A stretch of 64,000 nt of DNA from NCBI GenBank assembly GCA_044228225.1, contig JBGAVH010000021.1, positions 1,737 through 65,736 of the forward strand. The letters run 5' to 3'. The notes beneath the pieces are model-generated. The model did not search any database. It worked only from the letters and a program-made list of their open reading frames with translations, and had not been told where the DNA came from. Shown here piece by piece: positions 1 to 64,000 of the stretch. The stretch is from Saprospiraceae bacterium. Lineage in GTDB: Bacteria; Bacteroidota; Bacteroidia; Chitinophagales; Saprospiraceae. Position numbers and translations under genes: made by a program. Position 1 is the first letter of the stretch. Each line of letters starts with the position of its first letter.

Positions 1-781
1 TCATTTCTACGCTATCAAATAATCACTTTAAAATCCAAAATATGAAATCATATTTTTTGTTTCAGTGCGTCATTTCTACGCTATCAAATAATCTATAAAA
101 TGAGTAAAAATAAGCACCACGTTGCATGTTTCAGTGCGTCATTTCTACGCTATCAAATAATCCAAAAATCAAATAGTATGGAAAGTTTTATGGTATGTTT
201 CAGTGCGTCATTTCTACGCTATCAAATAATCGTTGGTAAGAGTAAGGGTGATTGGTGGAACATATGTTTCAGTGCGTCATTTCTACGCTATCAAATAATC
301 AAAAATAAATTTAATCTTATGGTAGTTCCAATGTTTCAGTGCGTCATTTCTACGCTATCAAATAATCCTTAAAGAATATGGAAACTAGCTTAGAAAAAAT
401 TGTTTCAGTGCGTCATTTCTACGCTATCAAATAATCTTTTTAAAAAAATAAAAATGAATTTAAAAAATGTTTCAGTGCGTCATTTCTACGCTATCAAATA
501 ATCTTACGTCTACCATCAAGTCCTCCGTATACTTATTTGTTTCAGTGCGTCATTTCTACGCTATCAAATAATCCTCTGAAACACCAAAACAACCTTATTT
601 CTAAAAATGTTTCAGTGCGTCATTTCTACGCTATCAAATAATCTTTTGAACAATTTGTTATGCCTAAAATGACAAAAGGTTTCAGTGCGTCATTTCTACG
701 CTATCAAATAATCTTGTAACGATCACAGGCAGCGGTTCTACTCGGAGTTTCAGTGCGTCATTTCTACGCTATCAAATAATC
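1..781 (-). CRISPR. CRISPR array, 35-bp repeat, 11 full repeats plus one truncated at the window edge, 11 spacers of 32-35 bp
   Basis: The plus-strand repeat GTTTCAGTGCGTCATTTCTACGCTATCAAATAATC starts at 59, 128, 197, 266, 333, 402, 469, 539, 609, 679 and 747, with a truncated copy at 1-24. All copies are identical and the spacers are unique. On the minus strand the repeat reads GATTATTTGATAGCGTAGAAATGACGCACTGAAAC. That gives a GCGT/ACGC hairpin followed by ACTGAAAC, the usual position and sequence type of the 8-nt crRNA 5' tag. The cas genes are also on the minus strand, so the array is oriented minus. Confidence 0.97.
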
Positions 782-864
782 CCCCATTTTACTGTATATG
801 TCTGATATTCAATTAATTGAATATCATATTCATCCCGTCCAAAAGCCCTTTTTATGCATTCCAT
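782..864 (-). promoter_or_regulatory. Putative CRISPR leader between the cas2 stop and the first repeat
   Basis: An 83-bp non-coding AT-rich segment sits directly upstream of the array in the minus-strand orientation and directly downstream of cas2. No promoter box was confidently identified. Confidence 0.35.
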
Positions 865-1167
865 CTAAAAAAACAGTTCGTTTACTTTTCCCATTAATTC
901 ATCTATTGCTATGTGTTTGTCACCTATCCATCTAGCTTGTTCCAAATGTTCCTGAGTTATTTGCAAAATTAGTATTTTATCTGCTATTTGGCAATGTTCT
1001 CTTACTTTTTTGTCTATCTCCAATTCTAGCATCCTGAGATTTTTGCCCTCGATTTGTCCGATGAATACACTCATTTGAATGCGAATTAAACCTCTTTGTT
1101 CCAGTAGTTTTGCCAGTTTGAGTCGCATCTTATCCTCTTGGATATCGTACATGATGATGTGATACAT
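865..1167 (-). CDS. cas2: CRISPR-associated endoribonuclease Cas2
   Basis: The 100-aa protein has the N-terminal beta-strand MYHIIMYDI with a conserved Asp. It lies immediately downstream of cas1 and next to the array. Confidence 0.9.
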   Translation of the reverse strand: MYHIIMYDIQEDKMRLKLAKLLEQRGLIRIQMSVFIGQIEGKNLRMLELEIDKKVREHCQIADKILILQITQEHLEQARWIGDKHIAIDELMGKVNELFF

Positions 1168-1172
1168 TGTTG

Positions 1173-2165
1173 CTATTTATTTTGTTCCATAAAAGCCCTA
1201 ATTCTTTCCGCATAAAGATCAGAATAACGAAATATATGACTTCTTATTCCCATGACACGATCATCCATTTCCCTTTCGCGCAATAATTCTGTATTGACCA
1301 TCTGAATGAGCTTGCGCCTGGCTTGTTTTTCTATGATCCAGCCTCGCTCTGGATCAGGTTCACAAGATTCAATCAATATTTCTTGATTTCTAATATGTTC
1401 TACTAAGCAATAATCGAACCAGGGTCTGAATGGTTCTATGAGATCAAAAGATAAGGTAGGTTCATCGATCTGATCCCTATGCATAAACCCAAATGTAGGA
1501 TCCATGCCACTAGCAAAAATGGCTTGCTCCACAACATGGTATAACATCCCATAACAATAATTGAGTAAGGCATTAAATGGATCTTTTGCTGGTCTCCGAC
1601 TACGTTCTTCAAATTGCCATTCCGGGTCCAAGAAATCATTGAGTTGTCTCCAATATATTTTAGCCACAGTTCCTTCATATCCCATTAATCTACTTCGTTC
1701 TTCTTCAAAAGCTAGTTCACTGGGTGTAAGTATTTCTTCTAAATGTAATTCAATATCTTTTGTAGTCTGTTGATTTTCTTTTTTGGATCCATATTGTTTT
1801 GATAATTGTTTTAGTATAGAAATTTGGTTGTTTGTTTTTTCTCCAAAAATTAATTTCATCTCTGCGATTCTAAAATCATCAGATTCCAATGCCAATACTT
1901 GAAGTCTTCTTAATTGATTATAATGCGATAATTCAGAACTCCATAATCTGCCGATAATATCTCCAGTTCTATCTACAAAAAATATGGGTATCTTATTCGC
2001 AATAGCTAATTCCACTGCTGCACTGGAGATCATGCATTGATTCGTTATAGCTATACTACTGATTCGTGTAGGTGCTATAAGTCGTGCAGTACTGTCGTTT
2101 TTTATTTGAAAGCAATGATTCCTTTTCTTGAGATAGGTACCTTGGGTGTCAATAATTAATTGCAT
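1173..2165 (-). CDS. cas1: CRISPR-associated integrase Cas1
   Basis: The 330-aa protein carries Cas1-type catalytic segments MGYEGTVAKIYW and FGFMHRDQIDEPTLSFDLIEPFRP (E...H...D/E). It is adjacent to cas2. Confidence 0.92.
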   Translation of the reverse strand: MQLIIDTQGTYLKKRNHCFQIKNDSTARLIAPTRISSIAITNQCMISSAAVELAIANKIPIFFVDRTGDIIGRLWSSELSHYNQLRRLQVLALESDDFRIAEMKLIFGEKTNNQISILKQLSKQYGSKKENQQTTKDIELHLEEILTPSELAFEEERSRLMGYEGTVAKIYWRQLNDFLDPEWQFEERSRRPAKDPFNALLNYCYGMLYHVVEQAIFASGMDPTFGFMHRDQIDEPTLSFDLIEPFRPWFDYCLVEHIRNQEILIESCEPDPERGWIIEKQARRKLIQMVNTELLREREMDDRVMGIRSHIFRYSDLYAERIRAFMEQNK

Positions 2166-2171
2166 ATTTAT

Positions 2172-2242
2172 TAGGTTTTAGGTTTATAGGCTATGGGCTG
2201 TAGGTTTTTAGGCTATAGGCTGTGGGGAGTAGGCTATAGGCT
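2172..2242. repeat. Short-word tandem repeat (TAGGnnn / AGGCTATAGG), left flank of the four-helix-bundle gene
   Basis: The sequence is taggttttaggtttataggctatgggctgtaggtttttaggctataggctgtggggagtaggctataggct. The exact word AGGCTATAGG occurs at 2210-2219 and 2231-2240. It is the reverse complement of CCTATAGCCT in the right flank. Confidence 0.85.
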
Positions 2243-2599
2243 TTTGGAATTACGCATACTTCGAACTAAGGAACCCAAGACTTTTTCAGTTTCTAGAAAT
2301 TTATTGACCATTACACTGAAATCTTGTTCACTAACAAAACCTAGCCTAAATGCAAGATCAAATTGATAGTGCATTTCTCTCAATGATCCAAATGCAATTT
2401 CCAAAAATCTATGATATTCATTTTGACTTTCTCTGGCGCATCCTTCCACAATATTGGAAGGCACTGAAACTACTGCTCTCCGAATCTGTGATGTCAATCC
2501 AAAAATCGCTTCTTTTGGAAAATATTTCGAAATTGCATAAATTTCAATGGTTAATTCATCAGCCAATACAAATGCTCTTAGTTGTTTGTGATCTCTCAT
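2234..2599 (-). CDS. Four-helix-bundle protein (23S rRNA intervening-sequence protein family, TIGR02436-like)
   Basis: The 121-aa all-helical protein has family-typical segments LTSQIRRAVVSVPSNIVEG and FLEIAFGSLREMHYQFDLA. Its stop codon lies inside the flanking repeat. Confidence 0.8.
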   Translation of the reverse strand: MRDHKQLRAFVLADELTIEIYAISKYFPKEAIFGLTSQIRRAVVSVPSNIVEGCARESQNEYHRFLEIAFGSLREMHYQFDLAFRLGFVSEQDFSVMVNKFLETEKVLGSLVRSMRNSKSL

Positions 2600-2713
2600 A
2601 TTAATGTGATATGTAATTTTTGTAAAATTTATTGAGATATTTTTTAAACTTAACTTTTAATATTTCAACTATAGTACTTCGATCTTCCTAACTTTCTAAA
2701 CTCAATATCCATC

Positions 2714-2806
2714 ACTCCAACTCCCTATAGCCTTCACCCTAACTCCCTATAGCCTAACACCCTACAGCCTAACCACCTACAGCCTAACCCCCTATAGCCT
2801 AACCCC
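2714..2806. repeat. Short-word tandem repeat (CCTAYAGCCTAAC, period about 15), right flank of the four-helix-bundle gene
   Basis: CCTATAGCCT occurs at 2724, 2746 and 2791, and CCTACAGCCT at 2761 and 2776. The orientation is inverted relative to the left flank. The repeat abuts the RT stop codon at 2806-2808. Confidence 0.85.
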
Positions 2807-3852
2807 TAATAATCAAAATCTAACCAACTCATAGCTCCATATTCTTCTTGCTTGATTTGATTAGCATGAATCCATATGTGGTTTAATTCTTTATATGCTG
2901 ATTGATTCGCACCCAATACCATTTTTACGAATTGCAATCTCCCTTGGAGAGATTTTTTATATTTATCCATGTATGATGGTGGTTCGGTTCGGTAATATCC
3001 ATTCACGAGATTCATGTGTTTTAAGTTTTGCAATTCCTTCCTCAATTCATTAAGATACGAATCACTGAGACTTAATTGATCATTAATAAGCGAAATTCCT
3101 GTGATGACTTTAATATCTTCTAGACCATAGAACTTGATCTTTGATTTATTCATTTTAAAACCATGATGTATGATAACAGCATCTAATTCATGCACATCAT
3201 GTTGAGTTATTGGAAGCGCACTACTGAATGACATATCATCGACAAATCTTGAGTAATACCACTTTTTACTTCCCGCTAAATCATGCAAGACTTTGTCAAG
3301 GTGAATCAATGCAAAATTGGAGAGTACTGGTGAAGTAGGAGCTCCCATAGGTAATCGACCATTATAACTCACCAATTGAATCAGTAATTCGATTAATGGC
3401 TGTTCCATATGAAATGGTGCTTGTTCAAATATCAAATGAATCTTATCATCCGTCACATGATGGAAAAAATCCAATAGATCAATATTCAATAAATAATTAG
3501 AGCCCAAATGTACTTTGGCATTCGATAGAATATTTCTTTTTTGTTTAATATCATTATCCGGTGTAGCTACAAAACCATGAGCCCCCTTGGGCAAACAAAA
3601 AAAATAAACACATTGGAGATAATCATTTAATGTGTCTTGTATTTCTTTTAGTTCATTATATGGATCTTCAATGGTTCTGTAGCCTCCTGATTTCTTTTTT
3701 TGTTTAAAATTTCGATATGTGATGGATTGAATAATCTGAGGTAATGTTTGTTCAGGTATATTCAATAATTCACATAATGCATGCACTGTCCTAATACTTA
3801 GAAACTGATGTTTCAACGACTTCATTACTGATAGTGTAAAATTATGCGCCAT
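2806..3852 (-). CDS. Stand-alone CRISPR-associated reverse transcriptase (group II intron-like RT)
   Basis: The 348-aa protein shows RT motifs NIDLLDFFHHV (motif 3-like), PMGAPTSPVLSNFALIHLD (motif 4) and YYSRFVDDMSFS (YxDD box as FVDD). It is located between cas6 and cas1. Confidence 0.85.
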   Translation of the reverse strand: MAHNFTLSVMKSLKHQFLSIRTVHALCELLNIPEQTLPQIIQSITYRNFKQKKKSGGYRTIEDPYNELKEIQDTLNDYLQCVYFFCLPKGAHGFVATPDNDIKQKRNILSNAKVHLGSNYLLNIDLLDFFHHVTDDKIHLIFEQAPFHMEQPLIELLIQLVSYNGRLPMGAPTSPVLSNFALIHLDKVLHDLAGSKKWYYSRFVDDMSFSSALPITQHDVHELDAVIIHHGFKMNKSKIKFYGLEDIKVITGISLINDQLSLSDSYLNELRKELQNLKHMNLVNGYYRTEPPSYMDKYKKSLQGRLQFVKMVLGANQSAYKELNHIWIHANQIKQEEYGAMSWLDFDY

Positions 3853-3922
3853 GATAATTTATTATAAAAAATATATTCAGCCTTTCAAAGAACTTTACCG
3901 TGTAATGTATTCTTGTATTCAT

Positions 3923-4606
3923 CTAACAAAGAACTTGCACGCCATAACCAAGACGTACATTCTTGCCAATGGCAATTCGTGGTGGCAAAACTAAATTAAC
4001 CGTGTATAGGATATCGAATACTAAGAACCTAAGACTTTTATCCGGTCTAATTAATTTATAAAAAACAAAATGCAAAACTTTAACATTAATAATTCCAGGA
4101 ACATGCCACCCTATTCCTTTACACAATTGCATCAACAATGAACCCCTAATTCGCTTCTCTAGATCTAAAACTTGTTCTTGATAAGACAAGGCAAGCCATG
4201 ATTTATGACTATCAGGATCGAATGGTGAATAGGCTTGAATAAAATATTTATTTGGCTTTTCTGTCAATGACATCACAAATGAATATTGGTATTTTCTCAT
4301 TTCCGTAACATCGTGTGTGACCCTATCTTTAAATTCATGAATCCCGCCCACAAAATCCATATTCAGTTGATCAGCACCTTGTTGTATTCCGAAAATTCCA
4401 GCACATCCCAGATAGGAACGAAATTGTATCAGAGGATAGAGATTTTCAGATTCCCCTGTTATAAGATCATGACTATGATATAATGGATCTCTAACATCAA
4501 AATAATTTGCCACATCTTTTTGCCATATATATATATCTTTTAAGCTATATGGAGCGGATGTTAATATTTCAGTTATAAGTAAAGGGAAGGTCAATGATTT
4601 CTGCAT
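3923..4606 (-). CDS. cas6: Probable Cas6 crRNA-processing endoribonuclease
   Basis: The 227-aa protein has a C-terminal glycine-rich loop IGKNVRLGYGV typical of Cas6/RAMP proteins. Its position next to RT-cas1-cas2 fits the Cas6-RT-Cas1 fusions known elsewhere. No other Cas6 candidate is present in the locus. Confidence 0.6.
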   Translation of the reverse strand: MQKSLTFPLLITEILTSAPYSLKDIYIWQKDVANYFDVRDPLYHSHDLITGESENLYPLIQFRSYLGCAGIFGIQQGADQLNMDFVGGIHEFKDRVTHDVTEMRKYQYSFVMSLTEKPNKYFIQAYSPFDPDSHKSWLALSYQEQVLDLEKRIRGSLLMQLCKGIGWHVPGIINVKVLHFVFYKLIRPDKSLRFLVFDILYTVNLVLPPRIAIGKNVRLGYGVQVLC

Positions 4607-4875
4607 AATACTATTTAAATTATTACATTCAAATTTTATTGGATTAAATGGGTTTTATAATAATTACTATTTTCTTTAATAGAGATATTTATTATTTTAA
4701 ATTCAATTTTTAAAGTTTTACCTTTTTTAATTATCTTAGACCTATTTATATGTTGTTTATCTTGTGGTTCATTAAATAATATTCTTGAAAACTGAAATTG
4801 TATTTTTTTGATAAAAATATAGTATTCTTAAATTTATGTTTAAAATATTCTGAACTCATTATAAAATGATATACT

Positions 4876-6183
4876 TCATTGTAAAATTGCACTTGTAAAG
4901 AAAAGGTTACCTTTTTTTTCGCTACCTTCTTTCTGAGTCAATTTTATTTTTATTATATCACCGACTTTTTTTACACATTTACCCTGTATAGATATTTCTG
5001 CACTATCCTTATAGTGAGGTTTCACCTTTATGTTTCCAGAACCTACATTTATTATAGTAGCGTCTATCGTTGAATTTAGCATTGTTTCTTTTGAAGATTC
5101 AAATTCTTTTGTATTTACATTCAAAATTAATGTGGTTAGTCCTTTGGGTATGCTATTTTCATCATGCTGCTCAATATCATCAATCGTAATAGGATTAAAA
5201 TTTTTAATTTCCAAGAATGGATTTCGAGCATTATTAATAATATCTTTTTTAAACTGTCCATAGCCCGAAGAGGTTTTTGCACCTATACCATATTTTTGCA
5301 ATAAATACTTAATAAGTTTTACTTTGTGTTCTTTCTTTATTCCTTCATTATTGAGAATAAATTGAAAATTAATTTCCACATCAGGCAAAATTTTTAAAAA
5401 TCGGAGAGGCATAGGGTCAAATAAGGGATGTGGGTGATAAGCAAGAGTATCATCAAAAAGAAATGTACCCAATGAGATTGAAATATCTCTTTCACCATTA
5501 TAATTTGTAGTGTTTGCTATGCGATCAGATACAGTAAAAACAATATTTTTAGTTGTGCCTCTTGAAGGATAAGCCCCTAAAAAGGTATCTTGTTTTAAAG
5601 GGTTAATCTTGGTTTTATCAGTCTTAATTCCTTCAAATAAAATATTTTGAAGACTCTCAATATCACTTTTAGTCCAAGTTTTATTTTTAAACTCTTCTTC
5701 ATTTGCAAAGCAGTTATTAAAATCATCAATTATTCTATTTAAAACTGCCTTCTCTTTATCTTTTTTGTAAGCAATAGGAAAAAAACTTCGTAATCTTCCT
5801 TTTAAATTATGGCCTGTAATGCATGGAATTCCAGTACTATGGTCAAAATAAAACCCCATTTTAAGTTCATGAGATTCAATTTTAATGTGAATATTTTCCC
5901 CATATATTTGTTTTTCAATTTTAACTTTTGCGCCTGTTCCATGTTCATTACCTGTTCCAATTAATAATCCTTGTCCTGATGTTATTAATGTAAATGAAGA
6001 ATACTCATCACCAAATCTACTTTTAAGATTTAATTGTTCAGGATTCAAATCTGCTAATTTGGTTTCAATAAGTAACTTATATAATTCCATGTTATCAATT
6101 CTGTATTGCAGATTTAGCGCTTCATTGTTATGTAAGTTTCTGTAGACCCTTTTATTGAACTCTAACCCTAAATTTGTTTCCAT
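4876..6183 (-). CDS. cmr6: Type III-B RAMP subunit Cmr6 with a C-terminal extension of about 120 aa
   Basis: The 435-aa protein has the RAMP motifs ITGHNLKGRLRSFF and the G-rich loop GAKTSSGYGQF at about aa 300-311. It occupies the last position of the canonical cmr1-6 order. Confidence 0.8.
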   Translation of the reverse strand: METNLGLEFNKRVYRNLHNNEALNLQYRIDNMELYKLLIETKLADLNPEQLNLKSRFGDEYSSFTLITSGQGLLIGTGNEHGTGAKVKIEKQIYGENIHIKIESHELKMGFYFDHSTGIPCITGHNLKGRLRSFFPIAYKKDKEKAVLNRIIDDFNNCFANEEEFKNKTWTKSDIESLQNILFEGIKTDKTKINPLKQDTFLGAYPSRGTTKNIVFTVSDRIANTTNYNGERDISISLGTFLFDDTLAYHPHPLFDPMPLRFLKILPDVEINFQFILNNEGIKKEHKVKLIKYLLQKYGIGAKTSSGYGQFKKDIINNARNPFLEIKNFNPITIDDIEQHDENSIPKGLTTLILNVNTKEFESSKETMLNSTIDATIINVGSGNIKVKPHYKDSAEISIQGKCVKKVGDIIKIKLTQKEGSEKKGNLFFTSAILQ

Positions 6184-6184
6184 A

Positions 6185-6652
6185 CTAAACCAATTTAAAT
6201 TTTCTGATTGCCAATTTCAATGCATTGCCAGCAGTTAGCAAATTAATTAATGCTCTTGTATTTAACATACCATTTGAGGTATTTTCTTCAATGTAGTCGC
6301 TTAAATTTTCTTTTGTAGTTAAGCTAGAATTCTCTTTTAGTAATAGATTTAAGATCCATAGAGTTACAATACTTTTATCTTCACTGCTACCTTTGCTACT
6401 ATTATACATTATGCTTGTAGACAATGGCGTCATAATAATACAATTAGCATTAAAAGATGATATATAACCGTTATAAGTTTTTGGTTTTTCAGTATCTGGA
6501 TATAATGTGGAGTCTTTTTTCTTAAACTCATGAAGTTTTATTATTTCAACTGCTTTTGGGATTAGACTATTGACCCTGAATTTATTTATTGTTATCATAA
6601 ACTTAGAATTTAGAAATTGATGTAAATCCATAAGAGACTGAGGCGTTTCCAC
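6185..6652 (-). CDS. cmr5: Type III-B small subunit Cmr5
   Basis: This is a small helical protein between cmr4 and cmr6. The listed start overlaps cmr4 by 50 nt. An alternative ATG at 6598 (MITINKF...) would start just after the cmr4 stop and give about 137 aa. Confidence 0.7.
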   Translation of the reverse strand: METPQSLMDLHQFLNSKFMITINKFRVNSLIPKAVEIIKLHEFKKKDSTLYPDTEKPKTYNGYISSFNANCIIMTPLSTSIMYNSSKGSSEDKSIVTLWILNLLLKENSSLTTKENLSDYIEENTSNGMLNTRALINLLTAGNALKLAIRKFKLV

Positions 6653-7469
6653 CTACCTGAAGTGGTCTTTTATTATCGCCACAAAGGGTTTCTTCCACAA
6701 ATTTTTGTTGTTCCATATTCTTCCAAATATTTGCAAAATACATTAGACTAAATCTTGGTAAAACCTGTTCGTACCAAAGGTTCTGGCTTTCGCCATCGTC
6801 CAGAGCATTCCTTGAAATTACAGGTAAATATAAATCGGAACAAAGTTCTGCCATTGTTCTATCTGATACTAATGCTATTCTTGAATTAATTGTATCAAAT
6901 AGTGTATTAAGTAATTCTGCTAATTCATTGTTAGCAGAATTATATTGTAAAGTAGTGCCAACAATATCCAATTCAGCTCCTGAGTAATTATTATTAAAAC
7001 ATATTCCTGATTCTGGAGTGCTGTCTGAAACCAGTGTTTTAACTTCTTCATATATTGACTTTGAAATGGGTTTTCCCAACAATTTGCTCATATACTCAAA
7101 GGAGTTTATCAATTCTGGGGAGGTCGTTAATAAATACGACACTTTATTTGTCCTTACTGGCATTGCCAACAAGTGAGCTGTAAAGAAAACACTTTCTCCT
7201 TGTTGAGTAATTGTAGGAATGCCGCCTTTGTTTGCACTGGCATCGCTACCAAAAATCAAAGTCATCAATTCATTTTTGTTGTCCGCAGATGAATAATTGT
7301 CAACGTGTTGTTTAATAGCTCCTTTCATACTTGTGCTATTAAAGCAAGGGTACCCGGTTGCAGAATCTCTTTGAATGAGTTGGTCAATAAATCCAAACCC
7401 TGATTCTCCTGTGCCTACATGTGTATCTGTAATGGTTTCTAACCTGTAAAACTCTACATTATTGCTCAT
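6603..7469 (-). CDS. cmr4: Type III-B backbone RAMP subunit Cmr4 (target-RNA cleaving subunit)
   Basis: The 288-aa protein has an N-terminal segment ETITDTHVGTGESGFGFIDQLIQRD...STSMKGAIKQH matching the Cmr4 pattern (HVGxG ... D ... SxKG). Confidence 0.85.
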   Translation of the reverse strand: MSNNVEFYRLETITDTHVGTGESGFGFIDQLIQRDSATGYPCFNSTSMKGAIKQHVDNYSSADNKNELMTLIFGSDASANKGGIPTITQQGESVFFTAHLLAMPVRTNKVSYLLTTSPELINSFEYMSKLLGKPISKSIYEEVKTLVSDSTPESGICFNNNYSGAELDIVGTTLQYNSANNELAELLNTLFDTINSRIALVSDRTMAELCSDLYLPVISRNALDDGESQNLWYEQVLPRFSLMYFANIWKNMEQQKFVEETLCGDNKRPLQVGGNASVSYGFTSISKF

Positions 7470-8613
7470 TTTTTAACGTGTTTAATTGTTTGAAATAATT
7501 GTATCCTATTTTTTTATATGTTTTATTTATTTGATCTTCATTTATTGTATTTATGAATTCAAGTAATTTAACAGGATTTATAAATGCAATACTTCCTTTT
7601 TTAATTAATAATTTGCTATCAGAAAAAATATCAGCATTACCTTTCTTTAAATTGAACAGGTCATTTAAATTATTTTTTGCATCAGTTTTCATAGAACGGA
7701 AATGTTGAGTAGTACCGACGAATTGAGCAATATTTCTGTATGCAGAATGGCTTAGTATAGTGTCACTGATAAAATGAACTATATTACCACCTTCAATTTG
7801 TGAAGTAAATAGATTTACATCTGGTATGTTTTCTTTTTTTATACTTACTTTATAAGAAGAAGCTTCTCCTCCAAAAGTAATGAAAATGTTTTTCGAATCA
7901 TCTAATAATTCGTCAATATCAGCTAAAAATGAAAAGTGATAATTTCGGTTTAATTTATAATATTGAGTTTTGAAGTACGCGTCATCTTGAGAACTGGCAT
8001 TATAGTTTTTTAAAATACCAGGTTGTAAATGTTTAATAAAAATACCATTATTAATATTTAATTTTTTAGTTTTTTGATCAAAAAAATTGGCTGTTGAAAA
8101 AATTTCCTTCTTGCAAATCATTGCTACCGGCTTAGAATAGTTTGATGGAATAAAACAATCATTAAAAAAATGTTCCTTCATATTTAATTGTTCTGATAAT
8201 TTCACAGAATTTATTACTGAACTTATTGTATTTAATTGTGAAACATCTATGTTGTTAAAACTAACATTAATATCTGAAATGTTTGTATTCACAAGATTGC
8301 TCAAATCTTTAAAAGGTAATAGAACTTTTTGTTCATCTTCTTTATAAATAAAAAGTGGATATACTTTATTTATTTTTCCAAATATTTGATTTTTGGAACC
8401 GTCAAAACTTTTAATACCTATTAGATTATCCCAGTCGTCTTTTATATCTATTTTACCAGTAGCTAAAAGTAAATAATGCCGAATTAAACCTAGTATACCA
8501 GTTTGCTGTGGAAATGGATTGCTTTCCATAAAGTAGGAAGGTCTGATGGGATGTTTTTCTTTTCCAAAATAGAACTTGTCTAGTGGAGTTAAAATAAATT
8601 GATAAATTGCCAT
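7459..8613 (-). CDS. cmr3: Type III-B subunit Cmr3
   Basis: The 384-aa protein starts with MAIYQFILTPLDKFYFGKEKHP, a typical Cmr3 start. It sits directly after cas10. Confidence 0.75.
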   Translation of the reverse strand: MAIYQFILTPLDKFYFGKEKHPIRPSYFMESNPFPQQTGILGLIRHYLLLATGKIDIKDDWDNLIGIKSFDGSKNQIFGKINKVYPLFIYKEDEQKVLLPFKDLSNLVNTNISDINVSFNNIDVSQLNTISSVINSVKLSEQLNMKEHFFNDCFIPSNYSKPVAMICKKEIFSTANFFDQKTKKLNINNGIFIKHLQPGILKNYNASSQDDAYFKTQYYKLNRNYHFSFLADIDELLDDSKNIFITFGGEASSYKVSIKKENIPDVNLFTSQIEGGNIVHFISDTILSHSAYRNIAQFVGTTQHFRSMKTDAKNNLNDLFNLKKGNADIFSDSKLLIKKGSIAFINPVKLLEFINTINEDQINKTYKKIGYNYFKQLNTLKNEQ

Positions 8614-8618
8614 AATGC

Positions 8619-10376
8619 TTAATGTCTAAATTCGTTATCTCTAATAAAATGAATAAATTTTAGCATAGAAACAATAGTGTTTAAAGTAATTGAATCGTAC
8701 CCTTGATTTTTTAAAATTGCTTCTATCCATTCTCTGACTTCTTTTAAATATGTCAAAAATTCTTTATGTATTTTTTCGTTAAAACTTATTTCGAACAAAT
8801 CCTCCAAATTTGTTACATTAATATCTAAATATTGCCCATAGTTTTCTATTATTTTTTTATGAATTGAGTTTAGAAATTTATCTGATTTTTCTCCAGTTAA
8901 ATTTTTAGTATTGTTACAATTTAAAAGGCTTAAATATTTTTTGAAAACATCATAAAAATTTTTGTCAATGATACCATAATAATTTTGTTTGCTATGTTTT
9001 TGCAAAACAAAATGCAACCTGTTTCTGCTTTTGTAATTATTATCATTTTTGACGGCATACATCAGTTCTTTGCTTTGTTCAAATGCTTCTCTAAGTGGAA
9101 ATTTGTAATAAGTGATGGAAATACCATAAGTCATGCAGGGTCTATTTCCTACTATTTGTTCATATTTTTCAAATGTATTGTCCGGTTTCTTCTTATTAAA
9201 TATTTCTTCAAAACAGTTATCTAAATCAGCTACTAAATCAAATACTGTTTTAAATTCATTCTTCTCGTTGATTGAGGCAACAGGCGCAAAGAAAACTAAT
9301 TCATCCCCTCCAATATAAATAGGCGCAGCGCCATATCCCCACTTTGTTTTGCTGCCATTGGTAAACCTTTCTCCAGCTAAAATTCGATTTGCTTCATATG
9401 AAAAATTTACTAGATCTGCTGAAAATTTTTGAATTTCAATATCATCGTTTAAAGTGCCAATTAATTTACCCATATTATCTCCATCAGCATGTACTATGGC
9501 AATATATTTATGGTAAGTTCTTAGGTGGTTATTCAATTCTGGAATTTCTTTAAATATATATTCCAATGAACTTGTGTCTTCTTTGAGTTTAATTTCTCCA
9601 GTATTTTCATCATCCATGTTTTCTGGTTCTACAATTTTTAATTTTGCTAAATCACTTCTAATTTTATTTCTTATTTTATCTTGTGCTAGGTATTTGTCAT
9701 CTTCTTTTTTTATAAATTGAAGCTCATTAGTTGCAATTTCAGTCAGACTCGGAAATCCATTTTTATTGACTGTACCAAAGGCATCTTTTACAAGAAAACT
9801 ATGGTTAATAAAATGTAACAAAACATAAAATGGATCTGGATCATAATGAGCCAATGAGGGCATTAATTCGGCATTGTCTAAGTATAAGTTCAATGATTTT
9901 ACAGGTCCTATAAGTTCATTTTCGTCATTGACGAAACATAAATCCTTTGAATCTGCTTCTATTGCATATGCCTTAAAGTAGTCATAAAAAAAAGATTTTA
10001 ATCCATGCTCATCCTTTTTAAGAACTTTAATTTGTTCCGTATATTCTCCAAAGGTGAAATTTTTATTCAACTCATTCCATAATTGTTTAGCAATGTTTTC
10101 TTTAACTTCCTTAATGATTGTATTGATTTCGACGAAATTCCCATTTTCTTTCAAAGCCAGTAAGATTCTATCTGGAAATAGCCCTACGCCTGGTGTGGTT
10201 GCATTTATATATTTTGTATCTGGTAGTAAAACGATATACTTATTAGTATCAATCATTTTTAAAATTTCCTTACAAATATATGCAAACATATAGCTGGCAC
10301 CCCAAATCTCTCTTGTTTTCTGTGCTTTTTTTAGTGTGTCATTTATCGGACCTAAAGTTATACCAATGTATTTCAT
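8619..10376 (-). CDS. cas10: Cas10/Cmr2 large subunit lacking an HD domain, with cyclase palm retained
   Basis: The 585-aa protein starts with GITLGPINDTL...REIWGASYMFAY, the segment that normally follows the HD domain. Its palm motifs are IAIVHADGDNMGK (D298, D300) and YIGGDELVFFAP (GGDE at aa 356-359, nt 9300-9311). Confidence 0.88.
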   Translation of the reverse strand: MKYIGITLGPINDTLKKAQKTREIWGASYMFAYICKEILKMIDTNKYIVLLPDTKYINATTPGVGLFPDRILLALKENGNFVEINTIIKEVKENIAKQLWNELNKNFTFGEYTEQIKVLKKDEHGLKSFFYDYFKAYAIEADSKDLCFVNDENELIGPVKSLNLYLDNAELMPSLAHYDPDPFYVLLHFINHSFLVKDAFGTVNKNGFPSLTEIATNELQFIKKEDDKYLAQDKIRNKIRSDLAKLKIVEPENMDDENTGEIKLKEDTSSLEYIFKEIPELNNHLRTYHKYIAIVHADGDNMGKLIGTLNDDIEIQKFSADLVNFSYEANRILAGERFTNGSKTKWGYGAAPIYIGGDELVFFAPVASINEKNEFKTVFDLVADLDNCFEEIFNKKKPDNTFEKYEQIVGNRPCMTYGISITYYKFPLREAFEQSKELMYAVKNDNNYKSRNRLHFVLQKHSKQNYYGIIDKNFYDVFKKYLSLLNCNNTKNLTGEKSDKFLNSIHKKIIENYGQYLDINVTNLEDLFEISFNEKIHKEFLTYLKEVREWIEAILKNQGYDSITLNTIVSMLKFIHFIRDNEFRH

Positions 10377-11734
10377 TTTACCTGTGGTTTCAATTGTTCA
10401 TAAATATTATTGATAATTTTGTATTCATTTGTAGTTCGAAAACCATTAATGTCCTCCACCCAATTTGAATTGTAAGTACTTATAGCATATTGTAAAAATT
10501 CAGAATAATTAAATTTAACAGGGTATTTTAATTTTAATCCACTAGTGCCTTTGAAATCTACTTTGAATATTTTATCTAAAATTTCTGATTCCCCATTTAT
10601 TGTTGCCCCATTTTCAAATTGATATTGAATATATGGTGGTACTCCAAAAAACACCCGATATTGTTTTTCCGCTATTTTAATAGGCTTAAATATTAGGGGC
10701 GATTTAAAGCGATTTATTTTAGAATCTTTAAGATCAATACTTTTATTAATTTTCCAATAGCTTGCTGATTCTGTTGATGACAATCCCAATAAATCTCTCC
10801 ATAAATGCCTTTCTAAGTAATCTGGTAATCTATCTTCGTACCCTAATGGGAAATTACTATTATTAGAGTTTGGTCGCATAGTCTTAACCGCTGCATCATC
10901 AAATCTTTTTATAATATTTCCTTGTCTATCAATTATTTTTAGTTTGTTCTTGTATTTATTTTTTATACTCTTTTTATCCCAGTGTTCTTTTTTGCTTTTC
11001 GCAAAAGCCCACATTAGTGATTTAAAATAAAAAATATCATTTCCTTGATTGTCTTTTACATTATGTCCACTTCTTAGTGTTTTGTAAAAAAAATTAATTA
11101 CTTCAAAAACAGTATAGAAAAGCTCTTTTTGATTTTTTTCATATTTTAATTTATTTTCATCAACATCAAAATAATATGGTAATATATCTTGCCTTATTAA
11201 ATAGTCATACTTTTCAATTGGATAATAAGAACCAAATCCTTTACTTTGTCTAGTTCCAAAATTCTTAAGTAAAAAGAAATTAGCAATTACACTATCTATG
11301 TATATTAATAAATCTGTATATACCGACTTTATTTTAAGTGTAATTAAATCATTTACAATTATTGCCTTTTTATACTTTGTTTTATCATTAAATGATTCTT
11401 CGTTCATCATATTTCCGAAAAAGCCAAGTTTTTCTGTTTGACTTTTGTCATATATTTTTGCATTAGTACTGTTGAGGAAAATTTCTACCTCATAATCAAA
11501 GCTTGGATTTGTTGGTTTTGTTGAATGTTTGAGCCAGTTTTTTAATTCATAGTTAGATGTTGCTGCATTCAACCTTTCTGCTTTATCGCTACTAAAACAA
11601 TTGCTTTTGTCTCCTATAATAAATTTATCTAATGCTGCTTTCAGTTCTGTACATCTCAATGATGCATCTGTCAAAAAATATTGGAAATGAATGATTGGGG
11701 TATGCTGTTTTAATGAATATTGTAGTTGATACAT
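10373..11734 (-). CDS. cmr1: Type III-B RAMP subunit Cmr1 (large variant)
   Basis: The 453-aa protein has the RAMP G-rich loop FGTRQSKGFGSY. It holds the first position of the cmr1-cas10-cmr3-4-5-6 order. Its stop overlaps the cas10 start by 4 nt (ATGA). Confidence 0.7.
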   Translation of the reverse strand: MYQLQYSLKQHTPIIHFQYFLTDASLRCTELKAALDKFIIGDKSNCFSSDKAERLNAATSNYELKNWLKHSTKPTNPSFDYEVEIFLNSTNAKIYDKSQTEKLGFFGNMMNEESFNDKTKYKKAIIVNDLITLKIKSVYTDLLIYIDSVIANFFLLKNFGTRQSKGFGSYYPIEKYDYLIRQDILPYYFDVDENKLKYEKNQKELFYTVFEVINFFYKTLRSGHNVKDNQGNDIFYFKSLMWAFAKSKKEHWDKKSIKNKYKNKLKIIDRQGNIIKRFDDAAVKTMRPNSNNSNFPLGYEDRLPDYLERHLWRDLLGLSSTESASYWKINKSIDLKDSKINRFKSPLIFKPIKIAEKQYRVFFGVPPYIQYQFENGATINGESEILDKIFKVDFKGTSGLKLKYPVKFNYSEFLQYAISTYNSNWVEDINGFRTTNEYKIINNIYEQLKPQVK

Positions 11735-11739
11735 ATCAT

Positions 11740-12051
11740 TTATTTAATTAGATTTTTTATATAATTAATATCGTCTTCATTGTAAGAATTGATCAACGAA
11801 ATGAGTTTTTCATTAAATTTTTTATCAATTTCAATTTTATTTTTGAGTGGTGTAATATTGTTAGAATGGAGATCTTTTTCTTTTTGTAATTTAAATTGTT
11901 TTTCTTCAAGTTCATGTTGGCAATTTAACATTTTTAATTTATAAGCTTCTTTTGAGCAATGTAAAATTACTTTTGTGGAAGAATATATAAAGTATACAAG
12001 AATTACGCCACCAACAAACCAAGGAAGAAAGTCTTTAATTACCTGTTCCAT
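11740..12051 (-). CDS. Small membrane-anchored coiled-coil protein, unknown function (CRISPR-operon embedded)
   Basis: The 103-aa protein has one N-terminal TM helix (FLPWFVGGVILVYFIYSSTKVIL) followed by a charged K/E-rich helical region. It overlaps the 3' end of the CorA-like gene by 13 nt and ends 5 nt before cmr1. Confidence 0.6.
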   Translation of the reverse strand: MEQVIKDFLPWFVGGVILVYFIYSSTKVILHCSKEAYKLKMLNCQHELEEKQFKLQKEKDLHSNNITPLKNKIEIDKKFNEKLISLINSYNEDDINYIKNLIK

Positions 12052-13622
12052 ATTTTATTTTTTTGAAATTGTTTATATATTTTTACTATTGAATATAATA
12101 CTAAAATTATACTTCCTGAATAAGTAACCCAATCAAAAATACTAAATGTATTCCACCAATTATCATTATTAGGAATGCTAGTTAGTTCATTTGGTGTATG
12201 AGTCGGATTGCAAGTATTCATTCCAATTAAAGAAGCGATCAAAGTCAGTGGTAAGAAATCATTAGCAACTTTCGACAAATTGCTCTGTTCTTGGGTCTCC
12301 ATATATTCATTGAGTTCTTCAATTTCTTTACCTAGGCTATCTACATCTAGCTGTATTCTCATTTTTTCTTGAAGCATATCGTATAGTTCTATACCTTGTT
12401 CTTGAGCTGTAACTTCTCTAAAATATATTCTATTTTTGAATTTTATATAGTTTAGATACAATGTTGATATGTCATTTTTTTGAGAGAATTTTGAACTTGC
12501 ATTTATGGATTTAGAAATTCTAGCTACTTCTTTACTGTACAGTAGTAAATAGGCTCTTTGCAATAAGCATAATAACACCAAGTCAAAATATTGATTTGCC
12601 ATGTGAGTTGAAACAATGTTTTTTGGAAAATACTCTTGACCACTTAACATGACAAATGAATATCTACTCAATCCATATATTTGTGAACCTTCTGGGTCTT
12701 CATGATTAATCCATCTTTTATAGGTATGTTTATCAACCATTTCTTTCCGCATTATAAAATTGGAGCATCCAGGTTTTGAATCATCAATAAATATATATCG
12801 ATACCATTTATTAATGGTTTCTTTATTACAGAATAGCGCGTAAGTTGACTCTGCTGCACAATAACATGTGAACTCTTTGGCTAACTCATTATCGAGTATA
12901 TGTGATATTACAAACATTCTATCGTCTAAAATTGGTTTGACAACACATTTATTATAATCTGAAGTATTGCCACCAAAGTGGCTTCCTAATAATCCAAAAA
13001 TATGCTTTGGTTGAATTGCGGCATCTAAATTGGTATCAAAGGACTTAAAACCTTCTTCAACATCACCAGGAAATATGTTTTTGAGTGTTATTTTATCAGC
13101 TAAAAAACCGTATTCTTTTATAGGCTTTGTATATTCATTTTGTTCAACTCCTAAATATTGCGGATAAATACGCCTTCCATATTCATTTATTTTTAATATT
13201 AATTTGAAGTCTTTAGTTTGATAGTTTAATAAATGAAATGCCATAATACCAACTCCATTTTCATAAAATCCTAACATAATGTCTTGGATCTTTAATTTAA
13301 TGGTTTCTTCACCTATTATGTCAATTTCATACGTAGGATCTGAATAATTAAATTTACACTGGTATTGTCTTGCATTAATGTCATTATTTGGATCATTATT
13401 CAAGTTTAATACATCTCTTGCATATTCATAAAAATAACTGTATATATTGTATGTATTAATATTGTCATCAACTTTATTTTTAAATTGGAATTGTTCCCAT
13501 ATATTTTTTTCTTGGATAAATTCGGAGATTTGTTCTAGATTAAATCGATTATCATTGTTACTATTGATTTGCCATGAAAATGGAAATATGAATAGATGTT
13601 GTGAATGAAAGTTAATATCCAT
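12039..13622 (-). CDS. corA: CRISPR-associated CorA-like membrane effector
   Basis: The 527-aa protein has a C-terminus DFLPLTLIASLIGMNT (CorA GMN motif in TM1), then a periplasmic loop, a second TM helix (IFDWVTYSGSIILVLYSIVKIY) and a basic tail KNKIWNR. Its soluble N-terminal domain of about 440 aa is much longer than in housekeeping CorA. Confidence 0.82.
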   Translation of the reverse strand: MDINFHSQHLFIFPFSWQINSNNDNRFNLEQISEFIQEKNIWEQFQFKNKVDDNINTYNIYSYFYEYARDVLNLNNDPNNDINARQYQCKFNYSDPTYEIDIIGEETIKLKIQDIMLGFYENGVGIMAFHLLNYQTKDFKLILKINEYGRRIYPQYLGVEQNEYTKPIKEYGFLADKITLKNIFPGDVEEGFKSFDTNLDAAIQPKHIFGLLGSHFGGNTSDYNKCVVKPILDDRMFVISHILDNELAKEFTCYCAAESTYALFCNKETINKWYRYIFIDDSKPGCSNFIMRKEMVDKHTYKRWINHEDPEGSQIYGLSRYSFVMLSGQEYFPKNIVSTHMANQYFDLVLLCLLQRAYLLLYSKEVARISKSINASSKFSQKNDISTLYLNYIKFKNRIYFREVTAQEQGIELYDMLQEKMRIQLDVDSLGKEIEELNEYMETQEQSNLSKVANDFLPLTLIASLIGMNTCNPTHTPNELTSIPNNDNWWNTFSIFDWVTYSGSIILVLYSIVKIYKQFQKNKIWNR

Positions 13623-14218
13623 TACATTTTATTTAATTCTTTAAAACATACTAATTCCATCCTGGCATCAAACAATGCATTATGCAATTTCAAACCATCT
13701 TTATCTATATAATCGATTAATCCGTAACCTTCTTCATTTTTAATTCTAGGTATTTCTACAGAATACCCTTTGAATTGAATGAATGTAGCTAGATCCAAAC
13801 ACATATAATGTATATTTTTTGGAATCTCAAAAGCCCCTCCGAACAATTCACAGAATAACACCCAGTCCCAATGAGGTACATCACCCCAGATCTGGATATT
13901 TGGAATAATATGGCCATGCTGATCTCTTTTCAATTCAAATTGACCAAACCATATCTTTAAAGCTGTAGCAATTTCTTTCTTGCCACCTTTAATATGCATT
14001 TTTCTAAGATCTTCCCAATTTTGATTTGCATCATTAAGGCATAAATTAGCAATAACATGTTCTTCTAACCAAGGCGTTAATTGCTTAACATCATAATCCG
14101 TAAATTCAGCATAGAATTCCTCTCCATTCATTCCAACCAATGCCAGTGAAATCAGCGTCGTATCCTGACGTAATCCGGTGAATTCTGTATCGAGAAACAG
14201 CTTTGCGGTTAGTTTCAT
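13622..14218 (-). CDS. DEDDh-family 3'-5' exo(ribo)nuclease (Rv2179c-like), first gene of the type III-B operon
   Basis: The 198-aa protein has ExoI FLDTEFTG (D10, E12), ExoII PHWDWVLF (D118) and ExoIII HNALFDA (H179, D184). Its stop codon overlaps the CorA-like start codon (TAATG). Confidence 0.85.
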   Translation of the reverse strand: MKLTAKLFLDTEFTGLRQDTTLISLALVGMNGEEFYAEFTDYDVKQLTPWLEEHVIANLCLNDANQNWEDLRKMHIKGGKKEIATALKIWFGQFELKRDQHGHIIPNIQIWGDVPHWDWVLFCELFGGAFEIPKNIHYMCLDLATFIQFKGYSVEIPRIKNEEGYGLIDYIDKDGLKLHNALFDARMELVCFKELNKM

Positions 14219-14577
14219 GTGGGGGTTAAGATTTGGGGGTTAGTTGGCTTTGCTTTTCATGTTAGGAACAATATGGATCTCTGGTCCGAATGACCTTGTG
14301 AAATAGGGTAGGGTTGAAAATGAGAAGTTGATAAAAACTATTATTACTCATATTAATTAATTCATAAATGCATTATTAATTGATTTGCTTATTAATATAT
14401 TATTGCAATGTCTAAGTATTGGAGAATATTAAAAAAGTTATTTGGTCAACAACAAAATCTTAATGAACTCCTAACGCTAAAGATAGAAATATTTAAATTG
14501 CTGGTATGTTTATAGGTATTTATTTTTTAAAAATAATTTAGTTGACAGTATTATAGTAATTAGTCTACAGAATAAAA

Positions 14578-14668
14578 GTCGTCAGTTGTCAGTCGAAAGA
14601 GTAATAAAGGAAATCTGGTAATCGGTAATCATTATCTATGGTAAGTCGTAATGGGGTAAATTGTAAAT
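14578..14668. repeat. Heptamer-word low-complexity block (GTCAGTT/GTCAGTC, GGTAATC x2, GGTAAGT/CGTAATG...)
   Basis: The block reads gtcgtcagttgtcagtc ... ggtaatcggtaatc ... ggtaagtcgtaatggggtaaattgtaaat. It lies in the 619-bp intergenic region upstream of the CRISPR-Cas operon. Confidence 0.6.
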
Positions 14669-14836
14669 ATCAGACTTCCATTTTTTTAAGAATTCTTTGG
14701 TTTGAAGTTAACTTTATTACAGTTCTTACAGCATCGATGAACTGAGCCTATTAATTTTAGTGGCTTATTATACAAGTTCAATTAACTGTCTATATTTAAC
14801 CTTAAATCTTATGCAATAATCCATTTAAGATTTACC

Positions 14837-15292
14837 TTATTCCAAATTGATTATTTTATACTTTATAGCATTGAACTCAAAAGAGTCCTTAATCTTTTTA
14901 GCCAACATGGCTACAGCCAAAGGTGAATGTTCAGAAATCACCCAGACCTCATGACCTTCCACCATAATCTTTCCCAATCCAAGAGCAATAAAAAATGTTC
15001 TATCTTTAGTATAGATGAGTGTTCCCAACTCAACTTCAGAATGATGCTTAAAAGCTTGAATTCCATTTAGGATTTCCATATCTTTATTGGCTTGCTCCCA
15101 TTGTTTAGCAAACATATCTCTGTTTAGATGCCCCATGGCTCTACCCGTTTCAAATTTATCGCCGGCGCTGCTCTTTTCCTCATTCAAGGTGGATTCATGA
15201 GCACTGTTCATGGCTTCTTGGGCATTGTCCATCCGAACTTGTACCATTATTTTACAAGCATCTAAAACTGATTTTTTACTGATTGTTTTCAA
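14837..15292 (-). CDS. GreA/GreB C-terminal-domain-like protein
   Basis: The 151-aa protein has a C-terminal segment VISEHSPLAVAMLAKKIKDSFEF resembling the GreA C-terminal domain pattern (SxxSPxxxALxGKKxGD). Confidence 0.5.
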   Translation of the reverse strand: MKTISKKSVLDACKIMVQVRMDNAQEAMNSAHESTLNEEKSSAGDKFETGRAMGHLNRDMFAKQWEQANKDMEILNGIQAFKHHSEVELGTLIYTKDRTFFIALGLGKIMVEGHEVWVISEHSPLAVAMLAKKIKDSFEFNAIKYKIINLE

Positions 15293-16084
15293 AATCTTTA
15301 ATTTTTACTTTCATAAAAAGGAGATAGATTTCAGAAAAGTTCCCTATTTATCTAGGTCGCAATATAATAAGACAATGTAATATTCCTAGAATTTTACCAG
15401 AATAAAAAAATTTGATTAAATAATAGGTCACAATTGATTGAATAAACTGAACACCTAAATATTATTGCTTTAACTTCACTTCAATGATATAAAAAGACTA
15501 AATTAAACAATGCAATAGAGTCTAAACTACTATTTATTTGATCCTCACCAAGTATATCATCTGATCTCACAATAGTCATTGAAATGAAGTTATCGCCTTA
15601 TATGTTGAATCCAATAAAGAATCATTTATCCTCTACGCTTTAAGCCAATATCTCTAAAATGGACCAAAAAATGAGGTATGATATATGCTTTGCGCGTGAA
15701 CCCGATAATTAAGTTTAATATATATTGGTAATTGTACACACAAAGTGTATTTAAATCAAGAACTAAGGACAAAGGCTAAAGTGAAATGATTAAATGGTTT
15801 AAATATCAACTTAGGGTCAAATCTATAGGCTACGTCACTGAAAAAATTATTATTGCTTCAAAGATTTTTCTTATAAAAATCATTATCTCAAAAAACTGGA
15901 ATTTAATACAAAATTTCTTGGATTCTGTAAAACATATCGCCTTAGCTCGACTTTTCAGAAATATCCAATATTATTAAGTGAATTGAAACCATAATTTTCT
16001 GCCTCACCAATTAAAAATTCTTTAAAATCCAAATAACATATGCTTAAATATAATCAACTTTGCGAAATAATAAATAATTTATAT

Positions 16085-16891
16085 ATGAAATTTAATCTTA
16101 TCTTTTTCCTATTCCTATTGACAAGTTTAATGACTGCAGCTCAAGATCGATATTTCGCTAGAGCATACACATCCAATGTCCTTCCTAAAGGTACTATTGA
16201 CCTCGAATTCTGGCATACTTCCAGATTTGAACGCAAAGATCAATTTTATTTCGCCCAAGATCAAAGAATAGAGTTTGAAGCAGGATTAGGTCATAATATT
16301 CAAACTTCCTTATATCTAAATAACAATCATGTTCGCTTTAGTGAATCAAAAGATGAGACCATAACGAAATCAGAACTCGGATTCAGCAATGAATGGAAAT
16401 GGAAGCTCTTTGATCCAACAGTTAATAAAGTTGGGTTTGCATTATATGGTGAGTGGGGAATAAAAGGGGGTGATGAATTAGAATTAGAAGCCAAGCTCAT
16501 TTTTGACAAAATATTTGATAAACATATTTATGTATTCAATGCTGTATATGAATACGAAAAAGAATTTGAATGGAAAAATAATCAAATAGAAAGTGAACTA
16601 GGCAACCAGACTACTGAATTTATTGTCGCCTATCAATATTTAATAAAACCAACTTTCGGATTAGGCTTTGAGATTCAAAATGAAAATGCCATTACAAATG
16701 ATAATATCTGGGAATATTCGTTAGTCTCTGGAGGACCAACGTTGAATTTCAGACAAGGTAAATGGTTTGCTATTATCAATTATTTGCCACAGTGGAGCAA
16801 CTTACATAAGACTGCAAGTGCTCCTTTTAATAAAGTATTAGATAGAAAAGAAAATCATAATGTGCGTTTAGTGTTTGGCGTTAATTTATAA
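16085..16891 (+). CDS. Putative outer-membrane beta-barrel protein
   Basis: There is a signal peptide MKFNLIFFLFLLTSLMTAAQ at the internal ATG 16085, so the listed start at 16040 looks over-extended. The protein shows an alternating beta-strand pattern and ends in VFGVNL. Confidence 0.55.
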   Translation: MKFNLIFFLFLLTSLMTAAQDRYFARAYTSNVLPKGTIDLEFWHTSRFERKDQFYFAQDQRIEFEAGLGHNIQTSLYLNNNHVRFSESKDETITKSELGFSNEWKWKLFDPTVNKVGFALYGEWGIKGGDELELEAKLIFDKIFDKHIYVFNAVYEYEKEFEWKNNQIESELGNQTTEFIVAYQYLIKPTFGLGFEIQNENAITNDNIWEYSLVSGGPTLNFRQGKWFAIINYLPQWSNLHKTASAPFNKVLDRKENHNVRLVFGVNL

Positions 16892-16900
16892 ATACTATCC

Positions 16901-17233
16901 ATGCCATTAACTTCACATTATCGCATATTACTTTCCGCATTATTATGCATTCTAGCATGTTCGAGCTTACAAAAATGGCAACCTCTTGACACTGACTTAG
17001 TGAACGTACAACATCATCATCCAGACATTAAAATTCAAGATCTAAAAACTGGATATAAGCTTTATATAGAAAAGTGTTCCGGATGCCACGCTCTTCATCA
17101 TCCTTCAGAATATTCAATAACTCAATGGGATAGTATTCTACCTGAAATGTTTAGTCAGGCAAAAATAAATAATCCCAATGAAAAATTATTCATCAAACAA
17201 TATTTATATTCAAAAACTAAATCTCAAAATTAA
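16901..17233 (+). CDS. Small secreted/lipoprotein c-type cytochrome-like protein
   Basis: The 110-aa protein has a signal or lipobox-like N-terminus (LLCILACSS) and a single CxxCH heme-binding motif (CSGCH). Confidence 0.55.
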   Translation: MPLTSHYRILLSALLCILACSSLQKWQPLDTDLVNVQHHHPDIKIQDLKTGYKLYIEKCSGCHALHHPSEYSITQWDSILPEMFSQAKINNPNEKLFIKQYLYSKTKSQN

Positions 17234-17444
17234 GTTTGTTTTTGTCTAAATGTTTCTAAAATGGATTTAAAATTACTCTTTAACTTATAACCATACTTGA
17301 TAATATCAGATTATTTTAATCTTAAATAAACTAGTACCAAATAAGGATTATTCCTTATTCATACTCAATTAAAACACTACTCGTTTTTTTTCCAAACTTT
17401 GTATTAACTTAGTTGCCTAATCAGTAGATTTAAAATATATACTT

Positions 17445-17996
17445 ATGGATAAAGACATAGAATTACTTCTCGATGCAGAAGCCGTTCAACTCAAAAAATT
17501 ACAAGAAATTGTAAAAAAAACGATTGCCGAAGAAAGTTTGATTATCAATAATCTTCTGAATCAACCTCAGGAAATTTTAACCAGAGGCCAATCCATTTCT
17601 GACAAAGTAGCTACATTTGGTGGCAGTTGGAAATTCATTATTACTTTTGGATTTATCTTATTAGTATGGATCACATTCAATTCCATCGCACTGATTAATC
17701 AGCGGTTCGACCCTTATCCATTTATCCTTTTGAATTTAATTTCATCTACCATCGCAGCACTTCAAGCACCCATTATCATGATGAGTCAAAACAGACAAGA
17801 AGAAAAAGATCGCAAAAGAAGTGAAAACGATTATTTGATTAATCTTAAATCAGAACTCGAAGTAAGAAGCTTACATAAAAAAATTGATCTACTGCTCGAA
17901 GAACAAATCAAAATACTGTTTGATAGCCAAGCTAAACAATTAGAAATACTCCTTGGCATTGAAAAAAAAATATCAGAATTAAAACAAGAACATTGA
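17445..17996 (+). CDS. DUF1003-family membrane protein
   Basis: Two TM helices flank the characteristic DPYPFILLNL...QAPIIMMSQNRQ motif. Confidence 0.7.
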   Translation: MDKDIELLLDAEAVQLKKLQEIVKKTIAEESLIINNLLNQPQEILTRGQSISDKVATFGGSWKFIITFGFILLVWITFNSIALINQRFDPYPFILLNLISSTIAALQAPIIMMSQNRQEEKDRKRSENDYLINLKSELEVRSLHKKIDLLLEEQIKILFDSQAKQLEILLGIEKKISELKQEH

Positions 17997-18152
17997 AAAA
18001 TACAGCTATAACTTTTGAAACATATAGCTCTAATAGCTTCATCAAAACATTCCAAGCAGAACTTAATTGTTAAAGTTTAAGGATCGTTGAACCATTAGCA
18101 TGAATATTTATTAGATCTCATAGTTTTCTTTTCCAAATGAATTGCCTAACCA

Positions 18153-19358
18153 ATGATTAAATATTTTACACTCTGTTTCTTCCTGACGATATCATTTTCT
18201 TTTGCCCAATCGTGGACCAAGTTAAATGACCTCCCAGATTCGATTTTGGGTAGAGATCATCCATTTACTTTTGCATTAAATGGTAATGGTTTCATGGGCG
18301 CAGGCAGTACGATAGACGGCTTGAAAAGTGATTTTTATAAATATGATCCATTGACTGATCAATGGACTGAACTGGATAGTTTTCCTGGAGGTCCTCGTGG
18401 ATATTCTTATGGTTTTAATTATAAGGGGTACGGGTATGCCGGGTTTGGAATATCAACTACTGCCTATTTAAAAGATCTTTGGCGCTTTGATCCAAGCACT
18501 GAAACCTGGACGGAATTAGCCAGTTGCCCTTGTGAAGGAAGGGGCCATCCTGCATTTTTAGCAGCAGATGATAAAATATTTGTTGGCCTTGGATCTTCCA
18601 GATTAGGAAATTTAAAAGATTGGTGGGAGTATGATATTAAAACTAATCAGTGGCAACAAAGAGATAGTTTTCCCGGAGTCAAAAGACACCATCCCTATTA
18701 TTTTGAAGTGAACGAAAAAGCATACGTTGGATTTGGTCATGGAGAGGGCATTTTTAAAGATCTATATGAATATGACCCCAAGTCCAACAAATGGACTCAA
18801 ATGAATAATCTACCAGCACAAGGCCGTGTGGCAGGAACCCAATTTAGCTATCAAAACAAAGGTTATATATTAAGTGGTCAAGGTGAAGATCATGATTACT
18901 TAGGCGAGGGTGAATTCTGGGAATTCAATCCATTGACCAATGATTGGAAACAACTTACATCCCATCCTGGACAAGGCAGATGGGCTCCGGGTTCATTTGT
19001 TATAGGAAACAAAGTTTATTTTATTACAGGAGAATTAAAAACGTATATGAATGATGTTATGAGCTATGAATTGAACCCTATAGTAAATACAAAAGATGTA
19101 ACATTAAATACTGACATCCCTTTTGAAATATCACCAAATCCTGCACATCAATTATTGAAAATAGTAGCCAAAGTTGGCTATGATTTAGTGGGAACATTCG
19201 AGATAAAAAACAATCTGGGACAAACCGTCATTTCAACAAACTCAAAAGAATTAAACCACATTAATTTTGATCTAACTTCTTTCTCAACAGGAACCTATTA
19301 TCTGCATTTCAAAAACCAAATAGAACGATTTACAAGGCGTTTTTTGGTTGTAAAATAA
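18153..19358 (+). CDS. Kelch-repeat protein with T9SS C-terminal sorting domain
   Basis: The protein has a signal peptide and repeated W-containing Kelch blades (DxWxxL, YxFDPxTxxWT). Its C-terminus is ISPNPAHQLLKI...YYLHF. Confidence 0.8.
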   Translation: MIKYFTLCFFLTISFSFAQSWTKLNDLPDSILGRDHPFTFALNGNGFMGAGSTIDGLKSDFYKYDPLTDQWTELDSFPGGPRGYSYGFNYKGYGYAGFGISTTAYLKDLWRFDPSTETWTELASCPCEGRGHPAFLAADDKIFVGLGSSRLGNLKDWWEYDIKTNQWQQRDSFPGVKRHHPYYFEVNEKAYVGFGHGEGIFKDLYEYDPKSNKWTQMNNLPAQGRVAGTQFSYQNKGYILSGQGEDHDYLGEGEFWEFNPLTNDWKQLTSHPGQGRWAPGSFVIGNKVYFITGELKTYMNDVMSYELNPIVNTKDVTLNTDIPFEISPNPAHQLLKIVAKVGYDLVGTFEIKNNLGQTVISTNSKELNHINFDLTSFSTGTYYLHFKNQIERFTRRFLVVK

Positions 19359-19362
19359 TAAA

Positions 19363-19390
19363 CCTATTTTTTGAGTCATCAAAAAATAGG
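19363..19390. terminator. Perfect 12-bp inverted repeat between convergent genes (candidate bidirectional terminator)
   Basis: CCTATTTTTTGA-gtca-TCAAAAAATAGG lies between the Kelch gene stop (19358) and the YceI-like gene stop (19434). Confidence 0.5.
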
Positions 19391-19433
19391 CTTACTGTGA
19401 AATCTAATAGATTATGAATTGAAAGTAAGCGAA

Positions 19434-19985
19434 TTACTTCATTTTTTGGTAATCCGAATTTATAGTGATGTCAATTTTGTTAGAAAGTTTGTCTTTAACT
19501 AATGCAGGTATTGTGATATTGTAATCTGAACAGAGTATTGAGAATTTTGAGACGGCATGAATTCCTTTTTCATCAATTTTTAATTCTGCAGGAAAGCTTA
19601 CTTGCTTGGTAACTCCATGTACCGTCATATCTCCTTTTACATTTATTTTATAGGTCCCATTGGTGTTGTATTTAACAGCATCATTATTTTCTATAGAACC
19701 TTTGAACGTAGCTTTTGGATATTTAGTGGACTCCATATAATTCTCATTAAAGTGTTCTTGCATTAAAGACTTATCAAATTGGAATGCATTAATCAATACT
19801 GCGAATTCTAATTTACCGGACGAAGCATCGATAACTGTGGATGATTTTGAATTGGTACCTTCTATTTTTTCCATTTTAGAATCAGAATGAAACTTAACCG
19901 TTGCCGTCTTTGAAAAATATTTTTCCTGAGCAAATAGAGAACCGATTCCTAAAGTGAAAAAGATAAATACAACTAATTTTTTCAT
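19434..19985 (-). CDS. YceI-like periplasmic/lipid-binding protein
   Basis: A signal peptide MKKLVVFIFFTLGIGSLFAQ starts at the internal ATG 19985, so the listed start at 20111 looks over-extended. The pattern is YceI-like (TVKFHSDS...IEGT...GKLEFAV). Confidence 0.7.
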   Translation of the reverse strand: MKKLVVFIFFTLGIGSLFAQEKYFSKTATVKFHSDSKMEKIEGTNSKSSTVIDASSGKLEFAVLINAFQFDKSLMQEHFNENYMESTKYPKATFKGSIENNDAVKYNTNGTYKINVKGDMTVHGVTKQVSFPAELKIDEKGIHAVSKFSILCSDYNITIPALVKDKLSNKIDITINSDYQKMK

Positions 19986-20141
19986 AATATTTTTTTTGTT
20001 TTTTTTAATAGACCTTTCAGCAAATAAAGGGTTTAATTCGACTTTAACCAAATTAAAGCATTCGTTTACACTCAACGCTATAAAAACCCTTTCAATTACC
20101 CCATCGTTCAATAAATAGACATAAATAGTTCAAATTATATG

Positions 20142-20708
20142 TTAAAGTTTAACGATCCGATCCGGATGAGCCGCCATGAATCCGGACCAAGATTTAGGAT
20201 CACCTTTTGCCCCTTTTGTGGGCAGTTTATTCTGTGTGGTATAGCAAAACGCTGCTCCCAAGGCGTCAGAAGCATCCAGATATTTAGAATCTATTTTATA
20301 ATTTAAAATTCGCATCAACATATCAGCAACTTGCTCTTTCGATGAATTCCCATTGCCTGTAACGGCTTTTTTTATCTTTTTAGCTGAGAACTCATGAATT
20401 TCTACCCCCATGATCATACCGGCAGCCATTGCTACCCCTTGTGCCCGACCCAATTTCAACATGGATTGAGCATTTTTACCATAAAACGGCATCTCTATGG
20501 ACATAATTCCTGTATGGTAAGTTTCTATGATTTCCTGAATTTGCAAAAAGATTTCTTTCAGTTTGGTTTGGTGATCCTCATGGCTATTAAGATGTATTAC
20601 ATTACAATCCAGTACTTTAGATTGGTTGTTATGAAATTCTAAGATTCCGAAACCCAAAATATTTGTACCCGGATCTATACCAAGTATTCGATCTTTGCGT
20701 AAATTCAT
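20142..20708 (-). CDS. ruvC: Crossover junction endodeoxyribonuclease RuvC
   Basis: The N-terminal ILGIDPGTNILGFGILE segment, the protein length and the overall pattern are typical of RuvC. Confidence 0.9.
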   Translation of the reverse strand: MNLRKDRILGIDPGTNILGFGILEFHNNQSKVLDCNVIHLNSHEDHQTKLKEIFLQIQEIIETYHTGIMSIEMPFYGKNAQSMLKLGRAQGVAMAAGMIMGVEIHEFSAKKIKKAVTGNGNSSKEQVADMLMRILNYKIDSKYLDASDALGAAFCYTTQNKLPTKGAKGDPKSWSGFMAAHPDRIVKL

Positions 20709-20769
20709 TAGACTTTAACAAAACAATAAGGGCATATGTTGGATGGATGGATTTACTTTTTAAAATAAA

Positions 20770-21750
20770 ATGAGTTTAAGTAATATGTTAAATTGGATCC
20801 TGGACAGAAAATTCAAATTGTTGGCACTAGCAAGTGCTATTTGTCTGCTTTGGATGGGTTCAAATGCGTTCCAGTTTCTTTCAGAACTAAACTTTAATGA
20901 TGCTCAAAATGGATGGACCCTGGTTTTAATTTTAGTTTTAATGCCCATTAATTGGGGTTTAGAAACGCTAAAAATCTATAATAGGGCGAAATTGGATTTA
21001 AATTTTGTGGATTGTTATAAGACGGTACTAAAAGGTGTTGCCTTATCCTTCTTTACACCTCTTGGCCTTGGTCAATATTTAGGTAGATTGGGTCAACAAA
21101 CGGAAACAAATGCCTTACGTTTAATTCCATTGAGCTTGATGGGATCATTGATTCAAACCATTACGAATGTGAGTTTTGGAATTCTAATGGGGTATCCCAT
21201 CTATTCTTTACTCTATTCAAATCTACTTCAAAACAATACTACATCTATTTATCTTACAGTATTCTTTAGTGTTATTACCTTATTGGGGATCATCTATTTC
21301 CTATCCAAAAAAGAATCTAAGTTTAAAACCATAGTCGGATCTTATTTTCCGGATATTCATACCACCATTATTTCTACTCAAGACATCGTATCTATTTCTG
21401 TGTACTCGATATTACGATATGGTGTTTTTATTATTCAGTTTGCCCTGTTAATCAGGATTCATACCGATGTCAACTGGAGTGAAATTATCTCAGCTGTAAG
21501 CCTGATTTACCTGATCCAAAGTTTAATCATACTCCCTGTATCCTTAAACGGATTGATTCGAGGTGGATTGGCAGTTTTTGTACTCAATCAATGGATGAGT
21601 TCAAATTTGGCCTTAGGAATATCATGGACACTTTTTTGGATAAATATTGGTTTACCTGCAATTTTTGGGATCGTAATATTGTTTATTGAATCAAATGATA
21701 AAACGCGAACAGATTTAAATAGGGTTGAATGGTATCAAAAAATAAAATAA
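20770..21750 (+). CDS. Polytopic membrane protein (UPF0104 / flippase-like TM region?)
   Basis: The 326-aa protein has about 8 hydrophobic segments. The family assignment is tentative. Confidence 0.5.
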   Translation: MSLSNMLNWILDRKFKLLALASAICLLWMGSNAFQFLSELNFNDAQNGWTLVLILVLMPINWGLETLKIYNRAKLDLNFVDCYKTVLKGVALSFFTPLGLGQYLGRLGQQTETNALRLIPLSLMGSLIQTITNVSFGILMGYPIYSLLYSNLLQNNTTSIYLTVFFSVITLLGIIYFLSKKESKFKTIVGSYFPDIHTTIISTQDIVSISVYSILRYGVFIIQFALLIRIHTDVNWSEIISAVSLIYLIQSLIILPVSLNGLIRGGLAVFVLNQWMSSNLALGISWTLFWINIGLPAIFGIVILFIESNDKTRTDLNRVEWYQKIK

Positions 21751-21758
21751 GCTACATT

Positions 21759-22559
21759 ATGAAGTCAATTAATAAAAGAATATTCTATTTCTGCATTTTT
21801 ATTTTCTTATATCAAGAACATACTAACGCTAAAGAAGCGCCATTTAATAGTGGAGAAAAAATAACTTACAAATTGTATTACAACTGGAATTTTGTGTGGT
21901 TATCAGCCGGAGAAGTAGCCTTTGAAGTTAAAGATGAAGGGGATGTTTACCATATTGAGGTTACCGGAAAAACATACTCTTCCTACGAATGGTTTTATAA
22001 GGTTCGGGATAAATACCATTCCTATATTGACAAAAAAACGCTATTGCCTAAACTTTATATCCGTGATATTCATCAAGGATCCTATGTACATTATGAAAAA
22101 GTGGTCTTCGATTATCCCAACAATAAAATGATATCATCCATAGGTAAATCCATGTCACAAACTACAACCAAAGAAATACCACTGACAACAGATGTTTATG
22201 ATCTGGTCTCTTCGATGTACTTCTTGCGCCAAACCAATTTAGACATTTTAAAAATAAATAAAACTGTAAATTTCAATATGATACTCGACAATGAAATTTA
22301 TAATTTAGGCATGAGTTATCTTAAAGAAGAACCCAAATGTTCAGTTAAAGAAAATGGAAAATACAATGCATTATTATGTAATGCGGAAGTGATATCAGGA
22401 AGTGTATTCAAGGATGGTGCTAAAATGAAAATCAATATTGGCTATGATGAAAACAAACTTCCCCTCATCATAGAATCACCATTAACGGTAGGCTCGGTTA
22501 AGGCATTATTAATGAGTTACGAAAATTTAAAATTTCCATTGAATTCAAAACACAAATAA
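21759..22559 (+). CDS. DUF3108-like secreted protein
   Basis: A signal peptide starts at ATG 21759, right after the upstream stop. The segment GEKITYKLYYNWNFVWLSAGEVAFEV is DUF3108-like. Confidence 0.6.
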   Translation: MKSINKRIFYFCIFIFLYQEHTNAKEAPFNSGEKITYKLYYNWNFVWLSAGEVAFEVKDEGDVYHIEVTGKTYSSYEWFYKVRDKYHSYIDKKTLLPKLYIRDIHQGSYVHYEKVVFDYPNNKMISSIGKSMSQTTTKEIPLTTDVYDLVSSMYFLRQTNLDILKINKTVNFNMILDNEIYNLGMSYLKEEPKCSVKENGKYNALLCNAEVISGSVFKDGAKMKINIGYDENKLPLIIESPLTVGSVKALLMSYENLKFPLNSKHK

Positions 22560-22629
22560 AACCTGAATCAAAAACCAAAATATTTAATACTAAATGATCA
22601 TTTCATATTTCAACTACCAATGATTTAAC

Positions 22630-23229
22630 ATGCGTTTACTTTCTATATTAATGGCTTGTCTTGTTTGTTTTGGGATCGGATTCTATGCAGGATCCGGTTA
22701 TGAAAAGAAAACCAATCATACCAATACTACATCTTCTGTAATGCTTGAGCGAATTAAAGATGTATTTAAAATAGTCAATATTGAAGCTCAATTCAATGAA
22801 TTATACAGTCACAAGGATTATACTTGGTTTGATGTGAGCCCATTTAGAAAAACGGCCATCATTCGAATTCAAGCCAATGTTCTTGCAGGGATTAATGCCG
22901 ATACCAGCAAAATGATTATCGACGAAAAAACCAAAACCATTAAATTAACAATTAATCTCACACCCCAAATCCTAGCCATTGATCATAAATTAGATTATTA
23001 CGATCTGCAACAGGGCACTTTTAATTATTTCTCACCTAATGAAATGACTGAACTGCAAGAAAAAGCCAAAGAGCAAATACTTCAAAAAGCCTTAACCTCC
23101 GATTTACTTCAACGCACTTCAAAACGAATGAATGAAATGCTTGGTATGCTCCAACAACTAGCCATACATTCTGGTTGGAATTTAGAAATTAAAGATGAGC
23201 AAGGAAAGCAGATTCCATTTAAAAATTAA
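22630..23229 (+). CDS. DUF4230-like membrane-anchored protein
   Basis: The 199-aa protein has an N-terminal TM anchor. The family call is tentative. Confidence 0.5.
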   Translation: MRLLSILMACLVCFGIGFYAGSGYEKKTNHTNTTSSVMLERIKDVFKIVNIEAQFNELYSHKDYTWFDVSPFRKTAIIRIQANVLAGINADTSKMIIDEKTKTIKLTINLTPQILAIDHKLDYYDLQQGTFNYFSPNEMTELQEKAKEQILQKALTSDLLQRTSKRMNEMLGMLQQLAIHSGWNLEIKDEQGKQIPFKN

Positions 23230-23246
23230 AAGACTTCACAATTCAT

Positions 23247-23427
23247 GGTTAATGAATAATGGTTAATGATTAATGATTAATGGTTAGTGGTTAATCGTAA
23301 TTGATATTCGCTTTCCGAAATTCGTAATTGACAATTCGTAATTTATTTTCCCATTCCTGTAATTCGTAATTGATCATTCGGAATTGATATATCCGTTCCC
23401 GTAATTCGTAATTGACAATTCGTAATT
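23247..23427. repeat. Composite short-word repeat: (GGTTAAT/GATTAAT)x7 followed by CGTAATT-word cluster
   Basis: Heptamer units occupy 23247-23295. CGTAATT/GTAATTG words then run to 23427, including the exact 23-mer TTCGTAATTGACAATTCGTAATT at 23321 and 23405. The block ends 2 nt before the stop codon of the 1962-aa gene. Confidence 0.85.
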
Positions 23428-23429
23428 GT

Positions 23430-26400
23430 TTACCTCATCACCGTCACATCACCCTTCTCCATTATAACACTTCCATCGCGTAGTAGTAACTCCGCATGCC
23501 AAACATAGACGCCAGGCATTACATCTTGGTCTTTGTATTTACCATCCCATCCTTGCTGCAATTCATTGGGCGGGAAATTCTGTTTTTGCCATATACGTTC
23601 ACCCCATCGGTCGTAGATGGATAGGGTTTTGATCGTTGCAGATGCGCCGTATACGTAAATTGTAAAATAGGAATTCAGACCTCCAGGATGAATGATATTT
23701 GGATAATATATAGAAACATCTTTGTTGATGGACAGGAGCAATAAGTGTATGGAATCGCAACCATTTTGGGTTTGATAAACTTCTTGGTAGGTTCCTGATG
23801 AGGGATATGTTTTTTGGTTGACTGGCCAAGTGTAAGCATCAGTGGTAGATACTGTGTCTGTATGTTTGAATTCAGGGTTAACGAGAAGATTTAATTTGAT
23901 GATAGAATCGCAACCATGATTAGTTTTTAGTGGATAAATATAATCTCCGGATTGGGTATATAATACTTTATTGACTGGCCACAAATATTCATTGCAAACT
24001 TCTTCTTTTTCTTTGATTTCATAATTCTTATAAATGGTTAAATCCAATTGATAGATGGAATCACAAGATGAACGGTTGGTATATTTTGCGATATAAATTC
24101 CAGAACTATCATACGCGGTACCATTGACATTCCATTGATAAGATCCGCATGATGATACATTAGATTTAAAGTGTTGCGAATTGACATTCAGATTCAGATT
24201 AATCACAGAATCACAGCCTTGAGTGTTTTGTAATGTGAATGTATAATTTCCGTTTGTATTCAATGTTTTATTTAGGAAAGTGATGCTATCACAAATGGTG
24301 ATGGATGTATCTTTTAGACTTGATGGAATAATGTTTAATTCCAGGGTTACCATACTATCACATCCAGTACTATTTATCGTTTGATAATTATATAATCCTG
24401 ATTGGGTGTAGGTTTTACCATTCCAGGTATAAGAATTACATGCAGTTTGTTGGATACGAATTTGATTCGATGGATTAACGATTAAATTCAATATAGCAAT
24501 ACTATCACAACCGGATGCATTCAATGTTGTGTATTGATATGTACCACTTTTTTTATAAACTATATTATTCCACATTAGACTGTCACATGTAGTCCTATTT
24601 GTCGTTGAATTCGTTGATTTTTTGATGGTTAGTTGCAGTGTTTCGATACTGTCACAACCATTAACATTCCGAATAGTGAATTTATAGATTCCACTTTGTG
24701 TGTAAGTATTACCATTCCAAAAATAACTGTCACAACTGGTTTGTTTTGTAATTGCTTGATTTGATTTAGAGATCGTAAGTTGTAGTGTCGTTATACTATC
24801 ACAACCTTTAACACTTTGTGTTGTATCAGTATAGATTCCTGATTGAGTGTAGGTTACTCCATTCCATCTCAAGGAGTCGCAAGCAGTCTGTAATTGGGTA
24901 ATTTTAATCTCTTTAATAATAGTCAACCATAAGTTAATCATACTATCACATCCAAATCGATTTAACGTATCAAACTTCCAATATCCACTCATATTATAAT
25001 AAAATCTACCCCAATAATAATCATTACAGGATTCAACTATTAAGTCCGTTGTATCAATCTTATAGATGAAAAGGTCTAAAGTTATGGTACTATCACAACC
25101 TGAATTATTTTTTGTATGAAATGCATACGATCCTGAATTATAATAGGTCTGTCCATTCCAGTAATAAGAATAACATGCCGTATCTTGGATTTTTAAAGAA
25201 TTGGATCTATTGATGATCAGATTTAAACTTATTATACTGTCGCAGCCGAATTGATTTAAGGTATCAAATTCGTAGATCCCACTTTGGGTAAGTAATTTAT
25301 TATTCCATTGATAATCATCACAGGCTTGTATTGATTGTTTGGTATAAATAGTATCTACTGTACTTAGATTTAAGAAATATATTAAACTATCACAACCATT
25401 TATATTACTTTGTTTACGATAATAGATGCCAGGATCTTGAATGATAGTATCGAAGAAATGAAATGATGCTCCTTTGCAAATCTTAGCTTGAATACTATCC
25501 AGTTTTGGCAATTCCAAGGTACGAGAGATATTATCTGTATAATCACATTCAACCTGTGTAAAATCTTTATCTTCGAATGCCCCGGATCCATTTCTATTCG
25601 TATTCACTACCATAAACAGATCCTTAAGATTAGAAGTCGAGAATCGGTATTCCAAATTCAGTAGACTATCACCTGCAAGGATTGTTTTCAAAGTATAATA
25701 GATCCCTATCAATGTTCCTGAGCTCGTAGGATCTCCATTGTAGAAACTTACCGCTAAGTTAGAGTCTGCCACAATAGTAGCGTCCTTACGGTTGTATAGG
25801 TCAAATACTACTATGTATTCATTGGTTAGTGGATCGAAATTGATACATTTAATGTTGCAAGTAAGACTAGCTGCAGGTTTTTTTAACATTCCATTACTAT
25901 CGAGCAATGATTCTTGTACAAAAAAATTATTGTATTTACCATTCTTAAATGTTGCATTGTTTTTTTGTATACGTGGTACTGTAAGATCGTCATTAATATT
26001 CAGGACATGATAATTGTATTGATTCCATACACCCCGGGCAGGAGTCCATCCTGTAAGGCTGTCCGGAGGACCGAAAATTGTAAGTTTGCCTCGGGTAACA
26101 TCAAGATTGGAACCACATGGCACACAAATTTTCGCATGACCTGTATGATCTAAATCTCCAATTATCGGATATTCTAAACTCGTATTTGAAGAACAGTTAT
26201 ACTTTGTAATTTCCACAGGAGGAATGACAGAACCATTGAAGATTCTGAGAAATGTATCATCACGATATACTATTTCCTGAATTCCGTCATTATTGAAGTC
26301 AAACATTGTTGAAATTGCTGGACTTTCAAGATCAGTTACGTTCATTGACCAATCTAACTTGAAAGTTGTTGTTCCATTATAAGAATAAGAATTCAAAATG

Positions 26401-29318
26401 GAAGTTCTAGCGAAAAGTACTGATGGTCGTCCATTTCCTTTAATATCTCCAATAGAAGGAGGTGAGCATGTTGCTTGTATGCCAGCTAAAAAAGATACTT
26501 GTGCCAAAAGTTGTGGAATCCCATTTGACATTTTATAAGCGTATAGTAAAATATTATTTTTTATAGCTATGCCACCAACTATAATTTCTAGTTTTCCGTC
26601 AGCATCAATATCCGAAACAGTCGTGTACCCATCCCTAAATTCATTATTAATTTTAATATTATTTGCGATCATATTGTTCCCTATCATACCATCCGGATTT
26701 CTAATAATCACTTTATAGACTGTGTATCCTGCAGCAAGCTCTAAATCTGTTGTATCATTATCAAGTTGAGCAGCAATAGCAATCGGTGGCAATGTATAAC
26801 CATTTTTATCCGACCCACCTCCAATTCCATTTAATCCCCCATCCGCGAGTTTAATTCCCGTCTTTGCATTAAATATTTTATTACTAATGTAAATTTCTGG
26901 AATTCCATCTTGATTAAAATCAGCTAAAGCAATGCTTCCTCCTAATTGGTTTTGTATTTCTGATTCAAAACTTTCATCAGAAATCCACCTAAGGGAACCA
27001 TTCAAATTATAACAAAACAGTTTTGATTGCATATTGACAGGAATTTGAGAACCTACTCTAGATTTACAGAATATTTCCGGCAAACCATCATCATCCAAAT
27101 CAGCAACTGCAATGCTGTTAGATGAATTACTTAAATATGGTGCATTAATTTCCCATTTCGTTAAACCTGTTTTAGAATCAATAATGAGTATACTTTCATA
27201 ATCACTGGCTGGAATTATCAATTCAGGAATACAATCATTATCCATATCAGCTAATAAAGACTGTTCAATAGTATATACATCTTCCTTACTTTCAATTTTT
27301 TTCTCAAGAATAATTTTTGATGGTAGAAATTTTTCCTTGATATAACACAAATGAGTATCAATATAATTACAAGGATTCACACTCTCATCCTTCGGCAATA
27401 CAAGCGTACGAAAAATATTATCCGTATAATCGCATTCTGAAATTATAAAATCTACTGGATCAAATGCGCCTAATTTATTCCGGGTAGTATTGATCACCAT
27501 AAATAGATCGCTTAGATTCGATGCTGAAAATGTGTATTGTAAATTCAATAAACTATCACCCGCATATATTTTTTTCAAAGTATGATATATTCCAATCAAT
27601 GCCCCAGTAGTTGCAGGATCTCCGTTGTAAAATGAAACAGCTAGATTAGAATCTGCTTTAGCAGATGCATCAGCACGATTGTAAATATCAAATGTTACTG
27701 TGTATACATCATTATTTGAATTATAATTTACGGATTTGATTTTGCCGGTTAGGCTTGCTGCGGGTTTTTGAAACATTCCATTATTATCGAGCAAGGATTC
27801 TTGCACATAAAAATTATTATATTTTCCATTTTTATAAGTCGCATTGTTTTTTTGCACTCGAGGCACTGTAAGATCGTCATTAATATTTAATACATGATAG
27901 TTATATTGATTCCAGATACCACGTGCTGGAGCCCAGCCAAAGTGGCTGTCAGTTGAACCAAAGACTGTGAGTTTTGCATTAATTATATCTGGTTTTGTTG
28001 AACAAGTTATACAGATTTTTGAATGACCATTATTATTAAAATCACCGACAATAGGATATTCAGACCCAGTCCAGGAATAACAATTGATCCTTGCTACTTC
28101 TATTGGTGATACGCACGTGACATTTAAAATTTTTAGAAAAGTCTCATCACGATATACAATTTCCTTTGCACCATCATTATTAAAGTCAAACATAGTCAAA
28201 CCTATAGCATCAGACGAATCTGTTGTAATAAATGACCAGTCTTGCTGGAACAATTTAGTTCCATTATATGAATAGGCTAGCAACATTGAAGCCCTTGTTA
28301 ATACAATAGTTGGTTTACCTAAGCCTATGATATCAACAATAAATGGCGGTCCAATATAATCTTCAATACTTGGCGGATAGGCTTTTGCTATTAGTAAAGG
28401 TAAAGCGTTTGACAATGTATAGGCATAGAGTAAAGCTTCATTGGTTTTTCCTGGAGAAGTTACAATTACATCTAATATTCCATCAGAATTGATATCACCA
28501 ACAGTTGTAAATCCATCTCTATATGCATTATCTACTTGAATATTGTGCACAGTCATACTGTTACCAACCGTCCCATTATTGTTCAATAATTTCACTTTAT
28601 ATATGGAAAATCCTGCAGCTAACTCTAAATCATTCGAATCATCATCCAACTGGGCAGCAATGGTTAATGGTTTTGCTCTATATCCTGGTTTAAGTTGAGT
28701 GCCAATGCCATTTGCACCTCCATCTGCCAATTTAACTCCTGTTCGAGCATTAAATATTTTATTACTTAAATAAATCTCGGGAATGCCATCTTGATTAAAA
28801 TCAGCTAAAGCTGGGGTGCCGCCCATGGCATTTATAGAATTAAGATCAACCTTTTCGTCAGAAATCCACAATATACTACCATCCACTTTGTAACAAATCA
28901 ATCTTCCATCTAAATTAAATGGGTTCTGAAAATCTGCTGCAACATCCACAAAAATTTCTGCAATACCATCATCATCGATATCCGCAATAGCTATAGCACT
29001 ATTAAAACGATTGAAAATAGGGGTAGCAATATTCCATTTAGGTAACCCGGTCTTTGTATCGATAATCAGAATATTTTGACTACCACCATGAATAATGAAT
29101 TCTGAAATACCGTCTCCATCCATATCTGCCAATAATGGAACTTGTGATACATAAATGGTATCTTTGTTTTCATATTTTTTCTCAATGGCAAATGTGGAAG
29201 TAGGATATTTTTCATTAATATAACATAAGCTTGTATCCTTTTGGATACAAGCTTGTCCCTGTCCAAAGATTGGACCGAAACTCGTTATAAAAATATAAAA
29301 AATGTGTAGTTTATACAA
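23430..29318 (-). CDS. Giant FG-GAP/VCBS-repeat surface protein with 12 Cys-containing tandem repeats and T9SS type-B (gliding-motility) C-terminal domain
   Basis: The 1962-aa protein has a signal peptide and FG-GAP-like DxDxDG calcium loops (ADMDGDGISE, ADIDDDGIAE, ADFNQDGIPE). An internal module of about 620 aa is duplicated. Twelve units of about 65 aa each end in GCDS. The C-terminus is YYPNIIHPGG...IYDRWGERIW...GVYVW. Confidence 0.9.
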   Translation of the reverse strand: MYKLHIFYIFITSFGPIFGQGQACIQKDTSLCYINEKYPTSTFAIEKKYENKDTIYVSQVPLLADMDGDGISEFIIHGGSQNILIIDTKTGLPKWNIATPIFNRFNSAIAIADIDDDGIAEIFVDVAADFQNPFNLDGRLICYKVDGSILWISDEKVDLNSINAMGGTPALADFNQDGIPEIYLSNKIFNARTGVKLADGGANGIGTQLKPGYRAKPLTIAAQLDDDSNDLELAAGFSIYKVKLLNNNGTVGNSMTVHNIQVDNAYRDGFTTVGDINSDGILDVIVTSPGKTNEALLYAYTLSNALPLLIAKAYPPSIEDYIGPPFIVDIIGLGKPTIVLTRASMLLAYSYNGTKLFQQDWSFITTDSSDAIGLTMFDFNNDGAKEIVYRDETFLKILNVTCVSPIEVARINCYSWTGSEYPIVGDFNNNGHSKICITCSTKPDIINAKLTVFGSTDSHFGWAPARGIWNQYNYHVLNINDDLTVPRVQKNNATYKNGKYNNFYVQESLLDNNGMFQKPAASLTGKIKSVNYNSNNDVYTVTFDIYNRADASAKADSNLAVSFYNGDPATTGALIGIYHTLKKIYAGDSLLNLQYTFSASNLSDLFMVINTTRNKLGAFDPVDFIISECDYTDNIFRTLVLPKDESVNPCNYIDTHLCYIKEKFLPSKIILEKKIESKEDVYTIEQSLLADMDNDCIPELIIPASDYESILIIDSKTGLTKWEINAPYLSNSSNSIAVADLDDDGLPEIFCKSRVGSQIPVNMQSKLFCYNLNGSLRWISDESFESEIQNQLGGSIALADFNQDGIPEIYISNKIFNAKTGIKLADGGLNGIGGGSDKNGYTLPPIAIAAQLDNDTTDLELAAGYTVYKVIIRNPDGMIGNNMIANNIKINNEFRDGYTTVSDIDADGKLEIIVGGIAIKNNILLYAYKMSNGIPQLLAQVSFLAGIQATCSPPSIGDIKGNGRPSVLFARTSILNSYSYNGTTTFKLDWSMNVTDLESPAISTMFDFNNDGIQEIVYRDDTFLRIFNGSVIPPVEITKYNCSSNTSLEYPIIGDLDHTGHAKICVPCGSNLDVTRGKLTIFGPPDSLTGWTPARGVWNQYNYHVLNINDDLTVPRIQKNNATFKNGKYNNFFVQESLLDSNGMLKKPAASLTCNIKCINFDPLTNEYIVVFDLYNRKDATIVADSNLAVSFYNGDPTSSGTLIGIYYTLKTILAGDSLLNLEYRFSTSNLKDLFMVVNTNRNGSGAFEDKDFTQVECDYTDNISRTLELPKLDSIQAKICKGASFHFFDTIIQDPGIYYRKQSNINGCDSLIYFLNLSTVDTIYTKQSIQACDDYQWNNKLLTQSGIYEFDTLNQFGCDSIISLNLIINRSNSLKIQDTACYSYYWNGQTYYNSGSYAFHTKNNSGCDSTITLDLFIYKIDTTDLIVESCNDYYWGRFYYNMSGYWKFDTLNRFGCDSMINLWLTIIKEIKITQLQTACDSLRWNGVTYTQSGIYTDTTQSVKGCDSITTLQLTISKSNQAITKQTSCDSYFWNGNTYTQSGIYKFTIRNVNGCDSIETLQLTIKKSTNSTTNRTTCDSLMWNNIVYKKSGTYQYTTLNASGCDSIAILNLIVNPSNQIRIQQTACNSYTWNGKTYTQSGLYNYQTINSTGCDSMVTLELNIIPSSLKDTSITICDSITFLNKTLNTNGNYTFTLQNTQGCDSVINLNLNVNSQHFKSNVSSCGSYQWNVNGTAYDSSGIYIAKYTNRSSCDSIYQLDLTIYKNYEIKEKEEVCNEYLWPVNKVLYTQSGDYIYPLKTNHGCDSIIKLNLLVNPEFKHTDTVSTTDAYTWPVNQKTYPSSGTYQEVYQTQNGCDSIHLLLLSINKDVSIYYPNIIHPGGLNSYFTIYVYGASATIKTLSIYDRWGERIWQKQNFPPNELQQGWDGKYKDQDVMPGVYVWHAELLLRDGSVIMEKGDVTVMR

Positions 29319-29363
29319 TTTATAAAAATTTAAAATATTGGAATTAATATTTAAGACATTGCA

Positions 29364-32210
29364 TTACTTTGAATAATCACTAATTACAATTTTATGGTAC
29401 GATGATATTCCATCCTTTTCCAATTTCAAAAGATATGTTCCAGAGGAAACATCTAATGTCATGTGATCTGTATTAGTTGTTTCTTTAATCCTTTGACCTA
29501 ATAAATCTAATAATATACATCTTTCTACATATTTGCTGAAATATATCATGTTAGATGCAGGATTTGGGTAAACTACTATAGTGTTTTTAATTGGATTTCG
29601 AACGCTTGATGGAAAACTTACTACAACAATATTTTCTATTGTATTCGTTACAATAGCAGGATTAAAATCAAAATAAATATTTGCAGTATTTTTTACTTTG
29701 GTTTGTGGCTTAAATCCTTTATTATAGGCTAATGAATAAGTAACATTTCCATTGCTTCCTGATCTATTTGTTGTACTGTCAGGTAAAAATATATTTTTAA
29801 ATGAAAAGATTACTTCCCTGGAATCACTATAAGTTACGGTCAATTCATTTGGATGACTGGAATGCAGCACTTTTAATGTACTCAAGTCGAATGCTGGATC
29901 AATGGTATCTCTAATAATTACATTTCTGGCATAATCATTACCCGTGTTTTGAAATCGAATGGTATACGTTAAAGGCTGATCAATTAGTGCGTAGTGATCA
30001 GCTCTTTGTGGAATCGAAAACTTGTCATTTGGATCAAACGAACATCTTAGCTCAGCTTTATAACAATCATTTTCTCGAAATGGTATTGCAGAAATTCCAT
30101 GACAAAATGTATATATTTCACCTACCTGTTCTGGTTTAGTAATTTGAGGAGCAGTTACTATGAATTTAATCAGTACACTTTCGCCAGGGTATAAATCACT
30201 ATATCGCCATTCAAATCTACTGGCTGATAGTGTTATATCTGGATTATCTATAAATCTAAATTTGTCTAATCTAGGGTCTATATCTAACCAAAAAATACCA
30301 GACTCGATTGAAGTCCCATAATTCGTTAATGTCAGTGTGAACTCCACATCCTCGCCACACCTAAAATTATTACCAACAACTGTAGTAGATACTTGAGCAT
30401 AAATATTTACAGGGGTCAAACCTATATCTACTTTTTCTGCAAATTGAGGTGTGTTTACATCAAATTGAAAAAAACCTATACCAGACAATTTCCACTTTGA
30501 ATCAAATCCATCAACGAATTGTATAGATGCGAAGCCTTGATTTAAAATGATATAGTTCCCATTTTCTGATATATTTAAATGGATTTGTTTATTATGATCA
30601 ACGACACTTCCAAAACTTAAATACCTTTCGTCACTCTCTTTCTTACCATTCTGATTCTTATCATAATAATATTTTACCAGTACGTGAGCAAAATATTGAT
30701 CCATTTCATAAGCACCAATATCAGGTAAACTATTTACAGGCATAGGTCTTGGATTACCTGTAATGTCTTTATCTATATTTGGGATCATAATTCCATGATT
30801 AAGACATGGCGAATTACTACCAGGAACAGGTAGTTGATCACTTATCATCAATGGGTCTGCATCCAGATTACTCGTTCCTGGATAACCGCCTTTAACTATG
30901 CAATTGTTTAATTTAAAGTTAGATTGAGATATGAATTCTTTGGCAGGTTTGTTCCAGAAGATTGAATTCTGCGCATCAATATTTGAAGAAATTGCGCTTA
31001 GATTCTTATCATTATTATAAAACGTACAATGGATCAATTCAATGTTACTTTGATCATCTGAAATATAAATTGGAACAGATTTATTGTTATCAATTATTGT
31101 ATTCACCATCGATAAATCAATTGGATCATAACTTACATCTATAGCACTACCGCTGTAAGTACCACCACCCAAAATTATATTTTTGCTAAAAAATGAATTT
31201 TCAATCCTAGCTTTAGTTTTAGTGCCATTAAAAGAACTCGAATACAAATTCAATCCACCTCCTCCTTCAGAAGAGTTCTGGATAAATTTAGAATTTTTAA
31301 TGAGAATATTTGGAAATTCAATGTAAATACCACCGCCATTGCTCCAAGTAGATACATCCGTACTATTTCCATAAAATAGACAAGAATCAATTAATGCTAA
31401 AACATTCCTCTTATTAAAAACTTCTGGAATATACAATCCACCCCCGTAAGACCAACTATCTGTTTGGGTTGAATTATTCAAAAATTTGCAGTTGATTACT
31501 GAAAGAACTATAGAATCATCCATCCCAAAACTAAAATTATAATATTCAAAATAGAGCCCACCTCCATAACACCAATCATGAGTTATTCCATGATTATTTT
31601 CAAAAGTACAATTTCTGATAGTCAAACTTGTCGAACTACCTATATTTAAACCTGCCCCATATGATCTTGAATCAGTTTTCAGCATGTTGTCATTAAATTG
31701 GCAATTATCAATAACACCGGAAAAAACATATAAGGATGCTCCTCCACCTGAACTTGAATTACCTTCACAAATGTTTTGTATAAAGTGAAGATCTTTAAGA
31801 GTAGGACTAGCATATTCACAGCTTAATCCTGCACCATTGAGGTCAAAAATTTTACCATGCTGAATCGTAAAACCTTGAATTAATGTTGCCACAGTAATCT
31901 CATCGGTTGTACTTGAACCAAATTCAGATTCCATTTGAATTACCCTCCCTTTTTCATTCCCATCAATAATGGTTTCCTTGCTACCTTTAATTCCAATGAG
32001 TTTAATGCCATCTATCTTAGATGGCCATATGAGATTTTCATAATAAATTCCAGGCGAAACTAAAATTGTTGAATTTGATTTAGCTGCATTCAAACCTTGC
32101 TGAATAGTAGGATAATCCTTAGGAATTTGAATAAAGTTCTGGCTAAACAAAGGAAATGTAAAGAGGCCAATTAACATAGTAACTGACAAGAAGTAATTAA
32201 GCATTTTCAT
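29364..32210 (-). CDS. Right-handed beta-helix (pectate-lyase-fold) repeat protein with T9SS C-terminal sorting domain
   Basis: The 948-aa protein has a signal peptide and repeated GGGLY/NxxF beta-helix rungs. A conserved segment CSFDPNDK...TYTIRFQNTGNDYARNV is shared with the 1447-aa protein. The C-terminus is VYPNPASNMIYF. Confidence 0.85.
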   Translation of the reverse strand: MKMLNYFLSVTMLIGLFTFPLFSQNFIQIPKDYPTIQQGLNAAKSNSTILVSPGIYYENLIWPSKIDGIKLIGIKGSKETIIDGNEKGRVIQMESEFGSSTTDEITVATLIQGFTIQHGKIFDLNGAGLSCEYASPTLKDLHFIQNICEGNSSSGGGASLYVFSGVIDNCQFNDNMLKTDSRSYGAGLNIGSSTSLTIRNCTFENNHGITHDWCYGGGLYFEYYNFSFGMDDSIVLSVINCKFLNNSTQTDSWSYGGGLYIPEVFNKRNVLALIDSCLFYGNSTDVSTWSNGGGIYIEFPNILIKNSKFIQNSSEGGGGLNLYSSSFNGTKTKARIENSFFSKNIILGGGTYSGSAIDVSYDPIDLSMVNTIIDNNKSVPIYISDDQSNIELIHCTFYNNDKNLSAISSNIDAQNSIFWNKPAKEFISQSNFKLNNCIVKGGYPGTSNLDADPLMISDQLPVPGSNSPCLNHGIMIPNIDKDITGNPRPMPVNSLPDIGAYEMDQYFAHVLVKYYYDKNQNGKKESDERYLSFGSVVDHNKQIHLNISENGNYIILNQGFASIQFVDGFDSKWKLSGIGFFQFDVNTPQFAEKVDIGLTPVNIYAQVSTTVVGNNFRCGEDVEFTLTLTNYGTSIESGIFWLDIDPRLDKFRFIDNPDITLSASRFEWRYSDLYPGESVLIKFIVTAPQITKPEQVGEIYTFCHGISAIPFRENDCYKAELRCSFDPNDKFSIPQRADHYALIDQPLTYTIRFQNTGNDYARNVIIRDTIDPAFDLSTLKVLHSSHPNELTVTYSDSREVIFSFKNIFLPDSTTNRSGSNGNVTYSLAYNKGFKPQTKVKNTANIYFDFNPAIVTNTIENIVVVSFPSSVRNPIKNTIVVYPNPASNMIYFSKYVERCILLDLLGQRIKETTNTDHMTLDVSSGTYLLKLEKDGISSYHKIVISDYSK

Positions 32211-32371
32211 AAGTTGTTATTTTGTGTTAGCAAATTTAAACTTTTTCGAGAATTTCTCCCTTTTTATGTTGAAATAATTGAGTTTGAGCAAATTTTAACT
32301 AAAAGATACAATCAAATAGCATTTAACTCGCTTATCTAAAAATTAGTAGAATTCGCAAATTACCCAGTAAT

Positions 32372-32522
32372 GGTTAATGATTAATGGTTAATGATTAATG
32401 GTTAATGGTTAATGGTTAATGGTTAATGGTTATTGGTTAATGGTTTATCGTAATTGAACATTCGTAATTAATTTTCCCGTTCCCGTAATTCGTAATTTAA
32501 ATTCGTAATTGATTTTCCGTAA
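32372..32522. repeat. Composite short-word repeat: (GGTTAAT/GATTAAT)x11 followed by CGTAATT-word cluster
   Basis: Heptamer units occupy 32372-32448. They are followed by cgtaattgaacattcgtaattaattttcccgttcccgtaattcgtaatttaaattcgtaattgattttccgtaat. The composition and orientation match the block at 23247-23427. Confidence 0.85.
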
Positions 32523-32602
32523 TATTCCCTTAACAATTTGATCATGATTTCTTCATCATGACGTGATTGATCATCTCGTAACTTTGTACTACAATTGGAT
32601 AC

Positions 32603-33742
32603 ATGAAAAATCACCTATTCAACCTAGTTCACAAAAATAAATTAGTCTATAATCAGTGTTGGGAAGATCCGCGATGTGACAAAGCACTCTTAAATATTGA
32701 TTCGAATAGTGAGATTCTCATGATAACTAGTGCCGGGTGTAATGCTTTGGATTATTTGTTGGATGATCCCAAAAAAATACATTGTGTTGATATCAATCCA
32801 AGACAAAATGCGCTCTTACAATTGAAACTTAAAATGATTGAAAACAATCACTATGATGTGTTCAATTCATTTTTTATGAAAGGCCAATATGTTCATGCGG
32901 AAAGATATTATTGGACTCAGATCAGATCTAAATTGCCTTATTATGCTAGCGAATATTGGGATTCTCATATTCAGTATTTCAATGGAAAGGGCATTCGCAA
33001 AAGTTTCTATTTCAGAGGTGCTACTGGAATTTTAGCATGGGTACTTAAACATATTTTAGGACATCAATCATCTATAAAAACTGCATTGCAAGAACTCTGG
33101 AAATCTCAATCTCTTGAAGAACAAAATAATATTTGGAATCACATCAAGCCGAAACTACTCAGTATACTTTCACATAACTTGTTTCAATCTCAGGCTGTAC
33201 TTTCCCTTGCAGGGGTTCCAACAGAACAATATCATGTAGTTCTTAAAAATGAAAACAAGAGTATATGGAATTATCTGGAATCCATGTTGGATCATGTCTT
33301 TACACAAATTGACATCAAGGATAATTACTTTTGGCATGTGTATTTGTTTGGACATTATACTGAAACATGTAGTCCAAATTATTTGAAAGCTGAGTTTCAA
33401 CCCACATTAATCAACAATACGTACAAGATCAACACATTCAATAACCATCTGAATGGATTTCTCGAAAAAAGCCAAAGTACATATTCACATTTTGTACTGC
33501 TGGATCACCAAGACTGGTTACTCAAATATGATCGTGAAGCCCTAAACAGAGAATGGAAATTAATTCTGGATCATAGTCAACCGGGATCCAAAATATTGAT
33601 GCGTTCTGCAGCTTCCAATATTGATTTTATACCTGAATTCGCCAAAGAAAAAATGAATATAGATCCATACTTCATCCATCAAATTCAAAGAAAAGATCGA
33701 GTAGGAACCTATGCTTCTACCTTGTTAGCCACTATACATTAA
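32603..33742 (+). CDS. btaA: DUF3419 / BtaA-like S-adenosylmethionine:diacylglycerol 3-amino-3-carboxypropyl transferase
   Basis: The N-terminal NQCWEDPRCDKALLNI...ILMITSAGCNALDYLLDDPKKIHCVDINPRQNALLQLKL matches the DUF3419/BtaA signature. Confidence 0.75.
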   Translation: MKNHLFNLVHKNKLVYNQCWEDPRCDKALLNIDSNSEILMITSAGCNALDYLLDDPKKIHCVDINPRQNALLQLKLKMIENNHYDVFNSFFMKGQYVHAERYYWTQIRSKLPYYASEYWDSHIQYFNGKGIRKSFYFRGATGILAWVLKHILGHQSSIKTALQELWKSQSLEEQNNIWNHIKPKLLSILSHNLFQSQAVLSLAGVPTEQYHVVLKNENKSIWNYLESMLDHVFTQIDIKDNYFWHVYLFGHYTETCSPNYLKAEFQPTLINNTYKINTFNNHLNGFLEKSQSTYSHFVLLDHQDWLLKYDREALNREWKLILDHSQPGSKILMRSAASNIDFIPEFAKEKMNIDPYFIHQIQRKDRVGTYASTLLATIH

Positions 33743-33752
33743 AATTATAAAA

Positions 33753-34379
33753 ATGGATTTTGTTGATCATCAACCCATTAATCATCATTTAAAAAAATAT
33801 TACCAATTCCAATCAAAAATATATGATGCCACGCGTTGGGCTTTCCTGTTTGGAAGAAAACGATTGATCGACAACTGTCCTTGCTTTGAAGATAAAGCAC
33901 TTAACATTATGGAAATAGGATGCGGAACAGGATATAATTTACTTCACCTAAGAAAAAAATTTCCATCTTCCAAAATATTCGCTGTAGAGCTTTCAACTGA
34001 CATGGCTCAAATAGCTAAAAATAAAGTGATTCATGATAGCCACACTATGATTATTGAAGGATCATATCACGCTTCCTTAATTGATATAAAAATGGATGTA
34101 TTGGTCTTTTCTTATATGTTAAGCATGACAGATACTCATTATAAGGCATTAATACAAGAAGCCAAACAACAACTCAAACCAGGTGGTATTATAGCCATTG
34201 TCGATTTTAACCATAGTCCAGTAAATCTTTTCAAGAAACACATGAAAAATAATCATGTAACTATGGATGGAAAGCTTACACCATTTCTGGTACATAAATT
34301 CCCTAATCAAGAACTCAGACTTCATAAAGCGTATTTTGGTCTTTGGACTTATTTTACATTTTATGGAATCAATAATTAA
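33753..34379 (+). CDS. btaB: Class I SAM-dependent methyltransferase, BtaB-like
   Basis: The protein has the SAM-binding motif IMEIGCGTGYNL and the N-terminal YDATRWAFLFGRKRLI. It lies immediately downstream of the BtaA-like gene. Confidence 0.65.
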   Translation: MDFVDHQPINHHLKKYYQFQSKIYDATRWAFLFGRKRLIDNCPCFEDKALNIMEIGCGTGYNLLHLRKKFPSSKIFAVELSTDMAQIAKNKVIHDSHTMIIEGSYHASLIDIKMDVLVFSYMLSMTDTHYKALIQEAKQQLKPGGIIAIVDFNHSPVNLFKKHMKNNHVTMDGKLTPFLVHKFPNQELRLHKAYFGLWTYFTFYGINN

Positions 34380-34390
34380 AAATATTCAAC

Positions 34391-35422
34391 ATGAAAATAT
34401 TTTATGCCGTTCAAGCTACTGGTAATGGCCATATTAGCCGAGCCTATCAACTTATGCCCTATCTAGAACAATATGGTGAAGTGGATGTATTTCTATCGGG
34501 ATCTAATTCTAACTTAAACGTTCCGCTCCCCATAAAATACCGAAGTTCTGGAATTAGTTTGAACTATTCAGAATGTGGCGGATTGGATATCCAAAAAACC
34601 TGGAAGGACATGAAGCTCCTAAATGCTATGAAATTGGCAAGACAACTTCCCGTAGAACAATATGATGTCATTATCAACGACTTTGAATCTATAACCGCAC
34701 AAGCTTGCAGAATTAAAAATGTACCTTCCATTCAATTTGGTCATCAAGCCAGCTTTCAATCATCATTGACACCAAGACCAACAAGCAAAAATATCCTTGG
34801 AGAAATGATCTTAAAATATTACGCCAAATCAGCACATTATATTGGACTTCATTTTGATGCCTATGATGATTTCATTTTTCCACCTGTTATCAAGCAGGAA
34901 ATTCAAGATGCTGAAGTCGTTGACAAGGGACATATCACGGTCTATTTACCTGCATACCAAAAATTTTGTTTGGTTCATTTTTTTAAAAAATTAAAACACC
35001 TTGAATTTCAATGGTTTTTACCGGAAATCAAAGAACCCTATCGAGAAAACAATATTCACTACTTTCCAATAGATAATCAGTCATTTAATAAAAGTCTTAT
35101 AAGCTGTCATGGATTAATTACCGGAGGCGGATTCGAAACACCTGCAGAAGCCTTGTATCTAAATAAAAAATTAATGTCCATTCCTATATCTAAACACTAT
35201 GAACAACAATGCAATGCTGCAGCTTTAAGTAAATTAAAAGTACATGTATTAACAGAGCCAGGTAAATATTTTGATTTGGAAATAATCAATTGGTTAAATC
35301 AAACACACGAACTACCTAAGATTAAAGCCAACAATATTGAGAAAACCCTTGAAAAACTCTTTGCTTTAGCGAAAGACCAAAAACACAGTCATTCGATGAA
35401 AGAATTATCATTATCAAATTAA
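34391..35422 (+). CDS. Glycosyltransferase (MJ1255/TIGR00661-like, GT-B fold)
   Basis: The N-terminus MKIFYAVQATGNGHISRA and the later GLITGGGFETPAEAL segment resemble UDP-sugar glycosyltransferases of the MurG/UGT-like fold. Confidence 0.6.
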   Translation: MKIFYAVQATGNGHISRAYQLMPYLEQYGEVDVFLSGSNSNLNVPLPIKYRSSGISLNYSECGGLDIQKTWKDMKLLNAMKLARQLPVEQYDVIINDFESITAQACRIKNVPSIQFGHQASFQSSLTPRPTSKNILGEMILKYYAKSAHYIGLHFDAYDDFIFPPVIKQEIQDAEVVDKGHITVYLPAYQKFCLVHFFKKLKHLEFQWFLPEIKEPYRENNIHYFPIDNQSFNKSLISCHGLITGGGFETPAEALYLNKKLMSIPISKHYEQQCNAAALSKLKVHVLTEPGKYFDLEIINWLNQTHELPKIKANNIEKTLEKLFALAKDQKHSHSMKELSLSN

Positions 35423-35501
35423 AATACATCCATCATTTTTATTTAATGTATTAGGAAGATAAAGTATATTTAATAACTAATAAGATTTTCAAGCAGTTTT
35501 A

Positions 35502-35828
35502 CTACTTTCTTTTTTCAAAAAAATCTTTTGGAACATTGGTTCTGATCCAACTATTCAATATAAATTTTATTCGTTTGATTTCCAATAATTGGAGCTTATA
35601 TTTCAAAGCATTTTTAGCAATATGATAATCGAGATCAAATTGTTGATGTTCATTCAAAGCCTTATATACACTGCTTTCCCGGATATTCTGAGTTTGGATA
35701 TACTTTTCATTTAATAGTTTCTTCTTTTCCAAATTTTTTTCCAACAAATGGAAATATTTTAAAAAGCTTCTATCCTTATTATATTCCTTATGATGGTTTA
35801 CCAGGTTAATTTTTTCCATTAATTTCAT
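35502..35828 (-). CDS. Hypothetical helical protein
   Basis: A 108-aa ORF with no recognisable motif. Confidence 0.4.
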   Translation of the reverse strand: MKLMEKINLVNHHKEYNKDRSFLKYFHLLEKNLEKKKLLNEKYIQTQNIRESSVYKALNEHQQFDLDYHIAKNALKYKLQLLEIKRIKFILNSWIRTNVPKDFFEKRK

Positions 35829-35951
35829 AAAAAAATGTTGACTCTGAAAATAAATAATACAGAAAAATATTTAATAAATTTTAATTCAAGATATAAAATT
35901 TCGCATCACACCTTAGAACTTTAAAACATGTTCAAATGAATTTAAGTTTAC

Positions 35952-36761
35952 TCATGCTACCTCTTGAATTTTATTATTGTTGATGTTAAGTTTAACCGGC
36001 ATAATAAAATCTTTTTCATGATAATAGATACGCCAATTTCCTTCATCATATTCTAGTGCAGATAGATTCTCCACCCAATCACCACTATTCATGTAAGTAA
36101 CTTGCTTATCATCACGGACGATCGTTTCAATTTTAGGCTGGTGAATATGCCCGCATACCACAAAATCAAATTGTTCATTGAATGCATGGTCAATAGCCAT
36201 TAGTTCAAAGTCCCCAATAAACTTCACAGCGCGTTTGACTTTAGATTTAACAATTGCTGATATGGACATTTTTTGTCTTCCCATTTTGACTAAGATTCGA
36301 TCAATGACCCTATTCAATCGAATGAGCATATCATAGCTCTTTCCACCTAATTTAGCTATCCAGGGGGAAATGAGTACGCTTGCATCAAAGACATCCCCAT
36401 GAAAAAACCAATATAGCTTTCCACCTAATTTAATAATGAGTTTATCTCTTAAAAAAATATTTCCTGTTCTGAAATTAGTATATTTTCTTAGATGATCATC
36501 GTGATTTCCAGTCAAGTAATAAACTTTGGTACCCTTTCTGGATAACTTCAAAATATATTGAATCACTTTAATATGCTCCTGGGGAAAATAGGATTTTCTA
36601 AATTGCCACATATCAATAAAATCACCATTGACGATAAGTACATCGGTGTGGATGGAGTGCAAATAATCATTCAGCTCCTTTGCATGACATCCATATGTAC
36701 CTAAATGAACATCGGATATAACTACGCAATCTAAATTTCTTTTCAATGGAATTTTTTTCAA
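35952..36761 (-). CDS. LpxH-like calcineurin-type metallophosphoesterase (UDP-2,3-diacylglucosamine diphosphatase or PlcP-like lipid phosphoesterase)
   Basis: The metallophosphoesterase motifs are present: VISDVHLG, NGDFIDMW, GNHDD, GDVFD and CGHIH. Confidence 0.75.
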   Translation of the reverse strand: MKKIPLKRNLDCVVISDVHLGTYGCHAKELNDYLHSIHTDVLIVNGDFIDMWQFRKSYFPQEHIKVIQYILKLSRKGTKVYYLTGNHDDHLRKYTNFRTGNIFLRDKLIIKLGGKLYWFFHGDVFDASVLISPWIAKLGGKSYDMLIRLNRVIDRILVKMGRQKMSISAIVKSKVKRAVKFIGDFELMAIDHAFNEQFDFVVCGHIHQPKIETIVRDDKQVTYMNSGDWVENLSALEYDEGNWRIYYHEKDFIMPVKLNINNNKIQEVA

Positions 36762-36924
36762 AATTACTAGATTAAGAATAACTAAATTTTACTTATATAT
36801 TAAATAAATATTAAATATATTATAATAGCATAATTGTACTAAACAAAATGACCTGAAATCTAAAAAAGAAAGCATATCAGGAATGATCTGATATGCTTTC
36901 ACCACAAATGAAAAAAACAATGTA

Positions 36925-38745
36925 CTATTCTACAATCAGTTTCTGAGCAATGCCATCCAACTTAATAATATATATTCCAGATATTAAATGATCCAAACTT
37001 ACATGATCAGTATCTACGCCATGCAACAATAGATTTCCTTTAATATCAAATATCCCAAAAGAATTTACTTTATGTCCAAAAGTTAATTGACCATTAGATA
37101 TTGGATTTGGATAAATGAAATTACGATTTAAGGTATTTTCAATCTCTTTGGTAGAAGTAGTTAAATTTACCAATATCGGATTATCTAAAAAATTGGCACC
37201 AGACAATGCCGGTGAATTTGCAACAGGTTTGAAATCCGGTGTAGTGGATGCTGCAACAGGATTAACCAATAAAGTACCAGCTGTAAAGTCTACTGGATTG
37301 ATATTATTAGCCAAAGATCCAGTTTGTCTCACCCAAGCATTAACAGCTTCTAATTTGTTTTTTGAATTAGAAGCTCTGGCTACTTCTACTAATCCGTTTG
37401 CTGTAGTATCCGTAGAAGAGGTATATGCACTTGCTGTATTACAAATTAAATTGTTGGTAAAAAAGATTTGTTCTTTAACATCTACCGGAGTATTTGGATT
37501 AACTAAATTCAATGCAGCAGGGAAATTAGTTTTCCTTATACAACTATCTCCATCCATCAACAGAAAATTTCTATATCCCATGAAAATACTATTTACAATT
37601 CTAATACTAGAATTTCTACGTATTCTAGCACCACGTCTGAAAGCTGCTTTAGTTACTGTATTCATTTGAGAATAAGTTGATCCAATAGGAACCGGGCCAA
37701 CCATAGTAAAATTAGAAAAGATTGCAGATGTCACTGGTCGAACCGCAGCAGTACCAGTAGCTTCATTATCACTTTCAAAACCTTCAGAAGTAGACCCTCC
37801 AGATGTAGCACCATAAGTTAAATCATAATAAGCAGAATCTCTTACCCCAAGGCCAAATTGGTTGATGCCAGAATAACCATTATCGGTATCAAAATCATCA
37901 TCTGTTCCTTTGTATGCAATTAAATGATGTCCATTGACACTACCACCAAACCATTCAAAAGAATCATCACCAGAATAAGAGACTTGAACATAGCCTAATT
38001 TAGTAGCTGATCCAACAGCACCTAAAGTTAATCCATTAATTTCCTTATTGGTCTCGAATGCTAATCCGCCAAATTCAATTCTTAAATAACTGATTTCACC
38101 TGAATTATCATTATTATCCGTTCCTCCAAATCTTGCTAAGGTTGGATCAAAGGATACATTATTAAATCCTTCCATCTGAATATTATTATTCGTGGTACCA
38201 TCTAATAAATTATGATAGGCTTTACCAGCAAGTAAAATTCCTCCCCAATCTCCTCGATCTCTTAATCCAATTCCTTTATTAGAAGTAAATACAACCGGTA
38301 GTTTTTCTGTACCTAAAATATTAATTTTACCACCACGCTCTACAACGATACAAGAATAATTTTTAGGTGTTGAACTAATGTCAGATTGTGCTCTAATTAT
38401 AGTTCCAGCAGGAATAGTTAATTCGCCACTATTTCGCACTACGATGATACCTTTTAAAAGGTAAACAACATTAGCATCCAGAGTAACTGATCCTAATATT
38501 TCCTTTTCTCCAAGAATGGGTAGTCCTGCTACCATACCATTTAAAGTGGTGGTATCAGTAGCGGCAGGATAAGCTGTATTTTTTGGATCCCAATTAGTCC
38601 AATTTTGTGTCCAGTCAGTAGCAGAATCACTTGACAATGCTCCAACATATGAAGTAGCCTTCAATTTAAAGCCTGTTTGAGCATAGGAAACGGAAGTCAT
38701 CAAAAGGGTGAACAATAAAACAAAACATGTAAATACTTTTTTCAT
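36925..38745 (-). CDS. Secreted protein with T9SS C-terminal sorting domain, partner of the upstream TonB-dependent receptor
   Basis: The 606-aa protein has a signal peptide and the C-terminus IYPNPISNGQLTF...IIKLDGIAQKLIVE. It lies 37 nt downstream of the receptor gene. Confidence 0.75.
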   Translation of the reverse strand: MKKVFTCFVLLFTLLMTSVSYAQTGFKLKATSYVGALSSDSATDWTQNWTNWDPKNTAYPAATDTTTLNGMVAGLPILGEKEILGSVTLDANVVYLLKGIIVVRNSGELTIPAGTIIRAQSDISSTPKNYSCIVVERGGKINILGTEKLPVVFTSNKGIGLRDRGDWGGILLAGKAYHNLLDGTTNNNIQMEGFNNVSFDPTLARFGGTDNNDNSGEISYLRIEFGGLAFETNKEINGLTLGAVGSATKLGYVQVSYSGDDSFEWFGGSVNGHHLIAYKGTDDDFDTDNGYSGINQFGLGVRDSAYYDLTYGATSGGSTSEGFESDNEATGTAAVRPVTSAIFSNFTMVGPVPIGSTYSQMNTVTKAAFRRGARIRRNSSIRIVNSIFMGYRNFLLMDGDSCIRKTNFPAALNLVNPNTPVDVKEQIFFTNNLICNTASAYTSSTDTTANGLVEVARASNSKNKLEAVNAWVRQTGSLANNINPVDFTAGTLLVNPVAASTTPDFKPVANSPALSGANFLDNPILVNLTTSTKEIENTLNRNFIYPNPISNGQLTFGHKVNSFGIFDIKGNLLLHGVDTDHVSLDHLISGIYIIKLDGIAQKLIVE

Positions 38746-38782
38746 AATTAAACTATTTTTTATACTTAATAAATATTATTCA

Positions 38783-41575
38783 TTAAAAATTATATGACAG
38801 TGATAAGGTAGATTGCCAGGCTGTACTATATTTAAATAGGGTACGATCACCACCAACTTCATCAAAGTGCTTATTATTATTTGTATCCTGGTAATACAAT
38901 TGTTGTTCATGAAAAAGATCTGAACAAGTAATTTTAAGACTAAATTTCTTGAAGGACCTGGCCACCTGAAGATCTAATACAGATCTTGGAGCTTCAAAAA
39001 TATCTTGTCTGGTTTGACCATATTTAGGGTCCACTCCAACATATGCAATTCTTCTTCCAGTCCTGTTCATCATAACATTTGCAGACCATTTTTTATCTTC
39101 ACTTTCATATTGTAATCCTACATTGACAATATAAGGAGATTGTCCTTGTAAAGACCTATTTGCTAAAGCTTTGGAACCTTCATTAAATTGTAGCGAAGAT
39201 TTGACTAAGGTAAAATTACACAATACGGCAAATTGATTAAACACCTTATGTCTTCCTAAAAAATTCAAATTCTTTCTCATTTCAAATTCCAATCCCGAAA
39301 TTTTTGCTGCCTTTTCATTTTGATAGGTAAACGTTGTAAATGGTTGCGCAATATCAATACTAAATTCGACTGGATTTTGGATATACTTTTGAAACACACC
39401 CAAAGAAATGAGTTGTACTCCGGAAGGATAAAACTCCCATCTTAAATCTATATTATGAAGTGTTGCAATTTTTAAATTTTTGTTTCCTTTAATATCAGCA
39501 TTCTTGTCAAACACATAAAATGCAAACGGTGCCAATTCTCTAAACTCTGGTCTATTGACCGATGCAAAATATGCAGCTCTCAAATTAATTCGTTCATTTA
39601 AATTATAAGTTAAATTGATGGATGGCAATAATGAAGATTTTAGTATTTGTGCAATTTCTGCATTAAATTTTTGGTTATCAACTTGTATATCAACCATTTC
39701 ATATCTGAAACCATAAGAAGATCTTAATTTACTCATCCATCGTTGATCAACGGATAGGAAAGCAGCAGAAACATTGGATTGACCATGATAATAGGCTATA
39801 TCATCAGAAGTTTTCTCCACTAAATATAATTGATCAGCTCCTATATGTTTACCAGCTAGATCAATTGCAGGATTTAATGTAATTTCATCATTCAATACAC
39901 CACCATATACAAAACTTCTGCCATTGAAATCACGATTTCTATATTGATAAAATCCTCCAAGTTTAATATTAGATTTAAATCTATCATTAAAACCTTTTGA
40001 AAGTTCAAGTGACGATCCTATAACATCTTCTAACAATTCAGAATAATACCGACCAGTACTAGAATTAAAAAAATCACCTGTAGATAAATTAAATTGGGAA
40101 TCATCTTGTGATTTGGTATAAGATGCAATTCTATAATCCGGTGTCTTACGACAAATATTGGAATAATTTACACTTGCATTTAGATTCAAGGCTGTAGCTG
40201 AAGTCCCGAATATTTGTTTAAAAGAAAGTATGCTATTCGTAAGGCGATTAAAATTAACAAAATTGGCTAGGTTGTTTACATCAATACCATCTGTTATATT
40301 AGCTTTACCTGTACGTACAATAGTATTTCGATCTAAATTTGAATTGAACAAATTTCTAAAACTCAGTTGACTCTTTGCACCAACAAAATTAATATTAAAA
40401 ATAGCTCCCTCACTTGAATTTCTCTGATACAATTGATCATTAAAGTCGGACACTTGACCACTGCCATCATATGAGCTAATTTCTCCAGATTGTACTTTTC
40501 TCGTGTCGGAATAATTTAAAGCTAACAAAAACCCTAGTTTATTATTATTTTTCAGAGCAATTGGAAAACCCAACACATACGAAAATCTTGGATTGAGCGG
40601 TGAATTAATTTCTTTATTCTCCCAATCATGATTGAATAACTTCGATGTTTCTCCTAATCTTTGTTTTTCAAGTAATGAAGGAAAACTGGTTGTCGTTTTT
40701 AATTGTCCTTCTTCCAATTTTGGTAAAGATCTTTTAGAATTCAAAATATGAAATTGTTCTCCAGCATATGAAGAAAATTCTTTGAAATTTTTGAATGATC
40801 CTGTAGATGTATAATGCGCTCCAATAGAAATACTTTGAGTATAAGATTCAGGAACTGCCTTAGTATTTATTCTGATAATACCGCCACCAAAATCACCTGA
40901 CAATTCAGGAGAACCAGCTTTGATTATCTGAACATTATCAATTAAAGCTGCGGGAACAACATCAAATGAGAAAGCTTTTCGATCAGCTTCTGTGGATGGC
41001 AATAAAGTATTATCCAAATATCCGGCATTATATCGATCATTCATTCCTCTAATTATAGCAAATTTTCCTTCTTGAATTGATGCTCCCGTCACTCGTTTTA
41101 ATACATCGGAAACATTTCTATCCGGAGTTTTGCGAATGATATCAGATGAAATTCCATCAGAAATTACGGCAGCATTTCTTTTGGCTTGAATGAGTGAAAG
41201 TGATGATGATTTTTCAACTTTGGAAGTTATTACTACCTCATTCAAATCCACCTTTTCTTCACCAATCGCCATATCAAGGTGCGTAATTTCATTAGCTTGA
41301 ATCGTTACTGGAGCTTGTTCTGTTTTATAACCTGTATATTTTATTGATACATTATAATTCCCTACTGGTAGATCTAATTTATAATTCCCTTCTACATCAG
41401 TCGTTGTTCCAAAAGAAGTGCCATCTACGACGATTATTGCACCTATTAATTCACCTACTGATGCTGTAGTTTTATCTACAATTTTTCCTACTAATTTACC
41501 TTTGCCGGATTGGGCTTGAACCGAAATTTGGAAGGTAAAAAGAAGACTAAATATTAATAGGGTATACTTTCTCAT
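38783..41575 (-). CDS. TonB-dependent outer-membrane receptor with CarboxypepD_reg-like N-terminal domain
   Basis: A signal peptide starts at the internal ATG 41575 (MRKYTLLIFSLLF). The segment GKIVDKTT...VEGNYKLDLPVGNYNVSIKYTGYK looks like a carboxypeptidase-regulatory domain. It is followed by a plug-like region, a long beta-barrel and a terminal aromatic residue (...LSYNF). Confidence 0.85.
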   Translation of the reverse strand: MRKYTLLIFSLLFTFQISVQAQSGKGKLVGKIVDKTTASVGELIGAIIVVDGTSFGTTTDVEGNYKLDLPVGNYNVSIKYTGYKTEQAPVTIQANEITHLDMAIGEEKVDLNEVVITSKVEKSSSLSLIQAKRNAAVISDGISSDIIRKTPDRNVSDVLKRVTGASIQEGKFAIIRGMNDRYNAGYLDNTLLPSTEADRKAFSFDVVPAALIDNVQIIKAGSPELSGDFGGGIIRINTKAVPESYTQSISIGAHYTSTGSFKNFKEFSSYAGEQFHILNSKRSLPKLEEGQLKTTTSFPSLLEKQRLGETSKLFNHDWENKEINSPLNPRFSYVLGFPIALKNNNKLGFLLALNYSDTRKVQSGEISSYDGSGQVSDFNDQLYQRNSSEGAIFNINFVGAKSQLSFRNLFNSNLDRNTIVRTGKANITDGIDVNNLANFVNFNRLTNSILSFKQIFGTSATALNLNASVNYSNICRKTPDYRIASYTKSQDDSQFNLSTGDFFNSSTGRYYSELLEDVIGSSLELSKGFNDRFKSNIKLGGFYQYRNRDFNGRSFVYGGVLNDEITLNPAIDLAGKHIGADQLYLVEKTSDDIAYYHGQSNVSAAFLSVDQRWMSKLRSSYGFRYEMVDIQVDNQKFNAEIAQILKSSLLPSINLTYNLNERINLRAAYFASVNRPEFRELAPFAFYVFDKNADIKGNKNLKIATLHNIDLRWEFYPSGVQLISLGVFQKYIQNPVEFSIDIAQPFTTFTYQNEKAAKISGLEFEMRKNLNFLGRHKVFNQFAVLCNFTLVKSSLQFNEGSKALANRSLQGQSPYIVNVGLQYESEDKKWSANVMMNRTGRRIAYVGVDPKYGQTRQDIFEAPRSVLDLQVARSFKKFSLKITCSDLFHEQQLYYQDTNNNKHFDEVGGDRTLFKYSTAWQSTLSLSYNF

Positions 41576-42421
41576 AGATTTCAGGTTTGTGAATATATAT
41601 ATGTTGATTTTCAAACTTAGCACAAAAGTCTTACTTCAATATTACCAAATTGTTAAGCCAATATGTTGTTTGTGTTAAATGTGAAAAACTCTACGATATC
41701 ATTATAGCACTTACGAAAAATTGTAAAATATAAATGAGGCTATAAAGTTTAAATTATAATAAGCTGCAATATTTTTTCAATTGGCTTTCTACAATATTAA
41801 GATGGTTTTATTTAGCTCTTTTGATATTGTTGAAAAAACAACAAGCTTGATCTTGTGATTTTACCATAAAACAATTCATTAATAATAGGGCCAGTAATAT
41901 TATAACTCTCATTTATAAAGCTTAAACTTTATGCAAAAGTGCGTCGAATTATATCAATTCTAGTCCATTCGAACATTATGATATTGTTATCTAAATATTA
42001 AGAAATTGGAATATATTTATTTTCGTAATTTAATAAAATAAATAATCCTCTGAGTGATTTGAACCTTTTAAGTGCTATTTGGAGGTGCAGTTAGGAAGGT
42101 GAATGTGAGAATAAGTTTAGCTTAATTCTAAAAAATACAGCATGAAAAATTTTTTGTTTTATAGCATTTAAATAGAATTAATCGGAATGTTCTAAACCAA
42201 TTAATTTTTGCTACGTATAGATTTAATGTGAATCATTTCCATTTCATAAACAAAGTTGAAGATATTAATGTATCGAATGAGAAACTAAAAAATGGATACT
42301 CGTTGTCATTTCATTTTGAAAATGATAACAATATCTATAAAGATTTAAAAAATTACAACGCCTATAATGGTAAAATAATTTACAATGTCTCTGATTTCTT
42401 TTCCAGTAATTTCGTTATTGA

Positions 42422-42475
42422 AAATTCGCAATTGATTTCCTTTTCTTTATTTCATAATTGACAAATCATAATTGA
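42422..42475. repeat. CGCAATTG/CATAATTG word cluster just downstream of the BNR gene stop
   Basis: The sequence aaattcgcaattgatttcc...ttcataattgacaaatcataattgag resembles aaattcgtaattgattttcc in the 32372-32522 block. Confidence 0.55.
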
Positions 42476-42481
42476 GTCTAC

Positions 42482-44666
42482 CTATCCCTTAAACAATTTA
42501 CCTACCGATAAAGATTTATTATCTGAAATCAATTTATAAATATAAATACCTTGTGGTAAATCTTCATCAAGTCTGATTGTATGATACTCTTGCATTAGAT
42601 CTTCTTTAACAATTAATCTTCCTTGAGCATCAAATAGTTCAATACTGCTACGATGATCAAGATTGCTTTTCACTATTAGATACTCATTGAATGGATTTGG
42701 AAAGATACTAATTTCATTTGAGAACACTGATACATTATCTGACACTAAAGGTTTTACTGTCTTATATAAGCCATCATACTGTATTGATGCATAGACATGA
42801 TTTTCTGAATCTGAAAAAAGTGAATTCAAATAACAAATATCAGTTCTAAAAATATCCAAGCCGTCAGTAAAATCTTCCCAATTCATACCACCATCTCTTG
42901 ACAAAAAAATACCTTCGCCATATACAAAACCTGCTACCATTTTCTCATTTAGGTCAAATAAAGTAGTGTATTGGGGTTTAAATTGATTACCATTCACTGG
43001 AATAAAATTGATTAAATCATAACTTAAATAAACATTATTAACTCCTTTATAAATGCCACTTATTAAAAAGCCACCAAATTTATTTGGAATTATATGAATC
43101 ACATTGTTAAAATCTTTAAATCGATCATCAACATCCCATGATTGACCATAATCTGAACTTGAATATACTTTATTTAAGAAAAAATTATAACTAAGCAATT
43201 TTCCATTTTGATCATTGATTAGATTTCTAATAATTGGAAAATTCTTATTTGGAATATTTTGCCATGTATCGCCATTATCTTTTGTAAAAAATAATGACCG
43301 ATCAGTTTTTACACCCCATGAATCTACATTAAAATTGTATAACTCAGTGAATGACTTGGCTTTTGAATCAAAATGCATCGCATCAAATTCCTTCCATGTT
43401 TCAGTATGATCTAATGAGCGAAATAATTTGTTATGTGATTTATCTAAACAAAAAAATACACCTGTCTTTGATTTAATAATGGCATCAGTTGGACTATTAT
43501 TAATTAAATACGGCTGCCAAGACTTAGAATCGTCATCTGAATAAATAAAAGCACTATTACAAGTATTTTCCTTTGCAAATAATCGACTTAAATTTGACTT
43601 TGTTACTTGACCATAATCCAAATTAGAAAATTGAATATCTAATTCCTCCCATTGCAAGGATTGAGGTGTTAAAATATAAATAAACATGTTTTCGCAAGAA
43701 TCAATTACTTGCATAGTTGCAAACGTAGTATCTGAAATGGTAATATTTTTTATTCTATTATCTATTGGAAAATGATTCCCAAAGGCACGAATCTGGATCC
43801 ATTTATTCCCATCATCATTAGAAAAATAAAATGATTCATCTGCTTGCATTACTAAGTTACCTTGTTGGGTTAAATATAATTTTCTAATGTTAGCATATGG
43901 AACTTTTAATATATCATAAACTACCCTCTTAAAACTTGAAGCATCATCATCTGAAATATATAATCCAGTTCTAGTAGGACATAATATAGTACCCTTTCTC
44001 GTAATGATAATAGAATAAGCGCTATTGGCAACTTGCAAAGTATCCAATTGAATAAATTCCCTAGTTTTTGTATTTAACTTATAGATACTATATTTCGAAT
44101 TTGATCCATTGTTTGTGATTATATAATTAAGGCTATCAGTATACATAAAATAATTAGCTATATAATCTGGTGTTTTAAATATTAATTCCTTTTGTGAAAA
44201 AATTTTAGTATATTGATATAATTCGTTGGTATAGTAATAATAATAAATTCCTGAATCATCATATTTAATGTCCGTTTCTGATGTACCTATCTGAACAGAT
44301 TCTGTAGGATTTATGTAATTATAGCTTTGACCATTCACCTTTCGAGCACCTGGAATCCCACTCCAAAAAAAGAATTCAATTAAACTATCTTGGTGATCTA
44401 TTAATAGTCGTTTATGCATATTAGATGCATAATATTTAAAAGTGTCCAGTATAATGGAATTCCATGATTGCCCATAATCCACAGATTCCAATAATATGTT
44501 CCGACCATAAACCGCTGCATAAATAGCACCAGATTTCGACATAACTAAATCTTCAATTTTTATTTTGTGGATATTATCTAATCTGACCCACTTTTCTTGT
44601 GCCATGAGCTGAATTACACCATTATTTAACAAAAGTAAAGCCCATAATATGGGCTTTACAATCAAA

Positions 44667-44683
<17 letters not shown>
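42482..44683 (-). CDS. BNR/Asp-box repeat (sialidase/Vps10-like beta-propeller) protein with T9SS C-terminal sorting domain
   Basis: Seven SxDxGxxW Asp-boxes are present (SVDYGQSW, SNDDGNKW, SDDDSKSW, SLDHTETW, TKDNGDTW, SSDYGQSW, SRDGGMNW). The C-terminus is IFPNPFNEYLIV. Confidence 0.85.
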
Positions 44684-45548
<865 letters not shown>

Positions 45549-45723
45549 AAATTAAAATTTTACGGTTAAAAAAAACATGTTCCAAACTATGAAACAGGTG
45601 TTAAAATGTAAATTGCAATTACTTTCAAATATACAATAATAAATTAGATATCCTAATTATTTTCAAACTTATTTTTTAATACTTTCAATTATTTTATAGA
45701 TACAATAAAGACGCAAATTTTTG

Positions 45724-45843
45724 AAATTCGCAATTGACAATACGTAATTGAAATTCACATCTCGTAATTCGCAATTATAAATTCTTAATTGTTTCAATAA
45801 TTCGTAATTGTTTCAATAATTCGTAATTGACAATTCGTAATTC
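45724..45843. repeat. CGTAATT/CGCAATT word cluster with tandem 19-mer and the shared 23-mer
   Basis: GTTTCAATAATTCGTAATT occurs twice in tandem (45791-45828). The exact 23-mer TTCGTAATTGACAATTCGTAATT is at 45820-45842. The block ends about 10 nt before the stop codon of the 416-aa gene. Confidence 0.8.
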
Positions 45844-45853
45844 TACTTTCGTT

Positions 45854-47104
45854 TTAATTTCCTGTATACAAATGAAACGTCTCTTCACCTGATTGCACGA
45901 ACACTTGTCCTGAATACGACAAGTCATTCAGATTGTATTCTGGTACGTTGGATTTATGAATGAGTCTGCCAAATAAATCGTAGATAAAAAACATGGCGTG
46001 TTCCGGATTAAAAATACTTAAATCATGAATCGCAAAAGTTCGTTGATTCTTGTATGCAATAGTCTGGATGGGGCTTTCAACAATGGTTTGATCTTTACAG
46101 ATAGCTTTGATTCTGTAGTAATATTTTCCTTGTTGTGATAATTGATCTTGGAAAAAATGGGTCGATGTTGCTTGCTTGTTTTCGATGGTATTCAATTGAA
46201 CCCAATCTGTAGAAGTTGAACTTCTCTCTATGATCATTTTTTTAACATCCAATTGGGCATTGAGACTCCAATTTAAATCAACGGTTGTATTATTGAGATG
46301 TGCATCAAAATGGATAAAACCAAAAGCCATGGGTGGTTGGAAATTCGCTACACACGTTTGATTATCGAGAAAGTCCTGAATCACAACTATGCTAGGATTG
46401 TTCCATGGTCTGCTGGTATTGGAATTCATAATATTAACTTCCGTGTTATAATGATTGGAGCTGGCACTATGGCCAATCCATTCATGACTGGATAAATCTA
46501 CATTGGGATTTTTACTGTTGACAAAACCAACTAACGAACCACCCGGAAGACACATTGTTCCTAAAAAGGAAACACCACGATTGGTATAATTTCCGGTATA
46601 AAAAATATAGTTATCATCATTCCCCGGGTACCCTTGGGCATCCACCCAATCATAAAAATTAATCAATGATGCAGCGATATCTGCACCATACGAAAATGGG
46701 GTTGCACCATCAAAGAATACAATTTCTGCTTCAGTGACGACATCCCAACTTGCAGATGCATTGTTAAATAAGATTTGTGCGTCTGTAAACACGCCATTCA
46801 AATAATTTCTTACACTGTCATTATTATTATATCCACCAGTTCGGCGGCGTTCGTAACTGGTATCCACATATATATGTATTTCCAAGTTGCCATTGTTAGA
46901 ACGAGTTTGAAATCGATTTTGATTCTTCTTCTCCATGCTTGAATAATATGCATCTAGTGGCTGCTTATAACGATCATATTCACAGGTCACGTGTGTTGGT
47001 TCAGCTAACTTCATGTCTTCAACAACATGAACTTGCCCAAACAGTGATGACATAATTAGAAAAGGAAATATTCTTAATGTCTGAATTAAATATAACTTTT
47101 TCAT
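45854..47104 (-). CDS. Secreted protein with possible degenerate metalloprotease-like region, Fn3-like domain and C-terminal sorting-type domain
   Basis: The 416-aa protein has a signal peptide. The SHEWIGHSASSNH segment resembles a zincin motif but does not match HExxH. An Fn3-like segment is present (VDLNWS...YYYRIKA). Confidence 0.6.
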   Translation of the reverse strand: MKKLYLIQTLRIFPFLIMSSLFGQVHVVEDMKLAEPTHVTCEYDRYKQPLDAYYSSMEKKNQNRFQTRSNNGNLEIHIYVDTSYERRRTGGYNNNDSVRNYLNGVFTDAQILFNNASASWDVVTEAEIVFFDGATPFSYGADIAASLINFYDWVDAQGYPGNDDNYIFYTGNYTNRGVSFLGTMCLPGGSLVGFVNSKNPNVDLSSHEWIGHSASSNHYNTEVNIMNSNTSRPWNNPSIVVIQDFLDNQTCVANFQPPMAFGFIHFDAHLNNTTVDLNWSLNAQLDVKKMIIERSSTSTDWVQLNTIENKQATSTHFFQDQLSQQGKYYYRIKAICKDQTIVESPIQTIAYKNQRTFAIHDLSIFNPEHAMFFIYDLFGRLIHKSNVPEYNLNDLSYSGQVFVQSGEETFHLYTGN

Positions 47105-47305
47105 AGCAAGAAGGTTTTAGATGATTTACATAAATAATAATTTTTAATATCGTATTTTCATATTTTAATAAATTTTAAAATCATAAATTTATTATTGCCG
47201 AATAAAATAAATTTATAAACTTATACTTTGATTCTTTTTTTTTATACTTAAACATTCCTATTTACAACTTTTATGAATAGGAATCATTCGTTAGCAAAGT
47301 GTCTA

Positions 47306-48874
47306 TCAATTATTTCCATAATAAAATGTTTTACTACATTTTTCATTTCCAACACGACCAACCATAATATAAATTTCTGGACTCAATAATGGTAAATCAA
47401 AAAAATTAGGGATGTTCTCATCAAATGGCATACTTTGGCGCAATATCAAACGCCCTGTAAGGTCATACAATTCAAATTCTGCGTTTAAAGGTGGCCTATT
47501 TACAATTTGTATTTGTTTGTTCACGATATTAAAATCAATGACCTTGTTACTTCTGGTCTCTGATTTTGAGATGTTGTATTGAGGATTACTTTTAGTAATG
47601 GATGGCATTAATAATGCATTTGCATCATCTCCGATTAATTCATCTGAAGCCATTGCATTGAAACCCTCATCTGAATAATTTCTTAAACCAACATCGCATA
47701 ATAAATAATTTGTGTTAGGTGATATGTATATGGTAGCACTCGTCCATCGACCATTGGATCCATCAATATCTGAATCCACATCTTCACTACCTACTCCAGG
47801 TATAGTAAAATAGAAAAGCAATGGTCTAGCCACTTGAATATAATAAGATCCCGCAACCAAATTATTAAAATAATAGAATCCATTGGTTCCATCGTATGGA
47901 TTTATCTTAGATACTGTCTCTGCAATTTTATTGCGAGACACTGCATCGAATAAAGAAATGACGACTCCATTAACTCCAGTTTCATTTGGATCCTGCATTC
48001 CATTCAGGTTAATATCACGCCAAACATAATTACCAATTGCATTATTAAGAAAATAACCAGCATCGATCGAACTCAAATAAGCTCCAATTCCCAGGGTAAA
48101 AAATGCCGTTGTATTACTTCCATTTTGATCCGTAATATCAGAATCCAATTGATCATTTTTGCCAGCATAAGGATTGGAGTGTTTATAACCTTTGTTTGAA
48201 ATCGGAAATATTTTTATATAATATTCTCCGGGTGATACGGATTGAAATTCATACCAACCAGCTTCTCCGGTATTCAAATTATTTGAACTTATTACCTGAT
48301 CAACAACAACATTATTTTTATTCAACAATTGAACAGTAAATCCATTAATTCCGGGTTCATTCTTATCCTGAATTCCATCCAGGTCCTGATCATTCCATAC
48401 AAAATCTCCAATAGTCCCTTTTGGAACTAATCCAAGATCAATCGATAAATCATTGGTTTGGGATTTATAAAATATCGTTGAAGTATAACCAAGAGATTGC
48501 ACGTCGGAATCAACCGTAGCGTCACTTCCAGCTCTAAATTGGGTAGGAAAATATTGTTTTGAAAAAACAAATTGCAATACATAATATCCTGTTGTTAAAT
48601 TTTCAAAATGATAGTACCCACTGGTAGAATTATGTAAAGAACTTACAGTACTCTGTATGACGACCCCATCAGGAATACCATTCTGGTCTTTGTCTGAAAA
48701 TAAGTTAATACTGATTCCATTGAGACCAATTTCCATAGGATCCTGAATTCCATTTCCATCCATATCCAACCATACACGGTCGCCGATACCCGTAGTGTCA
48801 TTTTGGCTGTAAACCTGCGAACAACTCAAAAATCCTAGTCCGATAAAAAAAATAATACGTTCGATAGTTTTCAT
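47306..48874 (-). CDS. SdrD B-like (SD-repeat B domain) protein with T9SS C-terminal sorting domain
   Basis: A signal peptide starts at the internal ATG 48874 (MKTIERIIFFIGLGFLSCSQVYSQ). Three repeats have the form GDxVWxDxxxNGxQDxxExGxxG. The listed 5' extension to 49219 has no signal peptide and is probably not translated. Confidence 0.8.
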   Translation of the reverse strand: MKTIERIIFFIGLGFLSCSQVYSQNDTTGIGDRVWLDMDGNGIQDPMEIGLNGISINLFSDKDQNGIPDGVVIQSTVSSLHNSTSGYYHFENLTTGYYVLQFVFSKQYFPTQFRAGSDATVDSDVQSLGYTSTIFYKSQTNDLSIDLGLVPKGTIGDFVWNDQDLDGIQDKNEPGINGFTVQLLNKNNVVVDQVISSNNLNTGEAGWYEFQSVSPGEYYIKIFPISNKGYKHSNPYAGKNDQLDSDITDQNGSNTTAFFTLGIGAYLSSIDAGYFLNNAIGNYVWRDINLNGMQDPNETGVNGVVISLFDAVSRNKIAETVSKINPYDGTNGFYYFNNLVAGSYYIQVARPLLFYFTIPGVGSEDVDSDIDGSNGRWTSATIYISPNTNYLLCDVGLRNYSDEGFNAMASDELIGDDANALLMPSITKSNPQYNISKSETRSNKVIDFNIVNKQIQIVNRPPLNAEFELYDLTGRLILRQSMPFDENIPNFFDLPLLSPEIYIMVGRVGNEKCSKTFYYGNN

Positions 48875-49280
48875 ATATTTCGTAGTTAGTCGAGAACTTA
48901 TTATATCACTTAGCCCATATTTCTTATAAAGTGGTTGTTTAATCAAGCAACTTTTCTGATTAGTCTGCAATAGATATCCGTGGATAAGGCTTTCAGATTC
49001 ATTGGCTTGTACTGATCTTAGACTCCAATCAAAATATTTTTCTAAGAATTTTCTAATTAATTGAAAAAAATCATTTTGATTTTGAATATCAAAAACAACC
49101 AAATTAAATACATATATCATTATACTATTTAAGTATAAATGACTGAATTCATGGGATAAATTGCTAAAACATTTCGCAATCAAAGCTTTACAGTTTTTGA
49201 ACTTTATAAAATAATTCAAAAAACAGCTTCAGAAGAGAATAAAAAAACTTATTTTTACAGCCTAATTTTGCGGTTAGGAG

Positions 49281-49319
49281 GCCTACTAGCTCGTTTCGAC
49301 GGGTGCTGTGGGCTTTTTT
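49281..49319 (+). terminator. GC-rich hairpin plus U6 tract (intrinsic-terminator-like), orphan on the plus strand
   Basis: GCCTAC-t-AGC pairs with GCT-GTGGGC across a 14-nt loop, followed by TTTTTT at 49314-49319. It is preceded by a second hairpin CCTAA-ttttgcgg-TTAGG at 49261-49278. No plus-strand ORF lies upstream. Confidence 0.4.
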
Positions 49320-49653
49320 ATTTCTGTTCCTGACTGTCTCGTGATCGTTATACCTTGCTCAAATACCATTTATCAAGCAAAGTAACCATCACATGAATAA
49401 TCATTCTCTTGTTTCTATCTAATTCGAGGTATACCATTCTTGTATTACCCTTGAATCAATAAATAATGCTGTATTATTTAATTGAACCATTATTTATTAT
49501 TGAGTGCCTTCAAAGTCAATAATAAGCATGGCTTTACTTATAGAATTTCGTCTAAAATATCTTTGTTGTCTATCATGTTGTTTGAATTTAAAAATGATTG
49601 ATGTTGGATTAACTGATTTTTCATAATTTAAATTTATTGGTTTAATGTCTGAT

Positions 49654-50508
49654 TTAAAGTTTAATTAAATTTATTCTTTGAGTCAAGCTTCCTTGATCTG
49701 ATTGAGCTATTAGGAAATAGATACCAGAATAAGTAACATTCACAGTATTGAGGTGAATGGATGTGAAATGTTGACCCTTATCTAATGTATTAGACCAAAT
49801 GACATGACCCAAAACATCATACAGGTAAAGGGAAGTTTTGGAATTCAAATTGGGTAGGTCAATGTTCAATACATCACGAGCCGGATTTGGAAAAACTTTG
49901 AAATTGTTATTTCCCCCAATTGCATTTGTTTGATCTAAATGTTGTGATAATAATACAGCATCCATCGATGAAACCGACTTATCCCTATCATTACTTCCAT
50001 TCGCAATCTGGTGTTGATCCGGATCTAGGTTTTTAACTTTTGCTCCAGAATTAGGTGTTATTGCATTTAAAGTACCACATCCTTCTAACGTTGCGGTTAG
50101 GATTGAATCGCCGGGATGGCCTTTAATTTGACGTAGTATCAATGTTACCTTACTATTTCCATCTAACTCTATGTCAATATGTTTTCCACTTTGTAAAAAT
50201 ACCTCACGATTATACCCTGGAAGAATATCGTCCTCAATGATTCCTACTTGAGTGGGAACTGACATATCTTCCTCGCCAATATTGCTTATCCGAAATGTTG
50301 CTATTCCATCATTACACTTAGCCTTTAATTGAAGACTTGCCCCTTTATAATCATCTGCATCAACATTCAATACTTTCAATTGATTGGAATTTTTAGCCTG
50401 ATCGCTAACCCATATCTGATTCAATGTAGCATCCAAACCTTGAGCAGAAACTCCAAAAATAGTGACTAAATTCACCAGAATTCCTAATATTAAATTTTGA
50501 TTTATCAT
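49654..50508 (-). CDS. Secreted protein with T9SS C-terminal sorting domain
   Basis: A signal peptide starts at the internal ATG 50508 (MINQNLILGILVNLVTIFGVSAQG). The C-terminus is VFPNPARDVLNI...IYFLIAQ. Confidence 0.75.
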   Translation of the reverse strand: MINQNLILGILVNLVTIFGVSAQGLDATLNQIWVSDQAKNSNQLKVLNVDADDYKGASLQLKAKCNDGIATFRISNIGEEDMSVPTQVGIIEDDILPGYNREVFLQSGKHIDIELDGNSKVTLILRQIKGHPGDSILTATLEGCGTLNAITPNSGAKVKNLDPDQHQIANGSNDRDKSVSSMDAVLLSQHLDQTNAIGGNNNFKVFPNPARDVLNIDLPNLNSKTSLYLYDVLGHVIWSNTLDKGQHFTSIHLNTVNVTYSGIYFLIAQSDQGSLTQRINLIKL

Positions 50509-50655
50509 TGTTTGTGCTTTATTTCTATGGCAAAGATATTGCAAGTTATTTTTCTCAAGTGTGATAAATATTGTAAATTGTAGCATTAAAATTAAAATTA
50601 TTTTTGTTAATATATTGATTATCTGATAATTATCAAATTTTTTGTAGGACACATT

Positions 50656-52077
50656 ATGAAAAATTCTCAGTTTATTGACCTATATTTAATATTAAATCAA
50701 CGCCAAAGGAAGGATTTTAGAAATTATTTAGCCTCTCCGCTATTCAATACCAACTCCAAATTAGTGATTTATCAGGAAAAAATTGACCAATTTTTGGATT
50801 TAGGTGTTGATCAATTGAAATCACGCTTGTTTAAGTACCTTTATCCCAATGAATCCTATAAAGATGTTAAACTGCGACTCTTGTTCTCAGAATTACTCAA
50901 ACACCTAAAGAATTATATCTACATTGAAGAAAAACAAAACCAAGATCAGGACAGAGAACTGTCATTTATTCGATTCTTAAGAAAAGGCCAAAAAATTAAT
51001 TTATTTGAAAAACAAGCCAACGCTTTTCGCAAAGAAATATTAAGCAAAAAAAATAATTGGAATCCAGATCATTTCGAATTGAGATATCAGGTGGATTTGG
51101 AATTACTATCTTACGAATCTACTAAAAACCGTTTTAGTTATTATGATTTCGCTGAAAGTTCAGAGACCATTGAAGTATCATCCATGCTCAAACGTCTCCG
51201 AATATATTTAGAACAATTATCCCACGAATCTATTGGTGCCACAAGTATGGAATATCCCTTTATTCAGCCTTGGGTCGATTATGCAGAAAGCAAAAACTGG
51301 TCTAAATATCCAGAAGTCCATATTTATTTATTAGCTCTGAAAATGTACAGAGAACCTGATGAAGAATCACATTTCAATGAGTATTTACTGCTCATTCGAA
51401 AATATGAAAATGATTTTGATTTCGAACGCGGCCGCGAAATATTTTTGACCGCGCTCAACTATTGTATTCGAAAAATAAATAAAAACAATACCCAGTTTTT
51501 TAAACAAACGATGGACTTATTTCAACATTGTGTTCGAACTGGTTGGCTTCTAGACTATGGTGTCATGAGTTCGTTAACCTATAAAAATATCATTGCACTG
51601 TGCATCAGAATGAAAGACCTGGAATTGGCTATCAAATTATTAAATGAATATAAAAATCTCGTAAACCCAATCGGCAGAACAACCATTTACAATTTCAATC
51701 TCGCCAAAATTTATAAGGAACAAGGTAACTTCAACCAGGCCCTTTATTTATTAAATACCAGTGTATTCAAAGATCCCCTCATAGAGCTTAATGCCCGTGT
51801 TGAAATGATTAAAATATACTTTGAAATCAAGGAAGAGCGATTAATGCATAATCAGATTATTGCCACCCAAAATTTAATCAAACGATCCAAAAAACTAGGT
51901 TATCATAAAGAGTATTACAATAACTTCCTGAATGCAGCTCATCGTCTTTATCTAACAAAAAAATTAACTACCTTAGATAAAGAAGCCTGGCTACAGTCCA
52001 TAAAAGGCAATAATCATTTAATCGAAAAAGGATGGTTGTATAGCATGGTAGATAAAATTAAAAGTTCAAAAGAATGA
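50656..52077 (+). CDS. All-helical (TPR-like?) cytoplasmic protein of unknown function
   Basis: The 473-aa ORF has no signal peptide and a helical-repeat character. It is divergent from the 49654-50508 gene. Confidence 0.6.
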   Translation: MKNSQFIDLYLILNQRQRKDFRNYLASPLFNTNSKLVIYQEKIDQFLDLGVDQLKSRLFKYLYPNESYKDVKLRLLFSELLKHLKNYIYIEEKQNQDQDRELSFIRFLRKGQKINLFEKQANAFRKEILSKKNNWNPDHFELRYQVDLELLSYESTKNRFSYYDFAESSETIEVSSMLKRLRIYLEQLSHESIGATSMEYPFIQPWVDYAESKNWSKYPEVHIYLLALKMYREPDEESHFNEYLLLIRKYENDFDFERGREIFLTALNYCIRKINKNNTQFFKQTMDLFQHCVRTGWLLDYGVMSSLTYKNIIALCIRMKDLELAIKLLNEYKNLVNPIGRTTIYNFNLAKIYKEQGNFNQALYLLNTSVFKDPLIELNARVEMIKIYFEIKEERLMHNQIIATQNLIKRSKKLGYHKEYYNNFLNAAHRLYLTKKLTTLDKEAWLQSIKGNNHLIEKGWLYSMVDKIKSSKE

Positions 52078-52233
52078 TTTCTACCGATTCAAACTTTTTT
52101 TATAACAAATTAAATTCCCAGAATAAGGAATAAGTTGTTATGGTTATTAGACTCGGCCATGATAATTAAAAAAATATTTTAGCAATTTGCATAGCTTTAT
52201 AGTTCCCCCAGCGCAAGACCTTTTGCAGATATA

Positions 52234-53238
52234 TTATATCATTCCATTTTCCTTATACCACTGATAACAATCTTGCAAAGTCTCATCTAATGTTCGCGGA
52301 TGATAATCCAGCTCCAATAAAGCTTTATGATGCGAAAAATGAACTTCATGATCCATTAAAGTATTAATAGATTCCAAGGTATAAATAGGCGCAGAACCAG
52401 AAATTTTAGCCCACATTTTTATAAATGGCAATCCAAATTTAGCCAATGATTTAGAAAATACCATTCTTGGTTTTCTCTTAATAGAAATAGAACTACATCG
52501 TGTAGCGATGTCCTTTAATGTTGCAAAATGTCCGGATAAAATATACCTCCGACTTATAATGTTCGCAGTGTTATTTTCATCTAGCTTAAGGATATGGCCA
52601 GTAGCTATACACACATCTCTGACATCTACCCAATCAAATCCACCACTTAATAATGCAGGCAATGTTCCAGAAAATAATTTTTTTAGAAAAATTCCACTTA
52701 GCGCATTAAAATAATCATGCGGGCCAATGACCCCTGTAGGATGTAAGATGTATGCATCCAAACCATTCCTTATGGCTTCAATAACGAACGCTTCTCCCGA
52801 TGCTTTAGAATGATCATAAGCCATACAGGTATTATCAGCTGACGGCATACTTTCATCTATTATGCCTCCAACTTGAATATCCAACTTGAATGCATGAATG
52901 GAGCTAAAGTGGATGAGTTTTTTAACTTTTTGAAATTGACATGCATTTACCACATTCATCACTCCAATGGTATTAGTCTTATGAACCATTCCATCCGGAT
53001 CACCCTCTATGGATATTATACCGGCCAGCTGGATGACTGCATCTGTATTATGGAATGCTTCTTTTACAAATTCCGCATCAAGGATATCTCCTGTGCAGTG
53101 CTCCAAACTTAATGAATCAAAGATCCATGATTTATCACTATTTCTATATACGGCGCGAATTTCAAAACCATCCTGCACCAAATGTCTGATCATATTATTT
53201 CCAATATGTCCTGTCGCTCCTGTTACTGTAATATGCAT
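52234..53238 (-). CDS. NAD(P)-dependent epimerase/dehydratase-family (extended SDR) oxidoreductase
   Basis: The protein has the Rossmann motif VTGATGHIGNNM and the catalytic YDHSK (YxxxK). Confidence 0.85.
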   Translation of the reverse strand: MHITVTGATGHIGNNMIRHLVQDGFEIRAVYRNSDKSWIFDSLSLEHCTGDILDAEFVKEAFHNTDAVIQLAGIISIEGDPDGMVHKTNTIGVMNVVNACQFQKVKKLIHFSSIHAFKLDIQVGGIIDESMPSADNTCMAYDHSKASGEAFVIEAIRNGLDAYILHPTGVIGPHDYFNALSGIFLKKLFSGTLPALLSGGFDWVDVRDVCIATGHILKLDENNTANIISRRYILSGHFATLKDIATRCSSISIKRKPRMVFSKSLAKFGLPFIKMWAKISGSAPIYTLESINTLMDHEVHFSHHKALLELDYHPRTLDETLQDCYQWYKENGMI

Positions 53239-53281
53239 TTGGAAAAAAAAATTATACTAAAAAAATCATAATAAATTAAAA

Positions 53282-54043
53282 TCACAACAATCCTGGAAAT
53301 ATTGCCTTACGCTTTTTAGGATAATCACTAAAAGTTTTTCTATACCATTTGTGATGACTCCAAGCCCTTGGAACTAAATTAGCAACAGTCCATACAGCGA
53401 ATCCCAATGCAGGTAAATTCCAACACATAATGGCAAAACCTAACCATTCCATTATTTCACCAAAAAGATTGGGACATGATATATATTCGAAGAGCCCACC
53501 TCTTGGAATTAGATATACATTGGGATTGCCATTTCGAAGATGTATTAAATAATTATCTGCAAAAAAATTAATTAGCATACCCGTGATGAATAATATAATG
53601 CCAATAATAAATCTCAAATCAAAAAACCAATCATTCGTATAAGTCTCCAAATATCCTAAATAATATCCATTGGTCCCGGCATTAATAACATTAAAAAATA
53701 TAGCAGAAGCAACTATTCCAATGGGAATTAATTTATCTTTAGTTCGGGTCCTAAATGGGAAAATAAAACTTCTATAAACATAATGTAATGCCCACAATCC
53801 ATAGGCAACCCATGCAAAAATTGATTTCTCTCCCGGAGCACCAAGAAACAAAATACTCAATCCAATAATGGAAACCGCCTCCATGATAACCCATCCCCAA
53901 CGATTAGACATGCTCTTACCCCAGGCAGTATTGTAATGCCTGCCATAAGGTGCCGTTATAAAAAATTGGATGGGTATTATGACTATTGCCAATCCGATCC
54001 ACGCATACATGAAGGTGTTAAGTTGTACTAAAGAAATATCCAT
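53282..54043 (-). CDS. 3-oxo-5-alpha-steroid 4-dehydrogenase (steroid 5-alpha-reductase / DUF1295) family membrane protein
   Basis: The protein is polytopic and has the C-terminal signature YISCPNLFGEIMEWLGFAI. Confidence 0.75.
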   Translation of the reverse strand: MDISLVQLNTFMYAWIGLAIVIIPIQFFITAPYGRHYNTAWGKSMSNRWGWVIMEAVSIIGLSILFLGAPGEKSIFAWVAYGLWALHYVYRSFIFPFRTRTKDKLIPIGIVASAIFFNVINAGTNGYYLGYLETYTNDWFFDLRFIIGIILFITGMLINFFADNYLIHLRNGNPNVYLIPRGGLFEYISCPNLFGEIMEWLGFAIMCWNLPALGFAVWTVANLVPRAWSHHKWYRKTFSDYPKKRKAIFPGLL

Positions 54044-54685
54044 GGATTCAGTATTTGACGATTAGTAAAAGAATTTTTATATAAATAAAAACCCAAATGT
54101 ATAGAAAATAGAATTAAATATCAAAAAGAATTAGTAGTCAATATATCTACATATAAAACTCACAAATTATATTTTTTAAAACAAAAAGTCATATCTAAAT
54201 ATAATATCATATTGATTCCTTATCGATTGGATAAATTAAGTAAGTATAAATAAATATACCATATATTCCAATTCTTTAATAGTAAATAAAATATCTATTT
54301 GGAACTTCTATTCCTAATTTTCATATGATATTTAAATAATAATACAAACTCTGCAAATCAGAATAAAGATTCAATTAACTTGATTGACTCAAATCACTAA
54401 CTAAATTTGATAATAAATTACTAAATTAATATGATTAATTTAAGACATTCAAACTATTTCTCACAAGAGCCACATGCATAATGAATATTTGGTTTCCAAA
54501 AATTAATCTTTAAAATAATAGCATTCAAAAATATTTGTGTATTTTTGCAATAAACTATTCCAATAAATGAAAATTATAGTATATCCAAACTCAACAGAAT
54601 GGAGAATTTAGATATAATTTTAAATAGTTATTTAATCTAAGAGTTCTATTTATATATTCAATTTAGTAAAACAATAAATCGATTA

Positions 54686-57600
54686 ATGATGAAAACAATA
54701 TGGGCACATTTTAAATTGCTGTTGGTTCTTTTATTCATAAGTAGTTTTAGTAAATTAGGATCTCAAATTTGTTTACCAGGAAACACAATATTTGATTCAC
54801 AAGAAAAAATAGACAATTTTTTAAATTCAAATCCTAATTGTACAATTATTGATGGGGATGTCACAATCGGCCATCCTTACCAAGCAGGATCAACGGTAAA
54901 TAATCTAAATGGGTTAAAGAATATCATTAAAATCAATGGAGATCTTATTATCCGAGCAAATTATTATTTAACAAATTTGGCAGGTTTAAATAATTTAGTG
55001 GAAGTTGGTGGTGAATTTAAAATAGAGGGTAACAATACCTTATCAAGTATTTCTGATTTTAACCAATTAAAATTAATAAAAGGGAAATATTCAATTAATG
55101 ACAATCTTGCATTAAATGAAATATCTGGGTTTAATAAACTTGTTACAATTGAAGGGAAATTTAGCATTCATTCAATGTCTAAATTATCGATTATAAGCGG
55201 TTTTAACGAACTTCTATCTGTAGAGGGATTGGAGCTGTATTCATTAAATAATGTTGTTGAATTAAGTAAAATCATATCATTGAAAATATCAGATACTTCT
55301 AGTGTATTTATAAATTATTGTCCAAAATTGAAGACGCTCATTAACTTAGAAAGTTCAACAAAACGTATGAAATCATTAACAATTACTGATTGTGATAACT
55401 TCGAGAATTTAAATTCGATTTCATCAATTCAAATTGTTAGCGAAAATATGACTTTAGAAAGACTCCCTTTAATTGAAAACATAACAGGATTAAAAGAAAT
55501 TAGAAGTTGCGGAAATTTAAGGATCGCCAATATTAATAAATTAAAAGATTTAAGCGATTTAAAAAATTTGAAACAAGTTAACGGAATTATAGAAATCATA
55601 GGACTTCCTTTGATTACAAGTTTAGATGGGCTTGAAAATATAAGTAAGAATAACTTACAGGCTAATTCATCTGGATTAAAATTTATTCTTAGAAATAATT
55701 CAAAATTGTCTGATTGCACACAAAATTGTGATCTAATATCGTTGCCTGAATCTGAAAAATTGATAGAATTTAATGCTCTAGGTTGCGCAACAAATAGGCA
55801 AGCATGGGTTAATTGTAACTTGCACAAATGCAAATACTCATCCTTAAATTTTAAAACCCAATCGCAAATTGATAGCTTTGTAACTCAAAATAAATTTTGT
55901 GAATATTTATATGGAGACATTTGCATTGGTGCTTGTGATTCAGATTATGTAAAAGGTAAAATTCTTAATCTAAAAGGACTTAATAATCTTGATACAATAA
56001 TTGGTAGTATAACAATAAAGAATATCTCAAATCTTAATCTTGCTGATTTAGGAGGATTACGAGTAGTCAATGGAAATTTTAAAAGTGAGGATAATCAAAA
56101 TCTGAGTTTCGATAATTTCTTTAGTGGTATTGGAGGAAGTTTTGTAATAAAAAACAGTTCCATTTTGGGTTGGCCGACAACTTTTAAAAACCAAATTGGT
56201 ATTGGAGGAGATTTCGTAATTGATGGCGTATCCGGTACAATTAACTGGAAAGACTTTGAAAAATTAGAATATATAAATGGAGATTTTATAATTGCAAATA
56301 ATAATAATCTTGTTGCCAGTCCAAGCTTCTTAAAGCCAGTTAAAGTTTTGGGTTCTGTAATTTTTGAAAATAATTTAAAATTATCAGGAATAAACTATAA
56401 TATTACCCCAATCAATTATATTGGTGTTGATTTTAAGTTTTCAAATAATCCAATAGCTCCATGGATTTATCTAAAAGTTGATTCAATTCATGGAAAATTT
56501 GAAATTGATCAAATTGCAAATGGGAGTCAAAATGGATTTTCCTTTCTAAAATATATTGGAGGTGACTTAATTATTAAGAATTATGCTCATAACTTTTCGC
56601 AAAACTTCAGTTCATTAAGTCAAGTCAATGGAAAACTACATATATCTGGTTGTAGTGGAATTCTCAATTTCGTAGGATTTAATTATTTGGATAAAATAAA
56701 TGGATCTTTAGAGATTATTGCTAATAGTAATTTAACAAGTCTAGAGGGCCTACATATGATAGAACCCAAATCAATAAAATCTAGAATTTTAGGTGAAAAA
56801 GATTTAAACATATCTGACAATCCTAAACTTAATAATTGCGATCTGGAAAATTTATGCAACATAATTCATTCAATAGAGAAAAATATTTATATATCAAATA
56901 ATAATGGACGATGTAATTCTGTGGATGATTTAAAGACAGATTGTGATACAATTGAATGCCCATTGAACTTAAACATTTTTTCACAATCTGAAATTGACAA
57001 CTTTGATCGAAAATATTATAATTGCGATTATGTAGAAAAGGATATATCGATACAACAGAATATTACAAATTTATACGGATTAAAAACTATTAAAAGTATT
57101 GGAGGTAATTTAAACATAAGCGGGACGTCATGTTTGGATCTAGTTGGTTTAGACAATTTAGAATTTATTGGAGGAAACCTGAGTATTTCTTCAAATGAAA
57201 AACTTACGTCACTATTCGGGTTAAAAAGCATTAATAGGCTTAAGAACGTTACATTTATTGATAACAAATCTCTGTTACATTTAAAGGGTATGGATAATCT
57301 TAATTTTATTGAACGTATAAATTTTTTAAATGTCTTTCTTAATTCGTTTCAAGGGCTAGAAAAAATTGATACAATCTTAAATTTTTCTGCAGCATATAGT
57401 AAAAATCTTTATAGTCTTCAAGGCCTCGAGGGTTTGAAGTATTTTAATAATTTAGACTTAAATTCTAATGATAATCTAAGTAATATAACAAGTCTTGATA
57501 ATATTCCATTACAAAATGACACTAGGAAAGTATATATTTCTGGTAACAAAAAACTTAATATCTGCAATACAAATTTTATTTGCAGAACATTAAGGCACCC

Positions 57601-59029
57601 CATGATAAGTTTAAATATTATAAACAATGGTCCTAATTGCAAATCTGTAAGTGATATAGACTGCAAGAAAAAAACAACTTATATTGAAGTATTTTTAGAT
57701 GAAAATAGAAATCAAGTACAAGACTTCGGAGAAAAAGGTATTTCAAACGTTCTTTTAAGTGTCGAAGGCGACCCCGCTAACTATCTTTCAAACTTAGACG
57801 GCAACATAGAAATAATTTGCGAGGAAGATAGGTTTTATAAAATTAAACTACAACAGGATCAGTTGACTTGGAAATTAAGTACGTCTAATCAAGAATATAA
57901 TTTTCAATTTATATCTGCAAATAGTAGTGATACAATATTTAAATTTGGGCTTTATCCTAATTCCGATTTTCATAAATTAAGTATTCAAGCTCTAGGTGAG
58001 AGAAACCGTTGTAATGAATTAGGAACCTTTGAAATAATATATAAAAATGAGGGTACATATGAGGAATCAGGAGAAATAAAAATAAAATATGACCCATCAT
58101 TTAAATATATTGAAAGTTATCCTTTACCTGTTAAAATAGATGAAGTATTTCAGGAAATTTATTATAATTATAATGGAATTTTGGCTCAAGACTACTCCAA
58201 AATTAAAATAAAATTCCTAATGCCAGGTCAGAATTCTGTGACAACTCCTAAAAGCTTGGTATCTACAATAAATAATAAGTTAAGTTCAAGTAACCCTATA
58301 AGTGCAGTTCACAAATTGGAAACTATTATCCGATGTGCATATGATCCCAACGATAAAGTTGTGAATCCAGTTGGAAATACAGAAAAAAATCTTACTAAAA
58401 TTGGCTCATTATTAGAATATACAATTCGATTCCAAAATACAGGAAACGATTTTGCTCGAGAGGTTGCAATTCTTGACACATTAAGTCAATATTTAGATGT
58501 TTCTACTTTTCGGATTATCAATTCTAGTCACCAGGTTTCGGTTTCATTAAAAGGAAATATTGTTACATTTTATTTTAAAGACATTATATTGCCTGATAGC
58601 AATACAAGTAAGATAGAAAGTCAGGGTTTTGTTACTTTCGCAATTAATCACATAAATGGAATATTGGAAGGAAGTGAGGTATTAAACAGTAGTTCAATAT
58701 ATTTTGATCAGAATATTCCTGTTTTGACAAATACGGTTGTAAGTAAATTAATCAAGGAAATAGTCAACAGTGATCTAGAAATTAATAAAAATAAATTTAT
58801 TATTTATCCAAATCCTAATAATGGAATTTTAAAAATTGAACACCCAACACAAAAAATAAAGAACGTTGAGTTATACAATTTATATGGCGTTAAAATTGAA
58901 GCAAATATAAAAATAAATAATAATTTTACTGAAATAACTATAATTCCAGGTGCCAATAACACATTTATAGCTAAGGTAATTGATGAAAGAAATAATCAAT
59001 ATTATTTTAAATTGATTATTCAAAAATAA
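54686..59029 (+). CDS. Large surface protein with three receptor-L-domain-like/LRR-like beta-helix modules, a conserved CAYDPNDK...RFQNTGND domain and T9SS C-terminal sorting domain
   Basis: The 1447-aa protein has a signal peptide and repeated L..L..I.G.L.I..N rungs. Each of the three modules starts with a C...F.SQ..ID.F....C...GD..I header. The C-terminus is IYPNPNNGILKIE. Confidence 0.85.
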   Translation: MMKTIWAHFKLLLVLLFISSFSKLGSQICLPGNTIFDSQEKIDNFLNSNPNCTIIDGDVTIGHPYQAGSTVNNLNGLKNIIKINGDLIIRANYYLTNLAGLNNLVEVGGEFKIEGNNTLSSISDFNQLKLIKGKYSINDNLALNEISGFNKLVTIEGKFSIHSMSKLSIISGFNELLSVEGLELYSLNNVVELSKIISLKISDTSSVFINYCPKLKTLINLESSTKRMKSLTITDCDNFENLNSISSIQIVSENMTLERLPLIENITGLKEIRSCGNLRIANINKLKDLSDLKNLKQVNGIIEIIGLPLITSLDGLENISKNNLQANSSGLKFILRNNSKLSDCTQNCDLISLPESEKLIEFNALGCATNRQAWVNCNLHKCKYSSLNFKTQSQIDSFVTQNKFCEYLYGDICIGACDSDYVKGKILNLKGLNNLDTIIGSITIKNISNLNLADLGGLRVVNGNFKSEDNQNLSFDNFFSGIGGSFVIKNSSILGWPTTFKNQIGIGGDFVIDGVSGTINWKDFEKLEYINGDFIIANNNNLVASPSFLKPVKVLGSVIFENNLKLSGINYNITPINYIGVDFKFSNNPIAPWIYLKVDSIHGKFEIDQIANGSQNGFSFLKYIGGDLIIKNYAHNFSQNFSSLSQVNGKLHISGCSGILNFVGFNYLDKINGSLEIIANSNLTSLEGLHMIEPKSIKSRILGEKDLNISDNPKLNNCDLENLCNIIHSIEKNIYISNNNGRCNSVDDLKTDCDTIECPLNLNIFSQSEIDNFDRKYYNCDYVEKDISIQQNITNLYGLKTIKSIGGNLNISGTSCLDLVGLDNLEFIGGNLSISSNEKLTSLFGLKSINRLKNVTFIDNKSLLHLKGMDNLNFIERINFLNVFLNSFQGLEKIDTILNFSAAYSKNLYSLQGLEGLKYFNNLDLNSNDNLSNITSLDNIPLQNDTRKVYISGNKKLNICNTNFICRTLRHPMISLNIINNGPNCKSVSDIDCKKKTTYIEVFLDENRNQVQDFGEKGISNVLLSVEGDPANYLSNLDGNIEIICEEDRFYKIKLQQDQLTWKLSTSNQEYNFQFISANSSDTIFKFGLYPNSDFHKLSIQALGERNRCNELGTFEIIYKNEGTYEESGEIKIKYDPSFKYIESYPLPVKIDEVFQEIYYNYNGILAQDYSKIKIKFLMPGQNSVTTPKSLVSTINNKLSSSNPISAVHKLETIIRCAYDPNDKVVNPVGNTEKNLTKIGSLLEYTIRFQNTGNDFAREVAILDTLSQYLDVSTFRIINSSHQVSVSLKGNIVTFYFKDIILPDSNTSKIESQGFVTFAINHINGILEGSEVLNSSSIYFDQNIPVLTNTVVSKLIKEIVNSDLEINKNKFIIYPNPNNGILKIEHPTQKIKNVELYNLYGVKIEANIKINNNFTEITIIPGANNTFIAKVIDERNNQYYFKLIIQK

Positions 59030-59354
59030 AAATTAAAGATTTGTCTATTTCCACTACAAGGATATTCAATTTTTGACATCTAACTAAAACAGGTGGGTAA
59101 ATTTTTTATGTTTTTAATTGATTTAAAGAAATTTCGGATTAGCTTTGATATAAAATTATACCATTGAGATTTATAATTTAGTTCAATATATTTAGGTGTA
59201 ATGCCAAATGAAAAATAATTTATCTATTAACTTTGGACTAATTTGTTTTTCATTTCGGTATTAATAGTCTCTTACCAACATATTTTACAATTGAACTTAT
59301 TATGGCTAAATTATTCTAAATTTGAATAATTTCGATTTTAATAACACTTTTGTT

Positions 59355-60755
59355 TTATAATTTGACAAACTTAAGATAGGTGCTTTTAGTATTAGCAAGC
59401 TCTAACTTTAAAAAGTAAATCCCATTTTGCAGCATTTCTGTATTGATTTTCTTGGATTGACAATTACCTTTACTTACTAACTTCATATCCTGAGAATAAA
59501 TGGAGAAGAACGCACAATCAGTATCATCAGGAAATTCTAAATATAGTTCAGCATTAACCGGTTGAGGGTATAAATTTATCCCATATTTGTAATTTGGCTG
59601 ATTTGTTTGTACAAGATCATCTGGAAGACAATTTATTTTAGTAGGTCTAGATACGTTTATGTAAGTATTATTTCCTACGGATCCTTCTAAATTGTAGCCC
59701 CATGCCCATAGTGTTAAATCTCTTTTTAATGCCAAAGTATGAATATGACCTGCTTCTATAAAAATCCAATTGGTATCAGTCCCAATTTTTGTAGGAACAT
59801 AAAGAGGGGAAGTAGTGCCATTACCCAATTGACCAAAATCATTTGAACCCCATGCCCATAAAGATCCATCCATTTTTAAAGAAATGCTATGATATACACA
59901 AGGTTGAATAAATTTCCAATCTTTTTCATTTCCGATTGGAATTAATGATGATTGATGATTTGTATTTCCATTCCCAAGTTTTGCATTATTATTTAATCCT
60001 GCTCCCCATAAGTTATTATCAGTATCTATACAAAAAATATGAGAGTATCCTGAAATTATATATTCCCAAATTTTACCATCATTCATGAATGTTGGCTTGG
60101 GATAATTTAGGTTACTATTGTTGCCAAGATAAGATCCTGCGCCCCAACCCCATCTTGAGCCATCTGATTTTAGTGCTTGACTATAGTGCCATCCTGCTGA
60201 AATGCTTTTCCAATTACTATTGGAATCAATAAGAATAGGAAAATTGAAGTCGCCAATAATTCCATTTCCAACTTGCCCGTAAAAATTTCCATTTTCCATA
60301 TTACTTCCCCAGGCCCAAAGCGTGCCATCTTCACTGATAGCCAATGTATGGTAACCACCTCCAGAAATTTCTTTCCATTTATGATTATTGCCAATTTGAA
60401 CTGGCTTAACTTTATCAGTAAAACTAGAATCACCTAACTGTCCAAATTTGTTACTTCCCCATGTCCAAAGACTTCCATCAGTCTTAATAGCGATAGAATG
60501 CAAACTTCCTGCACTTATTTTGAACCAATTTGTATCCGTTCCTACTTGGACGGGGTAATTTCTTCTAGTTTTAGTTCCATCTCCCAATTGGCCGGAATTA
60601 TTATCACCCCATGCCCAAAGGGTACCTTTTATTTTAATGGCTAAACTGTGAGTACTAGATGCAGAAATGTCTTTCCAGCACTGAGAATTTAATATAAATG
60701 GGTAGTTAAGCAAAAAGTGCAATACAAATAAGGTTAAGGTAATATTGGATTTCAT
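59355..60755 (-). CDS. RCC1-repeat (beta-propeller) protein with T9SS C-terminal sorting domain
   Basis: The motifs WAWG.N..GQLGDG / HSIAIK recur about 7 times. The C-terminus is LYPQPVNAELYLEF...IYFLKLE. Confidence 0.88.
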   Translation of the reverse strand: MKSNITLTLFVLHFLLNYPFILNSQCWKDISASSTHSLAIKIKGTLWAWGDNNSGQLGDGTKTRRNYPVQVGTDTNWFKISAGSLHSIAIKTDGSLWTWGSNKFGQLGDSSFTDKVKPVQIGNNHKWKEISGGGYHTLAISEDGTLWAWGSNMENGNFYGQVGNGIIGDFNFPILIDSNSNWKSISAGWHYSQALKSDGSRWGWGAGSYLGNNSNLNYPKPTFMNDGKIWEYIISGYSHIFCIDTDNNLWGAGLNNNAKLGNGNTNHQSSLIPIGNEKDWKFIQPCVYHSISLKMDGSLWAWGSNDFGQLGNGTTSPLYVPTKIGTDTNWIFIEAGHIHTLALKRDLTLWAWGYNLEGSVGNNTYINVSRPTKINCLPDDLVQTNQPNYKYGINLYPQPVNAELYLEFPDDTDCAFFSIYSQDMKLVSKGNCQSKKINTEMLQNGIYFLKLELANTKSTYLKFVKL

Positions 60756-61272
60756 AATGCTAAAAATTTATTAGTTTCTTTTAATTTCAGAGATAAATTT
60801 ACTAATTTATTTTAGATTCTTGCAAAATAATATTAATATAAAACAATATTACCAATATATTTAAATTAAACTAATAGTTTTTAAAAAAAAAAAAAAGAAA
60901 TTATTTGCCAGCTCGAAATAATATTGATCTCAATAAACTTAGTACAACTAAAATCATTTAATAATATTAAATATTTTACATTGCATTCTATATTTCATAA
61001 CAAATAGTCAAATGTAAATAAAAATTGCTCATTTAAAAAAAGTTCCAAAACCCCAAAAATTAATTTATAAATTGTCAATTAAAACGATCAAAATAATAAC
61101 ACAGAGAAGAACAACGATAGAATTTACCAAAATATGCAGAAAACTAATAAAGATTAAAAATTAAGCTATTTTTTGAAAAAATAATTCTTCTTTTTTAAAA
61201 AAAAACTCATCCCCAAAGATAAAATCTTAAGGAATGAGTTTAAAATATTATTAATAAAGTAAAACGCTCTCT

Positions 61273-62553
61273 TTAGTTAATGATGAAATCAACAACGATC
61301 CTTGTACCAATGGATGATGTCGCAACCAATTGATATACCCCATTCTGTGTTTCTTCCAAATCAATTTGTTGAAGACTTCGCGGTCCAGTATAAGGGATGT
61401 TTTCTATTCCAAGTATTCGATCACCAGTAATGATATCCACGATTTGTAGATCTGTAATATAATTTTGATCGATTTGATGATCCATTACCACATTAATAAT
61501 TCCACCAAATTTTATTGGATTGGGATAAACCTGAACATCAATTAGATCACCAGGCAAGGTTGCAGGTTTGCAAAATTTACAAATAACTATATCTTTTGAA
61601 ATACAAGTACCACAAGCAAAATTGGGAAGTTTTTTAGATTCATCTTGTTTTAAATTTATTTGATTGCAAGGATTGTATTCATCCATTGCAGGATTTAAAA
61701 TTGAAGCTGAATAAGCCCATAAAGCCACTTTTATTTTATAGGTTCTGCATATATCCCACGGCGCACCACCTGTCCAACTATAACATTCTCCTATCACAGC
61801 ACCTTCAAAACAAGGATCATTAATTCCATCTTGTAAATAAACGTAACTATTCCAATCCTTGAATGGCTCTTCAATGGATCCATAATCCAAACAGTTGTAT
61901 TCCTGCAGCAATTGAGATACCAATCCTTTTCCAAAATCCCACGTACCATCCACGATATTATTATAACCATAATGGGCAGGATCAGTAATCCGATAACATC
62001 CTATACTTTGATCGGAAAGTGGCCACAACGAATAATTAATCGCATGACCCGTAGTGTATTTAGGTAGTGGACATGTATTGTATGGTTGAATGGCAATAAT
62101 CTCCATATCGTAAGGCTTGATGTAAACTTGAGTACCGCTATTGATATCCAATGGGGTTAATAAGCCCGGTCCGTAAAATTCAACTTTAAATAAGTTGGAT
62201 GAATTGAAAGTAAATTTAACCGGAAAAGTATAACCGGACATTGGAAGATAAGGTACATTGAATTGACTCAATACCAAAGTCCAATTACCTGGTGATGTTT
62301 CTTCAAATATTTTAACATCAACATTATTATAAGCCCAAACACCCAATGAATGATTCCAATAGACCAGATGTTCCATACCTTTGACGACATTCAAATAATG
62401 CGGACCCGCAGAAGTGTTGTAAACTTTTTTAATTCCACCATAACAATACTGTAATGCTAATCCATGAGGATTGGGAGAACCATTTGGTTCTTGAGAAAAT
62501 ATTTTCGTAACGCTTAACGAAAACATGAATAGAAAGATTAGTAAATTTTTCAT
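61273..62553 (-). CDS. Secreted Cys-containing protein with T9SS C-terminal sorting domain
   Basis: A signal peptide starts at ATG 62553 (MKNLLIFLFMFSLSVTKIFSQ). The C-terminus is VYPNPIKFGGIINV...VYQLVA. Confidence 0.75.
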   Translation of the reverse strand: MKNLLIFLFMFSLSVTKIFSQEPNGSPNPHGLALQYCYGGIKKVYNTSAGPHYLNVVKGMEHLVYWNHSLGVWAYNNVDVKIFEETSPGNWTLVLSQFNVPYLPMSGYTFPVKFTFNSSNLFKVEFYGPGLLTPLDINSGTQVYIKPYDMEIIAIQPYNTCPLPKYTTGHAINYSLWPLSDQSIGCYRITDPAHYGYNNIVDGTWDFGKGLVSQLLQEYNCLDYGSIEEPFKDWNSYVYLQDGINDPCFEGAVIGECYSWTGGAPWDICRTYKIKVALWAYSASILNPAMDEYNPCNQINLKQDESKKLPNFACGTCISKDIVICKFCKPATLPGDLIDVQVYPNPIKFGGIINVVMDHQIDQNYITDLQIVDIITGDRILGIENIPYTGPRSLQQIDLEETQNGVYQLVATSSIGTRIVVDFIIN

Positions 62554-62891
62554 AATAATAAGTTTTATATAATAAATTAACAATGCACAATGATAAGTTT
62601 AAATGCATTATTAAAAATCCAAACTTTTCAAATAAACATAATTAGATATAAACGGTGTCTTCATATTAAACCAACGGACAAATTTTAATACAAATGGAAA
62701 ACAACCTCCTCATAAAATTATCGACATGTGATTTTATAAAATAAAAAAACCACACCATAATGATCGTATGATGTGGTCATTATTTAATTTAATAGATTAT
62801 ATAAAATAATTTTTAATTATTTTATACCGAAGACCTATTTGATCAATATGTTGAAGTAACTTATAACATTATCAAACTAACTTAGCAAAAT

Positions 62892-64000
62892 TTACTCTTT
62901 TATAAATTTACGAGAAAATGTGTCACCATTATCAGTTATAATTGTCAATAAATAAATACCCCTGTCAAATTGAGAAATATTCTCAACAAAAATTTTATTA
63001 TTGAATATCATATCTCCACTATAAATAGTCTTTAATATTCTTCCATCTATTGCAGCCAAGTTAATGGTGATGCTATTGTACTTATTTATTCTATTTGAAA
63101 CCTCAAAATTGAGTATATCAATTGCTGGATTTTGTAAGATTTTTAAATTAAATTTGGAATTTACAATAATATTATCTTCAATATGCTTGTATGTGGAACT
63201 TCGCAAATCAAATTGAAAATCAGTATTTATTCCATTTTCTAAATTTCCAATATCAGTACCAAATTTAACCGCAAGATAATCCATATCAATGGATGGATCT
63301 ATTGATATGGTTTTATTAATATTACTAAATAAATATTGTGCCTTATTACTGATTTTTGTAAAATCTTTGGTTGTAAGATCGCCAATCAATAATAATTCTC
63401 CATTATAAATAAATGCTTCCATTGATTTGATAACTTTAGCCCCCTTTAAGTCATCATCTGATCCTCTGGTATCTAAAATGAAAATTTTAAATGATGCATA
63501 AGTATTTGCCATATCAGGGTCATCAACTAAAAGTTCAGCATTTATACCATTGATAATAATTTGGTGGTTCCTTGTATCAAAAACTACATTGTTATCACTA
63601 ATTTTAGCTCTAGTTCCAAGTAAATCTGGATTTGATAAATTTTCATTCCTATACATTGGAATTACTGCAAAAGATTCATAGATTTTTTTCTTGTCCAATC
63701 CTGTGCTAAATTGAGAGGTATACCCTGGTTGTGTATAAGTCCAAGCATAACCATTTAATGATGGACCAACACCGGCGTGTGCTTCTGCTCTCGTTGCAAC
63801 TGGAATTGGCGTAAATCCAATACAAGGACAGGTTTTTCCATACTTATCTACTTGTGTATTAATTGTACAAGCTTTTTGTGTACCTGATCCTTCTCCATAG
63901 GCAGGAGCCCCAAAATTTAAATTAACGCAGGCGTATGAAATATACTTCCATTGTAAGTTGCCAACACATCTTTTCCTTTTTACATAATATGCATCAGCAA
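62892..64000 (-). CDS. Secreted protein with T9SS C-terminal sorting domain, 5' end outside the window
   Basis: The listed ORF starts at a TTG (63698). By manual translation the same frame stays open with no stop up to position 64000 (...CPCIGFTPIPVATRAEAHAGVGPSLNGYAWTYTQPGYTSQFSTGLDKKK...). The C-terminus is IYLLTIITDNGDTFSRKFIKE. Confidence 0.65.
   Translation of the reverse strand, partial: ADAYYVKRKRCVGNLQWKYISYACVNLNFGAPAYGEGSGTQKACTINTQVDKYGKTCPCIGFTPIPVATRAEAHAGVGPSLNGYAWTYTQPGYTSQFSTGLDKKKIYESFAVIPMYRNENLSNPDLLGTRAKISDNNVVFDTRNHQIIINGINAELLVDDPDMANTYASFKIFILDTRGSDDDLKGAKVIKSMEAFIYNGELLLIGDLTTKDFTKISNKAQYLFSNINKTISIDPSIDMDYLAVKFGTDIGNLENGINTDFQFDLRSSTYKHIEDNIIVNSKFNLKILQNPAIDILNFEVSNRINKYNSITINLAAIDGRILKTIYSGDMIFNNKIFVENISQFDRGIYLLTIITDNGDTFSRKFIKE

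Follow-up and report, generated by a model that had tools for sequence, protein, structure and literature searches.

A complete type III-B (Cmr) CRISPR locus of Bacteroidota that most likely signals with SAM-AMP to a CorA-like membrane protein

Which signal does a type III-B (Cmr) CRISPR locus use when a CorA-like membrane protein is the effector gene in its operon, and is such a locus new in kind? The question is raised by a stretch of 64 kb (the window) from a Saprospiraceae bacterium. A sequence-only reading of this DNA had assigned it to the SAM-AMP signalling class with a new accessory set, leaving signal, effector and off-switch open. Gene content, homologies and conserved signature residues mark a complete type III-B locus of Bacteroidota, most likely the DEDD sub-variant of the CorA-1 SAM-AMP class working as described below. 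It is an intact member of an already described kind of CRISPR immune system, and its most likely signal is SAM-AMP, sent to the membrane protein. The features are as follows.

13622..14218, minus strand: DEDDh 3'-5' exonuclease, 198 aa, first operon gene (Pfam Rv2179c-like, 33.4 bits, cut-off 27)
12039..13622, minus strand: CRISPR-associated CorA-family effector, 527 aa (PADLOC CorA-like, 324 bits, E=3.1e-97, full length)
11740..12051, minus strand: small membrane ORF, 103 aa, overlapping the corA stop by 13 nt
10373..11734, minus strand: cmr1, 453 aa (PADLOC Cmr1, 1.4e-57; PDB 9lq5_A, B. fragilis Cmr1, E=2e-16)
8619..10376, minus strand: cas10/cmr2, 585 aa (TIGR02577, 101 bits; Pfam Cmr2_N and Cas10-Cmr2_palm2)
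7459..8613, minus strand: cmr3, 384 aa (Pfam Cas_Cmr3, 26.6 bits, cut-off 21)
6603..7469, minus strand: cmr4, 288 aa (TIGR02580, 140 bits; PDB 9lq5_D, B. fragilis Cmr4, E=1.6e-39)
6185..6598 (mechanical ORF to 6652), minus strand: cmr5, 137 aa (PADLOC Cmr5, 3.9e-14; PDB 9lq5_G, E=0.006)
4876..6183, minus strand: cmr6, 435 aa (TIGR01898, 76 bits, cut-off 51)
3923..4606, minus strand: cas6 (Cas6b-type), 227 aa, pre-crRNA processing (Pfam Cas6b_N and Cas6b_C)
2806..3852, minus strand: stand-alone reverse transcriptase (RT) of the adaptation module, 348 aa (Pfam RVT_1)
1173..2165, minus strand: cas1, 330 aa (Pfam Cas_Cas1, 233 bits)
865..1167, minus strand: cas2, 100 aa (Pfam CRISPR_Cas2, 55 bits)
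1..781, minus strand: CRISPR array, 12 repeats of 35 nt and 11 unique spacers of 32-35 nt

The first nine genes had been described as one tightly packed minus-strand operon with a shared TAATG and overlaps of 13, 4 and 11 nt. ORF calls over the window reproduce this layout, with coordinates in exact agreement and in the order DEDDh exonuclease, corA, 103-aa membrane ORF, cmr1, cas10, cmr3, cmr4, cmr5, cmr6. The computed junctions are -1 for DEDDh/corA (AAAATGTAATGG, i.e., TAATG), -13 for corA/103-aa ORF, +5 for 103-aa ORF/cmr1, -4 for cmr1/cas10, +5 for cas10/cmr3, -11 for cmr3/cmr4 and +1 for cmr5/cmr6. The start of cmr5 is likely the ATG at 6598, 4 nt past the cmr4 stop; the resulting product of 137 aa matches the size of B. 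fragilis Cmr5 (136 aa). The GTG at 6652 taken by the mechanical ORF lies 50 nt inside cmr4, and the ATG was preferred. Downstream of cmr6 follow cas6, the RT gene, cas1, cas2 and the 12-repeat array.

Profile searches, proposed by the sequence-only reading for Cmr1-6 and Cas10, assign every subunit by Pfam, TIGRFAM or PADLOC. Cmr3 scores 32.5 bits with TIGR01888, under its cut-off of 100.4 bits; its homologues occur in 56 loci of a census of 80 related loci, and a cmr1 homologue follows corA in 72 of the 80. Cmr4, which keeps the GxIDxLIQRDS motif, is predicted from its sequence to be the backbone RAMP and target-RNA nuclease subunit. The best solved relative of all Cmr subunits is the SAM-AMP-synthase complex of B. 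fragilis (9LQ5). A 335-aa fragment named B. fragilis (P0124) is 100% identical to the sequence from the 9LQ5 comparison.

Cas10 is the predicted source of the signal. It matches B. fragilis Cas10 (PDB 9lq5_B, E=1e-37) with residue 1 aligned on residue 1, and like that HD-less protein, which also starts with MKYI(G/A)ITLGPI, it has no HD domain. Both this absence and the palm metal motifs HADGDNMG and GGDE had been noticed earlier and hold. In an alignment of 62 CorA-linked Cas10s, D69 and E170 occupy the columns of B. fragilis D70 and E151 and are conserved in 62/62 and 61/62 sequences, respectively. D70 and E151 are reported to be absolutely conserved among CorA-1 Cas10s, and in B. fragilis D70N/E151R abolishes SAM-AMP synthesis and shifts the product to pppApA (Chi et al. 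2023, PMC10600005). D358/E359 of the window protein align with the GGDD of B. fragilis. GGDE in place of GGDD is also found in a type III-D2 Cas10 that makes SAM-AMP, whose catalytic mutant is D347A/E348A (PMC13294483). Thus the window Cas10 carries the sequence signatures predicted for a SAM-AMP synthase, and its earlier assignment to this signalling class agrees with every signature that sequence can offer.

In the 527-aa protein a unique cytoplasmic sensor domain at the N-terminus is followed by stalk helices and two transmembrane (TM) helices with a GMN motif. Its C-terminal end reads ...FLPLTLIASLIGMNT, followed by a loop, a second helix and a basic tail, as had been noted. The protein shares its C-terminal stalk helix, its pair of TM helices and GMN with canonical CorA Mg2+/Co2+ channels (PF01544; T. 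maritima CorA, PDB 4eeb, 3jcf, 2bbj). Unlike these, the window gene sits inside a cas operon and is not a housekeeping transporter, and its N-terminal ~330 aa have no match. A Pfam search with the window protein alone finds no match, PF01544 included, but 34 of 42 aligned members of its family (724 homologues) do match PF01544; the profile check suggested earlier thus succeeds for the family and not for the single protein. The family profile matches the TM region of PDB CorA (E=1e-7, residues 425-520). The AF2 model has a pLDDT of 87.5, and its top Foldseek matches are all T. maritima CorA (prob 0.8-0.98), although weak (E ~2e-3, TM 0.16-0.27). Over residues 6-482, nearly full length, the window CorA is 32% identical to that from L083, a B. 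fragilis-group locus whose Cas10 is 90% identical to B. fragilis Cas10. R150/R151 and D233/D234 correspond to B. fragilis R152/R153 and D219/D220, pairs whose mutation abolishes immunity in that system (PMC10600005). PADLOC and this homology bear out the proposed tie between a Cmr operon and a CRISPR-type CorA effector.

Instead of a pore that kills the cell or makes it dormant, CorA might mainly be a regulated transporter of divalent cations through which the CRISPR response is tuned. Such a role is reported for CorA of type VI-B1/RT systems, where a protein derived from III-B CorA-1 transports Zn2+, Ni2+ and Cd2+ and lowers interference by Cas13b (PMC11662929), and the window protein retains GMN and the CorA-like TM region. 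This is unlikely here. The III-B model needs CorA together with NrN for immunity (PMC10600005), and growth arrest in the III-D2 system needs CorA (PMC13294483). Moreover, because Cas10 is HD-less and the window shows no further effector, a locus without a toxic CorA output would be left with RNA cleavage by Cmr4 only.

In the preferred reading CorA is a SAM-AMP-gated effector, and the first gene of the operon, DEDDh, has a part in the same signalling. The nearest named families of DEDDh are adenylate-releasing 3' exoribonucleases: it matches Rv2179c (PDB 4oke, E=1e-8) and scores 56 bits with NCBIfam RNase AS, under the equivalog cut-off. D10, E12, D113, D118, H179 and D184 are kept in 22/22 CorA-linked homologues. 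DEDDh is therefore placed as a predicted SAM-AMP phosphodiesterase, the candidate off-switch. That DEDD degrades SAM-AMP is a prediction of the literature (PMC10600005, PMC11229360, PMC13294483; 2025 classification paper), in the searchable part of which no experiment putting this to the test with a CRISPR-linked DEDD was found.

The signal could also be a cyclic oligoadenylate (e.g., cA6 or cA4) or another nucleotide sensed by CorA. Different CorA clades may have different activators, and cA6 is proposed for an Actinomyces clade linked to Csm6-2 (Hoikkala 2024, PMC11229360), so the presence of CorA alone does not fix the signal; the 2025 classification paper calls the signal of III-D CorA systems unclear. 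The intact Palm/GGDE site of the window Cas10 could in principle polymerise ATP. Against this, Cas10 has both acidic residues of the SAM site, the ones whose change to N/R moves the B. fragilis product from SAM-AMP to pppApA, a SAM-AMP-type phosphodiesterase gene is attached to corA, and the window CorA groups with III-B CorA-1 relatives and not with the Actinomyces ones. The lack of a visible CARF/SAVED effector, remarked on before, is repeated by a Pfam search of every ORF in the 64-kb window that is 120 aa or longer; the array continues past the left edge of the window, and a further effector could lie beyond it. Csm6-2 and ring-nuclease matches are also absent from the window. We consider a signal other than SAM-AMP quite improbable.

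SAM-AMP synthesis, its binding by CorA and its cleavage by DEDDh are predicted here by homology at 30-40% identity, and the system would work as follows. Cas6 would cut the array transcript, and Cmr1, Cas10, Cmr3, Cmr4, Cmr5 and Cmr6 would assemble on the crRNA. Binding of complementary foreign RNA would activate the Palm domains of Cas10, which would join SAM in the acceptor pocket (D69, E170) with ATP in the donor site (GGDE) to make SAM-AMP. This would bind the cytoplasmic N-terminal domain of a pentameric CorA (R150/R151, D233/D234), which would then perturb the membrane and arrest growth of the infected cell. DEDDh would remove the 3'-terminal AMP from SAM-AMP, the role of NrN in B. fragilis. 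RT, Cas1 and Cas2 would add spacers, possibly from RNA. The 103-aa protein, translationally coupled to corA, would be an accessory.

How does this locus differ from known ones? With the B. fragilis III-B Cmr/CorA/NrN system (Chi et al. 2023, PMC10600005; 9LQ5-9LQ8) it shares the D and E of the acceptor site, the RR and DD pairs of CorA, a Cas6 of the Cas6b type, adaptation genes linked to an RT and, between corA and cmr1, a small ORF with TM and charged parts. It has a DEDDh exonuclease where B. fragilis has the DHH-family NrN, lacks the NYN gene, has RT separate from and not fused to Cas1, and has GGDE for GGDD. Its cas6 and adaptation genes lie downstream of cmr6, whereas B. fragilis cas6 lies upstream of corA. 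In the type III-D2 CorA system, too, target RNA activates a Cas10 that has a GGDE-type site, the products are SAM-AMP and SAM-AMP2, and growth is arrested through CorA. That system differs in its effector complex (Cas7x3, Cas7-5), in reading SAM by E8 and Q186 and not D70/E151, and in a VapBC-like TA module as candidate off-switch; III-D2 and III-B CorA proteins share only ~15% identity (PMC13294483).

From DEDD-type CorA-1 loci there is no difference in kind. Such III-B loci are known in Streptococcus oralis and Syntrophothermus lipocalidus (Chi 2023 Fig. 1b, PMC10600005), and the order DEDD-corA-(small ORF)-cmr1-cas10-cmr3-cmr4-cmr5-cmr6(-cas6-RT-cas1-cas2) is that of Saprospiraceae/Chitinophagales loci L001, L003, L006, L054, L073, L081 and L087. 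In L081 and L087 it recurs through cas6, L086 follows it from corA as far as cmr6 before its contig ends, and many of the 80 related loci have this pattern. CorA identity reaches 51% (L081), and the best Cas10 match is in L054 (E=2e-137). The DEDDh and RT repertoire, called new by the sequence-only reading, is already published: CorA-1 loci in which DEDD replaces NrN and the adaptation genes are linked to an RT (Chi et al. 2023, PMC10600005), and a census of the DEDD, NrN and lyase genes that adjoin CorA (Hoikkala et al. 2024, PMC11229360). In our census 21/80 loci carry DEDD, directly upstream of corA in 20, and RT homologues adjoin cas1 in 13. Since DEDD-corA and RT loci are published and recurrent, signal, effector and off-switch are not all open, and each is predicted by close analogy with known systems. 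The sole local peculiarity against DEDD-type CorA-1 relatives is a four-helix-bundle gene cassette between RT and cas1.

What is fresh in this locus is the small membrane ORF alone, which is also present, unreported, in the B. fragilis model system. It has an N-terminal TM helix (~residues 8-25) and an all-helical charged tail; a single-sequence AF2 model is all helical (H2-63, H67-89, H92-102). At the same position the closest relative, L081, has an ORF similar to it (E=3e-7, 5,882-ORF database). B. fragilis has an ORF of 159 aa with two TM helices in the same gap, as against 103 aa and one TM helix here, and the two have no detectable sequence similarity. This is a real, recurrent gene, and it is not peculiar to the window locus, because B. 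fragilis has one too; the earlier claim of an extra small TM protein stands as to a real gene, but not as to a new accessory. No mention of it was found in the searchable literature, including Chi 2023 and Hoikkala 2024. Our guess is that its product acts on CorA in the membrane, as a partner or a modulator.

It is very improbable that this locus is silent or decaying and that its 103-aa ORF is a reading frame open by chance, even though degraded copies with split cmr1, cas10 and cmr3 exist in the B. fragilis genomes L084 and L085, no targets of the array spacers were found, and the ORF has no homologue among 1.84 billion representatives besides one 97% twin. None of the 14 genes is truncated, their junctions are coupled, and the catalytic residues are conserved. 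All 11 spacers of the array are unique and its repeats are identical; the repeat reads GTTTCAGTGCGTCATTTCTACGCTATCAAATAATC on the plus strand, where the window edge cuts the first copy, and ends ...ACTGAAAC on the minus strand. Among the 25 loci with a corA-cmr1 gap of 200-700 nt, 24 (all but one labelled Bacteroidota) hold a same-strand ORF with one or two TM helices and a charged tail. This architecture is fitted by 26 of 27 gap ORFs, compared with 1.9% of mechanical ORFs of similar size, and the B. fragilis-group ORF has a dN/dS of 0.13.

ORF calling returns nine minus-strand ORFs with the boundaries of the sequence-only reading, in the order DEDDh exonuclease gene, corA, a 103-aa membrane ORF, cmr1, cas10, cmr3, cmr4, cmr5, and cmr6. 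They are tightly packed as one operon, as had been claimed: the junctions are -1, -13, +5, -4, +5, -11, and +1 nt, and the DEDDh stop codon overlaps the start codon of corA in TAATG. A boundary needs adjusting only between cmr4 and cmr5, where the longest cmr5 ORF uses a GTG start inside cmr4. An alternative ATG at 6598, 4 nt past the cmr4 stop, gives a 137-aa protein that aligns with Cmr5 profiles over its full length.

Profile-HMM searches (Pfam, NCBIfam, and PADLOC) match every Cmr subunit, all sharing one operon with Cas10. Cas10/Cmr2 is found by TIGR02577 (101 bits; cut-off 79), by Pfam Cas10-Cmr2_palm2 (E = 3e-19), and by PDB chain 9lq5_B (E = 1e-37). Cmr4 (140 bits) and Cmr6 (76 bits) each exceed their NCBIfam cut-offs, and Cmr3 scores 26.6 bits against a Pfam cut-off of 21. 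CorA, Cmr1, Cmr5, and the 103-aa ORF have no match in the Pfam and NCBIfam scans; PADLOC names CorA, Cmr1 (1.4e-57), and Cmr5 (3.9e-14), and leaves the small ORF without a match. The operon is accompanied by the following features:

3923-4606, minus strand, cas6, with Pfam Cas6b domains
2806-3852, minus strand, stand-alone reverse transcriptase (RT) gene, downstream of cas6
downstream of the RT gene, minus strand, cas1 and cas2, found by Pfam
1-781, CRISPR array of 12 identical 35-nt repeats and 11 unique spacers, extending past the left edge of the window

With the Cas10 Palm domain, the Cmr subunits, Cas6, and an adjacent array all present, the locus can be assigned to type III-B (Cmr) CRISPR-Cas from its gene content. 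Three spacer 24-mers have zero exact matches in a viral contig collection. A promoter and terminator scan, based on sigma-70 and thus not reaching Bacteroidota promoters, gave nothing above shuffled sequences. Type IX secretion is tied to the phylum Bacteroidota. Among the other genes of the window many encode type IX secretion proteins (Por_Secre_tail, CHU_C) and one a TonB-dependent receptor; from these genes the window is read as a Bacteroidota chromosome.

The Cas10 has no HD domain, as the sequence-only reading held. Its residue 1 pairs with residue 1 of the Cas10 of the Bacteroides fragilis III-B model system (Bfr), which is also HD-less (Chi 2023, PMC10600005), and Pfam Cmr2_N begins at residue 3. 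Chains of the structure 9LQ5 are the best solved relatives of Cmr1, Cas10, Cmr4, and Cmr5 in a PDB search, and the 9LQ5 Cas10 sequence has a 100% identical 335-aa fragment named B. fragilis in NCBI. In an alignment of 62 CorA-linked Cas10s that includes B. fragilis, D69 and E170 of the window protein fall in the columns of Bfr D70 and E151. These acidic columns of the SAM pocket hold D in 62 of 62 and E in 61 of 62 sequences. The D70N/E151R change in Bfr Cas10 causes loss of SAM-AMP synthesis and gain of pppApA synthesis (Chi 2023, PMC10600005). The catalytic motif of the window Cas10 is GGDE in place of GGDD; the SAM-AMP-making Cas10 of type III-D2 likewise has D-E at its catalytic site (PMC13294483). 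Signalling by cOA instead of SAM-AMP was weighed as a rival. Its feature would be a CARF or SAVED protein in or beside the locus, and none was found within the window: as had been noted, ORFs of at least 120 aa in these 64 kb, from which the array leaves at the left edge, give zero Pfam matches to CARF or SAVED.

The 527-aa protein proves CorA-like. The PADLOC model for CRISPR-associated "CorA-like" proteins matches it at full length (324 bits, E = 3e-97). The PF01544 search that had been proposed as a check succeeds for most of the family and fails for the single protein: alone, the 527-aa sequence has no Pfam match at E ≤ 0.01, while 724 homologues were found and 34 of 42 aligned members match PF01544. 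The family profile also matches stalk and TM segments of CorA channels of known structure in the PDB (E = 1e-7). It is needed to reach CorA, since elongation factor P, the sole phmmer match of the protein in the PDB, is a chance match. A confident AlphaFold model built from the family alignment (pLDDT 87.5, pTM 0.83) has an N-terminal domain of mixed alpha/beta structure, a stalk of long helices, a first TM helix ending at the GMN motif, a disordered loop, and a second TM helix. This predicted architecture agrees with that published for CRISPR CorA, an N-terminal domain of unique fold fused to a CorA-like C-terminus (PMC10600005). In a Foldseek search of the PDB, every top match is T. maritima CorA (probability 0.8-0.98), with weak E-values and TM-scores because the long-helix monomer superposes poorly; the result is consistent with a CorA fold and not decisive.

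Loci of the B. fragilis type were retrieved via the Cas10 sequence. The CorA of L083, a locus of the B. fragilis group, shares 32% identity with the window protein across residues 6-482 (E = 1e-59). R150/R151 and D233/D234 of the window CorA align with R152/R153 and D219/D220 of this relative, and both the RR and DD pairs are invariant in 42 homologues. Mutation of either R152/R153 or D219/D220 in Bfr CorA abolishes immunity (PMC10600005). A metal transporter was weighed as a rival reading of this protein. Failing the PF01544 model that most of its homologues reach, the window CorA is a divergent CRISPR-specific branch and not a housekeeping CorA. The published signatures, the Cas10 acidic pair and the CorA RR/DD pairs, thus hold at ~30-40% identity. 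Together the sequence-level features (HD-less Cas10, acidic pair, CorA RR/DD, DEDD gene by corA) support the proposed assignment of the locus to the SAM-AMP/CorA class.

Enzymes of the DEDDh type found in Orn, RNase T, and RNase AS have 3'-5' exonuclease chemistry. The 198-aa DEDDh protein matches Pfam Rv2179c-like above its cut-off, and the named proteins closest to it are RNase AS/Rv2179c. It has the Exo I (DxE), Exo II (D), and Exo III (Hx4D) motifs, and D10, E12, D113/D118, H179, and D184 are kept in 22 of 22 CorA-linked homologues. As an RNase AS equivalog it was ruled out (56 bits against a cut-off of 200). By its presence next to corA, the DEDDh gene is a candidate gene for a SAM-AMP-degrading enzyme. 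In SAM-AMP, the AMP is carried on the 3'-OH of SAM (PMC10600005), so that a 3'-5' exonuclease would free 5'-AMP and SAM. Going by this chemistry and by general DEDDh properties, the protein would split SAM-AMP into these two products and would fill the place of NrN in the published pathway. Overall, the evidence best supports the SAM-AMP pathway as published, with NrN replaced by DEDD. No test of a CRISPR-linked DEDD on SAM-AMP was found within the literature searched, and this action could readily be studied with the compact operon or with its relatives.

The accessory repertoire had been thought new, and this claim fails. In the CorA-1 cluster corA typically adjoins a phosphodiesterase, NrN or a DEDD-family nuclease (Chi et al., PMC10600005), and RT-linked adaptation genes appear in Fig. 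1b of the same paper (PMC10600005). DEDD, NrN, and lyase have been mapped on the CorA tree (Hoikkala et al. 2024, PMC11229360), and later literature, including the III-D2 study (PMC13294483) and the 2025 classification, repeats the link between DEDD and CorA. Both features also recur in a census of 80 related loci from reference genomes. A DEDD homologue is found in 21 of the 80, in 20 cases directly upstream of corA; a separate NrN is found in 17, an NrN-CorA fusion in 13, and a stand-alone RT beside cas1 in 13. The order corA-cmr1-cas10-cmr3-4-5-6 is present in every locus whose contig is long enough. The closest relatives reproduce the full gene layout of the window: the CorA of L081 is the most similar (51% identity), gene lengths in L086 are almost the same, and L087 keeps the gene order. 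Decay of the locus was weighed as a rival; genes of full length, coupled junctions, and conserved catalytic residues speak against it. The locus is one more well-preserved DEDD sub-variant of SAM-AMP/CorA type III-B defence, and the claim of novelty is not supported.

Several of the retrieved loci show further arrangements. In L044 (Chitinophagales), a 3.9-kb insert at 11600-15548 lies between corA and cmr1. The 994-aa protein encoded there, read by eye from the translation, combines a trypsin-like N-terminal part with a P-loop NTPase region and pentapeptide repeats at the C-terminus; this may be a further defence gene lodged in the operon. L024 (29-3016) has a tandem pair of CorA-type genes. 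The upstream gene, truncated where the contig ends, encodes the CorA TM region followed by a C-terminal NrN-like domain, the reverse of the usual NrN-CorA fusion order. In two B. fragilis loci (L084 and L085, from GCA_044780315.1 and GCA_044781405.1), cmr1, cas10, and cmr3 are each split into at least two called genes at ~6788-11141, which suggests frameshifts and reflects either decay of the interference complex or assembly errors; cas6, NYN, NrN, corA, and a 159-aa ORF are called intact. An ORF after cmr6 in L082 was rejected as CorA and is an RT-Cas1 fusion.

The only fresh point of the locus, and the one that merits further work, is the small membrane gene between corA and cmr1, which is unreported in the literature searched and is shared with B. 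fragilis. The 103-aa ORF and the end of corA have 13 nt in common, and its product has a hydrophobic helix at the N-terminus and, after it, a charged tail that is helical throughout; a single-sequence AF2 model (pTM 0.32) is informative for secondary structure only. A word-indexed search of 5.8 billion proteins and a HMMER search of 1.84 billion representatives found a single homologue, a 97% identical twin, and therefore common homology of all ORFs at this position is not established. Their recurrence is seen by position. The gap between corA and cmr1 is 200-700 nt long in 25 of the 80 loci and is filled by a same-strand ORF in 24 of these 25. Of 27 gap ORFs, 26 have one or more TM-like segments and, after them, a tail that is 35 aa or longer and contains 29% or more charged residues, compared with 1.9% of mechanical 60-210-aa ORFs from the same loci. 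Sequence relationship is found within sub-clusters only (E down to 5e-31); the window ORF and its counterpart in L081 are related at E = 3e-7 in a database of 5,882 ORFs. This 68-aa counterpart (L081, 2866-3072) is without the hydrophobic N-terminal helix and keeps the C-terminal motif, KNRLEIGQKFNAKFISSISSF vs KNKIEIDKKFNEKLISLINSY; not all of the small ORFs therefore carry a TM anchor. When ten gap ORFs of other loci were searched with Pfam and PADLOC, only sub-threshold noise and nothing Csx27-like came up.

The small ORF is present in about one third of the related loci, and about two thirds are without one between corA and cmr1. By off-switch type, it occurs in 14 of 21 DEDD loci, 5 of 17 NrN loci, and 0 of 13 fusion loci. 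All gap-ORF loci except one (L005, labelled Cyanobium) carry Bacteroidota labels. In B. fragilis genomes and a close relative, the gene order is cas6-NYN-NrN-corA-[159 aa]-cmr1. This 159-aa ORF, which lies at 6295-6774 in L084, shares 4 nt with the end of corA and encodes two TM helices and a charged tail. Between two strains it is 90% identical with a dN/dS of 0.13 (CorA 0.08, NrN 0.10), a ratio that indicates purifying selection on this gene. The literature on the B. fragilis system gives only CorA, NrN, and NYN as ancillary genes, and no mention of a small ORF between corA and cmr1 was found within the literature searched. Of the earlier claim of an extra small TM protein, the real and recurrent gene, unmentioned in that literature, stands; its being peculiar to this locus does not, as B. 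fragilis has one.

The small protein could tentatively be regarded as a fourth, overlooked ancillary part of Bacteroidota CorA/SAM-AMP systems, including that of B. fragilis, working with CorA in the membrane, although we would sooner doubt this than rely on it. Translational coupling, membrane location, and co-occurrence prompt the guess that it is a membrane partner of CorA, and it might restrain, assemble or localise the CorA channel. The published E. coli reconstitution of the B. fragilis system worked without the small ORF, and therefore the ORF is not essential there. In E. coli reconstitutions lacking it, CorA was toxic in the absence of signal and the phosphodiesterase was strictly required. 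If the small protein does act with CorA, it could help to explain both observations. If it modulates CorA, it would bear on questions left open by the authors of the model system, namely the toxicity of CorA and the need for NrN in immunity.

The RT gene and cas1 are separated by a minus-strand gene (2234-2599, within 2168-2812) encoding a 121-aa four-helix-bundle protein that matches Pfam 23S_rRNA_IVP (110 bits). This family also includes the DGR protein Avd. The gene is flanked by 56-nt imperfect inverted repeats made of tandem TAGGCTATAGGCTGT units, with 6 copies against 0.04 expected by chance, and it is absent from all 80 related loci, where the RT adjoins cas1. It looks like an intervening-sequence-like cassette inserted in the adaptation operon. 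A DGR-like role next to the RT was set aside because none of the 80 loci carries the Avd-like gene and its flanks are cassette-like. The RT itself (2806-3852) has its best PADLOC matches among defence-type models, RT-Protease_XI and RT-TIR_XII (each ~220 bits) and RT_III-A; PADLOC may be without a CRISPR-RT model. Elsewhere in the window, positions 54000-60000 have a G+C content of 0.25-0.28 against ~0.32 and a reversed GC skew, and encode a 1447-aa protein with DUF7619 and receptor-L/LRR domains that is unrelated to the CRISPR locus.

Follow-up and report, generated by a model that had tools for sequence, protein, structure and literature searches.

A DEDDh exonuclease beside CRISPR corA in a Saprospiraceae type III-B locus as a candidate SAM-AMP-degrading enzyme

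The window (the whole stretch of 64,000 nucleotides analysed here, from contig JBGAVH010000021.1 of a Saprospiraceae bacterium) holds a complete type III-B CRISPR locus with an array, an adaptation module, Cmr1–6 and CorA, and at its head a gene for a small DEDDh 3′–5′ exonuclease. All of the genes lie on the minus strand. The exonuclease gene (13622–14218, 198 aa) is followed by that of a CRISPR-associated CorA membrane effector of 527 aa (12039–13622; PADLOC PDLC01174, E = 3e-97) and then, between corA and cmr1, by an entry of the open reading frame list (11740–12051) coding for 103 residues with one predicted transmembrane helix. Sequence homologues of this last product were searched for and none was found; positional analogues are present in 18 of 22 DEDDh-type loci. 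The effector complex comprises Cmr1 (10373–11734; PADLOC Cmr1, E = 1.4e-57), Cas10/Cmr2 (8619–10376, 585 aa), Cmr3 (7459–8613; Pfam Cas_Cmr3), Cmr4 (6603–7469; TIGR02580, 139.9 bits against a cutoff of 87), Cmr5 (6185–6652; PADLOC Cmr5, E = 6e-14) and Cmr6 (4876–6183; TIGR01898, 76.4 bits against a cutoff of 51.1). Cas10 has a Cmr2_N domain, the acidic residues D69 and E170 and a GGDE cyclase motif, and since the protein begins directly with Cmr2_N it is without an N-terminal HD domain. Beyond the cmr genes lie Cas6b (3923–4606; Pfam Cas6b_N and Cas6b_C, and PADLOC), a stand-alone reverse transcriptase of the adaptation module (2806–3852; Pfam RVT_1 and PADLOC RT models), Cas1 (1173–2165; Pfam Cas_Cas1, E = 7e-69) and Cas2 (865–1167; Pfam CRISPR_Cas2). 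In the array itself (1–781) a 36-nt repeat occurs at least 12 times, with spacers of 31–34 nt, and the array runs off the start of the window.

An earlier note on this DNA had drawn attention to the exonuclease gene, describing its product as a 198-residue protein and the gene as translationally coupled to corA and first in its operon. The reading frame is as described, lies on the minus strand and opens with ATG, and the coupling can be read directly from the sequence: within the TAATG at 13620–13624 (minus strand) the stop codon TAA (13624–13622) and the ATG of corA (13622–13620) share one base. The position at the head of an operon is plausible, with support of an indirect kind. Upstream lies an AT-rich intergenic region of 618 bp (14219–14836, minus strand), presumably the promoter region of the module, and the upstream neighbours vary among related loci; terminator prediction in this region gave no hit. 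A scan for sigma-70 promoters adds little, finding 13 sites where 11.4 were expected in shuffled sequence, and such a scan does not cover the promoters of Bacteroidota. Additional genes upstream of the exonuclease gene in one group of loci (L006-type) were considered as conserved accessories and set aside, being limited to that one lineage.

The catalytic residues were also given correctly in the earlier note. FLDTEFTG from residue 8 contains D10 and E12, HWDWV from residue 116 contains D118, and HNALFDA from residue 179 contains H179 and D184. E12, D118 and D184 do not vary across 52 aligned homologues, and D10 and H179 are each retained in at least 90% of them. The D-x-E of Exo I is thus D10/E12 and the H-x4-D of Exo III, which defines the ‘h’ subtype, is H179/D184, while the Exo II aspartate of Rv2179c (the D of AYD) aligns with D118 and not with the likewise invariant D113. 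On the evidence of the Exo I–III motifs and a predicted RNase H-like fold the protein is a member of the DEDDh (DnaQ-like) superfamily. The assignment to an Rv2179c-like family holds as well: Pfam PF16473 matches residues 6–191 at 33.4 bits (cutoff 27), and the PHROG 2259 profile matches residues 4–197 with E = 4e-42. The cutoff of the RNase AS equivalog NF033638 of NCBIfam is not reached (56 bits against 200), and the match to the cas-associated DEDDh model of PADLOC is marginal (E = 8e-4, residues 7–129 only). As these profile scores place it, the window protein is a relative of RNase AS and not its orthologue.

The AF2 model of the protein is of high confidence (pLDDT 95.5), and all of its top Foldseek matches are DEDDh exonucleases. 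The best are structures of RNase AS/Rv2179c of Mycobacterium tuberculosis (6s0m, 4oke and 4hvj; TM 0.85–0.87, E about 5e-11), and a profile match to 4hec and 4oke has E = 2e-17. RNase AS, like the window protein, is a small single-domain PF16473 enzyme with the same DEDDh core; it is a polyadenylate-specific exoribonuclease according to its PDB entry titles, it releases AMP as product, and a complex crystallised with AMP is among the matches. The window protein differs from it in being only 21–22% identical, in two additional features, the invariant D113 and a stretch of about 12 inserted residues (96–107), and in its genomic setting, RNase AS being a housekeeping RNase, or one linked to virulence, that stands outside any CRISPR context; a literature search for Rv2179c or RNase AS in connection with CRISPR or CorA found nothing. 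Given the low identity and the failure to reach the equivalog cutoff, adenylate specificity cannot be transferred from RNase AS to the window protein. The second tier of matches is formed by Orn and REXO2, dinucleotidases of the same superfamily which free the 3′-terminal 5′-NMP; these housekeeping enzymes are much weaker matches (TM about 0.6, 15–18% identity). The ninth structural match, Cap18 (PDB 7t2s), is the 3′–5′ exonuclease associated with CBASS and therefore another DEDDh accessory gene of a nucleotide-signalling defence, although of a different system and more distant in structure and sequence (TM 0.53–0.59, 14% identity).

The two genes that would make and receive the signal were compared with their relatives. 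D69 and E170 of Cas10 are invariant in 73 of 73 CorA-linked Cas10 sequences, with the acidic pair at positions 69–74 and 145–157 in the Bacteroidales sequences; in B. fragilis Cas10 the counterparts of this SAM-AMP synthase pair are D70 and E151 (Chi 2023, PMC10600005). R150/R151 and D233/D234 of CorA are invariant across 38 sequences, and we equate them, by motif and not by direct alignment, with the pairs R152/R153 and D219/D220 that were mutated in B. fragilis CorA in the same study. The cyclase motif is unusual, GGDE in the window Cas10 against GGDD in 71 of 73 relatives. At the level of sequence, Cas10 and CorA of the window carry the signature of the SAM-AMP-signalling III-B systems (CorA-1 cluster).

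The earlier note took the place beside corA that the DEDDh gene occupies to be the slot of NrN or the SAM-AMP lyase; DEDD proteins, which that account omitted, had already been listed together with NrN as partners. Chi et al. (2023, Nature, PMC10600005) report that corA adjoins ‘NrN or DEDD’ phosphodiesterases, citing Shmakov 2018 for the association, and suggest that both act as off-switches; in Hoikkala et al. (2024, NAR, PMC11229360) the partners DEDD, NrN and lyase are placed on the tree of CorA, and a Nat Commun paper of 2026 again names DEDD among the partners of CorA and the proposed off-switches. Shah 2019 mentions CorA and not DEDD, and the term DEDD is absent from the supplements of Hoikkala 2024. 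The idea of DEDD as a partner of CorA is therefore already published and the window gene, a small DEDD-family nuclease gene beside corA in a III-B system, in the position of NrN and with the same proposed role in degrading SAM-AMP, is a further example of it. The best structural matches published for the DEDD proteins of S. oralis and S. lipocalidus are RNase T, Orn and REXO2 (Chi 2023, PMC10600005), whereas those of the window protein are to RNase AS. Three classes of degrading enzyme have been reported for SAM-AMP, of which two, NrN and the lyase, are characterised; in the literature searched, no assay of a CorA-linked DEDD with SAM-AMP was found.

A survey of 80 CorA loci, of the kind the earlier note had called for, found the DEDDh gene in 14, NrN in 35 and both together in none. 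The window follows this pattern: genes for NrN, the lyase, WDGH and type-2 DEDD were sought there and none was found. For NrN we used an HMM built from the N-termini of NrN–CorA fusions, which Pfam does not match and which were assigned to NrN from the motifs GGxDLEM and DHH; neither the HMM nor these DHH-family motifs match anything in the window. On four of four long unrelated contigs, homologues of the window protein (45–56% identity) are encoded immediately upstream of corA and cmr1–6, and in all 14 genome loci with DEDDh the two genes share a strand, at a gap of 2–272 nt. The two are also found joined in one polypeptide, P0317, in which DEDDh (1–180) is fused to CorA (187–759), in parallel to the NrN–CorA fusions. 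The type of partner switches at least 19 times on the CorA tree (neighbour-joining, no support values). Exclusivity, synteny and the fusion together support the proposal that DEDDh stands in the NrN/lyase slot as a candidate degrader of the signal. DEDD beside corA consists of at least two sequence families, the second of which (type-2) is only remotely related to the type in the window; a homologue search with a type-2 protein gave 29 matches.

[quoted passage not shown] On binding of target RNA, Cas10 would join ATP to the 3′-OH of SAM to form SAM-AMP, as D69 and E170 suggest, and SAM-AMP would activate the CorA channel, as the conserved RR and DD pairs suggest. The DEDDh enzyme would then strip off the 3′-terminal 5′-AMP by two-metal hydrolysis of the 3′–5′ phosphodiester. 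Hydrolysis of SAM-AMP to SAM and 5′-AMP is the most likely activity in view of the sequence, the model and the analogy with known enzymes: the inference draws on the fold, on the complete catalytic set, on the adenylate specificity of the nearest structure and on the genomic equivalence with NrN. The predicted products are those of NrN of B. fragilis, the DHH phosphodiesterase that is likewise adjacent or fused to CorA and mutually exclusive with DEDDh; the fold and catalytic chemistry of the two are unrelated, and cleavage of SAM-AMP is demonstrated for NrN and predicted for DEDDh. NrN yields SAM and AMP and leaves pApA and cA2–6 uncut (Chi 2023, PMC10600005). The ring nucleases (Crn1–3, Csx3) and the SAM-AMP lyases including AcrIIIB4 are functional analogues, CRISPR- or phage-encoded destroyers of a Cas10 messenger, which are unrelated to DEDDh in fold and chemistry.

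The description of the gene as an off-switch needs qualification. A candidate signal degrader it is, but in published work the activity of NrN or the lyase is needed for CorA-mediated immunity itself and not just for resetting, and the C. botulinum lyase can replace nrn in the plasmid-challenge assay of B. fragilis Cmr/CorA in E. coli. As degradation of SAM-AMP is required for immunity, ‘off-switch’ is too simple. Turnover of SAM-AMP may prevent desensitisation of the channel or toxicity from its leakage, and so support CorA immunity.

Relatives of the window protein outside CRISPR loci are plentiful in phages, with homologues at 30–44% identity in 138 GenBank phages and on 101 IMG/VR contigs, and this might suggest that the gene is a phage-derived passenger with no CRISPR role. 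The adjacency to corA is, however, kept across dozens of divergent loci, the fusion protein exists, and the CorA-linked and phage sequences separate: a split of the tree (neighbour-joining, no support values) sets 29 of 30 CorA-linked sequences apart from the phage sequences, and nearest-neighbour labels (CorA-linked or phage) agree in 135 of 138 cases. The conserved synteny with corA effectively refutes the passenger explanation, to which we give almost no credence. Viral DEDDh sequences that branch among CorA-linked ones were also looked at as anti-CRISPR candidates and rejected, the six exceptions being long-branch outliers or borderline. The phage exonucleases of PHROG 2259 (for example Bacillus phage AR9 g131, PBS1 gp18 and that of Enterococcus phage EFDG1), a family in the category ‘DNA, RNA and nucleotide metabolism’, are 38–44% identical to the window protein over the full length and have the same catalytic residues. 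Their genes lie in replication or nucleotide-metabolism surroundings (AR9 g131 adjoins a DNA polymerase gene), without corA or cas10, and they form a separate branch which differs from the CorA-linked group at positions 26, 112, 114, 143 and 144; the residues that separate the two groups are subtle. As the larger branch of the family is phage-borne or free-standing, with no link to corA, the DEDDh scaffold itself is that of a general exonuclease.

These relatives and their nucleic-acid contexts, together with the poly(A) RNA substrate of RNase AS, are what would be expected if the window enzyme were a general 3′–5′ exoribonuclease or nanoRNase acting on RNA and not on the signal, perhaps clearing fragments of target RNA or trimming the 3′ ends of crRNA. 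Against this, overlap and the P0317 fusion tie the gene to corA rather than to cas6 or cmr, and it never occurs with NrN, which has been shown to act on SAM-AMP; such exclusivity would not be predicted from general RNA trimming, which we regard as unlikely. A similarly low probability attaches to the enzyme acting on some other or longer product of Cas10, such as SAM-AMP2 or linear oligoadenylates of the pppApA type, taking off 3′ AMP step by step, in which case it would not be the equivalent of NrN. Stepwise removal suits the chemistry of a 3′–5′ exonuclease and the GGDE motif of the window Cas10 is atypical, but the system is of type III-B with the same D/E signature, and the frequent swapping of DEDDh and NrN on the CorA tree argues for a common substrate. 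Trimming of prespacers or other DNA in adaptation, by analogy with those type I-E systems in which Cas2 carries a fused DEDDh domain, is very improbable. The locus does have an RT–Cas1–Cas2 module, and the PADLOC cas-associated DEDDh model does match, but that match is partial as well as marginal, and cas1, cas2 and the reverse transcriptase are encoded at the far end of the locus from the gene, which in every related locus is found beside corA. Trimming of crRNA or prespacers, which the earlier note had offered as alternative roles, is thus disfavoured by the linkage to corA, and cleavage of SAM-AMP stays the preferred reading.

A more speculative extension, which we hold to be improbable, is that the CorA-linked DEDDh was recruited from the phage family PHROG 2259 and that the whole family may specialise in stripping 3′-terminal adenylates from small adenylated molecules. 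[quoted passage not shown]

The findings on the window DEDDh do not overturn the current understanding. Immunity based on SAM-AMP and CorA is a branch of CRISPR defence that came to light only recently and in which degradation of the signal is essential, and the locus described here is a clean and complete example in which the DEDD class could be characterised. Work on that class may be guided by the presence of at least two sequence families, by the resemblance of the major one to the adenylate-specific RNase AS, and by its abundant phage relatives.

A single open reading frame, 13622..14218 on the minus strand, encodes the 198-aa DEDDh protein, and its catalytic motifs lie exactly where the earlier note placed them: FLDTEFTG begins at residue 8 (D10, E12), HWDWV at 116 (D118) and HNALFDA at 179 (H179, D184). 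Across 52 homologues E12, D118 and D184 never vary, and D10 and H179 show conservation of 90% or more. A second aspartate invariant in the family, D113, lies five residues ahead of the Exo II aspartate D118 (window 13865-13882, minus strand), at a site occupied by Trp in Rv2179c. The TAATG overlap with the next gene was also found as described, the stop codon TAA (13624-13622) and the ATG (13622-13620) having one base in common. The position as first gene of the operon is suggested by a gap of 618 bp upstream and by upstream neighbours that vary across related loci; promoter and terminator scans of the region upstream of the gene were uninformative.

The AF2 model of the protein is confident (pLDDT 95.5, pTM 0.91). 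Its top matches in the PDB are structures of the adenylate-specific exoribonuclease of M. tuberculosis, RNase AS/Rv2179c (6s0m, 4oke, 4hec and, in complex with AMP, 4hvj), with E ~5e-11, TM 0.85-0.87 and 21-22% identity, followed by Orn, Cap18, RNase T and REXO2 at E ~1e-5. Rv2179c is also recovered by a sequence profile (E 2e-17). The protein passes the Pfam Rv2179c-like family (33.4 bits, threshold 27) and misses the NCBIfam equivalog cutoff for RNase AS by a wide margin (56 bits against 200). DEDDh enzymes free a 5'-NMP from the 3' end of their substrates. Since the linkage in SAM-AMP is 3'-5', such an enzyme acting on SAM-AMP would be expected to give SAM and AMP, the same products as those of the DHH phosphodiesterase NrN.

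The gene downstream encodes a CRISPR-type CorA according to PADLOC (E 3e-97), with zero matches in Pfam. It is followed on the same strand by a 103-aa ORF, cmr1, cas10, cmr3 to cmr6, cas6b, a reverse transcriptase gene, a gene of the 23S rRNA-intervening-sequence-protein family (PF05635, 2234-2599, minus strand, E 6e-32), cas1, cas2 and a CRISPR array in which a 36-nt repeat occurs at least 12 times. The Cas10 protein, of 585 aa, starts directly with the Cmr2_N domain. Domain matches to Por_Secre_tail, a T9SS sorting domain, in neighbouring genes (18153-19358, plus strand; 29364-32210, minus strand) indicate a Bacteroidota host. The 103-aa ORF (11740-12051, minus strand) has one predicted transmembrane helix, and no homologue of it was detectable by sequence in any of the fetched loci. 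A short membrane ORF occupies the position between corA and cmr1 in 18 of 22 DEDDh-type loci versus 6 of 26 NrN-type loci, these being the ones among 27 examined whose downstream ORF could be scored, with Fisher p ~1e-4 when loci are counted without phylogenetic correction.

Homologues with 45-56% identity, found by searches seeded with the DEDDh protein on four unrelated long contigs, all immediately precede corA and cmr1-6. For a survey seeded with CorA, 80 genome loci were fetched and the partner genes were classed with custom HMMs. NrN stands beside corA in 35 of these, as a separate gene in 21 and fused to CorA in 14, and the window-type DEDDh in 14, in every case preceding corA on its strand at a distance of 2-272 nt. 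Four loci have a gene of another DEDD family (type 2), a distant relative of the window family; three, in Clostridium, have a conserved 124-aa ORF that is presumably the SAM-AMP lyase, and two a WDGH-domain protein; 15 have no recognised partner and 7 lack upstream sequence. DEDDh and NrN occur together in none of the 80, the outcome of the exclusivity survey that the earlier note had proposed. A metagenomic representative of 771 aa, P0317, joins a DEDDh domain of the window type (1-180) to a full CorA (187-759, E 6e-110) in a natural fusion, the mirror of the NrN-CorA fusions. On a neighbour-joining tree of CorA the partner types are intermixed: they change at least 19 times, and the DEDDh type turns up in 13 separate clades, a rough count as the tree carries no support values. 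This pattern fits repeated swapping of genes that would be functionally equivalent.

The reading of DEDDh as a non-orthologous displacement of NrN or the lyase is thus supported; it is not new, being already the working hypothesis of the field. Chi et al. (2023) gave examples of DEDD from S. oralis and S. lipocalidus, citing Shmakov (2018) for the association, and Hoikkala et al. (2024) made databases of DEDD, NrN and lyase and placed them on a CorA tree; a 2026 paper restates the association. The wording of Hoikkala et al. treats the activity of DEDD on SAM-AMP as if shown, and our literature search for an assay of the DEDD partner on SAM-AMP found no paper. The observation is confirmed, with its interpretation already in the literature.

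Other genes were also seen around corA. The type 2 DEDD proteins, remote kin of the window family with the motifs VFDCEA...HHPLDDA and ~170-185 aa long, are encoded beside corA, often on the opposite strand (fetched loci L036 2216-2731, plus; L065 9430-9945, L079 1345-1842 and L091 2188-2739, minus); they match nothing in Pfam, and a search of 5.8 billion proteins yielded only 29 homologues. The WDGH-domain proteins (PF25311) directly upstream of corA, a strong match in L015 (3379-3744, plus, E 8e-32) and one of 21.5 bits, below the Pfam threshold of 27, in L073 (9659-9946, plus), may be a further class of CorA partner; NrN, DEDD and lyase are all absent from these two loci. Some Campylobacterota CorA loci without a recognisable SAM-AMP-degrading gene encode ~370-aa proteins upstream of corA, one with a Card1-like endonuclease domain (L033 8831-9970) and two that cluster with it by BLASTP (L057 8843-9928; L063 1639-2775). 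One DEDDh-type lineage (L006 3501-7993, also L007-L009) carries a pair of NYN-domain genes, a pair of genes without annotation and one Exo_endo_phos-family gene before DEDDh, all absent from the remaining loci.

The use of SAM was tied by Chi et al. to the acidic residues D70 and E151 of B. fragilis Cas10, and the response to SAM-AMP to the CorA pairs R152/R153 and D219/D220. The corresponding window residues, matched by motif and position, are Cas10 D69 and E170, invariant in all 73 CorA-linked sequences, whether of DEDDh, NrN or lyase type (in Bacteroidales NrN-type loci they occupy positions 69-74 and 145-157), and CorA R150/R151 and D233/D234, invariant in 38 sequences. The cyclase motif of the window Cas10 is GGDE (residues 356-359; 9300-9311, minus strand) versus a GGDD-type motif in 71 of the 73.

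The exonuclease family itself is not confined to CRISPR loci. Among 80 metagenome loci seeded with DEDDh, corA is adjacent in only 11 and is absent from another 35 in which the downstream sequence extends for 1.5 kb or more. In IMG/VR 101 viral contigs carry homologues, with neither corA nor cas10 in any of the 80 fetched. Full-length homologues (38-44% identity) are encoded by 138 GenBank phages, including the Bacillus jumbo phages AR9 and PBS1, Enterococcus Schiekvirus phages and Streptomyces phages; that of AR9, g131, follows a DNA polymerase gene (L252 3998-4591) and that of Enterococcus phage EFDG1 lies beside Nudix and phosphoesterase genes (L253 3998-4528). The window protein matches PHROG 2259, a phage exonuclease family (E 4e-42), and an exhaustive search gave 2,194 cluster representatives at 50% identity with E <=1e-3. 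Some metagenomic relatives have extra C-terminal domains, such as the putative P-loop kinase-like region of P0305. One split of a neighbour-joining tree of 170 sequences separates 29 of the 30 CorA-linked proteins, with 6 others that are long-branch or borderline cases, from 134 phage or free-standing proteins and the remaining CorA-linked one; in 135 of 138 cases the nearest neighbour has the same label. Both groups have the catalytic residues in common, and what sets them apart is modest and found next to the catalytic motifs: at positions 26, 112 and 114 the CorA-linked group has A, A and V, the phage group G, S and C. From this split and the wide occurrence of the family, the CorA-linked proteins are, as judged from sequence, a specialised offshoot of a general, largely phage-borne exonuclease scaffold, a relationship like the one between NrN and the housekeeping DHH nanoRNases. 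The hosts of the cultured phages with homologues are not known to carry CorA type III systems, so that an anti-CRISPR role for these phage homologues is speculative.

The earlier note called DEDDh a candidate off-switch. Its standing as a candidate degrader of the signal is supported, and the label is incomplete, because CorA-mediated immunity itself requires NrN or lyase activity and is lost in catalytic mutants. CorA alone is somewhat toxic, and it has been suggested by the authors of that work that turnover may prevent desensitisation of the channel. By genomic equivalence, the same requirement should hold for DEDDh.
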